A stretch of 64,000 nucleotides of DNA from Faecousia sp. (GTDB lineage Bacteria; Bacillota; Clostridia; Oscillospirales; Oscillospiraceae): assembly GCA_045537865.1 (NCBI GenBank), contig JAZSQH010000082.1, positions 3,360 through 67,359 of the forward strand, given 5' to 3'. Positions 1 to 64,000 of the stretch are shown here, in pieces; within the stretch, counting starts at the first letter, position 1; every line of letters starts with the position of its first letter. The notes under the pieces are model-generated. The model ran no database searches. It was given only the letters and a program-made list of their open reading frames with translations, and was not told the DNA's origin. Both the position numbers and the translations under genes were made by a program.

Positions 1-463
1 CCTCTCTCTGCCGCATCTGCGCTTTCATTTCGCCCTCGTCCAAGTGATCATAGCCCAGCAAGTGCAACATGGAGTGAATGGTTAAGTAACCGACCTCTCT
101 GCGTATACTATGCCCGAATTCATCCGCTTGTGCAATCGCTCTTTCCAGAGAGATCGCCATATCGCCCAGCGGGCATAAGCCGGTCTCCGGATCAATATAG
201 CCCGACCAATCCCGGGGCAATTTGCCCGCTTCAAACGGAAACATAGGAAAGCTTAAAACATCAGTTGCTTTGTCAATTTGCCGTGTATTTTTGTTGATTG
301 CTCTGATGTTTACATCATCAGTGACAAGAACGTTGATCTCGCAGGGGGCTGTTACACCCTCCATAGAAAGTGTTTGGCGAATGCATTTCTTAATTATGCC
401 GCTGATCATATACTGGTAAAGCGTAAATTCAGAAAAAGCCAGATTTATTTTTATATTACTCAT
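1..463 (-). CDS. ybeY: endoribonuclease YbeY (3' end runs off the window)
   Basis: Absent from the ORF track because it has no stop in the window. My minus-strand translation from the ATG at 463 gives MSNIKINLAF...TIHSMLHLLGYDHLDEGEMKAQMRQRE, which contains the YbeY HxxxHxxGxxH zinc motif. It overlaps the phoH stop by 8 nt, the usual phoH-ybeY order. Confidence 0.85.
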   Translation of the reverse strand, partial: MSNIKINLAFSEFTLYQYMISGIIKKCIRQTLSMEGVTAPCEINVLVTDDVNIRAINKNTRQIDKATDVLSFPMFPFEAGKLPRDWSGYIDPETGLCPLGDMAISLERAIAQADEFGHSIRREVGYLTIHSMLHLLGYDHLDEGEMKAQMRQRE

Positions 464-1478
464 TCGTCTGATTCCTCTTATATTTTCTTTTCTGCTCAGT
501 TTGTGTCTTGGAAACTGCTTTCTTTTCGGCACGCTCGTATGCGTTAATAATCTCCTGCACCAACGCATGCCGCACCACGTCGGCAGAGGTCAAACGGCAG
601 ATCGCAATATCCTTAACGCCCTCCAGGACACGCAGTGCATCCTTCAGACCGGATACCTTATCTGTTGGCAGGTCGATTTGCGTAACGTCGCCGGTAATCA
701 CCACTTTAGAACCAAAGCCCAAACGAGTTAAGAACATTTTCATCTGTTCTTTTGTTGTGTTTTGTGCTTCGTCCAGGATGATAAAGCTGTCGTCCAGCGT
801 TCTGCCGCGCATGTACGCCAAGGGCGCAACTTCGATCGTGCCACGTTCCTGATACTTCAAAAACGTTTCGGCGCCCAGCATGTCATACAACGCGTCATAG
901 AGCGGACGCAGATAAGGATCGACTTTATTCTGCAGATCGCCAGGTAAATAGCCCAACCGCTCTCCTGCTTCTACAGCAGGACGGGTCAAGATAATGCGGT
1001 TTACGCTTCGCTCACGAAAGGCTGCAACTGCGGCAGCAACAGCAAGGTAGGTCTTGCCAGTACCGGCAGGACCAACACCAAGCGTGACTGTATTCCTTTC
1101 TATTGCACGCATGTAATTCTGCTGACCGACGGTTTTAGCCTTGATTGGCTTGCCTTTTGCAGTAATGCAGACAACGTCCTTTGCCATTTGCGCAACCTGC
1201 GCATCATTGCCTTCTTTTACCAGTGTGATCAGGTAGCGTACTCTTTGCTCGTCGATAATTTCTCCTTTGGAAGCGAGGGACAGCAATCCCTCTAAAGTTC
1301 TGTAGGCTTTGTCGGCAGCTTCGCTCTCGCCGGAGATTTTCAACTCTGTGCCTCTGTTTACAATCGTGACATTCAATGCTTCTTCGATTCGCTTGATATT
1401 TTCATCAAAAGAACCAAATACAGAAATAAGGTCCTCTACCCTATCAACATTCACAATTCTTTCTGTATCCTTATTCAT
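456..1478 (-). CDS. phoH: PhoH-family ATPase
   Basis: 340 aa with Walker A GPAGTGKTYLAVA and the DEAQN box typical of PhoH/YlaK-like proteins. It sits in the yqfC-yqfD-phoH-ybeY synteny. Confidence 0.9.
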   Translation of the reverse strand: MNKDTERIVNVDRVEDLISVFGSFDENIKRIEEALNVTIVNRGTELKISGESEAADKAYRTLEGLLSLASKGEIIDEQRVRYLITLVKEGNDAQVAQMAKDVVCITAKGKPIKAKTVGQQNYMRAIERNTVTLGVGPAGTGKTYLAVAAAVAAFRERSVNRIILTRPAVEAGERLGYLPGDLQNKVDPYLRPLYDALYDMLGAETFLKYQERGTIEVAPLAYMRGRTLDDSFIILDEAQNTTKEQMKMFLTRLGFGSKVVITGDVTQIDLPTDKVSGLKDALRVLEGVKDIAICRLTSADVVRHALVQEIINAYERAEKKAVSKTQTEQKRKYKRNQTNE

Positions 1479-2655
1479 GTTGCGTTATCATCTCCTCATA
1501 ACGTACAGTGCCGATCATTTCTACGCATGCGTATCTATAATTGACTATATATGCATCATCTTTTTTTGTCACGCTGCGGCCGCACGATAATATCTGACCG
1601 GAAATCATTTGATCCAGCAGGTAATTATCGGCTTGTGCATACAAACTATTCTCTACTGCCTCATCAAGGACAGCTTGAGTGGTGTTATAATATTTAACAG
1701 TAACCTGAATCAAATAGATCGGCAGTGTAAAGCCACCGGGCAATGATAAAGGTATCTTTTCATACATTTTAACACAACTGGTATCAAAAATTCCACTATC
1801 TTTCTGCAAATTTATTAATTTTTTTCCGATGCAAAGCATATAATGCGTCTTAATTTGCGTAATCGATTCTCTTTTGTTGCAAATCACCGGCGAAATCGTC
1901 TGAATAGCATGTGTTGTTTTTGCAAAAATCTCGGCATCTGCACGCTCTGCACGAACTGAAATTCCGCAATCGGTGTACCCGGAAACCAAAACCTGTCCTT
2001 TTTTTACAGCCTGTCCGGTTTTGCACATGGCATTTCCTCGCAAAACCGTAATCTCACTAATAACACCATCTCTTGCTGCTACTATACTTGATACTACATT
2101 GGGCATTTCACTAGCTGATGGGATTTCCCTCTCTCGCACAGAAACGACTGCAACACATCCGGTTGTGTTGACGCCAACCCACTTTAGTTCCGGAATTGCT
2201 GATAAAAGCGCGTTTTTAACATGCTCACTGCGCACATTTCGACGGGATGCGCCGAAGCCAATACCGCAAGCCGCAGCGTTGTCAATGATCTGCCTTGTTG
2301 AAACGCTTTGGTTTCCCTCTACATGCACAAACAAGACTCGTGTGGGCAAATACAGTGACAAAAACATCAGCAATATCATTCCCCCGACCAGCAACGGACG
2401 ATGTATCAAAGATTTTATACTCCACCAAATGCCCCTGCGGCTGAGGATTGAAATCTTTTCACCTCGCTTTGCAGCGATGCGTTGCAATTCATTAATGTCA
2501 CCGGAAGCGATATCTGCTTGAATCGTAAGCATATCAGGATACTGAATATTGTGCAGAACAATACCCTTACCGATAATTTGCTCCAGCAATGTATTAGGGT
2601 CTGCGCTGGTTATTTTTAATCGGTATGTACCGAAAAGCAGATTCAAATATCCCAT
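1471..2655 (-). CDS. yqfD: sporulation protein YqfD
   Basis: 394 aa with one central TM segment. Its size and its position between yqfC and phoH match the Firmicute yqfCD-phoH cluster. Confidence 0.75.
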   Translation of the reverse strand: MGYLNLLFGTYRLKITSADPNTLLEQIIGKGIVLHNIQYPDMLTIQADIASGDINELQRIAAKRGEKISILSRRGIWWSIKSLIHRPLLVGGMILLMFLSLYLPTRVLFVHVEGNQSVSTRQIIDNAAACGIGFGASRRNVRSEHVKNALLSAIPELKWVGVNTTGCVAVVSVREREIPSASEMPNVVSSIVAARDGVISEITVLRGNAMCKTGQAVKKGQVLVSGYTDCGISVRAERADAEIFAKTTHAIQTISPVICNKRESITQIKTHYMLCIGKKLINLQKDSGIFDTSCVKMYEKIPLSLPGGFTLPIYLIQVTVKYYNTTQAVLDEAVENSLYAQADNYLLDQMISGQILSCGRSVTKKDDAYIVNYRYACVEMIGTVRYEEMITQHE

Positions 2656-2659
2656 AACA

Positions 2660-2938
2660 TCATCTCCTTTTCAGGGACACAGCATCAATGTGTCCGGTGA
2701 TAATCAGCTGATGATGGGACATTTGCGCCAATTCGAGCCTTGATCCACATACGCATATACAGCCATAACGGACGTTTACACAAATAGTATTTTCGTCATA
2801 GGCTGTAACGCCTTTGTGGTTTTCGATCAAAACCCGGCTGTCATTGCATATTTCAATGACCGGTACTCCCGGCATATACTCACCGGGCAAATCAGTCGCC
2901 AGCGAAATGCGATCGATAATCTTTCCTTTTCTGTTCAT
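2660..2938 (-). CDS. yqfC: sporulation protein YqfC
   Basis: 92 aa immediately upstream of yqfD. The pattern ...VIENHKGV..Y.....I.......I.G..L.......E..I.G.I resembles the YqfC family. Confidence 0.7.
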   Translation of the reverse strand: MNRKGKIIDRISLATDLPGEYMPGVPVIEICNDSRVLIENHKGVTAYDENTICVNVRYGCICVCGSRLELAQMSHHQLIITGHIDAVSLKRR

Positions 2939-3019
2939 ACCATCACTCCTTTTAGGTAGTCTATGTGATTTCAGGGATAATTTTTCCTTTTGGACATAGA
3001 TTCTTGTGAGGTGATCCGG

Positions 3020-4030
3020 ATGAACAACAAAAGCAAGATTATGTCTTGTATATTGTCTGCTATTGCAATTTTAGTAATAATACTGGATGCTAAAACAGCT
3101 TTTGACGGCGCATTTGCTGGGATCACTTTGTGCATGCAGACAGTTGTCCCCTCTTTGCTGCCATTATTTGTATTAAGTAGTTATCTGAGCGGAAATTTAT
3201 ACGGCAAAACGGAATTATTAAAACCGCTAGGTAAATTTTGCAGGATGCCCGCCGGAACAGAGCAAATATTGCTCATTGGTTTATTGGGTGGTTATCCGGT
3301 AGGCGCAAAATGCATATCAGAAGCGTATAGCGCCGGTTATATTCAAAAAACGGATGCGCGGAGAATGTTGGGATTTTGCAGTAACGCAGGGCCGGCATTT
3401 ATATTTGGTATGGCAGGATTCTTGTTTGCAGATGTAAAGATTTGTTTTCTGCTTTGGCTGATCCACATAGCGTCCGTAATCATTACCGGCTGCTTACTGC
3501 CGGGAACCCCGGTCCGCACTGGGAGAATGCTTCCAAGTAAAGGAATGACACTTTCAAAATCGCTGGAAAAATGTATTCGTTCCATGGCGCTGGTCTGCGG
3601 TTGGATCGTTCTGTTTCGTGTGTTGATTTCTTTTTTGCAACGATGGATAATATGGCTGTTTCCGACTGAAATTCAAGTTGTCATCATGGGCGCTCTGGAG
3701 CTTTCTAACGGTGTTTTACAGCTAGATACGATTACATCCACCGGGCTTCGTTTTCTACTACTAGCCGCTCTCCTGGGATTTGGTGGTATCTGTGTTACAA
3801 TGCAAACAGCTTCAGTAACCGGCGAATTGGGTACGGGATACTATTTCCCGGGAAAAGTAATCCAATGCTGTATTAGTTTTCTGTTGGCGAGCCTGATTCA
3901 ATTTATACTGTTTCCGCCAGATCTGTGCTGGTTTTCTCTGCCTGTATTGATATGCGTGGCGGTTGTTGTGGTACTTACCAGATCGCTTTTGGCAAGAAAT
4001 CAGAAAAAAGTTGTAGCATTTTGCATTTGA
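3020..4030 (+). CDS. ylbJ: sporulation integral membrane protein YlbJ-like (nucleoside-recognition/Gate domain)
   Basis: Polytopic membrane protein with VPSLLPLFVLSSYL and LLGGYPVGAK motifs typical of YlbJ. I moved the start to ATG 3020, behind GAGGTGA. Confidence 0.6.
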   Translation: MNNKSKIMSCILSAIAILVIILDAKTAFDGAFAGITLCMQTVVPSLLPLFVLSSYLSGNLYGKTELLKPLGKFCRMPAGTEQILLIGLLGGYPVGAKCISEAYSAGYIQKTDARRMLGFCSNAGPAFIFGMAGFLFADVKICFLLWLIHIASVIITGCLLPGTPVRTGRMLPSKGMTLSKSLEKCIRSMALVCGWIVLFRVLISFLQRWIIWLFPTEIQVVIMGALELSNGVLQLDTITSTGLRFLLLAALLGFGGICVTMQTASVTGELGTGYYFPGKVIQCCISFLLASLIQFILFPPDLCWFSLPVLICVAVVVVLTRSLLARNQKKVVAFCI

Positions 4031-4076
4031 ATGCTATATAATGGTGTCAAAATACTGACAGTCATGGGGGTTTACC

Positions 4077-4286
4077 ATGCTTTTTAGAAAAAAGATGCCT
4101 CGTTCCTGCAATTATTGCGCAAAGGGAACTGTGCTGGAGAACGGAACAGTTCTTTGTGTGAAACGAGGAATTGTTTCCGCAGAAAAGCCGTGTGCCGGCT
4201 TCCGATATGACCCTTGCCGCAGAATTCCGCCAAAGCAAAAGTCTGCTGATTTCCGTAATTTTAAGGACGAGGACTTCTCTCTGTAA
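4077..4286 (+). CDS. hypothetical small Cys-rich protein
   Basis: 69-aa ORF with CxxC...C...C...C spacing, followed directly by a strong hairpin terminator. I recognise no family. Confidence 0.4.
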   Translation: MLFRKKMPRSCNYCAKGTVLENGTVLCVKRGIVSAEKPCAGFRYDPCRRIPPKQKSADFRNFKDEDFSL

Positions 4287-4291
4287 ATGAA

Positions 4292-6922
<2,631 letters not shown>

Positions 6923-6964
6923 AAGATCCCCCCTAGGGAATCGTATGCATATAAGCGCATATCA

Positions 6965-9352
6965 TTACAAACGCTTCATATATGCCGATGCAGAATTTGC
7001 CATCAGCTTCTTTGTGCCAATTTCGTCAAACGCGATTTCCAAAAGCGCATCGGCGCCCATTTTGATGACAGACAATACAAGACCACGACCAAAGGCTTTG
7101 TGGTGTACCATATCGCCCTTGGAAAGATCCAGTTTCGGCGCTTTTGTCTGCGCAGCAGTCTGTTGTAGATAGGAACGAGACGGTGCAGGTGCGGTGTATG
7201 TCTGCGGCATAGCGTAGTTATATCTGTTAGGCGCAGGCTGTGCGTATGCGCCCTTTGTTACGGTGAGATCGACCGGTATCTCTTTCAGAAAACGGGACGG
7301 CAGAGAGGCACTGGTCTTGCCGTAGAGCATACGCTGCTTTGCGTAGGATATGGTCAGATTTCGCATTGCTCTTGTAATGGCTACATAGCAAAGCCGACGC
7401 TCCTCCTCCATTTCCTCGTAATCACCGATTGCACGCATGCCAGGGAATAAACCATCCTCAAAGCCCACAAGGTATACATTTGGAAATTCCAGTCCCTTTG
7501 CAGTATGCATGGTCATCATAACAACGGCATCGTCGCTGTCGTTGTAGGTTTCCAGATCGGTGTAAAGTGCAATTTCCTCCAAAAAGCCTGCCAAAGTAGG
7601 CATATCAGCATTTTGCTCATAAGCAAGGATGCTGGATTTCAATTCTTGAATATTCTCAAGTCGAGTTTTGTTTTCCTCGGTAGGCTTGCTCTCCAGCATG
7701 GAAATATAACCGGTTCGATTCATGACTTCCTCGTAGAAATCGGACAAGGAGCTACTGTTTGCCAGCAATTGATCCAATTCCTCGATCATTTGGCTGAACT
7801 GCTTCAATTTTGCGGCAGATTTCTCAAGCGGTGCATAGAAATCGGTATTGGAAATGACGTGATATAATCCCTTTCCCTCTGCGGTGGCCAGACGATCCGC
7901 AACCTCGACAGTTTTATTACCGATACCTCTTGGTGGATTATTGATGATTCTGTGAAGCCGTAGATCATCTGTGCGATTATTTATCACACATAAATAAGAC
8001 AACATGTCCTTAATTTCGGCGCGGTCAAAGAAGCGCATACCGCCGATCACACGGTACGGAATGCCGTTTCGTTTCATGGCATATTCAATGGCGTTGGATT
8101 GTGCGTTAGTACGATATAAGATCGCATGATCCTTAAAATTTTTGCCCTTTGACTGCAACATGATCTGACCGGCAATGTAATTTGCCTCTGCACCCTCGTC
8201 AGAGGCCTGATACACCGTGATCTTATCGCCCTCGCCGTTGGCAGTCCACAAACGCTTGCCTTTTCTGCCCAGGTTGTGGGCGATCACGGCATTAGCGGCA
8301 TTCAGGATCGCTTGGGTAGAACGATAATTTTGTTCCAGTCGAATAACACGACTGCCACGGTACTGATTTTCAAAATCAAGGATATTTTCAATGGTTGCGC
8401 CACGGAAACGATAAATACTCTGGTCATCGTCACCCACAACGCAAATATTTTCATGACCGCCTGCCAGTAATGCTGTTAGCAGATATTGAGAATGGTTGGT
8501 GTCCTGATACTCATCTACAAGCACATACCGGAATTTGCGCTGATAGTATGTTCTAACATCCTCATTTTGCTGCAAAAGCTGAACAGTCTTATAAATAATA
8601 TCGTCAAAATCCAAAGCATCGTTTTCCTTGAGTTTGGCTTGATAACGGGCATAAGCATTGGCGATATGGGACAAACGGAAATCGCCGCTTGTGGCGATAT
8701 TTTGCCGCATTTGCTCCGGGCCGACCATCTTATCCTTTTCACGGCTGATAATATTCAGAACATACTTCGCAGGAAAGGTCTTATCGTCCAGACCCATTTC
8801 CTTGATAATATCCTTCATCAATCGTTCAGAATCAGACGAATCATATATGGTAAAACGATTGCTGTAACCCAGTCTGTCGATGTCACGACGGAGAATACGG
8901 CAGCAAGCAGAATGGAACGTAGCAGCCCAAACATCCTGTGCCTGATCGCCGAGGATGTTACACAAGCGATCTTTTAATTCATTAGCCGCTTTGTTGGTAA
9001 ATGTGATCGCAATAATACTCCAGGGCGCTGCAGGTTCGACTGCGCAAAGGGAATCTGCACGGAAAGTGTCATAATTGTTCATGGTATCCGGTAAATTCTC
9101 AAGAAAAAGGACGTCCTCCTCAGTCAAGGATTCCGGATATTCATTGGTATCAGAACCTCTGCCGAAACGAATCAGATTTGCGATACGGTTTATGAGCACG
9201 GTTGTCTTACCGCTGCCTGCACCGGCAAGCAGCAAAAGCGGACCTTCTGTTGCCATAACCGCCTTTCTTTGCTGCTGATTCAGTTTGGCGAATTGCGATT
9301 CGATGTATTTATTTCTGGCCGCATAAAATCGGCTGATCGTTTGTTCGGTCAT
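6965..9352 (-). CDS. pcrA: ATP-dependent DNA helicase PcrA (UvrD/Rep superfamily 1)
   Basis: 795 aa with Walker A AGAGSGKTTVL, VDEYQDTN and QNYRST motifs. It has the C-terminal Tudor-like tail HHKAFGRG. This is the classical pcrA-ligA neighbourhood. Confidence 0.9.
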   Translation of the reverse strand: MTEQTISRFYAARNKYIESQFAKLNQQQRKAVMATEGPLLLLAGAGSGKTTVLINRIANLIRFGRGSDTNEYPESLTEEDVLFLENLPDTMNNYDTFRADSLCAVEPAAPWSIIAITFTNKAANELKDRLCNILGDQAQDVWAATFHSACCRILRRDIDRLGYSNRFTIYDSSDSERLMKDIIKEMGLDDKTFPAKYVLNIISREKDKMVGPEQMRQNIATSGDFRLSHIANAYARYQAKLKENDALDFDDIIYKTVQLLQQNEDVRTYYQRKFRYVLVDEYQDTNHSQYLLTALLAGGHENICVVGDDDQSIYRFRGATIENILDFENQYRGSRVIRLEQNYRSTQAILNAANAVIAHNLGRKGKRLWTANGEGDKITVYQASDEGAEANYIAGQIMLQSKGKNFKDHAILYRTNAQSNAIEYAMKRNGIPYRVIGGMRFFDRAEIKDMLSYLCVINNRTDDLRLHRIINNPPRGIGNKTVEVADRLATAEGKGLYHVISNTDFYAPLEKSAAKLKQFSQMIEELDQLLANSSSLSDFYEEVMNRTGYISMLESKPTEENKTRLENIQELKSSILAYEQNADMPTLAGFLEEIALYTDLETYNDSDDAVVMMTMHTAKGLEFPNVYLVGFEDGLFPGMRAIGDYEEMEEERRLCYVAITRAMRNLTISYAKQRMLYGKTSASLPSRFLKEIPVDLTVTKGAYAQPAPNRYNYAMPQTYTAPAPSRSYLQQTAAQTKAPKLDLSKGDMVHHKAFGRGLVLSVIKMGADALLEIAFDEIGTKKLMANSASAYMKRL

Positions 9353-9420
9353 AAGCGCACCTATCTATCTGCATGATACTCTTATTTTACTCTAATTTCG
9401 ACAAAAGGTAAAGAAAAATA

Positions 9421-10125
9421 TTAACATAAATATGCTTTTAATTGCTGTAAAGCCTTTTTTTCGATTCGAGAAACCTGGACCTGACTGACACGCAAAACTT
9501 TTGATACTCTTTGCTGTGTCAGACCGTGAAAATATCGCAAATTGATAACTGTGGACTCCCTTTCCGGAAGTCGCTGAATTGCTTGGCGCAAGGCGATCTT
9601 TTCCAATATTTTATCCTCGGATTCCGTGTCTGTCAGAATATTTTCCAGTGAAAAACCATCCTCACCTGCTGGTTGCTGCATAGATTCCACGGATGCAGTG
9701 GCAGTTTCAGCAATCGCGATCTCCTCCGGTGTAAAGCCAGTCTGCTCTGCAATCTCCCCTACTGTCGGCTCTCTGCATAGCGATGCAAGTAAATCGTTGC
9801 GTGCGCTTTTTATAACGGCTGCTTTTTCCTTGATTCCTCTGGAAACCTTAACTGCACCGTCATCTCGCAAAAAACGTCGGATCTCACCGGAAATTTTGGG
9901 GACGGCATAGGTGGAAAATTGCGTGCCGTATTGCAGATCAAATCCGCTGACTGCTTTCAAAAAACCCAGACAACCAAGCTGATATAAATCATCTGCCTCT
10001 GTGCCTCTGCCCAAAAATCGCCGCACGATCGACCATATCAGTCCTGCGTTTTCGTTAACTAATTGCTCACTGGCAGAGGTATCGCCTTGCTGTGCTCTTT
10101 TAATCAAATCTTCCGTTCTGCTCAT
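9421..10125 (-). CDS. sigF: sporulation sigma factor SigF
   Basis: 234-aa sigma-70 family protein with regions 2 to 4. It is the third gene after spoIIAA-spoIIAB. Confidence 0.85.
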   Translation of the reverse strand: MSRTEDLIKRAQQGDTSASEQLVNENAGLIWSIVRRFLGRGTEADDLYQLGCLGFLKAVSGFDLQYGTQFSTYAVPKISGEIRRFLRDDGAVKVSRGIKEKAAVIKSARNDLLASLCREPTVGEIAEQTGFTPEEIAIAETATASVESMQQPAGEDGFSLENILTDTESEDKILEKIALRQAIQRLPERESTVINLRYFHGLTQQRVSKVLRVSQVQVSRIEKKALQQLKAYLC

Positions 10126-10553
10126 TTGCGCCGCTGCAGCTTTCTGCGCATATGTACGCTTGTCCCTTTCCCTGGTTTCGAACTAACTTTAAACGATGTC
10201 ATGAAGCTTTCCATAATGGTAAAGCCCATGCCGCTGCGGTCAGAACCCCCGGTTGTAAACATGGGTCTGCGAGCCTGCTCCAGATCCTGAATACCGACAC
10301 CTTTATCCTTGATAACAATATCCAAAGTGCTGTCTTTCAAAATTCTGCATCGAACGGTAATCATACCAATATCATTTGGGTAAGCGTGTACAATACAGTT
10401 TGTAACCGCTTCAGATACGGCTGTACGAATATCTCCCAGTTCCTCTAAAGTAGGGTCAAGCTGCGCTGCGAAACAAGCTACAGCGCTGCGGGCAAAACCT
10501 TCGTTTGTCGACTTGCTGGGAAACTCCAATGTCATATAGTTTTCAAATTTCAT
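10122..10553 (-). CDS. spoIIAB: anti-sigma F factor (serine kinase) SpoIIAB
   Basis: 143-aa HATPase_c-type protein with N-box EAVTNCIVHAY and G-box DKGVGI...GMGF. It overlaps both neighbours by 4 nt. Confidence 0.9.
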   Translation of the reverse strand: MKFENYMTLEFPSKSTNEGFARSAVACFAAQLDPTLEELGDIRTAVSEAVTNCIVHAYPNDIGMITVRCRILKDSTLDIVIKDKGVGIQDLEQARRPMFTTGGSDRSGMGFTIMESFMTSFKVSSKPGKGTSVHMRRKLQRRK

Positions 10554-10867
10554 GATACTGCCTCCTTGATTTCTACTAATTTATCAATGCCGGAAGTGCG
10601 AAATACCTTCATAGGCTGTGCGTTCAGTCCGGTTAGTTCCAGTCTGCCCTGGATTCTAGTCATATTTCTTAATGCGTTTATCACCACAGCGATTCCGGAG
10701 GAATCCATAAATGTAACCTCCTGAAAGTCCAGGGTGCATATTCTGGGCGCATAAGCCTCTATTTTTGCGGTAATGGAATTAATATAACTTTTTGCGCAAT
10801 GGTGATCGATTTCGCCGGTTAGTACCACCGTTAAATGTCCGTCTTGTAAATAGCTTGTAAATCGCAA
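10550..10867 (-). CDS. spoIIAA: anti-sigma F factor antagonist SpoIIAA (STAS domain)
   Basis: 105-aa STAS protein containing the phosphorylatable-serine context FMDSSGI. TTG start 7 nt after GGAGG. Confidence 0.85.
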   Translation of the reverse strand: MRFTSYLQDGHLTVVLTGEIDHHCAKSYINSITAKIEAYAPRICTLDFQEVTFMDSSGIAVVINALRNMTRIQGRLELTGLNAQPMKVFRTSGIDKLVEIKEAVS

Positions 10868-10943
10868 AATTATGCCTCCTCTCGTTAGTACAAAAACAGT
10901 ATAAATAGGCTGTTATACAATTTACCATCGAAAACAGGCACAT

Positions 10944-10980
10944 AAAAAATAAAGGCATGCAAACCAACGGCTTGCATGCC
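10944..10980 (-). terminator. intrinsic terminator after valS
   Basis: 9-bp stem GGCATGCAA/TTGCATGCC (10954-10962 / 10972-10980). On the minus strand it is followed by TTTATTTTTT. Confidence 0.6.
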
Positions 10981-10991
10981 AATATATTAAA

Positions 10992-13630
10992 TTAAAGTTT
11001 CTTAAGTGCAGCTTCGCTTTCTTCCAACTGGGTGATCAGATCACGAGCCTTTGCGGCCTTTTCACGCTCGGCATTTACAACATTTTCCGGTGCACGAGCG
11101 GTAAAGTTCTCGTTAGAAAGCTTGGCCTCCAAACCAGCAAGATTCTTTCTTGCCTTTTCCAGTTCCTTGCCGATACGCTCCAATTCCTTACTTACATCCA
11201 CCAGCTGACCCATAGGGATATACAGCTTGGCATCCGCAGTGGTAATGTCACCATGCCGTCCAGATTTTCCGGTTCTTTTTCAAGCAGAGAAACGGTATCG
11301 GCATAAGCCAAGCGCTGCAGGAAGCCCTCGCCCTCTGTGAAAATCTGGGGCTTGGAGGTCAGAACGAACAGTGCAGCCTTCTTACTGGGCGGTACGTTCA
11401 TTTCCAGTCGGCGGTTACGGATCGCACGAATAGCATCCATAACAGATTCCATCTGATCGCACTCAGCTTTAAATGCCAGATCCTTACGATACTCCGGCCA
11501 CTGCGCAATAATCAGCGCATCGCCATCATGTGGGATGGACTGCCAGATCTCCTCGGTGATAAACGGCATAAAGGGATGCAGCAGGCGCAGGATCTGATCC
11601 AGAACATATACGAGAACCTGAATTGCGGTCTGCTTACGGTCTGCATCCTCGGCATACAGACGAGCCTTTGTCAGCTCAATATACCAGTCACAGTAGGTGT
11701 CCCATATATAGTCATATACCTTCTGAACAGCAACACCCAGCTCGAATTTTTCCAAATTCTCGGTGACTTCTGCAATTAGGGTGTTCAATTTGGACAGAAC
11801 CCATTTGTCGGCAATCTCCAGTTTGGAAATCTCGGGCAATTCGTTCTTTGCGTCATCGCTAAGGTTCATCATCACATAACGGGATGCGTTCCAAAGCTTG
11901 TTTGCAAAGTTACGCATAGCCTCACAACGCTCTACATAGAAACGCATGTCATTACCGGGAGAATTGCCGGTGACCATGTTCATACGCAGTGCATCGCAGC
12001 CATATTTTTCGATCATCTCCAGGGGATCGATGCCATTGCCTAGGGACTTGGACATCTTTCTGCCCTTATCGTCACGCACCAGACCGTGGATCAGGACTGT
12101 GTGGAACGGTGTCTTACCGGTATGCTCGCATCCGGAGAAAATCATTCTGGCAACCCAGAAGAAAATGATATCATAGCCGGTAACCAGCACATCTGTGGGA
12201 TAGAAATAGTCAAGATCCGGCGTATTTTCAGGCCAACCAAGGGTCTCGAAGGGCCACAGTGCTGAGGAGAACCAGGTATCCAATACATCGGGATCTCTTT
12301 CGATCTTTGTGCTTCCGCATTTCTCACACTTGCATGCATCCTCACGGGAGACGGTAATATGACCGCACTCCTCGCAAGTCCACGCAGGAATCTGATGACC
12401 CCACCACAGCTGACGGGAAATACACCAGTCACGGACGTTCTCCATCCAGTTCAGATAAGTCTTGCTGAAACGGTCGGGAACGAACTTGGTCTCCCCTTCT
12501 TTAACAACACGGATCGCTTCCTCTGCCAAGGGCTGCATCTTAACAAACCACTGAGCAGAGATGATCGGCTCAACATCGTTGTGGCAGCGATAGCAAGTAC
12601 CCACATTGTGAGCATGGTCATCCACCTTGACCAGGAAGCCTTGTGCTTCAAGATCAGCAACGATCTGTTTTCTTGCCTCGTAACGGTCAAGTCCCTCATA
12701 TCTGCCGCCGTAGCTGTTAACCACGCCGTTGTCGTCCAGTACACGGATAACCTCAAGATTATGGCGCAAGCCAACCTCAAAGTCGTTGGGATCGTGTGCA
12801 GGGGTCATCTTAACGCAACCGGTACCAAAGTCCATTTCTGCATAATCGTCGGCAACAATGGGGATTTCCTTGTTAACCAGCGGCAACATGACCTTTTTGC
12901 CAACGATGGAAGTATAACGCTCGTCGTTGGGGTTGACACAAACGCCGGTGTCGCCCAGCATGGTTTCCGGACGGGTGGTTGCCACAACCACATCACCGCT
13001 GCCATCAGCCAAGGGATAGCGAATATGCCACAGATGACCGGGCTTATCCACATACTCAACTTCTGCATCAGACAGTGCTGTCACACAGTTGGGACACCAG
13101 TTGATAATACGGCTGCCCTTGTAGATCAAGCCCTTTTCGTACAGAGATACAAAGACCTCACGAACTGCATTGGAACAACCCTCATCCATGGTAAATCTAG
13201 CTCTGTCCCAATCGCAGGACGCACCCAGCTTTTTCTGCTGCTGAACGATGCGATTGCCATATTTATTTTTCCAGTCCCAGACGCGCTCCAGGAACTTCTC
13301 TCGGCCAAGATCATAGCGGGTCAGACCTTCCTTGCGAAGCTCTTCCTCTACCTTGATCTGGGTAGCAATGCCGGCATGGTCAACACCGGGTACCCAAAGG
13401 GCATTATAACCCTGCATACGCTTAAAACGAATCAGCGTATCCTGCAGTGTTGCGTCCATTGCGTGACCCATATGCAACTGACCGGTGACGTTGGGGGGCG
13501 GCATAACGATGGTGTAAGGCTTTGCGCCTTCCTTCATCGCAGGGCGGAAATAGCCGCTGGATTCCCACATATCGTAGATTTTATTTTCTACTTGCTGCGG
13601 TTCATAGACCTTGGGCAGTTCTCTTGCCAT
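10992..13630 (-). pseudogene. valS: valine--tRNA ligase, reading frame broken by an apparent 1-nt deletion near 11245-11255
   Basis: The N-terminal ORF (HIGH-type HMGH, KMSKS) ends at 11192 after a nonsense tail. The 73-aa ORF 10992-11213 is the ValS C-terminal coiled coil. Its frame read upstream gives [19 protein letters not shown], contiguous with ...EPENLDGMV in the other frame. Start set at MARELPKVY (ATG 13630). Confidence 0.85.
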
Positions 13631-13649
13631 AATCAACACTCCTTCATGT

Positions 13650-13890
13650 AAAAAGCCCTGAGCCAAATTGGCTCAGGGCGAAAAATACTTTCCGTGGTAC
13701 CACCTGAATTCCCACAAATGTGGGCACTTAAAAGCGATAACGGGCTGACCCGTGCCGCCCTACTGATTCAGGCGGCCAGCTCCGGGGCGACAATTCAGAC
13801 TTGGACATACGTGCTTACACCAACCGCACGCTCTCTTGGATGACCGGTAGCAGAAAACTCCCCATCTGTGCATTTAACGTTGTTAAACTA
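13650..13890 (-). promoter_or_regulatory. T-box leader of valS
   Basis: On the minus strand there is an AGAGAG box (13831-13836 region) and the T-box sequence AATTCAGGTGGTACCACGGA (13691-13710). A terminator stem GCCCTGAGCC/GGCTCAGGGC (13655-13679) plus TTTTT follows, then GAAGGAG and the valS ATG. I could not assign the specifier codon confidently. Confidence 0.8.
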
Positions 13891-13941
13891 TCATATTATA
13901 TGATTTCTGTCAACTAAAAATAAGAATTTAGAGGACAATTC

Positions 13942-13970
13942 TTGACTGATAAGGGGATTTTACATATAAT
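13942..13970 (+). promoter_or_regulatory. sigma-A-type promoter of the glycosyltransferase gene
   Basis: TTGACT (13942-13947), 17 nt, TATAAT (13965-13970). Confidence 0.45.
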
Positions 13971-14001
13971 ATAGCAAATACTTGATTGTGAGTTGACTAA
14001 T

Positions 14002-14928
14002 ATGAAGCTATCGTTGGTTGTCCCCTGCTATAACGAAGCGGAAAGCGTTCCGCTGTTTCAGGATGCCGCATTATCTGCATTTGCAAACTGCGGCTATGAT
14101 TATGAGATCGTTTTTGTGGATGACGGCAGCAGTGATGCAACTATGCATCAGCTGCGAAAGATCTATAATCAGCAAAAATGTCCGGTAAAAGTAATCAGCT
14201 TTTCCCGTAATTTTGGTAAAGAAGCCGGAATTTATGCCGGTATACAACACGCAGATGGCGAGTATATTGCACTGATCGATGCAGATCTACAGCAGCGCCC
14301 GGAGATCGTACGGGATATGGTTGCGATTTTGGATAAAAAGCCGGAGCTGGATATGGTAACTGCCTATCAAGATCGCCGCAGCGAGGGGCGCGTTTTATCG
14401 TTCTTTAAGAAAAGCTTTTACAAGCTGATCAACAAGATTTCCAAGACGCAGCTGAAAGCAGATGCCAGCGATTTCCGAACATTCCGTCGCACCGTAGCAG
14501 AAAGTATTTTGTCTATGACAGAATATCACCGTTTTTCCAAAGGACTGTTTGCATGGGTCGGCTTTAATACCTGCTATATCCCTTACACGGCGCACAAGCG
14601 TGTGGCCGGAAAGACGAAATGGAGTTTCCGGAAACTCTTTAACTACGCACTGGAGGGTATTATCGGATTTACCACTGCTCCCCTACGCATCGCTACCGTT
14701 ATTGGCATGCTGACTGCTGTTGCCGCATTTTTATACTTGATCGCTGTGGTGGTTGAAAAGTTCGTTTGGGGCATTGCGATCCCCGGTTATGCTACGATCA
14801 TCGTGCTGATTTTGCTGCTGGGCAGCGTGCAGCTGCTGTGTATCGGCATTATCGGCGAATACGTAGGCAGAATCTTTGAACAAGGCAAGGATCGGCCCAT
14901 TTTCATTATTAAAGAATTATTGAAATAA
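14002..14928 (+). CDS. family 2 glycosyltransferase (polyprenyl-phosphate sugar transferase, GtrB/CsbB-like)
   Basis: LSLVVPCYNE..., VFVDDGSSD and the DADLQ motif, plus two C-terminal TM helices. Confidence 0.8.
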   Translation: MKLSLVVPCYNEAESVPLFQDAALSAFANCGYDYEIVFVDDGSSDATMHQLRKIYNQQKCPVKVISFSRNFGKEAGIYAGIQHADGEYIALIDADLQQRPEIVRDMVAILDKKPELDMVTAYQDRRSEGRVLSFFKKSFYKLINKISKTQLKADASDFRTFRRTVAESILSMTEYHRFSKGLFAWVGFNTCYIPYTAHKRVAGKTKWSFRKLFNYALEGIIGFTTAPLRIATVIGMLTAVAAFLYLIAVVVEKFVWGIAIPGYATIIVLILLLGSVQLLCIGIIGEYVGRIFEQGKDRPIFIIKELLK

Positions 14929-14931
14929 ATT

Positions 14932-14963
14932 AAGAGCTTCGGGATTACCGAAGCTCTTTTTTT
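14932..14963. terminator. hairpin terminator shared by convergent genes
   Basis: AAGAGCTTCG / CGAAGCTCTT 10-bp stem followed by TTTTTT on the plus strand. It overlaps the last codons of the minus-strand UDG gene. Confidence 0.5.
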
Positions 14964-15523
14964 ATATCGATTCCAAGGTCTATGATTTTGTTACGAATAA
15001 AGATCAGATCCTCAAACGTTTCCGGTCGTTTGGTCTTATCGCGCAACAATGCTGATGGGTGATATATTGCGGTAATCCATGTGTCATTTCTGTCAATCCA
15101 AGTGCCATGATCACGAGTGATTTTGTAGTCTGGCTCAATGATTCGCTTGGCAGCGATTCTGCCAAGACAAATAATCATCTTCGGTTTAACCAAAGCAACC
15201 TGCGCTCGGAGGTAATCGATGCACGCATCCTGCTCGCAATCCAACGGATCACGATTATGCGGCGGTCTGCATTTAACGATATTGGCAATATAGGTATTCG
15301 TGCGATCCAAATCAATGATAGAAAGCATCTCGTCCAAAAATTGACCTGCTGCACCCACAAAAGGTATGCCTTGCAGATCCTCTTGCTCACCGGGTCCCTC
15401 GCCGATCAGCATAATATTTGCATTCCGGTTACCGACGCCAAATACAACGTTATTTCTGCCCGAGCATAATTCACAGCGACTGCATTGTTGGCACTTTGAT
15501 TCAAGCTCTTCCCAGCTTTGCAT
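14945..15523 (-). CDS. family 4 uracil-DNA glycosylase (Fe-S type)
   Basis: N-terminal cysteines CQQCSRCELC, plus GEGPGEQED and HPSALLR motifs. Confidence 0.8.
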   Translation of the reverse strand: MQSWEELESKCQQCSRCELCSGRNNVVFGVGNRNANIMLIGEGPGEQEDLQGIPFVGAAGQFLDEMLSIIDLDRTNTYIANIVKCRPPHNRDPLDCEQDACIDYLRAQVALVKPKMIICLGRIAAKRIIEPDYKITRDHGTWIDRNDTWITAIYHPSALLRDKTKRPETFEDLIFIRNKIIDLGIDIKKELR

Positions 15524-16950
15524 TATTTACTCCTTCTTCTGTTGCGACGATATTGCTTGCGTCGAAGAGTAACGAAATAAGCTTTTATTTTCCCAGAGAA
15601 TTTGATTACAGCGAAAATTACACCAATGCCAACAACGATCAATAAAACCGTGACCAGCCATCCGGCGGTATCAGTTTGTGTGTTCTGCTGCTGGGGTTGA
15701 TCGACAGAAGCATTTGCATGGCTCACCGTGTTCATCGCACATAACTCAGCCTCAGCAACGCATATACCACCGTACCAAATTTGTACAGAGGATATAATGT
15801 CGCCGGCTTGCAGCGGTGCGGAGAAAATGTTATTAGTATAACGAAAATCCAGATCTGTTTTCGAAATATCCTCCGGCAAAACCGTAGAAAGCGAGACATT
15901 AGGGCCTAAAACAACATCTGATGTGCCGTCTGCTACTTTGCATTGGATCAACGCTTGGTCTGCATAGAGAATCTGTACAGACTTGTAGCCGGTAAATCCG
16001 GCGTCCAGTAAAGTCTTTGTTTCCTTGTAGCCACCAACACTGATTGCGGTATAGCCATCCTCTTCGTAAATGGATTCCGAACCCATGACCACGCTAATTA
16101 ATCGCATGCCATTGGATTCAGCAACGGATGCAAAACAGCGTGTGCCATCCTCAGTCACACCGGTTCTGCCTGCGATCACACGTGCATCATAGTAAAGATA
16201 ACTGCCTTTATCCATCATAGAGTTGCCGGAGGTCAGTTCTCTTGCTTCTGACATGTTTGTAGCAGCAACCGTATAGTTGGTTGTTGCAAATATTTCTTTC
16301 AGAACATCATTTTCGATAGCCGCCTTCATAATACGAGCGGCATCTCGTGCGGTGGTGTATTGCGAAGCATCGTGCAATCCATGAACATTCATAAATTGGG
16401 TGCTACTGCAGCCCAACTGCTGGGCATACACATTCATTTCAGATACAAATGCGGTTTGGCTGCCACTGATATGCTCTGCAATTACAGCAGCGGCATCATT
16501 AGCAGAATCTACCAGCAAGCAGTAGAGCAGATCTTTCAGGGTCATAACCTCACCTGCTACCAAGTCAGCAGAGACTGCATTATAGGGCACGGAATCAACC
16601 GCGCTTTGGGTGACGGTAACCGGTGCATCCATATTTCCGTTTTCTACGGCGATCAGCGCAGTCAGGACTTTTACCAAGCTCGCAGGATACATCTGTGCAT
16701 CAGCATTCCATGCGTACATAACGGTGTCACTGTTTGCTTCGTACAGGAAAGCGGCCTGAACATTTTCTGTCAGTTGTCCCGTACCCAAAAGCGCTGCCTG
16801 GCCATCTAAACTGTGACAGCCACGAATAACGGATGCATCACTGTTTTCAGCCACGAAATCTATATCATCTGCCAATGCAACATTCACGGCAGAAAAGTTA
16901 AATAAGGAAAATATTAGGATAAAAGTGCAAAATATAGCAATTTTTTTCAT
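15523..16950 (-). CDS. D-alanyl-D-alanine carboxypeptidase (PBP5-type serine peptidase S11)
   Basis: Signal peptide, SxxK motif as SLVK, a C-terminal TM helix and a basic tail. Confidence 0.8.
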   Translation of the reverse strand: MKKIAIFCTFILIFSLFNFSAVNVALADDIDFVAENSDASVIRGCHSLDGQAALLGTGQLTENVQAAFLYEANSDTVMYAWNADAQMYPASLVKVLTALIAVENGNMDAPVTVTQSAVDSVPYNAVSADLVAGEVMTLKDLLYCLLVDSANDAAAVIAEHISGSQTAFVSEMNVYAQQLGCSSTQFMNVHGLHDASQYTTARDAARIMKAAIENDVLKEIFATTNYTVAATNMSEARELTSGNSMMDKGSYLYYDARVIAGRTGVTEDGTRCFASVAESNGMRLISVVMGSESIYEEDGYTAISVGGYKETKTLLDAGFTGYKSVQILYADQALIQCKVADGTSDVVLGPNVSLSTVLPEDISKTDLDFRYTNNIFSAPLQAGDIISSVQIWYGGICVAEAELCAMNTVSHANASVDQPQQQNTQTDTAGWLVTVLLIVVGIGVIFAVIKFSGKIKAYFVTLRRKQYRRNRRRSK

Positions 16951-17058
16951 TTTTTTACCTCATATATGAGAATCGGGCTTGTCCGATTGCAGATTGTTGT
17001 GTATAATATTGCATATTATAACAGTATTTCTTTTTTCCGTCAATCCGGGAGGCGCAGG

Positions 17059-17433
17059 ATGTCCAAAAAATTAAGTTTTGCTTTGCTTTTGTTATCAACA
17101 GCACTGTTTGCTTGTTTGCTGATTGGTGTTTTTATCGGAAGAAGCACAGCCGGGTCACAGATCAATCTGTCGCAATATGAAAAGATTTCTGCTACCGGCA
17201 GCACCGATGCCGTATCAGATATATCTGAATCCGCAGGAAAAATCAACTTAAACACAGCGACTATCGATGATCTGACCTTGTTGCCGGGAATTGGTGAAGT
17301 TCTGGCGCAACGAATTATTGCTTACCGAGATGAAATCGATGGTTATGAAAATATTGATGAGTTAATAAATGTCCAAGGGATCGGCAATGCGACCCTGAAT
17401 AAAATTTCGGATTATATTACCGTTGGAGGTTAA
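17059..17433 (+). CDS. comEA: ComEA-family helix-hairpin-helix DNA-binding protein
   Basis: N-terminal TM segment, then INLNTATIDDLTLLPGIGEVLAQRII...LINVQGIGNATLNKI (two HhH motifs). ATG 17059 lies 6 nt after GGGAGG. Confidence 0.7.
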   Translation: MSKKLSFALLLLSTALFACLLIGVFIGRSTAGSQINLSQYEKISATGSTDAVSDISESAGKINLNTATIDDLTLLPGIGEVLAQRIIAYRDEIDGYENIDELINVQGIGNATLNKISDYITVGG

Positions 17434-17434
17434 T

Positions 17435-18112
17435 ATGAAAATATTAGTTGTAGACGACGAAGCATTATTAGTAAAAGGAATCCGTTTTAACCTACAAAAT
17501 GACGGATATGACATTCTTACCGGCTCAAACGGTGAAGAAGCCGTTCAGATCGCAAGGGAGCAGAATCCGGATCTGATTATTCTGGACATTATGATGCCCT
17601 ATATGGATGGTCTGACCGCCTGCGCCCGTATCCGTGAATTTTCGGATGTGCCGATCATTCTGCTGACTGCAAAAGTCGAGGATATGGACAAGCTTATGGG
17701 CTTTGAACAAGGTGCAGACGACTACCTTACCAAACCCTTTAATATTTTGGAATTAAAGGCACGAGTACGTGCATTATTAAGAAGATCTGCACCGAAAAAC
17801 GAACAGAAGTCTGCAGATCTGACAATCGGTTCTATTTCCTTGGATCTGAACGCAAGAAACGCATACAAATGCGGCGAACTTGTGGATCTCACCGCAAAAG
17901 AATTTGATGTTATTGAATTCTTGATGAACAACCCTAACCACGTTTATTCACGCGAAGCGCTGCTCGATACCATCTGGGCTTATGAGTACAGAAGCGATAT
18001 CCGCACTGTGGACGTCCACATCCGTCGCCTCCGTGAAAAACTGGAAGAAAACCCGGCTGATCCGCAGTACATTATGACGAAATGGGGCGTTGGCTATTAC
18101 TTCAAAAAGTAA
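17435..18112 (+). CDS. OmpR-family response regulator
   Basis: Receiver domain (MKILVVDDE, DLIILDIMMP) with a winged-helix C-terminus (TVDVHIRRLREKL). Confidence 0.85.
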   Translation: MKILVVDDEALLVKGIRFNLQNDGYDILTGSNGEEAVQIAREQNPDLIILDIMMPYMDGLTACARIREFSDVPIILLTAKVEDMDKLMGFEQGADDYLTKPFNILELKARVRALLRRSAPKNEQKSADLTIGSISLDLNARNAYKCGELVDLTAKEFDVIEFLMNNPNHVYSREALLDTIWAYEYRSDIRTVDVHIRRLREKLEENPADPQYIMTKWGVGYYFKK

Positions 18113-19535
18113 ATCATTTGCGCACATACAGTTTAACAGCGCAAACTTCCGCTATGCCTTGATCTACATGATCATCACCTTTATTGCACTTGTGGTCCTG
18201 AATGTATACTGCTCAAAGACCAGTCAGAACATGTTTCACAGAAGCAATAAAGCCTCCATTTTTGAGAAATGCAGCCTGGCATCTGCTGAAATTTCAAAAT
18301 TGAATATGTTAACTACCGATGCCGTATCCGAAGCTGTTTCCAGCTTTGAAATGATCGACGTTAACAGAATGATCATTACCGATCACACCGGTGAGGCGGT
18401 CTATGACAGCGGCAGTCGCCCTTCCCTTGTAGGAAAATCGGTGCTGTTTCCTGAAGTGATCTCTGCGCTATCCGGTAACGATGTTTTTATCGGCAATTAC
18501 CATGCCGGTATTATGCGTTCCAGCGCAGCTATGCCGATTTATGCATACGGTTCTTTAATAGGTTGCGTATATATCACGGACACCAACGCATCCCAGGGTG
18601 AACTGATTGCTAAGCTGCAAAGCAACGTATTTACCATTACCGTTATATTGGAAATCATCGTTATTATTTGTTCTTTCATATTCTCCAGTACTTATTTCTC
18701 ACGCTTCCGTAAGATCATGTCCTCTATTCGAAATGTGCGTGAGGGCGACTATTCCCACCAGCTGGAATTACCCGGCAATGATGAGCTGAATGCACTTGGA
18801 ACCGAGTTTAATGATTTGATCGGCCGCTTGCAGCGATCTGAACAAACACGAAATCAATTTGTGTCAGATGCATCCCACGAATTAAAAACACCGCTTGCCA
18901 GCATCAAGCTTTTGTCTGATTCCATTTTGCAGAACAATCTGGATATGGACACCATCACAGAGTTTATCGGTGATATCGGCAGTGAAGCTGACCGGTTAAA
19001 CCGTATGTCGCAAAAATTACTTATGTTGTCCAAGACTGACGGCACCTATGAGGGTGAATTTGAGATTACCTGTATTCCCCCTACAATCCATAGAATCGTT
19101 CGTATGCTGTCAGCGAATGCCCAAAATAAAGATGTTGAGATCATCACAAACATTCATGATGAGAGTATGATTTTGATTCAGGAGGATGACCTGTATCAGA
19201 TCATTTTCAACCTCATCGAAAACGGCATCAAATATAATAAGATCGGCGGTAAACTGGAAATTGATCTGAGCCGTGTAAACAATGATGTTGTATTGAAAAT
19301 CCACGACACCGGTGTTGGTATTCCGGAGGAATCCTTGGAGCACATCTTTGAGCGTTTTTATCGTGTGGACAAGGCCAGATCCCGCTCCACCGGCGGCAGT
19401 GGCCTTGGCTTGTCGATCGTCCACAACATGGTAAAGCGCAACGGCGGAACGATCGATGTCGTCAGTGTGGCAAACGAGGGCACGACCTTTACGCTGACCT
19501 TCCCGGCATTTGATTTTATGGAGGCAGAGCGATGA
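18090..19535 (+). CDS. sensor histidine kinase
   Basis: Two TM segments, a HAMP-like region, H-box SDASHELKTPL, and N and G boxes (DTGVGIP, GGSGLGLSIV). The start is uncertain: TTG 18090, TTG 18159 or ATG 18168. Confidence 0.85.
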   Translation: MAITSKSKSFAHIQFNSANFRYALIYMIITFIALVVLNVYCSKTSQNMFHRSNKASIFEKCSLASAEISKLNMLTTDAVSEAVSSFEMIDVNRMIITDHTGEAVYDSGSRPSLVGKSVLFPEVISALSGNDVFIGNYHAGIMRSSAAMPIYAYGSLIGCVYITDTNASQGELIAKLQSNVFTITVILEIIVIICSFIFSSTYFSRFRKIMSSIRNVREGDYSHQLELPGNDELNALGTEFNDLIGRLQRSEQTRNQFVSDASHELKTPLASIKLLSDSILQNNLDMDTITEFIGDIGSEADRLNRMSQKLLMLSKTDGTYEGEFEITCIPPTIHRIVRMLSANAQNKDVEIITNIHDESMILIQEDDLYQIIFNLIENGIKYNKIGGKLEIDLSRVNNDVVLKIHDTGVGIPEESLEHIFERFYRVDKARSRSTGGSGLGLSIVHNMVKRNGGTIDVVSVANEGTTFTLTFPAFDFMEAER

Positions 19536-20029
19536 AACAAATATTATGCATCATTCTTGCTGCTTTCGTTCTGTTTGCCGGTTGCGCAAAACAGTCGGGC
19601 GAACAATATAACTCCGTGAATTTTTACTACAAAACCGACCCTATCGATTATGAATCAGATAGCGGTATTATCAGCACGGAAACACGCTTGGTCAGCGGTG
19701 CGGTTGATAATTACACTGAGCTTCTGCGTCAGTATCTGAATGGCGCGAGAAAACGGAATTGTATTTCCCCCTTCCCTGCCGGAACTACATTGGAAAGCTT
19801 CAGCATGGACGATTCAATTGCAACCGTTACATTGAGTTCGCATCTATCATTGCTAACCGATCATGAATTAATGATTGCTTGTATCTGTATGGCGCGAACA
19901 GTCTTTGATCTTACAGATGTTCAGGCTGTACACATCCGCTCCCTGAACAATTATTTGGACGGCAAGCCATATATCGAGATCAGTCAGGACAGCTATGTTC
20001 TGTTTGATTACAGTTACAAAGCAGATTGA
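19532..20029 (+). CDS. lipoprotein, GerMN-like domain
   Basis: Lipobox LFAGC. The central region resembles GerMN domains. ATGA overlap with the kinase stop. Confidence 0.45.
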   Translation: MKQILCIILAAFVLFAGCAKQSGEQYNSVNFYYKTDPIDYESDSGIISTETRLVSGAVDNYTELLRQYLNGARKRNCISPFPAGTTLESFSMDDSIATVTLSSHLSLLTDHELMIACICMARTVFDLTDVQAVHIRSLNNYLDGKPYIEISQDSYVLFDYSYKAD

Positions 20030-20400
20030 GCTTTTATCATTTCCAAGGACATGCCATCCGCTGATAAACGCATTGATTCTAATGTGCGCAGATATGCAAA
20101 TGGCTTTTCCGGATCCAGGCTGACCGATTCAGAGCTGTGAATATGCCCTTGTGGAACAAGAATGAAGTCTATTGCATTTATGTCTACGTTCCGGGCGGCG
20201 ACAGAAGTATTCATACCATACATTCCATCAATCGGCGCGCATATTCCAATATCCGTCTGTTTATCCCCTGACTGGATAAGAATACGGTGTAGCCCCTGGT
20301 TGGGAAGTGTGCAGCGACAGCAGATCTTATAATACAATCCGTTTTGCGTAACCGTCGCTGTTCCAACAATTTTATGATCATAGCGAATATCAAAACACAT
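20014..20400 (-). CDS. hypothetical protein
   Basis: ORF beginning MCFDIRYDH at ATG 20400, 6 nt after AAGGGGG. I recognise no family. The longer track ORF (to 20496) would overlap mazF. Confidence 0.35.
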   Translation of the reverse strand: MCFDIRYDHKIVGTATVTQNGLYYKICCRCTLPNQGLHRILIQSGDKQTDIGICAPIDGMYGMNTSVAARNVDINAIDFILVPQGHIHSSESVSLDPEKPFAYLRTLESMRLSADGMSLEMIKAQSAL

Positions 20401-20438
20401 AAAAATCCCCCTTGCTGCAACCATATGCGGCAAGGGGG
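20401..20438 (-). terminator. hairpin plus T-tract after mazF
   Basis: 12-bp stem (one G-U) CCCCCTTGCTGC/GCGGCAAGGGGG at 20407-20418 / 20427-20438. On the minus strand it is followed by ATTTTT and then the next ATG. Confidence 0.4.
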
Positions 20439-20446
20439 TATTCCAT

Positions 20447-20812
20447 TCATGTGGCTGTGTTTTCATGCAAACCGAAACTAACTGCGATGGCATCATCTAC
20501 AAGCTGCATGTGCGCATCGTCCAGCTTGCCCATATGCTCCCGCAGCCGACGCTTATCGATGGTTCGGATTTGTTCAAGCAGGATAACTGAGTCTTTGGTA
20601 AGCCCGACGCTTCCGCCTGCAATATTGATATGCGTAGGCAATCGTGCTTTACTTGTCTGGCTGGTAATTGCGGCAGCGATCACCGTGGGTGAATGTCTGT
20701 TGCCGGTATCATTTTGCACAATGAGCACCGGACGTGTTCCGCCCTGTTCGCTGCCGACTACCGGTGAAAGATCGGCATAAAAAATGTCGCCTCGTCTGAC
20801 TATTGCGTCCAT
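20447..20812 (-). CDS. mazF: type II toxin MazF/EndoA (PemK family endoribonuclease)
   Basis: [47 protein letters not shown]...PTHINI closely follows the EndoA/NdoA signature. ATG 20812 lies 8 nt after GGAGAG. Confidence 0.85.
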
Positions 20813-20950
20813 TTGTTTCACTCTCCGTGGGAAAACATACCGACGCTACCAGAAAATTCTATGTAACGCGGCTGAAAGTATTCTCCCACGCACATAAGAA
20901 ATTTATACGGCTGCGCCGTTAAATTATCCTATGCGTTATCAGACAACATG

Positions 20951-21511
20951 CTACAAGATAGTAAAGCCTTCTATCCGCATCGACACGATCTGCATGCCAT
21001 CCCAAATGATCTGCGCTTGTGTTGGAATATTCTGCTTATCCACATTCACTGAAACAATGATTGGCATTTCTGAATGATTGTCCTGAAATTGGACGCAATA
21101 TCCATTTTCTGTATCCATACACGAATCAATATAGCCGCTTTTCAACCCACGGATAAAAAACCAAGGCGCACTTACCGGTGTCAGGATTCCATCCGCTATG
21201 GGTTCAAATAGCAGAACCTTATCGTCAAACGTGATTTTCCCGGTATTATCAGAAACTACTCCACTGACACCACTGATCGTCTCCGGTGCAAGCACCTGAA
21301 AACAGACAGTTCCATCCGTTTCTGTCTTACAGTCCATATTAAATGTATAGAATTTATCGCCAAAATCTGCAGTTACTTCTGCCTGGAATATACATTGTTG
21401 AGCGGATAAGACATTACGCCTTAAACTCAAAGCCTTATCTATAGATTTTTCAGAACTTGCACATCCGGTCAATACCGCCATAATTCCAAGTAGCGCAAAT
21501 AGCCGCTTCAC
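20951..21511 (-). CDS. lipoprotein (possibly LolA-fold / YdcC-like)
   Basis: Lipobox LTGC. The family assignment rests only on size and on its position upstream of mazF, as in B. subtilis ydcC. Confidence 0.4.
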   Translation of the reverse strand: MKRLFALLGIMAVLTGCASSEKSIDKALSLRRNVLSAQQCIFQAEVTADFGDKFYTFNMDCKTETDGTVCFQVLAPETISGVSGVVSDNTGKITFDDKVLLFEPIADGILTPVSAPWFFIRGLKSGYIDSCMDTENGYCVQFQDNHSEMPIIVSVNVDKQNIPTQAQIIWDGMQIVSMRIEGFTIL

Positions 21512-21522
21512 ACGATCACGTC

Positions 21523-22371
21523 CTATTTTAGAAGTTGCGGCAGAACATTGATCATATCAGAAGGAAGCATGCCATACTCCCCGATTTTTCCTTTGCAAAT
21601 ATCGCCGGCAGCTCCGTGCAACCATGCGCCGGCAGCTGCAGATTCTAATGCAGGAATACCAAATCCAAGCAAGGCAGTAATAATGCCTGCCAGCAGATCT
21701 CCGCTGCCGCCAACTGCCATACCCGGATTGCCGGTGGTATTCAGGTACCCCCTCTCACCATCGGTTATCACTGTATTATGACCCTTCAGGAGTATGATGT
21801 TGCCCAAGTCCTTAGCTGCTGCTCGTGCGACTTCCCATCTGTCCTCAACAGTCGTATCGAATAAACGAGAAAATTCACCAGTATGTGGCGTCAGAATTGT
21901 GGGCGCTGTTCTTGTCCGCAATACATCCTTATGTTGACACATAGCATTTATGCCATCAGCGTCCAGCACCACCGGGCCGTGGTAATTTTCCAATATCCAT
22001 TTTGTGATACAAAGCGTGTCCTCAGATTGACCAATTCCCGGACCAATCAAGACAGCATCTTTTCCGGATATCATTTCCTCCAACCGGCCAATCGCCTCGG
22101 CAGCGATCATACCATTTCGATCCGGTAGCGGATGTACGATAGGCTCTAACGTCTTTCCTGCAATAATTGGATAAATGCTCTCTGGAACAACTAAATAAAC
22201 CAAACCGGCACCGCACCGCAACGCACCCATAGCCGCTAAAATCGGCGCTCCGGTATAGCCACGGCTTCCGCAGATCAGCAGCAATTTGCCGCAATCACCT
22301 TTGTGTGTATCACTGGATCGATCCGGAAGAAGTGCCAATACATCTTTGTGATCGAGGATCAGTTGTTTCAT
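21523..22371 (-). CDS. nnrD: ADP-dependent NAD(P)H-hydrate dehydratase (YjeF C-terminal type)
   Basis: Carbohydrate-kinase-like fold motifs GPGIG and GSGDLLAG. Start moved to ATG 22371. Confidence 0.8.
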   Translation of the reverse strand: MKQLILDHKDVLALLPDRSSDTHKGDCGKLLLICGSRGYTGAPILAAMGALRCGAGLVYLVVPESIYPIIAGKTLEPIVHPLPDRNGMIAAEAIGRLEEMISGKDAVLIGPGIGQSEDTLCITKWILENYHGPVVLDADGINAMCQHKDVLRTRTAPTILTPHTGEFSRLFDTTVEDRWEVARAAAKDLGNIILLKGHNTVITDGERGYLNTTGNPGMAVGGSGDLLAGIITALLGFGIPALESAAAGAWLHGAAGDICKGKIGEYGMLPSDMINVLPQLLK

Positions 22372-22470
22372 GTCTATCACCTACCTAATATCATCTTATC
22401 ACTTTCATATAATCACGTCAATGAAATTACACTTGCATTATTGATTCTTATGTGATAGTATAATCAAGAT

Positions 22471-22718
22471 ATTTAAAGGCTGAGACTGGGATGTCGGATA
22501 TTGATTCAGCGCCAACAGAGAGAGCGGGATGGTGCGATCCGCTTGCGTGCAATATCGGGCTTTCGCCCACGAGCTGCTGTCTGAAATGTAGTAGGATATG
22601 CCGGTGGTCACCGTTATCGATCAGTGTGCATAACACATAAGCTGCGCCTTATGGCGAATTGCGGGTGGTACCGCGGAGGATTGCCTTCGTCCCGATTTTG
22701 GGATGGGGGTATTTTTTA
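22471..22718 (+). promoter_or_regulatory. T-box leader of pheST (candidate specifier UUC)
   Basis: TATAAT at 22459-22464, an AGAGAGAG box at about 22517 and GGTGCGA at about 22531. UUC lies at 22562-22564 in GGGCTTTCGCCC. The T-box AATTGCGGGTGGTACCGCGG is at 22657-22676. The terminator is CCTTCGTCCC/GGGATGGGGG (22684-22709) plus TTTTTT. Confidence 0.8.
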
Positions 22719-22744
22719 TACATCCTTTGGAAGGAGACTGGATT

Positions 22745-23788
22745 ATGAGAGAACAATTAGAGCAAATCAAATTGCAGGCAATGACGGATCTTGAGGCCGC
22801 ATCCTCACTGTCTGAGCTGGAGGAATTGCGTGTACGGCTTCTTGGTAAGAAAGGTGAACTGACCGCTGTTCTGAAGCAAATGGGTCAGCTTTCCCCTGAG
22901 GAGCGCCCTGTAATGGGTCAGATCGCAAACTCTGTTCGCAGCGCCATTGAGGAAAAGCTGGAACAGCGCAAGGCAACGATCAGTGCGGCTGTCATGGAGG
23001 CTAAACTCGTCGAGGAAGCAATTGATGTCACTATCCCCGGTGCACCTGCCGAGTTGGGTCATGAGCACCCAATGAACAAGGTTCTGCAGGAGATCAAAGA
23101 CATTTTTGTTGGTATGGGATACCAGATCGTAGACGGCCCTGAGGTAGAACTGGCTGACTACAACTTCACAAAGCTGAACATTGAGGAAGGCCACCCCTCC
23201 CGTGATCGTTCTGACACATTCTACTTTACAGATGACGACGCTGTATTGCTCCGCACACAGACCAGTCCTATGCAGATTCGTGTCATGGAGAATGCAAAGC
23301 CTCCTATCTGTATTCTTGCGCCTGGCCGTGTTTACCGTAAGGACGAAGCCGATGCAACCCACTCCCCTATGTTCCATCAGATCGAGGGTCTTGTGGTTGA
23401 CGAAAACATTACAATGGGCGACCTGAAGGGCGCACTGGTCACTGTTATGCGCCGTATCTACGGTCAGGATGCACAGATGCGTTTCCGTCCCCACCATTTC
23501 CCCTTTACCGAGCCCAGCTGCGAAATGGACATGCAGTGTCATAAATGTCATGGTACCGGCGAAGTAGACGGTCAGGTTTGCTCTACCTGCCACGGCGAAG
23601 GCTGGATCGAGCTGCTTGGCGCCGGCATGGTGCATCCCAAGGTTTTGGAATGTTGTGGCATTGATCCGGAAAAATACTCCGGTTTTGCATTTGGTATGGG
23701 TCTGGAGCGTATGGCTATGGGTCGTATGCGTATCAACGATCTGCGTCTGATCTTTGATAACGACATTCGCTTCCTGAGCCAATTCTAA
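22745..23788 (+). CDS. pheS: phenylalanine--tRNA ligase alpha subunit
   Basis: Class II motifs (FHQIEG, GAGMVHP, GFAFGMGLERM). ATG 22745 lies 8 nt after AAGGAG. Confidence 0.95.
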   Translation: MREQLEQIKLQAMTDLEAASSLSELEELRVRLLGKKGELTAVLKQMGQLSPEERPVMGQIANSVRSAIEEKLEQRKATISAAVMEAKLVEEAIDVTIPGAPAELGHEHPMNKVLQEIKDIFVGMGYQIVDGPEVELADYNFTKLNIEEGHPSRDRSDTFYFTDDDAVLLRTQTSPMQIRVMENAKPPICILAPGRVYRKDEADATHSPMFHQIEGLVVDENITMGDLKGALVTVMRRIYGQDAQMRFRPHHFPFTEPSCEMDMQCHKCHGTGEVDGQVCSTCHGEGWIELLGAGMVHPKVLECCGIDPEKYSGFAFGMGLERMAMGRMRINDLRLIFDNDIRFLSQF

Positions 23789-23803
23789 GGGGGGTGTTTG
23801 AAC

Positions 23804-26188
23804 ATGAAACTGAATAGAAAGTGGATCAATGAGGAGTTTGTTGATCTGTCCAACATCTCTGATAAGGAATTTGTGGAGACTATGACCATCTTTGGACAGA
23901 AGGTCGAAACCTATGAGCGTCTGGATGCTGATATCAAGAATGTGGTGGTTGGCAAGGTCCTCTCTCTTGTTCGCCATGAGAATTCTGATCACATGTGGAT
24001 TTGTCAAGTGGACGTTGGCGCTGATGAGCCTGTACAGATCGTCACCGGCGCACAGAATGTTCAGGCAGGCGATCTCGTGCCTGCTGCATTGCACAATTCC
24101 TGGCTGCCGGGCGGTGTGCATATTACCAAGGGTAAGCTGCGTGGCGTAGTATCCAACGGCATGCTTTGCTCTCTGAGCGAACTTAAGCTTACTGTTAATG
24201 ATTTCCCCTACGCTATCGAAGATGGTATCTGGATCATTCAGGAGGATTGCAAGCCCGGCGATGACATTAACACCGTCATCGGCAATGACGATACTGTGGT
24301 TGATTTTGAAATTACCAATAATCGTCCGGATTGCTATTCCATCATCGGCCTTGCACGTGAAGCTGCAGCAGCTTTCGGCAAGGAGATGAAACACCACGAA
24401 CCCGTGGTAAACGGCAGTAATGCCGGTTCTATGTACGAAATGTTGGACGTTGAAGTTCCCGCTGAGGAGCTGTGTAATCGTTACACTTCCAGAATGGTTG
24501 CGAACGTCCGTATTGCACCCTCACCCAAGTGGCTGCGGGATCGCCTGCGCGCAAATGGTATCCGTCCTATTAACAACATCGTTGACATCACCAATTATGT
24601 GATGCTGGAGTACGGCCAGCCTATGCATGCATTTGATTATCGCTATGTTGGTTCCGGAAAGATCGTTGTTCGTGAAGCGGAGGAAGGCGAAACACTGACC
24701 ACCCTGGACGGCACAGTCCGTGATTTGAAGCCAGGTATGCTGGTGATCGCTGATGAAAACAAGCCCATCGGTCTTGCCGGTATTATGGGCGGCGAGAATT
24801 CCGAGATTCTTGACGATACTACGACTGTGGTATTTGAATCTGCCAACTTCAATGGCACTTCTATCCGTCAGACAGCATTGGCGCTGGGCATGCGCACAGA
24901 GTCCTCCGGTAAGTTCGAAAAGAATCTTGACCCCATGATGACTGTACCTGCTGTGCAGCGTGCCTGTGAGTTGGTGGAACTGCTTCAGTGCGGCGACGTC
25001 CTGGAGGGTATGATAGACATTATCAACTATGTTCCTGCGCCGAAAACAATGCCGCTGGAAGCAGACAAAATCAACAAGCTTCTGGGAACAAATATCCCTG
25101 AGGCAGATATGGTGCGCTACCTGCAACTGCTGGAGATCCCCGTGGAGAACGGCATGATTCAAGTTCCCTCCTGGCGTCCTGATCTGAATTTGATGGCAGA
25201 TATTGCTGAGGAAGTCGGCAGATCTTACGGCTACAACGAGATCCCCACCACCACGCTGAAAACTTCTACCGAGGGTGGCTATTCTCCCTTTATGAAGTTC
25301 GAGTCAAAGGCAGGCGCTCTCTGCCGTGCATTAGGCTACAGCGAGATCATCACATATTCCTTTGTTTCCCCTACTATTTTCGACAATATCCGTATTCCGG
25401 CTGATTCTGCAATGCGCAACACTTTGCGGATCCAGAATCCCTTGGGCGAGGACACCTCTGTGATGCGTACCACTGCCCTGCCCTCTATGTTGGATATTCT
25501 CTCTCGTAACTATGCATACCACAACAAGAATGTAAGGCTTTATGAAATCGCTAAAATCTATCTGCCTTGTGAGGACGCTGTCCTGCCTAAGGAGGATAAG
25601 ATCCTGATGCTGGGCATTTACGGCGAATCTGCAGATTTCTTTGCAGTCAAGGGTCAGCTGGAGGCCGTGCTGAAAGGTCTGAATGTAAAGAAAGCAAGTT
25701 ACTGCGCTGATACAACAAACCCCTCCTACCATCCCGGTCGGTGCGCAAGCATCTCCATCGACGGAAAGCAGGTTGGTTTTATCGGTCAGATCCACCCCGT
25801 TGTTGCTCAGAACTACGGAATCGACGGTGAGGTATATTGCGCAGAAGTCAATTTCACCGAACTGTACGAATTGCGGTTGCCGGAAGCAACCTATGTTCCC
25901 CTGCCCAAATATCCCGGTGTTTCCAGAGATATTGCAGTTATCTGCGACGAGGCCGTTACCGCTGCACAGGTTGAAAACACCATCTGTTCTGCTGCCGGCA
26001 AGTTACTGCGCGGCACAAAACTCTTTGATATTTATCGTGGAACCGGTATTCCCGAGGGCAAAAAGAGCATGGCTTTCTCTATGGAGCTGCGTGCTGACGA
26101 CAGAACCCTGACCGACACGGATTGCGAGCAAGTAACCAGCAAGGTACTTTCTGCCCTGCAGCGTGAGCTGAATGCAGTACTGCGATAA
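23804..26188 (+). CDS. pheT: phenylalanine--tRNA ligase beta subunit
   Basis: About 794 aa with tRNA-binding, B3/4, B5 and FDX-ACB domain order. It directly follows pheS. Confidence 0.95.
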   Translation: MKLNRKWINEEFVDLSNISDKEFVETMTIFGQKVETYERLDADIKNVVVGKVLSLVRHENSDHMWICQVDVGADEPVQIVTGAQNVQAGDLVPAALHNSWLPGGVHITKGKLRGVVSNGMLCSLSELKLTVNDFPYAIEDGIWIIQEDCKPGDDINTVIGNDDTVVDFEITNNRPDCYSIIGLAREAAAAFGKEMKHHEPVVNGSNAGSMYEMLDVEVPAEELCNRYTSRMVANVRIAPSPKWLRDRLRANGIRPINNIVDITNYVMLEYGQPMHAFDYRYVGSGKIVVREAEEGETLTTLDGTVRDLKPGMLVIADENKPIGLAGIMGGENSEILDDTTTVVFESANFNGTSIRQTALALGMRTESSGKFEKNLDPMMTVPAVQRACELVELLQCGDVLEGMIDIINYVPAPKTMPLEADKINKLLGTNIPEADMVRYLQLLEIPVENGMIQVPSWRPDLNLMADIAEEVGRSYGYNEIPTTTLKTSTEGGYSPFMKFESKAGALCRALGYSEIITYSFVSPTIFDNIRIPADSAMRNTLRIQNPLGEDTSVMRTTALPSMLDILSRNYAYHNKNVRLYEIAKIYLPCEDAVLPKEDKILMLGIYGESADFFAVKGQLEAVLKGLNVKKASYCADTTNPSYHPGRCASISIDGKQVGFIGQIHPVVAQNYGIDGEVYCAEVNFTELYELRLPEATYVPLPKYPGVSRDIAVICDEAVTAAQVENTICSAAGKLLRGTKLFDIYRGTGIPEGKKSMAFSMELRADDRTLTDTDCEQVTSKVLSALQRELNAVLR

Positions 26189-26216
26189 GGAATTTTATAA
26201 AATTTTATTCTGGCAC

Positions 26217-26245
26217 TTTACACGTTGCAGAATTTGGGATATAAT
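26217..26245 (+). promoter_or_regulatory. sigma-A-type promoter of ireB
   Basis: TTTACA (26217-26222), 17 nt, TATAAT (26240-26245). Confidence 0.4.
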
Positions 26246-26275
26246 ATATTCAAGTTTTGGAAGGAGGTCGTTCCC

Positions 26276-26527
26276 ATGACGGAAAACACCATTAAATTTA
26301 CAGTCCCCTGCGATGATAAGGAAAACATGCGTCGTATCCTCCGTAGTGTGTTCGACGCCCTGAACGAAAAAGGTTATAACCCTATCAATCAAATCGTGGG
26401 TTACTTGCTTACCGAGGATCCCACATACATCACAAACTACAACAATGCACGCAGCATGATCTGTAAGTTGGATCGTGATGAACTACTGCAGGCGTTGGTT
26501 CGTTGTTATTTGTTTGACAAGGGTTGA
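26276..26527 (+). CDS. ireB: IreB-family regulatory phosphoprotein (UPF0297)
   Basis: MTENTIKF...VFDALNEKGYNPINQIVGYLLTEDPTYIT matches the conserved IreB/YrzL core. ATG lies behind AAGGAGG. Confidence 0.75.
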   Translation: MTENTIKFTVPCDDKENMRRILRSVFDALNEKGYNPINQIVGYLLTEDPTYITNYNNARSMICKLDRDELLQALVRCYLFDKG

Positions 26528-26551
26528 TCCATCGATTCAACGGAGGTTATC

Positions 26552-26842
26552 ATGGCAGAGGAAAGTAAGATCCTGACCTACAAAGGTCATCCTTTGATGC
26601 GCAAGGACAACCTGATCTACTATGGTTCTATGGCTGATTCTCATATTATTATGATGCAGATCCTGGAAACCAAGCAGGTTGGCGATTGCGAAATTGCCTC
26701 TCGTGTATCCATCCAATTGCAGCTGACCGATCCGTCGGTCAAGAGCCGTGACCGTGTTGTAAAGAAGGGCGAAAAAGCCGGTCTTTACACCGCTCTGGAT
26801 TTTGGCTGCGTATGGCTGGAACGCGCACTGGCAGGTAAATAA
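26552..26842 (+). CDS. hypothetical protein
   Basis: 96-aa ORF with a GGAGG-type SD and a terminator directly downstream. I recognise no family. Confidence 0.4.
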   Translation: MAEESKILTYKGHPLMRKDNLIYYGSMADSHIIMMQILETKQVGDCEIASRVSIQLQLTDPSVKSRDRVVKKGEKAGLYTALDFGCVWLERALAGK

Positions 26843-26849
26843 AATATGA

Positions 26850-26892
26850 GTGCCGACATTCATTAAGGATGTCGGCACTTTTATATTTTTCT
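26850..26892 (+). terminator. intrinsic terminator
   Basis: GTGCCGACAT/ATGTCGGCAC 10-bp stem followed by TTTTATATTTTT. Confidence 0.65.
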
Positions 26893-26930
26893 GAAATCAG
26901 CGCATAATAGCCGTATCAGGAGGCTGTTAT

Positions 26931-27947
26931 ATGGCAAATTTCAAACGAGGAAAACAAAGTTTTATATTGCAAACACCACCGACCATCACGACTTGGGCAA
27001 GCGTAGCCGGCAAGAAAGAGGCGGAGGGTCCACTTGCATCCTATTTTGACGTAACAAAAAACGATACCTACTTTGGCGAAAAAACTTGGGAGCAAGGCGA
27101 AAAAAGAATGCAGCAAACTGCACTGGATGTTCTTGCGCAAAAGTCCGGTATGAATAAACAGGATTTTGACGTAGTATTTTCCGGTGACTTATTAAACCAA
27201 TGCGTTGGTTCGTCATTCACACTGCGCAATGCCGGCGTACCCCACCTTGGCCTGTATGGCGCTTGTTCTACCATGGCCGAAAGTCTGCTGCTTGCATCAA
27301 TGGTTGTTGGTGGTGGTTTTATGAACAATGCAGTGGCTATGACATCATCACACTTTGCATCGTCAGAGCGGCAATATCGCTTCCCCTTGGGGTATGGCGG
27401 TCAACGTACTCCAACTGCTCAATGGACTGTAACCGGCTCGGGCGCCGCTTTGGTGCGTAAAGAAGGAAAAGGTCCTAAAATAACAGCTTGTACAGTGGGT
27501 ACAGTATCAGACCTTGGCATTAAGGACGCAAACAATATGGGCGCTGCTATGGCGCCTGCTGCGCTGGATACCATCTGTGCACATTTTAACGACATGAACA
27601 CCGACGCGGATGATTTCAGTCTCATCGTAACCGGTGATTTGGGACAACTTGGTAAAGAAGTTTTGCTGACACTGGCGCAGAAAAAAGGTATTAGTCTTGG
27701 TGGAAAACTTACAGACTGCGGAACACTTGTGTATGATGTACTAAAGCAGGATGTTCACTGCGGCGGTTCCGGATGTGGCTGCAGTGCAATCACCTTGTGT
27801 GGGTATCTGTTGGATAATCTTAAAAAGGGTAAGTTAAAGAAAATACTATTTTGTGGTACCGGCGCACTGCTATCCCCTACTTCCACACAACAAGGCTTGC
27901 CAATTTCCGGTGTTTGCCACGCAGTTTGTATCAGCGGAGGAGAATAA
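26931..27947 (+). CDS. spoVAD: stage V sporulation protein AD
   Basis: 338-aa thiolase/KAS-III-like fold. The N-terminus ...TWASVAGKKEAEGPL..YFD is typical of SpoVAD. It is followed by spoVAEb. Confidence 0.85.
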   Translation: MANFKRGKQSFILQTPPTITTWASVAGKKEAEGPLASYFDVTKNDTYFGEKTWEQGEKRMQQTALDVLAQKSGMNKQDFDVVFSGDLLNQCVGSSFTLRNAGVPHLGLYGACSTMAESLLLASMVVGGGFMNNAVAMTSSHFASSERQYRFPLGYGGQRTPTAQWTVTGSGAALVRKEGKGPKITACTVGTVSDLGIKDANNMGAAMAPAALDTICAHFNDMNTDADDFSLIVTGDLGQLGKEVLLTLAQKKGISLGGKLTDCGTLVYDVLKQDVHCGGSGCGCSAITLCGYLLDNLKKGKLKKILFCGTGALLSPTSTQQGLPISGVCHAVCISGGE

Positions 27948-28304
27948 ATGGATTATATTAAGGCGTTTGTAATAGGCGGCATATTGTGTGTAATCGGGCA
28001 GATTCTGATTGACAAAACCAAACTGACACCAGCCAGAATATTGGTAAGTTACGTTGTGGCCGGTGTGATCCTATCTGCCGCTGGTTTATATGCTCCGTTG
28101 GCAGATTTTGCCGGCGCAGGCGCAAGTGTACCCTTGACCGGTTTTGGCCACACCCTTGCTAAGGGAGTGCAGGAAGCGATTGCAGAGAATGGGTTTATTG
28201 GTATATTCACCGGCGGATTAAAGGCAACCGCCGGCGGCATTACCATGGCAATATTTGCCGGTTTGATCGTCAGCTTAATATTTAAGGCAAAGGATAAATC
28301 CTAG
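27948..28304 (+). CDS. spoVAE: stage V sporulation protein AEb
   Basis: 118-aa membrane protein with GGILCVIGQILID...FAGAGASVPLTGFG, matching the SpoVAEb/SpoVAC superfamily. The length fits AEb. Confidence 0.8.
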   Translation: MDYIKAFVIGGILCVIGQILIDKTKLTPARILVSYVVAGVILSAAGLYAPLADFAGAGASVPLTGFGHTLAKGVQEAIAENGFIGIFTGGLKATAGGITMAIFAGLIVSLIFKAKDKS

Positions 28305-28364
28305 GAAAACGCGCATGCTAATAATGCGGATCACCGCCACTACTACACCAGGAGGAAGAATTTT

Positions 28365-28478
28365 ATGAACAATAAGAATCAAAAGAACCAGAACAATCAG
28401 AACAATCAGAACAATCAGAACAATCAGAACAATCAGAACAATCAGAACCGTAACAGCCAGAATCAGAACAACCGCTAA
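28365..28478 (+). CDS. candidate 37-aa Asn/Gln-repeat peptide
   Basis: Below the ORF-track cutoff. AGGAGG (28350-28355) lies 9 nt before the ATG. My translation is MNNKNQKNQNNQNNQNNQNNQNNQNNQNRNSQNQNNR. A hairpin lies just downstream. Low-complexity ORFs can be spurious. Confidence 0.35.
   Translation: MNNKNQKNQNNQNNQNNQNNQNNQNNQNRNSQNQNNR
28389..28448 (+). repeat. 9-bp tandem repeat CAGAACAAT, 6 full copies plus a partial copy
   Basis: Read directly: 28389-28442 is six perfect CAGAACAAT units, followed by CAGAAC. Confidence 0.95.
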
Positions 28479-28484
28479 AAGAAA

Positions 28485-28512
28485 AGTCCTCCAACAGTTT
28501 TGTTGGAGGACT
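28485..28512. terminator. hairpin terminator (mainly for addA, possibly bidirectional)
   Basis: AGTCCTCCAACA/TGTTGGAGGACT 12-bp stem. A T-tract (TTTTCTTTT) is present only on the minus-strand side. Confidence 0.55.
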
Positions 28513-28517
28513 AAATC

Positions 28518-31500
28518 TTATATGACATTTACAAATCTGCCAATTTGGAAGAAATACAGCGCTGCTGATTTGATGGGCAGACCGTAAATTCTGGACAAAG
28601 CATCTGCGTATGCACAAATCTGCGGACGGTAATTATCCGCCTTGGTAGACAAAGTCTCCTCTGTGACCCGGTCAGTCTTAAAATCGATAACGGTAATTCC
28701 GTCAGGATCGATCATTGCACAGTCCACAACACCCTGCAAAAGAATACGCTCGCCCTGAATATCCGGATAGTATTTTTCAGCGTCATCCAGTAGGGAGAAC
28801 TTAAATTCCCGCAAAACATGGGGCGCATCACATAAAGCTCTGCCTATGGATGTGGAGAAAAAGTCAGCAATCATTTCAGGCTTCACAGAAGCGTATTCCT
28901 CTTGCGTGATATAGCCATCTGCCGCCAATTTTTTCAATTCTCTGGTCGTACCTGCTAAATCACGGCATGCTGTATACGCAATATGCTGCATAATGGTATG
29001 CAGTAAATTACCGAAGTCCTTACCTTCCTTACCTGCAGATTCAAACATAGGCTTTCGCCAATTTTTGTAAGAAATCGAGGTCTTTCCGGTATTTTCAGCA
29101 ACTTCAGAGTCCTTTATTCGACCCTTCAGCTGGGTTGCCGTCTGCTTGGACGGAACAGATATAGCATTTTTGTGGGGATAGGTATACGCAAGGGATGTAC
29201 GAATACGGCTAACAGTGTCATCACTAAGTTTACAGGTAGCTACATCTGCGGAATTAACCATTGTCTGGGAAAGCGGTGCCGTCACCGGCTGGATATGCCA
29301 GCCTGCCGCATGTTTTTGTAACGCTGTCAGCAGTACCCATTCACCGGGACATGTAACATCACCGGTCAAAAGTCGCATATTGCACATACCGGATCGAAGA
29401 GAAAGATCCGCAATATCATCTTCAAGATTCTTGACCGCATAGGTCATAATCAGACGATCACGGGCTCTTGTCATCGCAACATACAGCACACGCATCTCCT
29501 CAGATATGCCCTGGGCAACAATCTTTGCGCTGATCGCCTTCTTCGCCACGCTGGGATAACGAACTCTATTGACGGTATCAACGCATGACAAGCCCAATCC
29601 TAGTTCCTTGTCGCACAGTACCTGCGCTCTTGCGCTCTCTTGATTGAAAGAGCGGGACAAACACGAAAGAAATACCACCGGGAACTCCAGTCCTTTGGAC
29701 TTGTGGATGCTCATAATAGTAACAGCACCTGCAGCGCCACTGTCACTGTTAGCAGAAAGACCACGCTCACCAAGTACATCCAAATGACGCAAAAACTGCT
29801 TCAGACTGTTAGCTTCTGCCGATTCATAGGCAGATGCCATCTGACAGAAGTACTGCAGATTCTCCAGTCTGATCTCACCGTCAGGCATAGCCGCATATAT
29901 ACTGTCGATCCGTGTAAGAGCTATGATCTTATTCAAAAGCCCGGAAACGGTGTTTAATTGCGACTGCTTCCGTAATTGCTCCAATAATGAAAGAAATTTA
30001 ACAGCTTTCGTCGATGTGTTGTGCCGAATGGCATCATAAATACTGCCATGGCGATGTTCAGCTCTCAGGCTCGCCAGTTCATCTGCCGTAAAACCAATCA
30101 CTCTGCTCAACAGAACACTAAGCAGCGGAATGTCCTGCAGAGGATTATCGATAACCTGCAACAAAGCGGTTAGCACTTCAATTTCCTCAGATTGGAGAAT
30201 GTCCGCTCCCCCGCCGGTGGCGCAACGAATTCCCCGCTTTTCCAGCGCACAGCGGAACTCGCCGCCTACAGAGCCGGGAGAACGCATCAGAATTACGATA
30301 TCCTCCGGTGTAATAGGTCTGAGTTTCTCACCATCTCGTACCATGTGTGAGCCGTCAAGCAGCTGTGCTATACGATCGGCAACAAACTCCGATTCCTCTG
30401 CATAGGTATCCTCTTGAACGTCAATGCCGTATAACTCCACTTCCGGCTCCGGCAGATCGATATGAGGTACACCTTCGTTAAGCTGTTCGCTTTCACCGTA
30501 AACCAATCCGCCGATATCCTCAGACATACACAAAGAAAAAACATCGTTGACAGCACGAATCACACCGCCAGAGGAACGGAAATTGCTGGATAAAAGCACC
30601 TTTCGTCCATCCGGATCTATAGCGCTTGCAGCAGGCAAATAGGTGTTATATTTTTCGATAAATATCTCGGGATCGGCCAGGCGGAACTGATAGATCGACT
30701 GCTTCACATCGCCAACCATGAAACAATTGTGCCTTTTTGCGGTCAAAGCTGAGAAAATAGAGTCCTGCACCTGGTTGGAGTCCTGATATTCATCCACCAT
30801 GACCTCACGAAAGCGTGAACCAACTTCCTCAGCTGCACGTGTTGGTGTTGTGCGATTTTTACCTCTGAACAGATCGAGGCTAAGATGTTCCAGATCTGAG
30901 AAATCTACAATATGTCTGGCATTTTTCAGCTTCTTATAGGCAGAATCATAGGCTTTCACAAGAACGATCAAGCCACGCACGGCGCTGATTGACATTGTTA
31001 GATCATTCAACACTTGCGTGCTGGGCGCAATAAAACTGCGAAGTTTTGCGGTAATTCCCTTTTTGCAAGCTTCACGTACAGCCTTGATCTGATCTATCAG
31101 CTGCAAGTCTGTGCATTTCTTTGAGAATGTCAATCTGCCGTAGTCAATGTCATTGTGGGCAAGAATCTGATCCCAGTTCTGACAATTTCGAAGCAGGCGC
31201 AGCTGATCTGCTGTCGCCGCAAGTAGTTGTGCAGGCTTGTCCATATCGCAGGATGCTGCCGCTCTGTCAGCGCATTGCTGCATTGCATGGATCTGCAGAT
31301 CCAGATACTTATGCAGATCATCGATCAAATACTTACCCCAAACGGTCTGGGATGCATCTGTCATGTCCACTGCGCCGGCAGAGGACACACACCGATCCAA
31401 CCATTGATTGGGATTCAGATGACACATAGCGCTGCTGTGCACCTTCAGAATAATTTCCGGAATCTGCCGGTCATCTCTGCCAAAGCCCTGGCTATCCACA

Positions 31501-31976
31501 AACGCATAGAAGTCGCTGTTGGATTCGTCTGCATAAGCATCATCAAGAACCTGACGGATCGCACGAATTTGCAGTTCTATACATTCATTTTCATCTGCAA
31601 CCCGGAAGTCAGCAGGGATGTCTAGTTGATATGCATACTCATGAAGAATGTCAGAACAAAAAGAGTGGACAGTAGAGATTTTTGCCAAATACAGCCTCTG
31701 CATCTGTTGCTGCAGGTGTCTGTTCTCAGGCTGCATTGCAATTTGTTCCGCAATTTTAGAACCAATTTTGCCACGCAGTTCTGCTGCCGCTGCTTTTGTA
31801 TAGGTAATGATCAAAAAATCGTCAATATTTGCAGGATCAGAAGGATCTGTAATATACCGCAGCAAACGGTCAACCAACACTTTAGTCTTGCCGGAACCGG
31901 CTGCCGCAGATACCAAAAGCGGTCCCCCACGATTCACCACAGCTTCTTTTTGCTGTGGGGTTAACATCTCAGCCAT
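28518..31976 (-). CDS. addA: helicase-nuclease AddAB subunit A
   Basis: 1152 aa with UvrD-like Walker A AAAGSGKT and VDEYQDSN, plus a C-terminal RecB-type nuclease (DFKTD). Its start overlaps the 3' end of addB, which lies upstream on the minus strand. Confidence 0.9.
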   Translation of the reverse strand: MAEMLTPQQKEAVVNRGGPLLVSAAAGSGKTKVLVDRLLRYITDPSDPANIDDFLIITYTKAAAAELRGKIGSKIAEQIAMQPENRHLQQQMQRLYLAKISTVHSFCSDILHEYAYQLDIPADFRVADENECIELQIRAIRQVLDDAYADESNSDFYAFVDSQGFGRDDRQIPEIILKVHSSAMCHLNPNQWLDRCVSSAGAVDMTDASQTVWGKYLIDDLHKYLDLQIHAMQQCADRAAASCDMDKPAQLLAATADQLRLLRNCQNWDQILAHNDIDYGRLTFSKKCTDLQLIDQIKAVREACKKGITAKLRSFIAPSTQVLNDLTMSISAVRGLIVLVKAYDSAYKKLKNARHIVDFSDLEHLSLDLFRGKNRTTPTRAAEEVGSRFREVMVDEYQDSNQVQDSIFSALTAKRHNCFMVGDVKQSIYQFRLADPEIFIEKYNTYLPAASAIDPDGRKVLLSSNFRSSGGVIRAVNDVFSLCMSEDIGGLVYGESEQLNEGVPHIDLPEPEVELYGIDVQEDTYAEESEFVADRIAQLLDGSHMVRDGEKLRPITPEDIVILMRSPGSVGGEFRCALEKRGIRCATGGGADILQSEEIEVLTALLQVIDNPLQDIPLLSVLLSRVIGFTADELASLRAEHRHGSIYDAIRHNTSTKAVKFLSLLEQLRKQSQLNTVSGLLNKIIALTRIDSIYAAMPDGEIRLENLQYFCQMASAYESAEANSLKQFLRHLDVLGERGLSANSDSGAAGAVTIMSIHKSKGLEFPVVFLSCLSRSFNQESARAQVLCDKELGLGLSCVDTVNRVRYPSVAKKAISAKIVAQGISEEMRVLYVAMTRARDRLIMTYAVKNLEDDIADLSLRSGMCNMRLLTGDVTCPGEWVLLTALQKHAAGWHIQPVTAPLSQTMVNSADVATCKLSDDTVSRIRTSLAYTYPHKNAISVPSKQTATQLKGRIKDSEVAENTGKTSISYKNWRKPMFESAGKEGKDFGNLLHTIMQHIAYTACRDLAGTTRELKKLAADGYITQEEYASVKPEMIADFFSTSIGRALCDAPHVLREFKFSLLDDAEKYYPDIQGERILLQGVVDCAMIDPDGITVIDFKTDRVTEETLSTKADNYRPQICAYADALSRIYGLPIKSAALYFFQIGRFVNVI

Positions 31977-34900
31977 GGGCAGTCACCTCCTTCTCTACTT
32001 CCTCCCAAAAACGCTGTGAGGACATCGCCTTGTAATTTCTGCGATCTTCCACATTTTCCAAATGGCACACCGCGCTGTACGGGCAGAATGCGCATGCATC
32101 ATGGGCACTGCCTCTTGTGTAGGGATTAGGTCTGACATTGCCGGATGCAATATCATCCACCATCTTACCAACAATCCCAAAAACATAGGCTTTCAGAAGC
32201 GCAAATTGCGTAGAATCTGCGATGTCACCGCTAAAAGAGCCATCCTTCTTTTTGGTAAATGGCATGCGATTTGGCGCATCAGCAGATTCCATCGCCTGCA
32301 TAACCGCCTCGTCCAGCAGTACCAAGCCCTTGCGTTTCCATAGTTTTTCGCGCGCCGCTTCCGCTTCATCCGGACACAGCATACCATCCGCATTGACCAG
32401 CGGAACGCGGGCAGGAAAATACTGAACGCCCGCAGAAATGCCGTCATACTCACGCTCCAGCGCAAACAGGTACAGCAGCATCTGCAATCCCAGACCGTTA
32501 AAGACATCGCAATAATCAAAATCTTTACGGCCGGTTTTGTAGTCCACAACACGAAAATAACGCTTGTCCCCGTTCTCCCAAACATCGACCCGGTCAATGA
32601 AACCTCTAAGTTTTGCGTTGATTTTTGCGCCGAGAATCGAAATTGCGGGAAGTGTATTTTCGAATCCAAATCCAACCTCAAAGCCGGTCGCTTCAAAGTC
32701 GCAATCATGCAGCTCTTTCCAAAGCTCTTGTACGATCAGGGAAAGCTCACGGCTGTTTCTTTGGAATAAATAACTAACACGCTGATCGTCCAGCAAGCCA
32801 AAACGCTCCTGAGCATACTGCTTGGAATACTCCTCGGCGATCTTAACAGCATCATCCATAGATATATTGCGGAAACCGCCATTATCCTGAATATGCTTTG
32901 CAGTATTTTCCAACACAGCATGCACATAAGTACCAAATTCCGCTGGATCGACAGTTGCAGGCTTTCGCTCATTTGCAAGTAGTCCGTATTTCAGGAAATA
33001 AGACAGCCGACATTCGCCATGTCTATCAATCTGCGAAGCAGATAAAACAATCGTATCGCCATAGAGTTTCTTAACATTATCCGGTGCAATGCTGCCGATA
33101 TGGAATATCTTTTTTGCGGTGGCATCCGCATATTGCTGGGAAAGTCGAATTTTATCGGATGCGTTCTGCGCATCAAACCGAGCAAGATATGCTGCAGCTT
33201 CTATCGGATCAGCCAAGGCTGCGCCGAGGGAGCATTTTGCTGCAATTTCACCGCCGGCAAGTTCTGCAAGCCGTCGATAGATAAAAGAGGGTTGACCACC
33301 GGAGTAACTGATCGTCACAGAATCTTCCGCAGCCGAAAATACTGCGTAGATTTCAGAAAAAGCTGTTTGCATGCCTTCCATTGCACCTTTGGTAAGCGGT
33401 AAACCCATTCCCTTCAGCGCATTTCGCTCCTGATCAGACAGAACTCCTGATGCGGCACTATATGCCGGTAAAACGCCTTCCTGAGCGCCGAGCACCAATA
33501 AATGCTTAACCTGATGACAGCCCAATGCACCCACAGAGCCGGCGATCACGGTATCCAATACCGGCGGGATCGTACCGACATCGTACTGGCTCAACAGTAG
33601 TTTCAGCAAACGATAGAAAACATCCGGCTCCCAAATCGTTTCACCTAAAACATCGTACATTTGCTCCAAAGCGCCAATAAGGATCTCCCACAGCTGATTC
33701 AGAATTTGCGCATTGCGGTTGTCGCCTTGGCTATCCATCTCACGGCTCAATTCATCTAATCTTTGCCGCACACGAGTCTGTTCCAAAAAACTATAAAGCG
33801 CACGGATCTGCTGTCCCAAATTGCCTGCACGCATAATTCCGTCTTTCAGATCCTGCAAAGGCGCAATCACTTGCAGTCTGGCATCATTCAGCGCTGCAAG
33901 ACGTTCGGCAGATTCCTCGGTAACACGTCCGTCAAAGCCATCCGGATGATTATCCCATTCGGTCAGCCAGAGATCTCTGGTAATACCCCAAAGCAACGCA
34001 TAATTCTCCAGCTTGTCGCAGGTCTGCAGATCCACTGGGGAAAGAAGCGACCGCATATATTCCAGAACATCCTGCTGCTCAAATCCGCCCAAAACCGTGT
34101 TGAGCGCCGCCAGAACCGTCATGATCACCGGTTTTCCCATGATCTGCTCCGTTCCGGACAAATAGATAGGCATATGGCATCTTGCAAAGATCATATCCAG
34201 TGTGTTGCGATAGGAATTCATGTCAGAACACACGATACCAACATCCCGGTATCTTGCGCCATTACGCACCAGCTCCATTACCTTCTCTGCTGCAGCCACA
34301 CATTCCTGGTAAACAGTGTCTGTCATATATGCAGATACTTCACCGGTAGACAGATTTTCCGTAATTGCGCCCTGAAACAGTTTATCCCTTACAATGCAGA
34401 GGGCATCCTCACGAGGTGCAATGTTGCGAATTTCATAAGGAATATGATTACTTTGTGCGAGTCGAATCAGCTGCAAGGCAGTCTGACCGGCATTTTCAAA
34501 CGCCACCCCCGTTGAGCCCGGAATATCGCATGTGAGGCTCACAGTTACAGATTGTGACTCTGTGATCAGGTGTTCCAGAATCGCCATGTGTTGATGGGTA
34601 AAATCCGGAAATCCGTCAATATAGAAAGTGTGTTGACTGGCAAATGCGCAATCTTCCAATTCCTCCAACAGCCAACTCATCTGATCTCTGGGATCTCGCT
34701 TACCTTGGGAGCAAAGCGCATCGTAGCTTTCCAGCAGTAATGCAAGTTCCTCCAGTTTTTGAGCAAGAGAACCCTGGGATCGAGCTGCTGCTTGCTTCAA
34801 ATCCGCTGCTGTAATACAGCATTGTTTAAATTCATCCACTGCATCAACAAGGCCGATCAGGAACTCCGGTCTGGTTTCTACCGCAGCATACGCTTTCAGT

Positions 34901-35208
34901 TTACTATGTAATTGGCGAGCGGCAGCTGCCATAGCAACTACACGACCGCCATTATCCAAACATTCCACCAATGCGTGACCGGCAAAATCTGAAACACGAT
35001 TACTCAATCTGGAAAAAGACAAAACTTCCGCATAGCGACTGGCTGTATCACCCGCTGCTGCGCACAATCGGCGCTCGGTATCATGGCTCACCGTTTCCGG
35101 AACAATCAGAAAGCGATTGCCTTTCATTTCAGCAACGTCACTTGCTATCATTTTTAAGATTTCATTTCGATTGGAAATCCAATCAGTGCCTAACAATAGC
35201 GTGAGCAT
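31969..35208 (-). CDS. addB: helicase-nuclease AddAB subunit B
   Basis: About 1079 aa with a C-terminal nuclease and Fe-S cysteines (C...CAFCPYSAVC). Start set at MLTLLLGTDW (ATG 35208) behind GAGGAGG. Confidence 0.9.
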   Translation of the reverse strand: MLTLLLGTDWISNRNEILKMIASDVAEMKGNRFLIVPETVSHDTERRLCAAAGDTASRYAEVLSFSRLSNRVSDFAGHALVECLDNGGRVVAMAAAARQLHSKLKAYAAVETRPEFLIGLVDAVDEFKQCCITAADLKQAAARSQGSLAQKLEELALLLESYDALCSQGKRDPRDQMSWLLEELEDCAFASQHTFYIDGFPDFTHQHMAILEHLITESQSVTVSLTCDIPGSTGVAFENAGQTALQLIRLAQSNHIPYEIRNIAPREDALCIVRDKLFQGAITENLSTGEVSAYMTDTVYQECVAAAEKVMELVRNGARYRDVGIVCSDMNSYRNTLDMIFARCHMPIYLSGTEQIMGKPVIMTVLAALNTVLGGFEQQDVLEYMRSLLSPVDLQTCDKLENYALLWGITRDLWLTEWDNHPDGFDGRVTEESAERLAALNDARLQVIAPLQDLKDGIMRAGNLGQQIRALYSFLEQTRVRQRLDELSREMDSQGDNRNAQILNQLWEILIGALEQMYDVLGETIWEPDVFYRLLKLLLSQYDVGTIPPVLDTVIAGSVGALGCHQVKHLLVLGAQEGVLPAYSAASGVLSDQERNALKGMGLPLTKGAMEGMQTAFSEIYAVFSAAEDSVTISYSGGQPSFIYRRLAELAGGEIAAKCSLGAALADPIEAAAYLARFDAQNASDKIRLSQQYADATAKKIFHIGSIAPDNVKKLYGDTIVLSASQIDRHGECRLSYFLKYGLLANERKPATVDPAEFGTYVHAVLENTAKHIQDNGGFRNISMDDAVKIAEEYSKQYAQERFGLLDDQRVSYLFQRNSRELSLIVQELWKELHDCDFEATGFEVGFGFENTLPAISILGAKINAKLRGFIDRVDVWENGDKRYFRVVDYKTGRKDFDYCDVFNGLGLQMLLYLFALEREYDGISAGVQYFPARVPLVNADGMLCPDEAEAAREKLWKRKGLVLLDEAVMQAMESADAPNRMPFTKKKDGSFSGDIADSTQFALLKAYVFGIVGKMVDDIASGNVRPNPYTRGSAHDACAFCPYSAVCHLENVEDRRNYKAMSSQRFWEEVEKEVTAHG

Positions 35209-35267
35209 TGGAACGCCTCCTCTCTTTTTCTTTACTATATCACAACTTGTGACCAAATAATAGGACA

Positions 35268-35885
35268 TTATGATTGGAAATGAAATAAATTTTCGATTTT
35301 TCCGATACAATCCAGGAAAAAGAAACGAACTTCACCACCCTGATCGTTACTTAACGCACCGGCAAGACCATTATTCATACCGGCAGATACCGCAACATCA
35401 CAAAAAACGGCGGTATTGTTCGGCGCACACAGCGACGGGAATATTACACACCACCAATTTTGTCCGCTACCCTCTCCAATGGTAACTCGCAGCGAATCAT
35501 ATACACCGGCTGGTAAAGAAAATGTATCGTAATTCCTTGTGCCAAACTCCGTTTTCCCTAGGGACACATCAGCAGAAGCATTATCGCCCAATTCCATCAA
35601 GGTTGTATTAGCAACCATTTCAATGTCATGCAAGTGCATTTGAATAAATGCGTACGCATTGTCCTTGTCAGCCTGCAGATAAATATGTTGATCATTCAGA
35701 TAATCAACGACGGCATCCTTTACAGCCAATTTTACCGCCTGATCCTCCTGATCGTCCGATGCCGCTACTACGTGTAATCGGATAATGCCGTTGCGCAAAT
35801 GCTGCCGATCAGCCAACAATCCGCCAATACAAAACAGCACTAATAATAAAACCAACGACCAAACAAATCGAGTTAATTTTTGCAT
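35268..35885 (-). CDS. spoIIR: stage II sporulation protein R
   Basis: Signal/TM segment, then IRLHVVAASDDQEDQAVKLAVKDAV and NWWCVIFPSLC signature blocks. The start is ambiguous (ATG 35885 or 35900). Confidence 0.8.
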   Translation of the reverse strand: MQKLTRFVWSLVLLLVLFCIGGLLADRQHLRNGIIRLHVVAASDDQEDQAVKLAVKDAVVDYLNDQHIYLQADKDNAYAFIQMHLHDIEMVANTTLMELGDNASADVSLGKTEFGTRNYDTFSLPAGVYDSLRVTIGEGSGQNWWCVIFPSLCAPNNTAVFCDVAVSAGMNNGLAGALSNDQGGEVRFFFLDCIGKIENLFHFQS

Positions 35886-35926
35886 AAAAACACCGTCCAT
35901 ACTGAAATACTTCCAGTATGGACGGT
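35886..35926 (-). terminator. strong hairpin plus T5 after ispE, abutting the spoIIR start
   Basis: Perfect 13-bp stem ACCGTCCATACTG/CAGTATGGACGGT (35892-35904 / 35914-35926). On the minus strand it is followed by GTTTTT and then ATG 35885. Confidence 0.55.
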
Positions 35927-35937
35927 TATCGCCAAAA

Positions 35938-36795
35938 TTATACAGGCTTAGCAATATACACCTGCGGATAATTTTCCTTTAACATGTTGCAAATCACCGC
36001 AGCATATTCAAATTCCGTCACGATCGCAAAGACGGCAGAACCGGAACCGGTCATTTGTTGACCCAAAGAACCATAGCTGTTAAAAATAGACTTGATGTAG
36101 TTAAGTTCCAGATGTTCTTCCGTTACAACAGGATCAAAGACGTTATAGATGTTCTCAATAACTTTGCCCAAATCCCCTGCCAGCAATGCGCTTTGCATCG
36201 CATTGTGATCCGGTCTTCTTTTGATTTGCGTTGCATCCAGTTTCTGATACAGTTCCGGTGTGGAGGATGCAAAATCAGGCTTGCAAACAACAAAAATACA
36301 CTCTGGCATATCGGGAAGTTTTGTCATTCTCTCTCCCCTGCCTTCGCAAAGTACTGTGCCGCCAATTACACAGAACGGCACATCACTGCCCACCTCTGCG
36401 CCCAGCTCCGCAAGGGCATAAATAGAAAGCGGATTACCGTAATGCTTATTCAGCGCTCTCAATACAGCAGCTGCATCTGCGCTGCCACCACCCAGGCCAG
36501 CTTCCGTAGGGATACGTTTTGTGATACGAATAGCAATACCTTTATCTTCCTTACCGGTAGTATCATAAAATACCCGTGCAGCTTTCCATGCCAAATTCCG
36601 TTCATCCGCTGGAATTCCCTCTTCTGCGCAGCTGAGCTCCCAAGGTTTGCCGGTATCCACATCGATCTCCACATCGTCACGCAGAGAGATGGTCTGCATA
36701 ATGCTCTTAATATCGTGATATCCGTCACTGCGCTTATCAAGAACATCTAATGTCAGATTAATTTTTGCATAAGCACCTTCGTAAAGTGTAACCAT
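35938..36795 (-). CDS. ispE: 4-(cytidine 5'-diphospho)-2-C-methyl-D-erythritol kinase
   Basis: 285-aa GHMP kinase with motif PTEAGLGGGSADAAA. Confidence 0.9.
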   Translation of the reverse strand: MVTLYEGAYAKINLTLDVLDKRSDGYHDIKSIMQTISLRDDVEIDVDTGKPWELSCAEEGIPADERNLAWKAARVFYDTTGKEDKGIAIRITKRIPTEAGLGGGSADAAAVLRALNKHYGNPLSIYALAELGAEVGSDVPFCVIGGTVLCEGRGERMTKLPDMPECIFVVCKPDFASSTPELYQKLDATQIKRRPDHNAMQSALLAGDLGKVIENIYNVFDPVVTEEHLELNYIKSIFNSYGSLGQQMTGSGSAVFAIVTEFEYAAVICNMLKENYPQVYIAKPV

Positions 36796-36932
36796 ATTTA
36801 TATACCTTTCTTGTGGATTGCTGTGATAATTATAAGCATATTAAGCGCAAAATGCAATCCCCACGATAAAAATGTATATTATGACCTGCATTGGGCATCA
36901 TAGGTACATCCAATACAAATGGAGGTACTTCT

Positions 36933-37139
36933 ATGGATACAATTGCATTGATCCTTTCCATCATTGGTTCTATCAACTGGGGTTTGGTTGGCATTTTCCA
37001 ATTTGATCTGGTTGCATGGCTCTTTGGTGGACAAAGTGCGGTATTCAGCCGTATTATTTACGCACTTGTAGGCCTTGCAGGTCTTTGGTGCATTTCTCTG
37101 CTGTTCCGCAGAGGTCGCCAGCAAATTGATGGTGAATAA
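36933..37139 (+). CDS. DUF378 family membrane protein
   Basis: MDTIALILSIIGSINWGLVGIFQFDLVAWLFG is the characteristic DUF378 core. ATG lies 7 nt after GGAGG. Confidence 0.7.
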   Translation: MDTIALILSIIGSINWGLVGIFQFDLVAWLFGGQSAVFSRIIYALVGLAGLWCISLLFRRGRQQIDGE

Positions 37140-37143
37140 GAAA

Positions 37144-37173
37144 ACAGCGGCATCATGGATGCCGCTGTTTTAC
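37144..37173. terminator. bidirectional hairpin terminator
   Basis: ACAGCGGCATC/GATGCCGCTGT 11-bp stem flanked by an A-run and a T-run. Confidence 0.55.
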
Positions 37174-38187
37174 TTATCTAACCATAACTCTGCATTTTAC
37201 AGTCTTGCCATTATATTCGGCATATATATAAGCCTCATCACCGGTTTTTCCGGTAACAGTTGCAACACCTACACGGTTAACAGTAATTACAGATTCATTA
37301 CTGGAGGAGAATTTAATCTGAGTGGACTTAACCTTACCTTCTTTATCCAGATAAACAGTCCAAACTTCACCCATATTAACGGAAACGTCGCCTACTTCCG
37401 GATTGCCAACCATATATTGACTCCAGTTCATGTCCCAATTTTCAGCAGTCTCAGGCTCGGTTGCTTCCGTAGAAGGCTCAGTTTCACCTTCCGAAGGCGC
37501 AACCTCAAAATTGCAGACAACATGACACTCGGCAGCAGCCTGACCGCAGGTAATGGTGATCACAGCTTCGCCGGGGCCCACCGCTGTAACTTTACCATCC
37601 TGGTTGACAGTCGCAACACGCTCATCGGTAGATGCAAAAACAACCACATCAGTAGTGTCTGCAGGGTCAGTAGTCACGTTCAGAAGCAGTGCAGCATCTG
37701 CTTTTTCGAATTCGACAGTTGCCTTGGAAACGGTAATGTTCTGGCAAGGAATTTCCAAAACGGTGGTCTCAATGGTTTCTGTGGTCGTGGTGGGAACTGT
37801 GGTTGTATTAGCCAATGCATCGCCGCCATTAGATCCAGCAGGCGCAAAGAAACGCAAGACAATATAAATTACGACTGCAACAATTGCCAGCAGCAAGGCG
37901 ATAATCGCAATCACGATACCGGTATCCTTGCCTTTGCCGTTGCTGCCGCTATTTGCCAACTGCTCTGCGCCATCGCCGGAAACGGCTTGTGTGCCACGTT
38001 TCTTAACATTGCTTTTAGAAAAACGTCCACCTTTGACGTATGTATAATTGTTATTCTGGTTCTCGTGCTCACCGGTATCACCGCTGACCGCCTGTGCATC
38101 ACCGGCGCGAACACATCCACAAATGGGGCAATGTGTTGCTGTTTCAGGATAAGACGTACCACAAACATCACAAATGATCTTGCTCAT
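37174..38187 (-). CDS. zinc-ribbon / single-TM / two Ig-like (Big_2-type) domain protein
   Basis: N-terminal CDVCG...CPICG zinc ribbon, a G/N/S-rich linker, TM segment IVIAIIALLLAIVAVVIYIVL, then two segments resembling Big_2 (for example VFASTDERVATVNQDGKVTAVGPGEAVITI). Confidence 0.5.
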   Translation of the reverse strand: MSKIICDVCGTSYPETATHCPICGCVRAGDAQAVSGDTGEHENQNNNYTYVKGGRFSKSNVKKRGTQAVSGDGAEQLANSGSNGKGKDTGIVIAIIALLLAIVAVVIYIVLRFFAPAGSNGGDALANTTTVPTTTTETIETTVLEIPCQNITVSKATVEFEKADAALLLNVTTDPADTTDVVVFASTDERVATVNQDGKVTAVGPGEAVITITCGQAAAECHVVCNFEVAPSEGETEPSTEATEPETAENWDMNWSQYMVGNPEVGDVSVNMGEVWTVYLDKEGKVKSTQIKFSSSNESVITVNRVGVATVTGKTGDEAYIYAEYNGKTVKCRVMVR

Positions 38188-38337
38188 AATTCAACCTCCA
38201 CTACACCGCAAAATACACAGCGGTTATATTTCGCTCTTATTATAGCATTTCTTGCTGAATAAAACAACTATAAACATGTTGCTTTTTTTGTAAATTTATT
38301 TTATCATATATATGAAAATAAAAAGGAGGCGATATTT

Positions 38338-41300
38338 GTGTCAGAACCTAAACTGATTTCGCCAATGCTTGACAATTTTGCAATGGGAGATCCAGTCAGC
38401 GAACACCACGGTGTGCGCTGCTGTCCCGCAATGGAAAACGAAACCGACGAGAAATATATCGTCAAAATTATTTCCACCCCGGCATCCCAAACCCAGGTTG
38501 AAGCATTGCTTCTTAGTGGCGCATTTGCAGACAATGATGCCGCTATGGCGTACTATAATGATATTGCGCAGAGTATCACCGAGGAAGCGCAGGTACTCCA
38601 AAAGCTCTCACAGCTGGAAGGATTTATGCCTTACGAAAGCTGGCAGATCGAACCTATAGACGAAGGCGTCGGCTATGATATTTACCTGCTTAGCCGTTAC
38701 AGAAAGACCTTGCAACGTTATTTTCAGCGTAACCCCATTACCCATTTAGGTGCATTGAACCTTGGTTTGGATCTGTGCGCTGCGCTGGCAGTATGCCGGA
38801 GAATGGGTTATATCTATGTTGACCTAAAGCCGGAAAATGTCTATCTGACCGACAAACTGGAATATCGGATCGGTGACATCGGCTTTATTAAGCTGGATTC
38901 TTTGAAATATGCATCTTTGCCGGAACGGTATCGCAGCGATTACACTGCGCCGGAAATCACGGATGCTTATTCTGCATTGAACAGCACCATCGATGTTTAT
39001 GCGTTGGGTTTGATTTTGTATCAGGCATTTAACAACGGCATTATCCCTGAAATATCTGCAGATAATAACAGTTCCCAGTTGCCGCCTCCTACCTATGCAG
39101 ACTACGAGATGTCTGAAATCATCCTGAAGGCCTGCGCAATGAACCCTGAGGATCGTTATCAGGATCCAATCGAAATGGGTCAGGCACTTGTCAGCTATAT
39201 GCAGCGCAATGGTGCGCATGACACCCCAATCGTCCCTCAGGCCGTAGTTGAAGAAGAACCTGCCGAAGACGAGACCGGTGTATACGAAGAAACACCCGTC
39301 GAAACAGATAGCGAACCCGAAACAACTGACGAAGAGCAGGAGGAATATATCCCGGTGGAGGAGGAAATCGCACCCACCGAGGAATACATTTTCACCGAGG
39401 ACGAGGAAGGCAACCTGACCGTTATCACCGAGGATTCTGAGGACGAAACTGCACCGGATCAGGAGGATGTAGCTGTTGACTACGAGGAAGTCACAGAGGA
39501 AGTTTCTGATATCCTCAATCAAGCCGACGAACTGATCGCCCACCCTGCCCCAGATCCCGTTGTGCAGCCGGAAGCCATCGAAGTCACACTTCCTGAAGTA
39601 TTGCCCGAGGAAGAAACAGAACAAGAATATGAGCAAGATGCAGATGGTGAAAATCTGACTGAGGAATCCGCAGAGGAATCTACCGAGGACACTGAGGACT
39701 CCGAGGATGCCGAGGACGCAGAGAAACAGCCCTGCGAACCTGCAGAGGAAGTAAACGATGCTGCGGAGAATGTAGAGGATGCGCCGACTGAGGAATCCGA
39801 AGCTGAACCTGAAACTAAAGTAGAATCCTCCGAGGATGTTACCCCCGTCAAGAAACGCGGCGGTAAAAAATGGTTGATCGGTGTGATCGTCGCTGTACTG
39901 GTTGCAGCCCTTGCAGTGGTTGGTTTCTTGTTCTATAAGAACTACTACCTGCAGGAAATTCAATCCATTGTCCTGGAAACCAGCGACAAGGGATCGCTGA
40001 CTGTTACAGTATCCAGCGATGTGGATGAGAACAAGCTTACTGTGATCTGCCTGGACGCCTATGGCAACCAGATCACTGCGCCTGTAGAGAACGGCAGAGC
40101 CGTGTTTACGGGATTGGCTCCTAATTCTGCATATACCATTAAAGTTGTGATCGGCGGTTTCCATCGCCTTACCGGCAATACCATCGCATCTTTCACAACC
40201 CCCCGGGAAACGCAGGTTGTGCAATTTCAGGCTGTTACCGGTTCTGAGGACGGAAGTGTGATCCTGAGCTTCACCGTTGAAGGCCCTGAATCCAACGAAT
40301 GGAACGTCAGCTACAGCTGTGCGAACGAGGAAGCAAAAGATGTTACTTTCTCAGGACGGATGGTTGCACTCACCGGTCTTACCGTTGGAAACGAATATAC
40401 ATTTACGCTGACTCCCATGGATGATATTACGCTGACCGGTTCTGTAACAACCACCTATACTGCAAGCAAGATCATCAAGGCAGAAGATCTGTTTATCATG
40501 GGTCGCGTTGATGGCAAACTGACAGCACAGTGGTCTGCACCCAGCGGCATTACCGTAAACAGCTGGACTGTTCGATGTTATAACGACAGCGGTTACGATC
40601 AGACCATCATTACCGAGCAACCGAATGCTGTATTCGAGGGTGTTGACAACTCAGCAGAATACACTGTAGAAGTCACAGCCGCCGGCATGAGCGTCAGCGA
40701 ACGTGCATTTGCTCCTGCGAACGCAATTAACGTCACCAACTTTTCTGTAGATAACAGTAATTCCAACAAATTAGTATTGTCCTGGAGTGCTGATACAGAA
40801 AGCGAATGGTTGCTGTACTATACCGTTGACGGCTATGCCGAACAGCAGGCAGAATGCAGCGATAACAATACTGCTATCGTCGACCTTGTTATCCCCGGCG
40901 GAACGTACAGATTTACACTGAAGGCTGAGAGCGTTGCTGCAGCATTTGGCGGCAATTTGATCTACACGGCTGCAGCTGCCGAAGCATTTGATAATTATGG
41001 TGTTTCCAAAGACGCCATGGAATTCATGATGTGTGAAACTCCCTCCTATTCCGACTGGGATCGTTGGGATCTGTCTGATTCTGACTACAGAACAGAGTTT
41101 GCTGTTGGCGAAAAAGCATCTTTTCTTGTCCATATAACGAACAAATATGGCGTTTCCTCGGACGAGATCGTAACGCTCTTTGCGATTCGGGATAGCAGCG
41201 GGAAATTGATCAGTGTTGATCAGCAGGTCGACACATGGCGCTCCATGTGGTATCGCAATTACGGTGAATTTGATCTGCCTTCCCTGCCCCAGTCCGCAGG

Positions 41301-41367
41301 AGAGTACATAGTCGAAGTATACTTTAACGGCGCATTGGCATGTTCCCAAAGTTTCACAATATCCTAA
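38338..41367 (+). CDS. membrane Ser/Thr-kinase-like protein with acidic linker and FN3-like ectodomain repeats
   Basis: GTG start 8 nt after AAGGAGG. Hanks subdomains are visible: YIVKII, YVDLKPEN at 38815-38838, DIG at 38875-38883, TAPE and DVYALG. An E/D/T-rich stretch of about 200 aa follows, then a TM segment and four FN3-like modules of about 90 aa. Confidence 0.6.
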   Translation: MSEPKLISPMLDNFAMGDPVSEHHGVRCCPAMENETDEKYIVKIISTPASQTQVEALLLSGAFADNDAAMAYYNDIAQSITEEAQVLQKLSQLEGFMPYESWQIEPIDEGVGYDIYLLSRYRKTLQRYFQRNPITHLGALNLGLDLCAALAVCRRMGYIYVDLKPENVYLTDKLEYRIGDIGFIKLDSLKYASLPERYRSDYTAPEITDAYSALNSTIDVYALGLILYQAFNNGIIPEISADNNSSQLPPPTYADYEMSEIILKACAMNPEDRYQDPIEMGQALVSYMQRNGAHDTPIVPQAVVEEEPAEDETGVYEETPVETDSEPETTDEEQEEYIPVEEEIAPTEEYIFTEDEEGNLTVITEDSEDETAPDQEDVAVDYEEVTEEVSDILNQADELIAHPAPDPVVQPEAIEVTLPEVLPEEETEQEYEQDADGENLTEESAEESTEDTEDSEDAEDAEKQPCEPAEEVNDAAENVEDAPTEESEAEPETKVESSEDVTPVKKRGGKKWLIGVIVAVLVAALAVVGFLFYKNYYLQEIQSIVLETSDKGSLTVTVSSDVDENKLTVICLDAYGNQITAPVENGRAVFTGLAPNSAYTIKVVIGGFHRLTGNTIASFTTPRETQVVQFQAVTGSEDGSVILSFTVEGPESNEWNVSYSCANEEAKDVTFSGRMVALTGLTVGNEYTFTLTPMDDITLTGSVTTTYTASKIIKAEDLFIMGRVDGKLTAQWSAPSGITVNSWTVRCYNDSGYDQTIITEQPNAVFEGVDNSAEYTVEVTAAGMSVSERAFAPANAINVTNFSVDNSNSNKLVLSWSADTESEWLLYYTVDGYAEQQAECSDNNTAIVDLVIPGGTYRFTLKAESVAAAFGGNLIYTAAAAEAFDNYGVSKDAMEFMMCETPSYSDWDRWDLSDSDYRTEFAVGEKASFLVHITNKYGVSSDEIVTLFAIRDSSGKLISVDQQVDTWRSMWYRNYGEFDLPSLPQSAGEYIVEVYFNGALACSQSFTIS

Positions 41368-41374
41368 ATTAAAT

Positions 41375-41403
41375 GAGGCAGCCATTTCGGCTGCCTCTTT
41401 TAT
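41375..41403 (+). terminator. intrinsic terminator after the kinase-like gene
   Basis: GAGGCAGCC/GGCTGCCTC 9-bp stem plus TTTTAT. Confidence 0.55.
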
Positions 41404-41431
41404 AACATTGTAATTATTCATATAAAAAAGC

Positions 41432-41460
41432 TTGCAATTAAAAAATAATGGTGATATAAT
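41432..41460 (+). promoter_or_regulatory. sigma-A-type promoter of the aromatic operon leader
   Basis: TTGCAA (41432-41437), 17 nt, TATAAT (41455-41460). Confidence 0.55.
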
Positions 41461-41492
41461 CACCCTATCAAGCCATTATGGAGGCCGAAATC

Positions 41493-41552
41493 ATGGTCAC
41501 TATGAACGTAGCACAGTTCTTTTTTGGCAACTATTACTTTTTTAACGGTTAA
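41493..41552 (+). CDS. candidate Phe/Tyr-rich leader peptide (19 aa)
   Basis: GGAGG (41480-41484) lies 8 nt before the ATG. My translation is MVTMNVAQFFFGNYYFFNG. It lies between a promoter and a terminator upstream of aroF. Confidence 0.5.
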   Translation: MVTMNVAQFFFGNYYFFNG

Positions 41553-41596
41553 AAGTAATAGCGTTTTGTGCTGCAATAAATTATTTTTGTCTTAAC

Positions 41597-41638
41597 ACCG
41601 CTGCACAGAATCGCATCTGTGCAGCGGTTTTTATTTTT
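41597..41638 (+). terminator. attenuator terminator upstream of aroF
   Basis: Perfect 13-bp stem ACCGCTGCACAGA/TCTGTGCAGCGGT (41597-41609 / 41616-41628) with a 6-nt loop, then TTTTATTTTT. GGAGG and the aroF ATG at 41654 follow. Confidence 0.7.
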
Positions 41639-41653
41639 CCTGGAGGTTACATT

Positions 41654-42655
41654 ATGATTGCCGTACTAAAAAGAGGAACAACCGACGAACAAAGAGATCA
41701 TCTGATCCAATGGCTCAACAGAATGAACCTGGAAGTACATATTTCCTCCGGTCAGGAAGTGACTGTACTGGGTCTTGTGGGTGACACAAGCCGTGTTGAC
41801 ATTGAACTGCTGAACAGCTTGGAGATCGTTGACAGTGTAAAGCGTGTTTCTGAACCTTATAAGCAGGTAAACCGCAAGTTCCATCCCAATGATTCCATCA
41901 TTCAGGTAAAGGATGTTGCTATTGGCGCCGGCAATTTTGCGATGATCGCCGGACCTTGCTCTGTGGAATCTGAGGAGCAGATCATTGAAGTTGCGGAAGC
42001 TGTGAAAGCTGCCGGTGCAACCATTCTGCGTGGCGGCGCATTTAAACCCCGCACCTCCCCTTACGCATTCCAGGGTCTTAAAGAGGAAGGTCTGCGCTTG
42101 TTGCTGGAAGCTAAAAAAGTAACCGGACTTCCTATCGTTACTGAGATCATGAACATCCGCACATTGGATTTGTTCGAGGACGTGGATATCATTCAGGTTG
42201 GCGCACGTAATATGCAAAACTTTGATATGCTGCAGGAGCTTGGCAAAACAAAGAAGCCCATTCTCCTGAAGCGTGGTCTTGCCAATACGCTGCAGGAACT
42301 TCTCATGAGCGCAGAGTACATCATGAGTGAAGGCAACGAAAATATCATTCTTTGTGAGCGAGGCATCCGTACTTACGAAACATATACCCGTAACACGCTG
42401 GATCTGTCCGCTGTTCCGGTGCTGCATGAGCTGACCCATTTGCCGGTAGTCGTCGACCCCAGCCACGCAACCGGTCGTTCCTCGCTTGTGCCCACTATGG
42501 CCGCTGCTGCCGCTGCCTGCGGCGCTGACGGTATTATGATCGAGGTGCATAACAACCCCTCTTGCGCATTGTGTGACGGCGCACAGTCCCTGACACCGGC
42601 ACAATTTGCGCAGGTCACCGAAACTGTTACTAAAATACGGGAGGCGATCCGATGA
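41654..42655 (+). CDS. aroF: 3-deoxy-7-phosphoheptulonate (DAHP) synthase, type I-beta with N-terminal regulatory domain
   Basis: 333 aa. An N-terminal extension of about 75 aa precedes the KDO8PS-like barrel (AGPCSVES, GAFKPRTSPY, VVDPSH). Confidence 0.85.
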   Translation: MIAVLKRGTTDEQRDHLIQWLNRMNLEVHISSGQEVTVLGLVGDTSRVDIELLNSLEIVDSVKRVSEPYKQVNRKFHPNDSIIQVKDVAIGAGNFAMIAGPCSVESEEQIIEVAEAVKAAGATILRGGAFKPRTSPYAFQGLKEEGLRLLLEAKKVTGLPIVTEIMNIRTLDLFEDVDIIQVGARNMQNFDMLQELGKTKKPILLKRGLANTLQELLMSAEYIMSEGNENIILCERGIRTYETYTRNTLDLSAVPVLHELTHLPVVVDPSHATGRSSLVPTMAAAAAACGADGIMIEVHNNPSCALCDGAQSLTPAQFAQVTETVTKIREAIR

Positions 42656-43482
42656 TCGTCGGAATTTTAGGTCTTGGACTCATTGGCGGCTCACTTGCCC
42701 GTGCATACACCAAGGCAGGCCACACCGTTTTGGCATATGATATTGATGCAGATATGTTGGCGTTTGCTCAGCTAGCCGGTGCGGTAAATGCTCCGATGGA
42801 CGAACGCAACATTTCAACATGTGAACTGATTTTGCTTTCTATCTACTCCGACGCTTCCGCCAGCTGGCTGGAAAATAACGCAAAATATATCAGCAGTAAT
42901 GCATTGGTGGTCGATTGCTGCGGAATTAAGGAGCGGATCTGTAACCGCTGCTTTCCCATAGCTGAAAAATACGGTTTTACATTTGTAGGCGGTCACCCAA
43001 TGGCAGGCTCCCACAACTCCGGTTTTAAGTACAGCCGCTCCAATCTGTTTCAGGGCGCACCTATGGTGCTTGTTCCGCCAAAATATGATGATCCGGAACT
43101 TCTGCAGCGTGTTAAGGATGCGCTTGCGCCTTGTGGTTTCAAGAGCTATTCCATAACCACTGCAAAACAGCATGACGAGATGATCGCCTTTACATCTCAA
43201 ATGCCGCATATTATCAGCAACGCCTTCATTAAATCCCCGACCGCAAGATCACACAAAGGATTTTCCGCCGGCAGTTACAAGGATCTGACACGTGTCGCCT
43301 GGCTGAATCCCCAAATGTGGGCGGAGCTGTTTCTATCAAACAAAGAGAACGTACTGAAGGAATTGGACACGCTGATCGAATCCCTTTCTCAGTACCGGCA
43401 AGCGATTGAATCGGACAACTTTGAACAATTAACATCCTTGTTGGCCGAAGGCAGAAAACGCAAAGAAGAGGTGGACGGATGA
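42652..43482 (+). CDS. tyrA: prephenate dehydrogenase
   Basis: Rossmann motif GLGLIGGS and the GGHPMAG motif. ATGA overlap with aroF. Confidence 0.85.
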   Translation: MIVGILGLGLIGGSLARAYTKAGHTVLAYDIDADMLAFAQLAGAVNAPMDERNISTCELILLSIYSDASASWLENNAKYISSNALVVDCCGIKERICNRCFPIAEKYGFTFVGGHPMAGSHNSGFKYSRSNLFQGAPMVLVPPKYDDPELLQRVKDALAPCGFKSYSITTAKQHDEMIAFTSQMPHIISNAFIKSPTARSHKGFSAGSYKDLTRVAWLNPQMWAELFLSNKENVLKELDTLIESLSQYRQAIESDNFEQLTSLLAEGRKRKEEVDG

Positions 43483-44531
43483 ATACCATTACAGTTTCAG
43501 CATCCAAAGATTATCAGGTTTTGATTGGAAACGGATTGCTGACAGATATTGGTCTTTATGCCAAAGAAATTTCAAAACCCGGAAAGGTCGCTATAATCAG
43601 CGATACCAATGTTTACCCCATATATGGCGCTACTGTACAGAAATCCTTGTCTGATGCCGGTTTTTCCGTATGCTCCTTTGTTTTACCTGCCGGTGAACAG
43701 AACAAAAACGGCGAGAATTATCTTTCCATTCTGGATTTCCTGGCAGAAAACAAAGTTACCCGTTCTGATCTGCTGATTGCATTGGGCGGTGGTGTTGTGG
43801 GTGATATTACCGGTTTTTCTGCCGCAACATTTCTGCGTGGTGTTCCCTATATTCAGATCCCCACTTCCCTACTGGCTATGGTGGATTCCTCTGTAGGTGG
43901 TAAAACCGCCATCGATCTGCCTGCGGGAAAGAACTTGGCTGGCGCATTTTATCAGCCCAGTTTGGTTTTATGCGACCTGGACACACTTGTCACTTTGCCG
44001 ACAGATTATTTTATCGACGGCTGTGCCGAGGTCATAAAATACGGAATTTTGTATGATGCCGATTTGTTTGCGCATTTATTGGAGAACGGTATCGCATTTA
44101 ACCGTAAAGACGTTGTCAGCCGCTGTGTTGCGCTGAAACGGGATGTTGTTGCCCATGATGAATTTGATCGAGGTGAAAGGCAAAAGCTGAACCTGGGTCA
44201 CACAATCGGCCACGCTGTTGAGCTAAGCAGCAACTTCGCCATATCCCATGGCAGAGCCGTTGCTATCGGTATGGCGATGGTGGCGAAGGCGGCAAATACA
44301 TTAAATGTCTGCGGTACAGAAACCTACCAAGCGATCCTTCAAATTCTGCAGAAATTTTCTCTGCCTTCAAATGCGGATATTACTGCCGAACAGCTGAACC
44401 AATGCGCACTTTCCGATAAGAAACGTGCCGGCGGTATCGTAAACCTGATTATTCCCCGGGAAATCGGCAACTGTGTAATTCAACCCACCCAGGTAACCGA
44501 ACTACTCTCATTTATTGAAGCAGGATTATAA
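43479..44531 (+). CDS. aroB: 3-dehydroquinate synthase
   Basis: LGGGVVGDITGF, a VDSSVGGKT-type motif and metal-binding His residues (GHTIGHA). ATGA overlap with tyrA. Confidence 0.9.
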   Translation: MNTITVSASKDYQVLIGNGLLTDIGLYAKEISKPGKVAIISDTNVYPIYGATVQKSLSDAGFSVCSFVLPAGEQNKNGENYLSILDFLAENKVTRSDLLIALGGGVVGDITGFSAATFLRGVPYIQIPTSLLAMVDSSVGGKTAIDLPAGKNLAGAFYQPSLVLCDLDTLVTLPTDYFIDGCAEVIKYGILYDADLFAHLLENGIAFNRKDVVSRCVALKRDVVAHDEFDRGERQKLNLGHTIGHAVELSSNFAISHGRAVAIGMAMVAKAANTLNVCGTETYQAILQILQKFSLPSNADITAEQLNQCALSDKKRAGGIVNLIIPREIGNCVIQPTQVTELLSFIEAGL

Positions 44532-44532
44532 C

Positions 44533-45729
44533 ATGGATATTACCATTACTCCCAGCGCCCTTTTTGGCGACATTACAGTTATCCCCTCAAAATCCCAGGC
44601 ACACCGACTTTTGATCTGCAGTGCGTTTGCTGATACCGTAACTACACTGCATTGTCCCTCTACAAATCAGGATATTGAAGCCACTGCAGACTGTCTGCGT
44701 GCCATTGGCGCTAAAATCGTAAAAACTGACGATGGCTACAGTGTTACACCCATATCGCAAATACCGAACAGCGCAACTCTGCCTTGTAAAGAAAGTGGCT
44801 CCACACTGCGTTTTATGCTGCCGATCGTCGGTGCCTTAGGTGTTGATGCCACATTTGTGCTGGAAGGCCGACTTCCCCAGCGCCCCTTGACGCCGCTGTG
44901 GGAGGAAATGGAACGAATGGGTTGTACGCTCACGCGTCCAACAGAAAGTACCATCCGCTGCCAAGGAAAGCTCAGTAGCGGCGTATACACCGTTGACGGC
45001 GGTGTTTCCAGCCAATTTATCACCGGTCTTTTATACGCAACCGCACTTATGGATGGTGACAGCAGGCTGCTGCTGACGGGTACGATTCAATCGCTGCCTT
45101 ATATCCAAATGACCCAACAAGCGTTGGAGGTCTTTGGTGTTCGCACGGATGATTTTAATATTCGTGGTAGCTATCCCTTTACAAGTCCCAAAACTGTTTA
45201 TGTTGAAGGCGACTGGAGCAACGGTGCATTCTGGCTGGCCGCAAATACTTTGGGTAGTTGTTTGGAAGTAACTGGTCTAAACGATAATTCGCTGCAAGGC
45301 GACAAAGCCTGCGCATCCATTCTGAAAAATATCCAAAATATCGACACAATCGATGCTGCGGACATACCGGATCTTGTTCCGATCCTTGCAGTGGTTGCAG
45401 GCAACAAAAAGAAACTCACATTTACAAATATCCAGCGGCTGCGGCTTAAAGAATCTGACAGAGTTGCGTCTGTAGCTGCAATGTTAGAAAATTTAGGCGC
45501 ATCTGTACATGTAACCGAAAGCGAAATGACCGTAATCCCAGCAGCATATCACAGCTGTACTATAGATTCAGCGGGCGATCATCGCATCGCTATGGCCGCC
45601 GCTATCGCTGCGACAGCAGCAGACGGAGCGGTTACGATTCTCGGTGCGCAATGCGTATCTAAATCCTACCCTGCCTTTTGGGATGAATACAAACGTTTAG
45701 GAGGAAAATATGAGCAGCACATACGGTGA
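44533..45729 (+). CDS. aroA: 3-phosphoshikimate 1-carboxyvinyltransferase (EPSP synthase)
   Basis: PSKSQAHR, LRLKESDR and GDHRIAMA motifs. ATG 44533 lies 1 nt after the aroB stop. Confidence 0.9.
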   Translation: MDITITPSALFGDITVIPSKSQAHRLLICSAFADTVTTLHCPSTNQDIEATADCLRAIGAKIVKTDDGYSVTPISQIPNSATLPCKESGSTLRFMLPIVGALGVDATFVLEGRLPQRPLTPLWEEMERMGCTLTRPTESTIRCQGKLSSGVYTVDGGVSSQFITGLLYATALMDGDSRLLLTGTIQSLPYIQMTQQALEVFGVRTDDFNIRGSYPFTSPKTVYVEGDWSNGAFWLAANTLGSCLEVTGLNDNSLQGDKACASILKNIQNIDTIDAADIPDLVPILAVVAGNKKKLTFTNIQRLRLKESDRVASVAAMLENLGASVHVTESEMTVIPAAYHSCTIDSAGDHRIAMAAAIAATAADGAVTILGAQCVSKSYPAFWDEYKRLGGKYEQHIR

Positions 45730-46795
45730 AGCATTGAAATTATCCGTCTTTGGTCAGTCTCATGGCGCAGCTATCGGCATGACTATGGATGGCATACCGG
45801 CCGGACTGCCGGTAGATATGGATAAACTGCAAAAGTTTCTGAATAGACGTGCGCCCGGACAAGGTGACTTCGCAACACTCCGTAAGGAAGCAGATGCGCC
45901 GGAATTTCTTTCCGGTCTTGTGGATGGCTATACTTGCGGCGCTCCCATTGCCGCAATTATCCGCAACGAGAACACCCGTTCCGGCGACTACGCAGAACTT
46001 AAAAACCGTCCTCGTCCCGGACACGCCGACTACACAGCACAGATCAAATACCACGGGTATCAGGACGCTGCCGGCGGCGGTCATTTCTCCGGCAGACTCA
46101 CTGCGGCAATCTGTATTGCCGGCGGTCTTTGCAAGCAGTGGCTGGAGATGAAAGACATCCGGATCGGTGCGCATATCAGCGTTTGCGCCGGTGTTGGCGA
46201 CGAACCCATATATCTGGATTGGGTTAAGCCGGAACTGGACAATATTCAAGGTGATTTCCCGGTACTTAATAAGGAAGCCGGTCAAAAAATGCAGGAAGCC
46301 ATCGCAGCAGCAAAAGCTGACGGCGACAGCGTGGGCGGTTTGATCGAATGTGTAGTAACCGGCTTACCGGCAGGCATCGGCGAGCCCATGTTTGGCGGCA
46401 TGGAGAGTAAAATCGCCCAGATCATTTACGGCATTCCGGCTGTAAAAGGCATAGAGTTTGGCAGCGGTTTTAGCGGCAGTTACCTGCGAGGCAGCCAAAA
46501 CAACGACTGCTACAGCTTTGAAGACGGCAAGGTAGTTACCCAGCGCAACTATGCCGGCGGCATTTTGGGCGGGATTACCAACGGTATGCCTTTAGTATTC
46601 CAGACAGCGATCAAACCTACCCCGTCTATTGCAATGCAGCAGAATACCATTGACCTGGAAACCGGTAAAGATACAACAATTCAAATTAAAGGGCGGCATG
46701 ATCCCTGCATCGTACCCAGAGCAGTCCCGGTCATTGAAGCAGCCGCTGCCATCGCTATCTACGATGCAATACTTCAGCAAAACAAGGAGAGATAA
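45710..46795 (+). CDS. aroC: chorismate synthase
   Basis: FGQSHG, RPGHADY, GGGHFSGR and GRHDPC motifs. Confidence 0.92.
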   Translation: MSSTYGEALKLSVFGQSHGAAIGMTMDGIPAGLPVDMDKLQKFLNRRAPGQGDFATLRKEADAPEFLSGLVDGYTCGAPIAAIIRNENTRSGDYAELKNRPRPGHADYTAQIKYHGYQDAAGGGHFSGRLTAAICIAGGLCKQWLEMKDIRIGAHISVCAGVGDEPIYLDWVKPELDNIQGDFPVLNKEAGQKMQEAIAAAKADGDSVGGLIECVVTGLPAGIGEPMFGGMESKIAQIIYGIPAVKGIEFGSGFSGSYLRGSQNNDCYSFEDGKVVTQRNYAGGILGGITNGMPLVFQTAIKPTPSIAMQQNTIDLETGKDTTIQIKGRHDPCIVPRAVPVIEAAAAIAIYDAILQQNKER

Positions 46796-46797
46796 TT

Positions 46798-47940
46798 ATG
46801 GAGCTGAGCGAATTGAGAAATAAAATTGACAATATTGACGCAGAATTAGTTCGGCTCTTTACTGCACGTATGGAAGTGGCTGCGCAAGTCGCTGACTACA
46901 AAAAAGCGAACAATCTGCCCATCTATGTGCCGGCAAGAGAGCGTGAGATCATGCAGGATGTGGCGGAAAAAGCTGGCCCTGAAATGGGTAATTACACCCG
47001 TGTTCTCTATTCGATGCTGTTTGAGCTGAGCCGCAGCTACCAGAGTAAGCGCAACACAGAGTATTCTGCGCTTTATAAGCGGATCAGCGATTCTATTGAA
47101 ACCACACCCAAGCTGTTCCCCCAGGCACCTATGGTAGCTTGTCAGGGTGTAGAGGGCGCATACGCACAGATCGCTGCGGAGAAAATGTTCAAAGCTCCCA
47201 TGATTATGTACTTCAAAAACTTCGATGCCGTATTTAATGCCATTGAGCAAGGCCTATGCCAGTACGGCATTTTGCCGATTGAAAATTCCACAGCAGGCTC
47301 TGTCAAGAAAATCTATGATCTGATGATCCACCATAATTTTTCCATCGTCAGAACATTCCGTCTAAAAATCGATCACAACCTCTTAGCAAAACCCGGTACA
47401 AAGGCAGAGGATATTACCCAGATTTTCTCCCATGAGCAAGCAATCAATCAATGTTCTGAGTTCTTGAAGCGCTTCCCCAACGCACAGATTATCCCCGTAG
47501 AGAACACCGCTGTCGCTGCCGAAATGGTTGCCAAATCTGATCGCAAAGACTTGGCTGCATTGGCAAGTCATGCTTGCGAGGAACTTTACGGATTGGAGTG
47601 TCTTGCTGCATCTGTACAGGACGAAGGTAACAATCGTACACGCTTTATTTGCATCAGCAAGAACCTGGAGATCTACCCCGGTTCTGACAAAACCAGCATT
47701 ATGATGATTCTCCCCCACAAACCCGGCGCATTGTATCGTGTGCTGGCCAGAATGTACACTTTGGGCATCAACGTCGTCAAGCTGGAATCCCGTCCCCTGC
47801 CGGATCGTGATTTCGAATTCATGTTCTACTTTGATCTGGAAACATCCATTTACTCTGAGGAGTTCATCCAACTGATGTGCGAACTGGATGATCTTTGTGA
47901 GGAATTTAAATACTTGGGAAGCTATACTGAGGTGGTTTGA
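46798..47940 (+). CDS. pheA: bifunctional chorismate mutase / prephenate dehydratase (P-protein)
   Basis: N-terminal AroQ-type CM helix (LRNKIDNIDAELVRL), a PDT core (PIENSTAGSV) and a C-terminal ACT (ESRP). Confidence 0.88.
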   Translation: MELSELRNKIDNIDAELVRLFTARMEVAAQVADYKKANNLPIYVPAREREIMQDVAEKAGPEMGNYTRVLYSMLFELSRSYQSKRNTEYSALYKRISDSIETTPKLFPQAPMVACQGVEGAYAQIAAEKMFKAPMIMYFKNFDAVFNAIEQGLCQYGILPIENSTAGSVKKIYDLMIHHNFSIVRTFRLKIDHNLLAKPGTKAEDITQIFSHEQAINQCSEFLKRFPNAQIIPVENTAVAAEMVAKSDRKDLAALASHACEELYGLECLAASVQDEGNNRTRFICISKNLEIYPGSDKTSIMMILPHKPGALYRVLARMYTLGINVVKLESRPLPDRDFEFMFYFDLETSIYSEEFIQLMCELDDLCEEFKYLGSYTEVV

Positions 47941-49166
47941 TGAAATGCGGCTTACTCGGTCGAAAACTGGGTCACAGCTATTCACCGCAAATACATAATT
48001 CCCTGGCAGATTACTCCTACGCTCTTTTTGAAAAAGAGCCGGCTGTTTTAGAAAGTTTTTTGCGTAATGAGGATTTTAACGGTCTGAACGTAACCATACC
48101 CTATAAAAAATCCGTTATCCCCTACTGCACTGAACTTTCGCCGGTCGCAAAGAAACTGGGCGCAGTGAATACCATTGTTCGCAAAGGTGACGGCAGCTTG
48201 ATTGGTCATAACTCAGACTATTACGGTTTTCAATATATGCTGAAAAAAAGCGGACTGTCGCCGAATAGTAAAAAAGTTCTCGTTTTAGGAAGCGGCGGCG
48301 CATCCGCAACGGCGGTAGCAGTTATGACAGAGCTCGGTGCTCAGGTTTATGTAATTTCCAGAAACGGCGAGCATAACTACGAAAACCTTTATCAGCATTA
48401 TGATGCGTCTATTATTCTAAATGCCACACCGGTGGGTATGTATCCTAACATCGACGAATCCCCTCTTAATTTGTCACCCTTTTCCAAACTTGAGGGTGTA
48501 TTGGATCTGATATACAATCCTGCCAGAACAGCCCTGCTTATGCAGGCTGAGAAGCGTGGTATTGTGGCAATCAACGGTCTTTGGATGTTGGTGGCACAAG
48601 CAAAAGAAAGTGCTGAATGGTTTACCGGTCACAAAATTGATGACTCTGTAATTCCGCAGGTCTACAACAAACTACAACGCCAAATGCTCAATATTATATT
48701 GGTTGGCATGCCAGGTTGTGGCAAATCTACCATTGGAAAAGCATTGGCAGCGCAACTTGGCAGAAAGTTTGTAGATGCAGATAGCGAAATTGAAGCTGCT
48801 GCAGGAAAGACAATACCGGAAATTTTTGCAGAATCTGCCGAGAACGGATTCCGTGAGATCGAAACAGCTGTTCTGAAACAACTGGGCAAGGAATCCGGTC
48901 TGGTGATCGCAACTGGAGGCGGATGTGTAACACGCAAGGAAAATTACCCGGCGCTGCATTGCAACGGTACCATCCTTTGGCTCACAAGGCCAATCAGCGA
49001 GTTGCCTACAGAGGGTCGACCTTTGTCCCAATCAAACAAACTGGAGGATATGTATTTGATTCGCAAGCCGCTGTATGAAGCGTTTGCTGATTATATCATA
49101 TCCAATAACCAACTTGCTGTAGATACAGTACAATCTGTACTGACAGCATTAGATATGGAGGCTTAA
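47937..49166 (+). CDS. aroE: fused shikimate dehydrogenase (N-terminal) / shikimate kinase (C-terminal)
   Basis: Residues 1 to about 255 are AroE-like (SYSPQIHN, GAVNT, GSGGAS). Residues from about 260 to 409 are AroK-like (Walker A GMPGCGKST, GGG). Confidence 0.85.
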   Translation: MMKCGLLGRKLGHSYSPQIHNSLADYSYALFEKEPAVLESFLRNEDFNGLNVTIPYKKSVIPYCTELSPVAKKLGAVNTIVRKGDGSLIGHNSDYYGFQYMLKKSGLSPNSKKVLVLGSGGASATAVAVMTELGAQVYVISRNGEHNYENLYQHYDASIILNATPVGMYPNIDESPLNLSPFSKLEGVLDLIYNPARTALLMQAEKRGIVAINGLWMLVAQAKESAEWFTGHKIDDSVIPQVYNKLQRQMLNIILVGMPGCGKSTIGKALAAQLGRKFVDADSEIEAAAGKTIPEIFAESAENGFREIETAVLKQLGKESGLVIATGGGCVTRKENYPALHCNGTILWLTRPISELPTEGRPLSQSNKLEDMYLIRKPLYEAFADYIISNNQLAVDTVQSVLTALDMEA

Positions 49167-49598
49167 ATGAATATACTGGTTATCAACGGACCGAATATCA
49201 ATATGCTTGGTATACGGGAGCCCGGCATTTACGGTGCAGAGAATTACGCAGCACTTCTGAAATTGCTGGATGATTGCGCCGCAGAACTTCATATTGATAT
49301 CGAGCATTATCAATCCAATCACGAGGGTGATTTAGTTGATAAGATTCAAGCTGCCTATGGAGTATTTGATGGCATAGTGATCAACCCTGCCGCATATACC
49401 CATACATCTATTGCGATTTTGGATGCACTGAAAGCAGTTTCTATTCCCGCAGTTGAAGTGCATATTTCCGATGTATCAGCACGTGAGGTGTTTCGTCAGG
49501 TCTCCTACGCAGGAATGGCATGTGTTAAGACGATTATGGGCATGGGAATCGCCGGCTACAAGGAAGCGTTATTATTCCTGAAAAATTATATTCAATAA
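49167..49598 (+). CDS. aroQ: type II 3-dehydroquinate dehydratase
   Basis: ILVINGPNINMLGIREPGIYG...QSNHEG...INPAAYTHTS. Confidence 0.92.
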   Translation: MNILVINGPNINMLGIREPGIYGAENYAALLKLLDDCAAELHIDIEHYQSNHEGDLVDKIQAAYGVFDGIVINPAAYTHTSIAILDALKAVSIPAVEVHISDVSAREVFRQVSYAGMACVKTIMGMGIAGYKEALLFLKNYIQ

Positions 49599-49600
49599 AA

Positions 49601-49640
49601 TAACCGCCTGCAACAAAGCCGTTGCGGGCGGTTATTTTAT
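49601..49640. terminator. bidirectional terminator closing the aromatic operon
   Basis: TAACCGCCTGCAAC/GTTGCGGGCGGTTA stem (one G-U) plus TTTTAT. It overlaps the last codons of the convergent GNAT gene. Confidence 0.6.
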
Positions 49641-50135
49641 GGGATAATAATAGGTTGCGCTCTCCGGATGAAGCGCTCCATCTAAATATATCGCTGGCTC
49701 ATCGATACGATGAAATCCACAAGCTTCATGCACAGCAATCGAAGCAAAATTGTCTTTACTGATATGGGCATAAAGATCTTTCGACTTATTACACTTGACC
49801 CAACGGACGAGGTCGCACAGCAACTGTTTCGCATATCCCTTGCCACGAGCCTCAGGCGCTGTCTCCAGCGCCGTTATCAGCAGACCATCACCATACTCTT
49901 CCAATCGCAAAGCAGCTTTATGCTGCCCTGCAATCTCCCACACAGCGTAAATTGGGTCAGGTTGGCTGAAATACAAGTCAAGAAAGTTATAAAAATCCTG
50001 CTCAGCATATAATAACTGCATGTTTGCAGGTAATCCGGGATAATCCCTCTTGCCGGCTTCCTCGCTGCTCTGAAAATAGACTTTTGTCAACGAACCGATA
50101 TCCAATTCTGATAATCGCTTAATAATTTTCAGCAA
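49632..50135 (-). CDS. GNAT family N-acetyltransferase
   Basis: 167 aa with an acetyl-CoA-binding-like segment ARGKGYAKQLL. Confidence 0.6.
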   Translation of the reverse strand: MLKIIKRLSELDIGSLTKVYFQSSEEAGKRDYPGLPANMQLLYAEQDFYNFLDLYFSQPDPIYAVWEIAGQHKAALRLEEYGDGLLITALETAPEARGKGYAKQLLCDLVRWVKCNKSKDLYAHISKDNFASIAVHEACGFHRIDEPAIYLDGALHPESATYYYPIK

Positions 50136-50179
50136 AATATCACCTCGACAAACGCAGGAGACAAAAAGTCTCCTGCGTT

Positions 50180-51196
50180 TTATAACATTTCTCCAAGAAT
50201 TGATTTTGTGGCATAGGCATTCAGCGTCATATCCGCCACATTACCAGCCTGATATTCGTAATATGCCTGCGCACCGATCATGGCTGCATTATCGCCGCAA
50301 AGGGAAAGCGGCGGCAAATATAGTTTCGCACCCAGCTTATTCACCTCACGCTCCAAATCGCTGCGGATCTTTGAATTGGCAGCCACTCCACCGGCAACAG
50401 CAAGCTTGTCATAGCCGGTTTGTTTCAGCGCCTGAATCGCACGAGGTACTAAATTATCGGATACAGCCGCAGAAAAGGATGCGCACAAACTATTAACATC
50501 TAAGGTTTCCCCTACCTGCTCAGCATGATGGATCAGATTGATTGCTGCCGTTTTCAGACCGGAGAAACTCATATCATAAGGGTTCTGACCGGGTTTCGAG
50601 CGAGGCAACGGGTACTTCTGATCATCGCCCTGCTGGGCTGCCTTATCGACAGCGGCACCACCGGGGTACGGCATACCAAGCAATCTGCCGACTTTATCAA
50701 AACACTCACCGGCTGCATCGTCCAGTGTGCCACCCAGGATCTCCATTTTTGTATAATCCTGAACATCCACCAGCATAGAATGACCGCCGGAAACAACAAG
50801 GCAAAGAAACGGCGGCTTCAATTCCGGATAAGCAATATAATTAGCAGCAATATGACCACGAATATGATGAACAGGGATCAACGGTTTATTTAAGGTCAGG
50901 GATACCGCCTTAGCAAAGTTCACACCTACCAAAACCGCACCAATCAAACCGGGCGCATAGGTAACTGCGACAGCATCAATATCGTTGCGGGACAGGTTTG
51001 CCTTTTCCAGCGCTTGATCTGCCAGATCATAAATAGCTTCAATATGCTTCCTGGATGCGATCTCCGGCACAACACCGCCGTAGATCCTATGCAGATCTAC
51101 TTGGGAGGATATGCAGTCGGTCAGCACATTGCGGCCGTCCGCTACAATGGCAACCGCAGTTTCGTCGCAAGACGATTCAACAGCCAAAATATTCAT
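50180..51196 (-). CDS. tsaD: tRNA N6-adenosine threonylcarbamoyltransferase
   Basis: ILAVESSCDET, HH motif (HIRGH) and GGVAAN. ATG 51196 lies 8 nt after AAGGAG, with an ATGA overlap with rimI. Confidence 0.92.
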   Translation of the reverse strand: MNILAVESSCDETAVAIVADGRNVLTDCISSQVDLHRIYGGVVPEIASRKHIEAIYDLADQALEKANLSRNDIDAVAVTYAPGLIGAVLVGVNFAKAVSLTLNKPLIPVHHIRGHIAANYIAYPELKPPFLCLVVSGGHSMLVDVQDYTKMEILGGTLDDAAGECFDKVGRLLGMPYPGGAAVDKAAQQGDDQKYPLPRSKPGQNPYDMSFSGLKTAAINLIHHAEQVGETLDVNSLCASFSAAVSDNLVPRAIQALKQTGYDKLAVAGGVAANSKIRSDLEREVNKLGAKLYLPPLSLCGDNAAMIGAQAYYEYQAGNVADMTLNAYATKSILGEML

Positions 51197-51633
51197 ACCT
51201 GCCACTCCTTTCGCAATATCAAAGCGTCCTCTTTCGGCGCAGTATAATAACCGGGTCTGCGTCCAACCATTTCAAAACCCATGGAATCGTAAAGACGGAT
51301 TGCTGCGTCGTTGGATGCACGCACCTCCAAAGTGAGGCTATAAGCATTATTTTCACGCAAACGATCAATTAGCGCATTGACCAGGGCTCGTCCAATCCCC
51401 TTTCTTCGATGATTGGCAGAAACCGCAACATTCATCATGTCCGCCTCACCAAGAACGGTTTGCGAGCCAATATAACCGGCAACAACACCATCCTCAACCG
51501 CAACCAGCCAAAGGGACAATGGATTCGACAATTCGCCAGCGATGGCATTCTCACTCCACGGCATACTGAAACATTCCGCTTCTAATTGTGCCACCTGATG
51601 GATATGATCTTGTGTCATTCGTAAAATATCCAT
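51193..51633 (-). CDS. rimI: ribosomal-protein-alanine N-acetyltransferase
   Basis: 146-aa GNAT protein with HRRKGIGRAL, in the conserved position upstream of tsaD. Confidence 0.8.
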   Translation of the reverse strand: MDILRMTQDHIHQVAQLEAECFSMPWSENAIAGELSNPLSLWLVAVEDGVVAGYIGSQTVLGEADMMNVAVSANHRRKGIGRALVNALIDRLRENNAYSLTLEVRASNDAAIRLYDSMGFEMVGRRPGYYTAPKEDALILRKEWQV

Positions 51634-54164
51634 TACTTTGCCTCATACCAGCTTTTTCCCCACTTGGCCTCCGCCAACAAGGGCACACGTAGCTGCGCAA
51701 CTTTCTGCATTTGTTCACTGACCAAAGCAGCTACGGCCTCAGCATCACGCTCGGGACATTCCACGATCAATTCGTCGTGAACCTGCAACACGAGCTTAGC
51801 ATCGGGGTATTTTTCAGCTAATGCACTATGAACTCGCAACATTGCCAGCTTGATAAGATCCGCCGCAGAGCCTTGAATCGGCGTGTTCAGCGCAATTCTT
51901 TCCGCACCCTGACGAATATTGAAGTTGCTGCTTTTTAGCTCAGGAATATATCTGCGACGACCAAAAATGGTCTTGGTATATCCCATATCCGCCGCCTCCA
52001 GAACGACATGCTTCATATAGCTGCGAACTCCGCTGTAGTGGGCAAGATAGTTCTCAATATACCGCTTCGCCTCATACCGGCTGACACCAATATCGTCAGC
52101 CAAGGAGAATTCAGAGATACCGTATACAATACCAAAGTTGACCGCTTTTGCGTGTCTGCGCTGCAGGGGTGTTACATCCTCAGCAGCTGTATTGAACACC
52201 TGAGAAGCAGTCACAGTGTGAATATCAACACCGCTTACAAACGCATCCTGCATTGCCTGATCCTGGGCAATATGGGCAAGTACACGCAGCTCAATCTGGC
52301 TGTAGTCGGCATCCACCAGTACACAACCAGGTTTAGGAATAAACATCTTGCGAATTTCAGCGCCAAGATCAGTCCGCACGGGAATATTTTGCAGATTCGG
52401 CTCTGTAGAGGACAATCGACCAGTTGCAGTCACCAAATTCTGGAATGTGGTGTGGATACGTCCATCCTCGCAAATCACCTTCAAAAGTCCCTCGGCATAG
52501 GTGGAATTGAGTTTTGTCAGCATGCGGTAATCCATGATTGCAGGCACAATGGGATGCTGACTTTTCAGCTTTTCCAATACTTCTGCATTTGTGGAGTAGC
52601 CGGTCTTTGTTTTTCTCACCGGCGGCAGACCCAGTTTATCAAACAACAACTCGCCAAGCTGCTTCGTGGAATTAATATTAAAAGGTCCGTCAGAATAGGA
52701 GAATATCAACTTCTCACAATCGGCTATGCGCTGTGTCAGCATTTTACCAAACTGTTCCAGCTGTTCCCGGTCAATCGCTACACCGGTTTTCTCCATATCA
52801 TACAGAACGAAGCACAGCGGCAATTCCAATTCGTAATACAGTTTTTGCATACCCTGCTTGTTCAGTTCCTCCTCCATGACCGGCCGGAGATTCCAAAGCG
52901 CTTCTGCGCAGGCAGCAGCATCGCCGTCATCTACAGTTACACCTAGGAAATTCGTCGCCAGTTTGGAAACGGGATAATCCGACTGAGAGGCATTCAGATC
53001 ATAGGCCGCTAAAGCAGTGTCGAATATAAAATTGCCCTTATTAAGACCCATCTGATCCAAGCGGTGCAGAGTCAATTTCAGGTCGTGACAAATAACATTG
53101 GACACCTTAGGCAGAACGTCATCCAAATACATTGCCTCCATAGGGGTGACCATATAAACACCGTTGCACCAGGCAAAACCGATAGAGCCATCCGGAGCAA
53201 TATATAATGCACATGTGTCACAACAATCCGGCAACTGGCAGGCTTTCGGCAGGGGTTGACACTTTCGTTCACACGCCGGCGCTTCCAGTTCCATCCCGCG
53301 CAGGCCATATCTGTCGATCAGGCGCACAAACTCCAACCGAACAAACAACTGATAAAGTTCTTGCCGGTTATAGGGTCGGATCACCGCATCTGTGGGCGCA
53401 AAGTCAATGGGCGCAGTGGTACGAATCGTTGCAAGATCATAAGAAAGATATGCATTATCCTTCCCCTGCTCTAACTTTTCACGAAGCTTGGGTCGAATAG
53501 AGGGATCGTCCAGATTTTCATACAGACCATCCAAAGAGCCAAATCGCAGCAAAAGCTCCGTAGCAGTTTTTGGGCCAACACCGGCTACACCGGGAATGTT
53601 GTCAGAGGAATCACCCATCAAGGCTTTCAGATCCACCATCTTTTTCGGCTCAAAACCATATTCCTCTGTAAACGCAGGAACATCGTACAAAGTCGCAGTT
53701 GTCTGACCCATTCTGGAGATAACAAGCTTTACCTTAACATTTTCGTCGATCAGCTGCAGGCTGTCACGGTCGCCGGTTACAATTACACATTCCCATTCGC
53801 AGTTACTGCAAATTCTGCCCACTGTGCCGATCACATCGTCTGCTTCCCAACCCTGACACTCATAAATCGGGATATTCATAGCTTGCAGCACTTGCTTCAT
53901 TACCGGCATTTGCTGCGCCAGCTCCTCCGGCATTGCATGACGTGTCGCCTTATAGCCATCATATTGCAGGTGGCGGAAAGTCGGACCATGCAGGTCAAAA
54001 GCAACACAAACCGCATCCGGCTGTTCCTCTTTTTCCATACGCTCCAAAATATTCAAAAAACCATAGACCGCATGGGTATAAAGGCCGTCACGAGTAGTCA
54101 ACGGTTTTACGCCGTAAAAAGCCCGGTTGATAACGCTGTTACCATCCAGAATCAGTAATTTCAT
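51633..54164 (-). CDS. polA: DNA polymerase I
   Basis: 5' nuclease N-terminus (LILDGNSVINRAFYG) and pol motifs DYSQIELRVLAH and QVHDELIVE. Start at MKLLILD (ATG 54164), with an ATGA overlap with the cysS stop. Confidence 0.93.
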   Translation of the reverse strand: MKLLILDGNSVINRAFYGVKPLTTRDGLYTHAVYGFLNILERMEKEEQPDAVCVAFDLHGPTFRHLQYDGYKATRHAMPEELAQQMPVMKQVLQAMNIPIYECQGWEADDVIGTVGRICSNCEWECVIVTGDRDSLQLIDENVKVKLVISRMGQTTATLYDVPAFTEEYGFEPKKMVDLKALMGDSSDNIPGVAGVGPKTATELLLRFGSLDGLYENLDDPSIRPKLREKLEQGKDNAYLSYDLATIRTTAPIDFAPTDAVIRPYNRQELYQLFVRLEFVRLIDRYGLRGMELEAPACERKCQPLPKACQLPDCCDTCALYIAPDGSIGFAWCNGVYMVTPMEAMYLDDVLPKVSNVICHDLKLTLHRLDQMGLNKGNFIFDTALAAYDLNASQSDYPVSKLATNFLGVTVDDGDAAACAEALWNLRPVMEEELNKQGMQKLYYELELPLCFVLYDMEKTGVAIDREQLEQFGKMLTQRIADCEKLIFSYSDGPFNINSTKQLGELLFDKLGLPPVRKTKTGYSTNAEVLEKLKSQHPIVPAIMDYRMLTKLNSTYAEGLLKVICEDGRIHTTFQNLVTATGRLSSTEPNLQNIPVRTDLGAEIRKMFIPKPGCVLVDADYSQIELRVLAHIAQDQAMQDAFVSGVDIHTVTASQVFNTAAEDVTPLQRRHAKAVNFGIVYGISEFSLADDIGVSRYEAKRYIENYLAHYSGVRSYMKHVVLEAADMGYTKTIFGRRRYIPELKSSNFNIRQGAERIALNTPIQGSAADLIKLAMLRVHSALAEKYPDAKLVLQVHDELIVECPERDAEAVAALVSEQMQKVAQLRVPLLAEAKWGKSWYEAK

Positions 54165-55576
54165 ACTTTTCTCCATTTCGCACCCTGGGGGGTGTCAATG
54201 ATTTCAATTCCACGTGCTTTCAATTCATCACGGATACGGTCTGCTTCCGCATAGTTCTTAGCTTTCTTAGCTTCCGTACGTGCCGAAACCAATGCATCAA
54301 TTTCCGGGTCGGCATTGGCAGCCTCCTCCTGCGCCTGCTGCTCCTGCACTTTTTGGGCAGCGGCTATCAAATCGAGGCTCAACACCTTGTCGAAATCAGC
54401 CAGTGCAGCCAGCTTGGTGGCATCGTTTGTCTTTGCTTTCAGAACATCATATACGGCAGTGATCGCCAAGGAAGTGTTCAGATCGCCGTTCAGCGCATTA
54501 ACAAAACGCTCTTTCAAGGCATCAAATGCTGCCTGATCTACATCGCCATCATTTTTCAGTGCAGCAATCTTGCTGATGAGCTTATCGTAGGCAACCACAG
54601 CATTGTCAAGATTTTCCCAACTGAACACCAGGTTGCGTCTGTAATGGCTCTGCAGGCAGAACAGACGATATGCCATGGGATTATAGCCTTTCTGTTCCAA
54701 CAAGCTGACAGTCAGGAATTCACCCTTGGACTTGGACATTTTTCCGTCCTCGGTATTCAGGTGATGGACATGGAACCAATAATTACCCCACTTATGACCG
54801 ATAAAGCCCTCTGTCTGTGCGATCTCATTGGTATGGTGCGGAAACGCATTATCAATGCCGCCGCAATGGATGTCAAGATCCTGACCCAGGTGCTTCATGG
54901 AAATACCGGAACATTCAATATGCCAGCCGGGATAGCCAACACCCCAAGGAGAATCCCACTTCAGCGCCTGATCCTCAAATTTAGACTTAGTAAACCAAAG
55001 AACAAAGTCATTCTTGTTGCGCTTGTTGGTATCCTCCTCAACGCCCTCACGAACACCTATGCCCAAGTCTTCCTCGTCATGATCGTTAAAGATATAGTAC
55101 TTGCCAAGTTTTGCAGTATCGAAATACACATTACCGCCGGCAACATAGGCAAAACCCTTTTCAATCAGACCTTCTACCATCTGAATAAACTCCGGAATAC
55201 AGCCTGTAGCTGGCTCGACAACATCCGGTTTCTTAATATTCAGCTTATCACAGTCCGCAAAAAACGCATCGGTGTAATACTGGGCGATCTCCATAACGGA
55301 TTTATTTTCACGCTTTGCGCCCTTGAGCATCTTATCCTCTCCGGTGTCGGCATCCGATGCCAAGTGACCAACGTCAGTGATATTCATAACACGCTTGACG
55401 TTGTAACCCATGTAGCGAAGTGCCTTTTCCAGCACATCCTCCATGATATAAGTGCGCAGATTGCCAATATGGGCAAAATGGTAGACCGTCGGTCCGCAGG
55501 TATACATTTTTACAACATCCGGGGAATTGGGTTGAAAAAGCTCCTTTTTATGGCTTGCAGAATTATAAAGATACAT
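54161..55576 (-). CDS. cysS: cysteine--tRNA ligase
   Basis: HIGN (HIGH) and KMSKS motifs. Start MYLYNS (ATG 55576) lies behind AGGAGG. Confidence 0.93.
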   Translation of the reverse strand: MYLYNSASHKKELFQPNSPDVVKMYTCGPTVYHFAHIGNLRTYIMEDVLEKALRYMGYNVKRVMNITDVGHLASDADTGEDKMLKGAKRENKSVMEIAQYYTDAFFADCDKLNIKKPDVVEPATGCIPEFIQMVEGLIEKGFAYVAGGNVYFDTAKLGKYYIFNDHDEEDLGIGVREGVEEDTNKRNKNDFVLWFTKSKFEDQALKWDSPWGVGYPGWHIECSGISMKHLGQDLDIHCGGIDNAFPHHTNEIAQTEGFIGHKWGNYWFHVHHLNTEDGKMSKSKGEFLTVSLLEQKGYNPMAYRLFCLQSHYRRNLVFSWENLDNAVVAYDKLISKIAALKNDGDVDQAAFDALKERFVNALNGDLNTSLAITAVYDVLKAKTNDATKLAALADFDKVLSLDLIAAAQKVQEQQAQEEAANADPEIDALVSARTEAKKAKNYAEADRIRDELKARGIEIIDTPQGAKWRKV

Positions 55577-55603
55577 ATTCAGTCCTCCTGAAATCATTTT
55601 AAT

Positions 55604-55807
55604 AATAAAAAACACCTCTTGCGCCAAAGCACAAGAGGCGGGTCAGACAACTCGCGGTTCCACTCTCATTTATCACTCAAAAACGATTCGCTCAGGAACG
55701 CACTTTCCCTGCATAACACCTGTCCGGGCTTACAGCCAATGACCCCGACTCTCTGAAGGATAACAACAGCTACTCTTTTCCATCACAGCGATATTATTTG
55801 TTGTTAT
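55604..55807 (-). promoter_or_regulatory. T-box leader of cysS (candidate specifier UGC)
   Basis: On the minus strand: an AGAGAG box (plus 55749-55755), UGC followed by A (plus GCA 55711-55713), and the T-box AATGAGAGTGGAACCGCGAG (55651-55670). A terminator stem (55615-55638) plus TTTTTT follows. Confidence 0.8.
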
Positions 55808-55813
55808 TTTACC

Positions 55814-55835
55814 ATTTTAATCGCGCATTTGTCAA
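55814..55835 (-). promoter_or_regulatory. promoter of the cysS leader
   Basis: On the minus strand: TTGACA (55830-55835), 10 nt, TGgTAAAAT extended -10 (hexamer at 55814-55819). Confidence 0.5.
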
Positions 55836-55920
55836 GGATTACCTATGTCGAAAATTGCATATTTGCGTTGCCAGCATGAAATATATGTGTTATACTATCC
55901 GCAACAAGGAGGTATCTGCC

Positions 55921-57105
55921 ATGAAACGATATATCGCCATATTTTTAGCATTGTGTCTGATACTTATAACAGCAGGATGCAAAAAGCAAGATTTCCCCGC
56001 AGAAACCGTGAGCACAACCGCTCCCACAACGCAGACTATCGTAGACGACAATTACACCGTTGAGCAAATTCCTATGGTTGCAGTATCCTTGCCTGCCGTC
56101 ACACAAACCGATTATGCATCAGACGGCGAAGCTGTATTTCATTATAGCTACCAAAATATATCTCTGATCGTTCCCGATCCGGAGGTCGCCGATAAAGTAA
56201 TCCTGGATTTTTTGAATCGAACAGATTTTCAAGAGCAAGCAGATCAGTTGCTGATCGCTGCGCAGAACGCCTATGAAGCAGATAAACAATATTGGCACCC
56301 CTACACTGTTCAAATAAACTACACACCTATGCGTGTTGATCAGGCTGTGTTAAGTCTGACCGGTTATCAAGCCGTTCACACAGGAGAAGTGCATCCCGTA
56401 ACTAATTACAACTCTTATAATTATGATATATTAACGGGTGAAATATTACATTTATCTGATATTCTGTCGCCGGATGTGAAAATGGACGGGATCGCTGGGA
56501 TGGTCACAGACATACTCGCACAGCAAGAAAAAGATATATATATTAGCGCCGGCTATTCTGAAACCGTATTTGATCGGTTTACGAAACCAGTTGACGATGA
56601 TTGGGATTGGTACTTTAGCAACGATGGCCTTTGTTTCTACTTTGAACCATACGATATTGCACCGTATGGCTCCGGTGTGATTACTGCCCGAATTCCCTAT
56701 GATAGTCTATCCGGAATTCTGAAAGATGAATACTTCCCCAGAGAGGCCGATGTAGTAAAAGGCGAAGTTGCGGGTATGGTATTTGCCGAGGAACTGACGC
56801 AGTTCACACAACTTGCAGAAATCGTAGTAAACAAGGGCAGCGACAAAGTCCTGCTGTACACCAACGGACATGTGCAAAACCTGCGCATTATTTCCGGCAG
56901 CTGGTCTGCAGATGCCAAGAACTTCACAGCAGAAAACACCATATTTGCCACGGATAACTTAACGCCCGGCGATGCCATTATGGTTGAAGCCAATCTTTCC
57001 GGATCACTTCCGGAGCTTATGCTACAATACGACAGCAACGGAAGCTGTACTGATGTTTTTATCACACTTGACCGCACCAATAACATTGTAAAGCTTATCC
57101 AGTAA
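55921..57105 (+). CDS. lipoprotein with DUF4163/DUF3298 (RsiV/PdaC-like) domains
   Basis: ATG 55921 lies behind AAGGAGG. Lipobox ITAGC. The HTGEVHPVTNYNSYNYDILTGEILHLSDIL block resembles the DUF3298 core. Confidence 0.55.
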   Translation: MKRYIAIFLALCLILITAGCKKQDFPAETVSTTAPTTQTIVDDNYTVEQIPMVAVSLPAVTQTDYASDGEAVFHYSYQNISLIVPDPEVADKVILDFLNRTDFQEQADQLLIAAQNAYEADKQYWHPYTVQINYTPMRVDQAVLSLTGYQAVHTGEVHPVTNYNSYNYDILTGEILHLSDILSPDVKMDGIAGMVTDILAQQEKDIYISAGYSETVFDRFTKPVDDDWDWYFSNDGLCFYFEPYDIAPYGSGVITARIPYDSLSGILKDEYFPREADVVKGEVAGMVFAEELTQFTQLAEIVVNKGSDKVLLYTNGHVQNLRIISGSWSADAKNFTAENTIFATDNLTPGDAIMVEANLSGSLPELMLQYDSNGSCTDVFITLDRTNNIVKLIQ

Positions 57106-58491
57106 TGACCTTATCAAAGTCCGGCCTATTGGCCGGACTTTTTCTATATGATTTTATAATACCCATAAGTTCCGGACTTAAATATGCAAGCGCAATCAGA
57201 TTTGGAATCGCCATCAAACCATTTACGATTTCAGACATCATCCATACGGTTTCTGTTCGTAGTGCAGCGCCGATCACAACTACGATTGCTTGCAAATATA
57301 CCATCTTTTTCCAAATATCTTCACCAAAGAGGTACTGTGCGCAGCGCAGTCCGTATAATCCCCATCCTAGCACTGTAGCGATGGCAAAACAGCACAAGCC
57401 GATGGTAATCGGCACACTGACCCAATTGCCGACAATTGCGCTAAACGCATCTACCGTTAAACAGATTCCGGTATCCGACCCATACGGAATTATGACACCA
57501 CTACTAAAATCACCACCGCAGTCAAGGTGCAAATAACGATGGTATCCAAAAACACCTCAACGATTCCCATCAGGCCCTGTTCTACCGGATGCTTTACATT
57601 TGCGGAGCTGTGGGCAATAGCCGCTGTTCCCATTCCGGCTTCATTTGTGAAAACACCTCTGGATGTGCCGCTTCGCATAGCGATAAACACAGACCCCAGT
57701 GCGCCGCCGGTAACAGCTTTCGGTTGAAATGCACCACGAAAAATGGAAGCAAATGCCGTAGGTATGTAATCTACACGAATCAGCAAAACTGCCGCACCGA
57801 GCAGCATATAACCAACCGCAGCAAACGGCACAATTTTTTCTGCAATCAATCCAATTCTTTTAGCCCCACCTAGCAGAATCGCAGTAATTAAAACCGCCAG
57901 AATCACACCAAACAGCAAATTCAATGCCGTTGAAGTACGAATCCCAAATGCCCACAGCGTACTGTTTACACTGCTGATTACTGTATTGATCTGGGTTGCA
58001 TTGCCAACCCCAAAAGAGGCCACAACACCAAAAAAGCAATACATAGATGCCAGCCATTTCCAGCGTTTTCCCATTCCCCTGCTGATCATATACATAGGTC
58101 CGCCGACCCACTCACCTGCCGTGTTTTTCATCCGGTATTTTATGGACAACACAACCTCCGCAAACTTAGTGACCATGCCGAAAATCGCACTGATCCACAT
58201 CCAAAAAATAGCGCCTGCGCCGCCAATGGCAATCGCACCGGCAACACCGGCTAAATTTCCTGTACCAACTGTTGCTGCCAATGCCGTACAAAGCGCCTGA
58301 TAGGCAGATACTTCTGATCCGGCATTTTTGTTCTTGTTAAATTGCTTGAATAGCGTTCTGATTGCTTCCGGAAGTAATCTGATCTGAATAATGCCGGTGC
58401 GCAAACTCAGGTAAAAACCCACGCCTAAAATCAATATCAGTGTAGGCGCACCCCAAACAAAATCATGTATCATTGCCAGAAAATCAAACAT
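57095..58491 (-). pseudogene. alanine/glycine:cation symporter (AGCS family), split by an apparent 1-nt deletion at about 57506-57509
   Basis: The 337-aa ORF carries the AGCS N-terminus (ALAATVGTGNLAGVAGAI). The 145-aa ORF carries the family C-terminus. The two frames join as ...TAVVI(L/F)SSGVIIPYG if one T is added to a T4 run. Confidence 0.8.
57116..57145 (+). terminator. intrinsic terminator after the lipoprotein gene
   Basis: AAAGTCCGGCC/GGCCGGACTTT 11-bp stem plus TTTTC. It lies inside the 3' end of the convergent symporter ORF. Confidence 0.55.
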
Positions 58492-58501
58492 ATATGCCTC
58501 C

Positions 58502-58532
58502 AAAAAAAGCAGTCCCTCTTACGAGGAACTGC
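58502..58532 (-). terminator. hairpin plus T7 between the ArsC-family gene and the symporter
   Basis: On the minus strand: GCAGTTCCTC-GTAA-GAGGGACTGC followed by TTTTTTT, then GGAGG and ATG 58491. Confidence 0.5.
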
Positions 58533-58539
58533 TTTTGTA

Positions 58540-58887
58540 CTATTCCCATGTGGCCCAGATTTCCGGGCAGTAACCCAATGTTACATATTTTCCATTTCGA
58601 ACGATCGGTGTACGCATCAATGCAGGCTGATCAAAAACGATATCCTCTTTTGTGCGTACATCATCCATGTATCGCATATTGGTGACATCCTGGGACTTAT
58701 TATCCCAATCGATCAGATTGTCGATTCCGCCTATGCCACGCAAAACAGCATCAAATTCCTTACCGGACAAACCGTACCGGATCAGATCCACGTATTGATA
58801 CTTTATGCGGCGTTCTTTAAAATATCGCTCTGCTTTCTTTGTATCAAAGCATTTATTTTTTCCAAAAATCTGAATGTTCAATAACAT
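58540..58887 (-). CDS. ArsC/Spx-family (YffB-like) thioredoxin-fold protein
   Basis: IQIFGKNKCFDTKKAERYFKERRIKYQYVDL follows the ArsC-family N-terminal pattern. The start is uncertain: ATG 58887, or TTG 58881 overlapping the truA stop. Confidence 0.6.
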   Translation of the reverse strand: MLLNIQIFGKNKCFDTKKAERYFKERRIKYQYVDLIRYGLSGKEFDAVLRGIGGIDNLIDWDNKSQDVTNMRYMDDVRTKEDIVFDQPALMRTPIVRNGKYVTLGYCPEIWATWE

Positions 58888-59612
58888 ACCTCCATTAAAC
58901 ACAGACCGGATGACGGAACGGCCGGACCGGCATCAGAACGCTTCCCACCAAAGAGTTGCGAAATACTGTCCGGTTGGCGCTGCATAGTACCGACTTCCAA
59001 TAATGTTCCCACCATAATGCGCACCTGATGCTGCAAAAATCCATTGCCGGTAACCGTAAAAACAACTTCATCACCCTGCCGTTCAACAGTGAAGCTGTGA
59101 ATGGAACGGATGGTAGATTTTTTCATATTTTTGTTGCCGCAGAAAGCAGAAAAATCATGGGTGCCAACAAATTCCGCTGCAGCCAAATTCATCTGTTCGA
59201 TATCCAAAGGCACAGGATCAATATGCACAAATCGGCGATCAAAAACACAGGGGATCTCGCTGTTCCACAAGCGGTAACGATAAGTTTTTGTCTTTGCGTT
59301 CAAACGTGCATGAAAACGAGGGGATACATTTTTACAACTATAGACACCAATATCCTCCGGCAAGTATGTGCGCAGATCTTTCAGAATTTCATCACAGGGC
59401 ATATCGCTGTTGCAGTGAAAATTGGCCACCTGGCCCACAGCATGAGTACCGGCATCCGTTCTGCCGCTGCCGCTAATCTGCACTTCCTCACCCAAAATCC
59501 GGGAAAGCGCCGTCTCCAATTTTTCCTGGATGGTGTTGCCGCCGCCGGGAAGTCTTTGCCAGCCCTTATAGCGAGTTCCATCATAACAAATATCAAGCCG
59601 CAGATTTCGCAT
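58878..59612 (-). CDS. truA: tRNA pseudouridine(38-40) synthase
   Basis: YDGTRYKGWQ and GSGRTDAGTHA (catalytic Asp) motifs. Confidence 0.92.
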   Translation of the reverse strand: MRNLRLDICYDGTRYKGWQRLPGGGNTIQEKLETALSRILGEEVQISGSGRTDAGTHAVGQVANFHCNSDMPCDEILKDLRTYLPEDIGVYSCKNVSPRFHARLNAKTKTYRYRLWNSEIPCVFDRRFVHIDPVPLDIEQMNLAAAEFVGTHDFSAFCGNKNMKKSTIRSIHSFTVERQGDEVVFTVTGNGFLQHQVRIMVGTLLEVGTMQRQPDSISQLFGGKRSDAGPAVPSSGLCLMEVCY

Positions 59613-59783
59613 AATTTAAAAGTTCCTCTCTTGCTTCCCGTTCATTGTCAGCAGAAAACAGAAAATTACCTCTGTTGTCATACACCTGAACATGTCCGGA
59701 CACATTGCAAATGGAATACATTGTCATCACCCTTTCGGTTTATTTGACAACATATTATCGCATTATTGGTGTAATAAAACGGA

Positions 59784-60710
59784 CTATATTTCCGTCACTT
59801 CATTTATCCAATCCAAAATATCCTGATAAACTCGATCCTTGTTCCGTTCGTGGAGTAATTCATGACGGCGAGTAGGATAAAGGCGCAGAACCACAGCATC
59901 AATACCATGTCCCAAAAGCGCATAATACAGCTTATTCACACCCTCACCATACATTCCCACCGGATCTTCAGTGCCGGAAATTAACAGCAAAGGCAGCGAT
60001 GCTTTGATATGATTCAGATTCTCATCCCGCTGAACCCACTCGATTCCGGTCAAAAGATCCAGCATCAATCCGCATTTGACTGTAAAATCACTTAATGGAT
60101 CAGAAAGAAATGCCTTTACCGACTCAGGATCGCTATTGGTCCAATCATAAGCTGTCTGGGGTTCGTCGATGGCAAAATTGAAAGCGCCGACAACAAAATC
60201 AAACAGTCTTTTGTTAGGCTCTTTATCGCCGGATATTCGACACGCCGTCTCGCCCAGGCGAATTCCGGCATGTAGCGCCGGCTCAAGCTGCCAGCCACTG
60301 CCACACAAAATACATCCGCTAATATTGGCATCGGGATATTTTTCAAGAATCGTCAGCGACATATAAGATCCCATGGAATGACCCAACAGAATATATGGCA
60401 GGTCAGGAAATTCTGCAGCCGTATCCTTGAGCAGTGCATAACTGTCATCCACCGCCGAAAACCAACCGCCGTTGAAATAGCCACGAACTGTCCCCATGCC
60501 ACCGGATCTGCCGTGTCCCATGTGATCCTCCGCAACAACAACAAAACCACGCTCTGTCATCCAGCGGGCAAAATCATCGTAACGCTCTGCATGGTCCACG
60601 ATTCCATGAATAATCTGCAAAACTGCCACCGGTTTACTTTCCGGCTCCCAGCGACGGTAATGGATCATGCCTGCGCCGCAGGAGTGATACCATAAATCCT
60701 TTACCACCAC
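59784..60710 (-). CDS. alpha/beta hydrolase (lysophospholipase / monoacylglycerol lipase-like)
   Basis: HG..DH oxyanion region and the nucleophile elbow GHSMGS. GTG start 9 nt after GAGGTGG. Confidence 0.7.
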   Translation of the reverse strand: MVVKDLWYHSCGAGMIHYRRWEPESKPVAVLQIIHGIVDHAERYDDFARWMTERGFVVVAEDHMGHGRSGGMGTVRGYFNGGWFSAVDDSYALLKDTAAEFPDLPYILLGHSMGSYMSLTILEKYPDANISGCILCGSGWQLEPALHAGIRLGETACRISGDKEPNKRLFDFVVGAFNFAIDEPQTAYDWTNSDPESVKAFLSDPLSDFTVKCGLMLDLLTGIEWVQRDENLNHIKASLPLLLISGTEDPVGMYGEGVNKLYYALLGHGIDAVVLRLYPTRRHELLHERNKDRVYQDILDWINEVTEI

Positions 60711-60711
60711 G

Positions 60712-63192
60712 TTAGTTTACCACCTCATAGCCGGCATCGGTAATCGCCTTTTTGAGCACCTCTGTCTGGGCAGTACCCTGGACAGTCACTTGCTTTTCTT
60801 TCAGATCAACAACTGCATCCACAGTACCGGGCACGTCCTTGCAAACCTGCTCTACACGAGCCTTACAATGGGTGCACATCATACCTTCAACTTTAATTAT
60901 AACTTCCATTTTCTGTTCCTCCTTAACAGTTTGACACTCAGAAATATCTTTTTCCTTTTTACCGCAACGAGGCAAAAATAAACGCAGTCTTAAAGCATTG
61001 CTGACAACAAACAACGAACTCAAACTCATGGCAGCAGCGCCGAGCATAGGATTTAGTTGCAATCCAAAGGCAGGATACAAAATACCTGCAGCAATTGGAA
61101 TTCCCAAAATATTGTAGAAAAATGCCCAAAACAGATTCTGCCGGATATTCCGAATCGTTGCTTTACTTAGTTCGATTGCATGGCAAACGCTGGTTAGCGA
61201 ACTATTCATCAAAACCACATCTGCAGACTCTATCGCCACATCCGTTCCTGCGCCGATTGCCATACCCACATCAGCCGTAACCAGTGCCGGCGCATCGTTA
61301 ATGCCATCGCCAACCATCAGAACTCGGTGACCCTGCTTGCGCAGATCCTCCACCACCTTGGCCTTGTCAGCAGGTAAAACGTCAGAAACCACATGGTCAA
61401 TGCCGGCATCAGCGGCAATCGTTTGCGCAGTCGCCTGATTGTCGCCGGTGAGCATAACGACTTTTAAGCCCAATGCACGCATAGCTTCAATAGCATCAGC
61501 AGAATCTGCTTTCAGGGTATCTGCCGCAGCCAGCGCACCTAAATAAACCTGATCCTCAGAAGCAAAATAGAGGGGTGTTTTTCCTTGCGCTGTCAGGTTT
61601 GACAAATTGGGAATTTCTACACAAAGTTCCTCCATCAAACGCTGATTTCCGCCATAATAAACCTTATCATCGATTCTACCACACACGCCACGTCCGGGCA
61701 GCGTTCTGAAGTCCTCTGCAGCTGTATATGCCATGTTGCCGATCCGTTCCATCACAGCCACGGCAAAAGGATGCTCCGATCTGCACTCCAGTGCAGCCGC
61801 CACAAGCAAAAGCCGATCTGCATCCAAATTGCCCGGCAAAACATCCGTAACAGAGGGTTTGCCCACGGTCAGCGTGCCGGTTTTATCCAGCACCACTGTG
61901 TTGACCTTATGCAGATTTTCCAAAGCCTGCGCAGTCTTGAACAGAACACCCATGCCGGCGCCCCGTCCAGTGCCCACCATGATAGCGACAGGTGTGGCAA
62001 GGCCCAATGCGCATGGGCAAGAAATTACCAACACAGCAATCGCCGTTGTCAGCGCAAATTCAAACCCAAATCCGGCGATCATCCAAACAGTAAATGCCAC
62101 CAATGAAATAGCCATAACAACCGGCACAAAAACCCCGGCAATCTTATCTGCCAAACGGGCGATCGGCGCTTTTGATCCACCCGCCTCCTCTACCATGCGA
62201 ATTACTTGCGCTAAGGTAGTATCCTCGCCTATACGATCCGCACGAATTTCTAAATACCCCTCTGTGTTGATCGTGGCTGTGGCAACGTTATCACCTACCG
62301 CTTTATCTACCGGTACACTTTCACCGGTCAATGCGCTTTGATCGACTGCGCCACGACCTGCCACAACAGTTCCGTCAATCGGAACATTTCCACCAGAGCG
62401 AACGATCACAACATCGTCAACTACGACCTGATCAACCGGGATTTCTGTTTCTACACCGTCACGGCGAACAACTGCCACCTGGGGACGCAGATCCATTAAT
62501 TGACGGATTGCATCGCCGGTTTTGCCTTTCGCTCTTGTCTCTAAATATTTTCCCAGCGTAATAAGCGTCAAGATCATAGCTGCAGATTCAAAATACAGAT
62601 CATGACTATAGGCAGCCACTGTTTCCATATCACCATGCATCTGCGCCTGCGCCATGCAGAACAAAGCGATCACACCGTAAACCAAAGCAGCACCTGATCC
62701 AACCGCAATCAGCGAGTCCATATTAGGAGCACGATTCCAAAGCGCTTTTAGGCCCTTTGTATAATAGCTGCGATTCAGAAAAACTACCGGCAGCGTCAGT
62801 ACAAGCTGCAGTAGCGCAGCAATCAGCGCATTTTCCACTCCATGATACCATGACGGCATTGGTAACCCAATCATATGCCACATAGTAAAATACATCAAAA
62901 CCAACAAAAAAGCAGCAGAAGGTATCAGGCGACGCTTCATTTTCACAAGAGCGTCACTTGCAGCTGTGGTTTTCTCTATTTTTCCGTTTGTCAAGTAAGC
63001 ATCATAACCAGCTTGCCGTACAACACGAATGACATCATCAGAAACACGGTCACTGTCGGCATGCACGGTCATGCTACCGGACAGAAGATTGACTTCCACC
63101 AAAGTTACGCCGGCTACCTGCGATGTCACTTTTTCCACACGAGCAGAACAAGCTGCGCAGGTCATTCCAGCGACCTTAAAGTTAATTTTCAT
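60712..63192 (-). CDS. copA: copper-translocating P1B-type ATPase with an extra C-terminal HMA (CopZ-like) domain
   Basis: N-terminal HMA (GMTCAAC), TGES, CPC, DKTGTLT and GDGINDAP motifs. The last 65 aa (60712-60909) form a second HMA domain (GMMCTHC), preceded in frame by AAGGAGG plus ATG. Confidence 0.85.
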   Translation of the reverse strand: MKINFKVAGMTCAACSARVEKVTSQVAGVTLVEVNLLSGSMTVHADSDRVSDDVIRVVRQAGYDAYLTNGKIEKTTAASDALVKMKRRLIPSAAFLLVLMYFTMWHMIGLPMPSWYHGVENALIAALLQLVLTLPVVFLNRSYYTKGLKALWNRAPNMDSLIAVGSGAALVYGVIALFCMAQAQMHGDMETVAAYSHDLYFESAAMILTLITLGKYLETRAKGKTGDAIRQLMDLRPQVAVVRRDGVETEIPVDQVVVDDVVIVRSGGNVPIDGTVVAGRGAVDQSALTGESVPVDKAVGDNVATATINTEGYLEIRADRIGEDTTLAQVIRMVEEAGGSKAPIARLADKIAGVFVPVVMAISLVAFTVWMIAGFGFEFALTTAIAVLVISCPCALGLATPVAIMVGTGRGAGMGVLFKTAQALENLHKVNTVVLDKTGTLTVGKPSVTDVLPGNLDADRLLLVAAALECRSEHPFAVAVMERIGNMAYTAAEDFRTLPGRGVCGRIDDKVYYGGNQRLMEELCVEIPNLSNLTAQGKTPLYFASEDQVYLGALAAADTLKADSADAIEAMRALGLKVVMLTGDNQATAQTIAADAGIDHVVSDVLPADKAKVVEDLRKQGHRVLMVGDGINDAPALVTADVGMAIGAGTDVAIESADVVLMNSSLTSVCHAIELSKATIRNIRQNLFWAFFYNILGIPIAAGILYPAFGLQLNPMLGAAAMSLSSLFVVSNALRLRLFLPRCGKKEKDISECQTVKEEQKMEVIIKVEGMMCTHCKARVEQVCKDVPGTVDAVVDLKEKQVTVQGTAQTEVLKKAITDAGYEVVN

Positions 63193-63244
63193 ATACCTAC
63201 CTCCTTCGAGGGATTTATTGACACAATGCTACATTTATGTTAAT

Positions 63245-63272
63245 ATTCTACCATAGTAATACGAAATTACAA
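63245..63272 (-). promoter_or_regulatory. candidate copA promoter
   Basis: On the minus strand: TTGTAA (63267-63272), 16 nt, TGgTAGAAT (hexamer 63245-63250). Confidence 0.4.
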
Positions 63273-63282
63273 GTATATACTT
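63271..63282. repeat. perfect 12-bp palindrome AAGTATATACTT
   Basis: Read directly. It extends to an imperfect 18-bp palindrome (63268-63285) and overlaps the candidate copA -35. Confidence 0.9.
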
Positions 63283-63324
63283 CTACTATAAGAAACCAGC
63301 CCAGCTTAAAAGGAGATTTAGATT

Positions 63325-64000
63325 ATGAAAATCAAGATCACATCTGACAGCACTTGCGATCTTCCCCGTGAACTGGTTGAAAAATATAATATCACACTTG
63401 TTCCTCTGACTATTATCAAAGACGGCGTGGCATTTAAGGACAACGTAGATATCACACCTGCTGATATTTTTGCCCATGTGGCAGCCGGCGGCGACCTGTG
63501 CTCTACCACCGCAATGAACGTAGGTGAATATGTAGATTGGTTCGGTAAATTTACCGATGAATACGATGGAATCCTGCATATCAATTTGGGTTCCGGTTTT
63601 TCCTCCAGCTACCAGAACGCCTGTATCGCATCCGAGGATTTCGAGAATGTTCGTGTTGTTGACTCCATGAACCTTTCTACCGGACAGGGTCTTGTTGTAT
63701 TAAAGGCATGCGAATTGGCTAAAGAATGCACCAGTCTAGACGAATTGCAGGAAAAAGTACAAGCTTTCTGCAGCCGTGTTGAATCTAGCTTCCTGCTGGA
63801 TCAGCTGAACTACATGGTAAAGGGTGGTCGCTGCTCCTCTGTGGTCGCTTTGGGCGCAAATCTGCTGAACCTGAAGCCTTGCATCGAGGTGAAGGACGGC
63901 AAGCTGACCGTTGTCAAGAAGTACCGTGGTAATTACGCAAAGTGCCTTGCAAGCTATGTGAAAGAACGGCTTTCCAATCGTGACGACCTGAACGATGAAA
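63325..64000 (+). CDS. DegV family fatty-acid-binding protein (3' end runs off the window)
   Basis: Absent from the ORF track because it has no stop in the window. My translation is MKIKITSDSTCDLPRELVEKYNITLVPLTIIKDG...INLGSGFSSSYQNA...SMNLSTGQGLVV, typical of DegV. AGGAG lies 9 nt upstream. Confidence 0.8.
   Translation, partial: MKIKITSDSTCDLPRELVEKYNITLVPLTIIKDGVAFKDNVDITPADIFAHVAAGGDLCSTTAMNVGEYVDWFGKFTDEYDGILHINLGSGFSSSYQNACIASEDFENVRVVDSMNLSTGQGLVVLKACELAKECTSLDELQEKVQAFCSRVESSFLLDQLNYMVKGGRCSSVVALGANLLNLKPCIEVKDGKLTVVKKYRGNYAKCLASYVKERLSNRDDLNDE

Follow-up and report, generated by a model that had tools for sequence, protein, structure and literature searches.

Known amino acid leaders and their relation to the aro leader

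Transcription-translation coupling has its textbook example in leader-peptide attenuation, a mechanism considered largely proteobacterial; the Bacillota are thought to depend instead on T-boxes, riboswitches and RNA-binding proteins. The classical cases are the pheL-pheA and trpL leaders of E. coli (Rfam Phe_leader RF01859 and Trp_leader RF00513). The leader located upstream of aroF in our window (the whole stretch of 64,000 nucleotides analysed here), hereafter the aro leader, resembles them in several respects. The run of regulatory codons of a short ORF lies within segment 1, alternative 1:2, 2:3 and 3:4 hairpins are predicted, an intrinsic terminator precedes the first structural gene, and the terminator is more stable than the antiterminator, which implies kinetic control. 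In contrast to the E. coli leaders, with which it has no sequence or structure homology, the aro leader resides in a member of the Clostridia (Oscillospiraceae) and not in a proteobacterium, mixes codons for Phe and Tyr instead of relying on one amino acid, would govern the common pathway together with the Phe and Tyr branches, and has a bipartite segment 1 (1a and 1b), of which 1a resembles a terminator arm.

No Rfam family was assigned to the aro leader when the whole window was searched at the gathering threshold. A search of positions 41350-41700 at E <= 10 returned sub-threshold noise only (a trpB motif at 24 bits, snoRNA and miRNA models). The Phe_leader model RF01859 scored 18.0 bits (E = 1.4) against a gathering score of 55, and the aro leader therefore stands outside the enterobacterial Phe_leader family. 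The initial annotation had called the locus a pheL-type attenuator; this description is appropriate for the mechanism, but not as a statement of membership in RF01859.

Two described elements likewise precede aroF. According to PMC11802643 (citing Neshat et al. 2014), aroR of Corynebacterium glutamicum is a Phe-Tyr-Phe leader peptide upstream of the aroF operon, at which stalling raises transcription, and is reported as unaffected by Tyr. Compared by this description, both leaders combine Phe and Tyr codons upstream of aroF, whereas the actinobacterial aroR has three aromatic codons and the aro leader has seven in the window and up to 11 in relatives. The second element, uORFC-13-1, is a candidate uORF found exclusively upstream of aroF in Acholeplasma, which counts among the Bacillota in the broad sense, and environmental sequences, with a promoter, a ribosome binding site, a start codon, a Phe-coding U-run and an intrinsic terminator immediately downstream (Brewer et al. 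2021, PMC8632094). As described there, the group comprises 24 representatives, the named organisms are all Acholeplasma, and the peptide contains 'at least one phenylalanine' (PMC8632094). Compared by this description, the aro leader agrees in its uORF with a Phe-coding U-run, its position before aroF and the adjacent terminator. In contrast, Tyr codons are not mentioned in the description of uORFC-13-1, while the aro leader is carried by 64 or more species of Clostridia and has an explicit, computationally tested antiterminator.

Leader peptides have also been predicted or demonstrated in the same phylum. His leader peptides were described in the B. cereus group, Peptostreptococcaceae and Erysipelotrichales (PMC2965389, PMC9413887). 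In S. aureus, the ilv-leu operon has a Leu-rich attenuator peptide (PMC5794164). They share mechanism and phylum with the aro leader but concern other amino acids, operons and lineages, none of them aromatic or from Oscillospiraceae. Ribosome-mediated attenuation is hence not excluded from the Bacillota, and together with aroR and uORFC-13-1 these precedents make the aro leader less of a rarity than was implied when it was initially described as an unusual regulatory solution.

The three T-boxes noted earlier in the window are present, one above the Rfam gathering score and two below it (E = 3e-15 and 2e-9), and serve valS, pheST and cysS. Positions 41350-41700 gave no match to the T-box model RF00230 at E <= 10. 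T-boxes and the aro leader have derepression at low levels of charged tRNA and a terminator/antiterminator output in common; however, a T-box binds uncharged tRNA itself and independently of translation, whereas the aro leader contains an ORF rich in Phe and Tyr (F/Y) that is predicted to be translated. TRAP of B. subtilis requires about 9-11 (G/U)AG triplets spaced 2-3 nt apart. A TRAP-type leader was considered and rejected, as only three irregularly spaced GAG/UAG triplets are present in 41467-41640. Overall, the aro leader is rated a real and well-supported new case of a known attenuator class.

Architecture of the leader and its operon

The leader, the operon and the terminator of the preceding gene are encoded on the + strand. 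A Ser/Thr-kinase-like ORF of 1009 aa (38338-41367) lies upstream, and since the terminator of this gene stands at 41375..41397 (terminator scan), the aro leader forms a separate transcription unit. Direct reading and a promoter scan both identified the promoter at 41432..41460, with the -35 element TTGCAA (41432-37), a 17-nt spacer and the -10 element TATAAT (41455-60). The scan further recognized a TG at 41452-53 that makes the -10 element an extended one (TGaTATAAT, 41452-60). Transcription would start near 41467. A Shine-Dalgarno (SD) sequence GGAGG (41480..41484) is located 8 nt before the ATG at 41493 of a 19-codon ORF, MVTMNVAQFFFGNYYFFNG plus TAA (41493..41552, stop at 41550-52). Its last 11 codons include five Phe and two Tyr, and Trp is absent from the ORF. 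The regulatory codons form two blocks, FFF at 41517-25 and YYFF at 41532-43. The SD sequence (GGAGG, 41641-45) and the ATG (41654) of aroF both follow the terminator. Promoter, ribosome binding site, the F/Y-rich and W-free ORF and the placement of aroF behind the terminator thus all agree with the initial annotation, to which the scan adds the extended -10 element.

The RNA segments were delimited by folding. Segment 1a, GUAGCACAG (41508..41516), comprises the Val-Ala-Gln codons, has segment 2a as its partner in the minimum free energy (MFE) fold and is similar to GCUGCACAG, the 5' arm of the terminator. Segment 1b, CUAUUACUUUU (41531..41541), consists of the Tyr-Tyr-Phe-Phe codons and is the 5' arm of a perfect 11-bp hairpin. 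The 3' arm is segment 2b, AAAAGUAAUAG (41551..41561), which overlaps the stop codon and holds two more in-frame stops. Segment 2a, GCGUUUUGUGCUGC (41561..41574), is the putative switch segment with two alternative partners, either segment 1a together with 41526-28 (anti-antiterminator) or segment 3 (antiterminator). Segment 3 (41597..41615) consists of the terminator 5' arm (41597-609) and the loop (41610-15), and its positions 41600-14 pair with segment 2a. Lastly, segment 4 (41616..41638) joins the 3' arm of the terminator (41616-28) with the U-tract TTTTATTTTT (41629-38). The terminator scan reports a 13-bp stem, 41597-609 / 41616-28, followed by TTTTATTTTT.

The 11-bp hairpin, the 2:3 pairing and the 13-bp terminator proposed earlier were all recovered by direct reading and folding. 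The 2:3 pairing of 41561-71 with 41603-14 has 11 bp, one bulge and one G-U, and folding adds two pairs between 41573-74 and 41600-01. The first hairpin, correctly described as to its 11 bp, is larger than had been stated: GUAGCACAG at 41508-16 pairs with UUGUGCUGC at 41566-74, and 41526-28 pairs with 41563-65. With this enlargement, segment 2 is predicted to be wholly sequestered in the ribosome-free leader.

The leader has an MFE of -54.6 kcal/mol (z = -5.55), and none of 200 shuffled sequences was as stable. The predicted energies are -20.6 kcal/mol for 1:2, -18.7 kcal/mol for 2:3 (as a duplex) and -24.8 kcal/mol for 3:4. The antiterminator 41561-74 / 41600-14 uses the terminator 5' arm, and the two structures are mutually exclusive. 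When a ribosome stalled anywhere in the F/Y run was simulated by masking, positions 41560-75 stayed free.

The regulated operon, from the SD sequence to aroQ, spans 41641..49598 and was assigned by NCBIfam hits. It encodes aroF (41654-42655), tyrA (42652-43482), aroB (43479-44531), aroA (44515-45729), aroC (45710-46795), the chorismate mutase/prephenate dehydratase pheA (46798-47940), an aroE-aroK fusion (47937-49166) and aroQ (49167-49598). NCBIfam identified no trp genes within aroF-aroQ. The correspondence drawn initially between a leader with Phe and Tyr but no Trp codons and an operon that includes pheA and tyrA and lacks trp genes is sustained, and it extends to the relatives: among 1470 leader residues, F accounts for 19.9%, Y for 18.2% and W for 0.1%.

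Conservation and compensatory changes in relatives

The leader was compared with 77 aroF loci of other species, one per species, all from metagenome-assembled genomes and with AroF identities of 63-84%. A leader ORF was defined as a short ORF directly upstream of aroF with at least five Phe/Tyr per eight residues. Such an ORF was present in 65 of the 77 upstream regions, in none of the 77 reverse strands and in one of 385 dinucleotide-preserving shuffles. The same scan revealed a comparable enrichment for no amino acids other than Phe and Tyr. The F/Y-rich ORF that the initial annotation had proposed to look for upstream of orthologous aroF genes is thus conserved at the species level, although the peptide sequences diverge widely among loci. 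Under a stricter definition (at least six F/Y in eight residues), 65 short ORFs were found in 831 kb on both strands, of which 62 were directly upstream of aroF and one further preceded a second aroF-tyrA-aroB operon. The 64 or more species that carry the leader belong to the gut Oscillospiraceae, Acutalibacteraceae, Christensenellales and related Clostridia.

The remaining elements recur as well. An intrinsic terminator follows 64 of 66 leaders, an SD-like motif was found in 53 of 66 related leaders, and 59 of 66 have the pattern TTGnnn-16..18-TAnnnT in the 90 nt before the leader ATG, the last being an uncontrolled count. The RNA core located 3' of the F/Y run is kept across species despite changes of frame: a stop codon is read from it in some species, ..SNSDLCCK.. 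in others. All matches of a covariance model lay upstream of aroF, with E-values from 1e-8 to 1e-26. Minus-strand matches in the first model search were palindromic hairpins read backwards and disappeared at E <= 1e-5.

When segment 2 was sought from the boundary of the stalled ribosome onward, 54 of the 64 loci had a 2:3 duplex better than those of shuffled sequences, with a median z of -3.1. A stricter earlier search, with segment 2 accepted only past the stop codon, gave 41 of 64, an unfair version because some ORFs read through segment 2. About 10 of the 64 loci have no significant 2:3 pairing under the definitions used. In the nascent fold with a stalled ribosome, segment 2 captures the terminator 5' arm in 60 of 64 loci. 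Segment 1 sequesters segment 2 in 47 of 64, at least half of the F/Y run is paired in 52 of 64, and the full MFE structure contains an intact terminator in 62 of 64. The energy of the 1:2 duplex relative to shuffled spacers was a weak indicator (19/64), and folding and pair counts were used instead.

Covariation was evaluated in an alignment of 46 sequences fitted to the structure of the model. Pairs changed on both sides numbered 23 against 14.8 +/- 1.8 in shuffles, of which 0 of 500 reached 23. In the terminator stem, 11 of 13 pairs are compensatory. The segment 1b helix is paired to 97.4%, a TAT->TTT change being offset by ATA->AAA; the segment 1a helix is paired to 74.6%, with four pairs altered on both sides. 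In a swap test, segment 2 paired with its own terminator arm at an average of -16.6 kcal/mol and with foreign arms at -8.9 kcal/mol. In 17 of 46 sequences, the cognate terminator loop contains the complement of the 5' tetranucleotide of segment 2, compared with 5.1% for non-cognate pairs; 0 of 5000 permutations reached this value. Compensatory changes are thus apparent, on this alignment, in the terminator stem, the predicted Tyr/Phe-codon hairpin and the putative antiterminator. Within the closest clade, 2:3 covariation is only modest because the key helices are near-invariant there, the core never varies and MAFFT misaligns the loops. Taken with the counts for the ORF (65/77), the terminator (64/66) and the 2:3 pairing (54/64), these changes back the reading of the locus as a leader-peptide attenuator.

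Proposed mechanism and alternative explanations

The aro leader is interpreted, with a probability of roughly 0.85, as a ribosome-mediated attenuator of aroF-tyrA-aroB-aroA-aroC-pheA-aroEK-aroQ that responds to charged tRNA-Phe and tRNA-Tyr. Since the mini-gene, the competing hairpins and the terminator recur in about 65 other species of Clostridia, it is very probably a real starvation switch read by the ribosome through the classical trpL/pheL mechanism. Transcription would begin near 41467 and a ribosome would start on the 19-codon leader. If Phe or Tyr were short, the ribosome would presumably stall in FFF (41517-25) or YYFF (41532-43) and cover segments 1a and 1b, leaving segment 2 (41551-74) single-stranded. 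Once transcribed, segment 3 (41600-14) would be taken by segment 2a, the terminator 5' arm would be withheld and the polymerase would read through into aroF. With both amino acids in ample supply, the ribosome would get to the stop codon and depart. Segments 1 and 2 could then form a composite hairpin of 23 bp, segment 3 would pair with segment 4, and transcription would end at the U-tract near 41638, yielding a transcript of about 170 nt. An untranslated leader would have the same outcome as amino acid plenty. The mixture of Phe and Tyr codons plausibly lets one leader answer when either of the two products of the operon runs short.

Equilibrium energetics describe this switch incompletely. 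The initial annotation had proposed a comparison of the 1:2, 2:3 and terminator energies; the three folds are predicted, but equilibrium folding does not separate the states. In the full-length leader the terminator forms whichever region is masked. When segment 4 is omitted, segment 3 binds segment 2 in the ribosome-free leader as well. The model therefore rests on co-transcriptional kinetics: as modelled, the switch must work kinetically, and the ribosome would have to keep pace with the polymerase. Masking by a ribosome at the stop codon of the window leader leaves 2:3 with -14 to -11 of its -18.7 kcal/mol, a weakening and not a loss of the pairing. The stop codon of all 64 loci is either situated 16 nt or less before segment 2, or falls within segment 2 or beyond it. 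No U-rich pause signal is conserved behind the 1:2 hairpin, where a run of at least four T is present in 17 of 46 sequences. The Bacillota are classed as organisms of 'runaway' transcription, in which polymerases move ahead of the ribosomes (PMC13323073, PMC7858274).

The failure of equilibrium energetics alone to explain switching would also suit an improbable alternative, in which the structure is chosen by a factor (protein, tRNA or small ligand) bound to the core GUAAUAGCGAUUUGUGCUGCAA, the F/Y ORF being incidental or secondary. The core is conserved across families beyond the strict needs of base pairing, and the known amino acid leaders of Firmicutes are mostly T-boxes or protein-dependent, with three T-boxes in this same window. 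However, the F/Y run survives in distant clades where the core is wholly replaced (loci L059, L063, L075, L079 and L080), it invariably shares its frame with an ATG and a stop codon, and an SD-like motif accompanies it in 53 of 66 leaders. Neither the T-box nor any other Rfam model gave a meaningful score at E <= 10, and the three (G/U)AG triplets speak against a TRAP-like factor. The conservation of the core can be explained by the overlap of three constraints, namely the codons, the 1:2 pairing and the 2:3 pairing.

Less probable still, and very unlikely overall, is that the short ORF encodes a functional aromatic-rich peptide, acting for example in the membrane or in signalling, and that the hairpin is an ordinary leaky terminator before aroF. 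The ORF is conserved with a good SD sequence and promoter, and hydrophobic short ORFs are frequent in bacteria; yet outside the F/Y run its length and residues vary, and past the run the frame shifts while the RNA stays conserved. The ORF is, moreover, nearly confined to the regions upstream of aroF or of an aromatic-type transporter, and the terminator loop covaries with the segment following the ORF, which is unexpected of a simple terminator. A chance meeting of a T-rich short ORF and hairpins, conceivable in AT-rich intergenic DNA where TTT and TAT codons are commoner, is opposed by the MFE z-score of -5.55 and by the model matches (E 1e-8 to 1e-26), every one upstream of aroF, and is effectively refuted by the 65/77 loci against 1/385 shuffles and 0/77 reverse strands, by the 2:3 test and by the compensatory changes.

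The preferred interpretation as a ribosome-mediated attenuator bears on gene regulation in the Clostridia. Its occurrence in dozens of gut species would provide a natural and well-defined test of coupling in clostridial leaders. The host genome uses T-boxes for tRNA synthetase genes, including pheST, beside a probable attenuator for aro genes, and the latter would merge two amino acid signals in one leader, which a single T-box cannot do. The analysis annotates a candidate regulatory element in abundant, uncultured gut bacteria and predicts that their aromatic amino acid synthesis follows the supply of Phe and Tyr.

A broader proposal is tentative and falls a little short of an even chance: the leader may represent an uncatalogued, widespread RNA family that acts as a two-amino-acid OR-gate, with a regulon of aroF operons, duplicated aroF paralogues and an aromatic-type ABC transporter. 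If so, the lead ribosome would keep pace with the polymerase over the first ~100 nt in a phylum considered 'runaway'. The covariance model and its alignment could seed an Rfam family.

At the 12 leaderless loci, an Rfam scan returned no match, and the leader was therefore not swapped for a T-box there. In some of them (L040, L049) aroF sits inside an operon, some others come from true Bacteroidaceae, whose upstream regions differ, and one (L034) retains promoter and terminator but has no F/Y ORF. Outside the principal aroF operons, the second aroF operon and a TrpX-like ABC transporter are the predicted further targets of the leader. A fixed-spacer core pattern, too strict to estimate prevalence, matched five times when metagenomes were scanned, and one of these matches precedes a transporter; in one metagenome contig, the TrpX-like ABC transporter is preceded by the same leader.

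Leader elements and operon

Direct reading of positions 41200-41900 placed the promoter, Shine-Dalgarno sequence, leader ORF, 11-bp hairpin, 13-bp terminator and aroF start at the coordinates claimed in the initial annotation, all on the forward strand. The promoter consists of a -35 box TTGCAA (41432-37) and, after a 17-nt spacer, a -10 box TATAAT (41455-60), which is extended by a TG (41452-53) detected in a promoter scan. The Shine-Dalgarno sequence GGAGG (41480-84) lies 8 nt upstream of the ATG (41493) of the leader ORF MVTMNVAQFFFGNYYFFNG, which ends with TAA at 41550-52. Its Tyr-Tyr-Phe-Phe codons (segment 1b, 41531-41) form a perfect 11-bp hairpin with segment 2b (41551-61). The terminator, also recovered by the terminator scan, has a 13-bp stem (41597-609/41616-28) followed by TTTTATTTTT, and both the Shine-Dalgarno sequence (41641-45) and the ATG (41654) of aroF are located downstream of it. 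The leader end carries three in-frame stops (TAA AAG TAA TAG, 41550-41561). Most relatives' ORFs end at the second, the TAA inside GTAATAG, and hence the window peptide falls two codons short of the usual length in the family.

The upstream gene, a 1009-aa kinase-like ORF, possesses its own terminator (41375-97), so that the leader starts a separate transcription unit. The ORFs downstream of the leader were identified as aroF, tyrA, aroB, aroA, aroC, pheA (chorismate mutase/prephenate dehydratase), an aroE-aroK fusion and aroQ, with no trp genes among them, which matches the predicted content of common pathway, pheA and tyrA. The fusion is a single 409-aa ORF (47937-49166) composed of a shikimate dehydrogenase (residues ~1-245) and a shikimate kinase (residues ~250-405). 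The three T-boxes reported for the window hold: one (13671-13877, minus strand, preceding valS at 11192-13666) reaches the Rfam gathering score, and two (22473-22697, plus strand, preceding pheS-pheT at 22703-26188; 55631-55795, minus strand, preceding cysS at 54161-55627) remain below it, with 78 and 56 bits against 93 and E-values of 3e-15 and 2e-9. Since these T-boxes precede tRNA synthetase genes including pheST, the genome reads tRNA-Phe directly there, but a translated Phe/Tyr leader serves the aro operon.

Conservation of the leader in related species

A protein search with AroF, limited to one genome per species, yielded 80 loci (63-84% identity), mostly labelled Faecousia, Oscillospiraceae, Acutalibacteraceae, Ruminococcaceae, Christensenellaceae or unclassified Clostridia; 77 of them had enough upstream sequence for a leader search. 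The aromatic run, on whose conservation the initial annotation hinged, is kept in 65/77 loci as a short ATG-initiated ORF with at least five Phe/Tyr per 8-residue window, ending ~80-110 nt before aroF, versus 0/77 on the reverse strand and 1/385 in dinucleotide-preserving shuffles. No other amino acid or amino-acid pair tested likewise at the 77 loci showed a comparable enrichment. Among 1470 leader residues, Phe accounts for 19.9%, Tyr for 18.2% and Trp for 0.1%, in line with the claimed use of Phe and Tyr codons without Trp. Across 831 kb, surveyed on both strands, 62 of the 65 small ORFs with at least six Phe/Tyr in eight residues lie directly upstream of aroF. These controls, together with those for pairing and covariation described below, exclude chance co-occurrence.

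A strong intrinsic terminator follows the leader in 64/66 cases, ending 15-55 nt before aroF; in the other two a terminator is present and was overlooked by the strict scan. In 64/64 loci the leader stop falls within segment 2 or past it, or precedes it by at most 16 nt. Outside the run the peptides vary widely in length and sequence (e.g. MTTMNVAAQFYFGYYYFFTHKK, MSKLLSYTTSYFYFFNYYFFSKSSSDLCCKKV and MSRNYFTAYFYFYFRS). The RNA core AAGUAAUAGCGAUUUGUGCUGCAA, located 3' of the run, is conserved but read in different frames, giving a stop codon in some species and ..SNSDLCCK.. in others, which indicates selection on the RNA there, versus on codon identity in the run. This variable frame, the lack of conservation beyond the run and a terminator loop that covaries with an upstream segment disfavour the reading of the ORF as a functional small peptide.

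Alternative structures and covariation

The leader folds with a minimum free energy (MFE) of -54.6 kcal/mol (z = -5.55), matched by 0/200 dinucleotide shuffles. Folding added to the first hairpin pairs absent from the initial account, namely GUAGCACAG (segment 1a, 41508-16) with UUGUGCUGC (41566-74) and 41526-28 with 41563-65, so that it becomes a 23-bp composite sequestering all of segment 2 (2b, 41551-61, and 2a, 41561-74). The claimed antiterminator between segment 2 and segment 3 (terminator 5' arm and loop, 41597-615) folds as foreseen, plus two pairs (41573-74/41600-01). The fold energies, whose comparison had been proposed, were computed for the alternative structures as -20.6 kcal/mol for 1:2, -18.7 (duplex) or -15.3 (hairpin) for 2:3, and -24.8 for 3:4, in which segment 4 is the terminator 3' arm with its U-tract (41616-38). 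Every stall position within the aromatic run leaves 41560-75 unpaired. With a ribosome at the stop codon of the window leader, 2:3 is weakened but still retains -14 to -11 kcal/mol. The MFE structure of the window also contains a small hairpin over the leader's own Shine-Dalgarno sequence and ATG (41476-81/41500-05 and 41483-86/41495-98), which could modulate leader translation.

With a ribosome placed mid-run, the free downstream RNA paired with the terminator 5' arm and loop better than in 200 shuffles (p ≤ 0.05) in 54/64 loci (median z = -3.1). When the nascent transcript was folded without segment 4, capture of the terminator arm reached 60% or more in 60/64 loci; segment 2 was sequestered by segment 1 in 47/64 ribosome-free folds, and the terminator was intact in the full MFE of 62/64. 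The Ala-Ala-Gln codons GCNGCACAG of segment 1a look like the terminator arm GCYGCACAG, a likeness that competition of the two for segment 2a would predict.

For the terminated fold, the 29 closest sequences showed 85.8% pairing versus at most 54% with slid partners; 8/13 terminator pairs were compensatory, and the 2:3 helix was 81.9% paired versus at most 61% when slid; its core is invariant, hence within-clade support for 2:3 is modest. With a covariance model made from these sequences, 46 confident hits (E ≤ 1e-5) were obtained; each sits directly upstream of aroF, 17 are new relative to the seed, and the window contains a single one. In their alignment, which was fitted to the modelled structure and is thus biased in its favour, 23 pairs changed on both sides versus 14.8 ± 1.8 in shuffles (0/500 reach 23). 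Compensatory changes, which the initial annotation had proposed to look for, occur in the terminator stem (11/13 pairs) and in the 1b:2b hairpin, where a Tyr-to-Phe codon change TAT->TTT is offset by ATA->AAA. The slid controls, with pairing of at most 54%, speak for a genuine signal despite the fitted alignment.

Two antiterminator tests, an arm swap and a loop complement, were chosen as independent of that fit. On average, segment 2 binds the cognate terminator arm with -16.6 kcal/mol, versus -8.9 for arms from the other class of sequences, and among the dissimilar 'other-class' loci just 25/197 non-cognate combinations equal the cognate one. The tetranucleotide at the 5' end of segment 2 has its exact complement in the cognate terminator loop in 17/46 sequences (e.g. 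GCGA/TCGC, GTAA/TTAC, GAAA/TTTC, GTGA/TCAC and GCAA/TTGC) versus 5.1% of non-cognate pairs, a count reached in 0/5000 permutations. Such tracking of an upstream segment would not be expected from the loop of a simple terminator.

Probable attenuation, precedents and further copies

The leader element is a real feature, and conservation, terminators, 2:3 pairing and covariation in relatives support its earlier interpretation as an attenuator; classical ribosome-mediated attenuation is the best explanation of the sequences and predicted folds. Stalling at FFF (41517-25) or YYFF (41532-43) would keep segments 1a and 1b covered and segment 2 free to capture segment 3, so that the polymerase reads through; with no stalling, or no translation, 1:2 would form and 3:4 would terminate transcription. 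With its mixed codons, the leader could serve both branch products as an OR gate. In the window, the full leader at equilibrium always favours the terminator, and once segment 4 is removed, 2:3 pairing occurs even without a ribosome; the choice must therefore be kinetic and dependent on a preformed 1:2. The trp leader likewise decides kinetically, and pheL and trpL share this mode of working. A conserved pause tract after 1:2 was looked for and none was found. A factor- or ligand-dependent switch is disfavoured, since the aromatic run persists where the RNA core is replaced, no T-box or other RNA model matches the leader and TRAP-type repeats are absent from it. Membership in the Rfam Phe_leader family was rejected (18 bits versus a gathering score of 55).

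The closest precedents of this attenuator are aroR of C. glutamicum, reported as an experimentally supported leader upstream of aroF with Phe-Tyr-Phe codons (PMC11802643), and, as compared by its description, uORFC-13-1, an aroF-associated candidate known from Acholeplasma and from environmental sequences (PMC8632094), which may be of the same family. For Firmicutes, his genes have predicted leader peptides (PMC2965389, PMC9413887), and that of S. aureus ilv-leu has genetic support (PMC5794164). Precedents thus exist for the mechanism and even for its association with aroF, and the solution claimed as unusual for Firmicutes is less unprecedented than the initial annotation implied; to a specialist it would be an expected mechanism in a less expected setting and no new principle. 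What appears new is the leader family itself, its breadth in gut Clostridia, the dense dual-amino-acid codon run and the explicit covarying antiterminator. In a phylum assigned to runaway transcription (PMC13323073, PMC7858274), the family lends itself as a clean natural test for coupling between ribosome and polymerase.

Scanning metagenomes for the conserved core revealed five further copies, four preceding aroF and one (locus L082, leader and terminator at 3310-3351, minus strand) an ABC transporter operon (2166-3197, 877-1833 and 90-884, minus strand). The binding protein of this operon resembles TrpX, though at 211 bits it does not reach the cut-off of 390, and the transporter probably takes up aromatic amino acids as part of the same regulon. 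The gene association hence spans synthesis and uptake of aromatic amino acids, as a Phe/Tyr starvation sensor should control.

One of the three remaining small ORFs of the 831-kb survey precedes a second, divergent aroF-tyrA-aroB operon; this contig (L080) carries two divergent aroF operons, each with its own leader (3519-3575, minus strand; about 4848-4908, plus strand), segment 2 and terminator. In locus L034 (~4860-5000), the region upstream of aroF contains TGGTATAAT, which resembles a promoter, and a terminator of the core type (GACGCTGCACGAATGACTCGTGCAGCGTC with a T-run) but no Phe/Tyr ORF; it may represent a decayed or re-purposed leader. Bacteroidaceae-labelled loci mostly lack the leader (L041, L042, L048, L057 and L058), though their AroF is 66-69% identical; L050, of the same label, has one (MNNNSAYFFYFYFTRRFAG) with a terminator, and the Treponemataceae-labelled L037 has a leader too, either by gene transfer or through mis-binned contigs. 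The distant leaders of L059, L066, L075, L078, L079 and L080 have no Shine-Dalgarno sequence and carry a -10-like box ~7 nt 5' of the ATG (e.g. TATACTTTAGCTATG), which suggests translation from leaderless mRNA.
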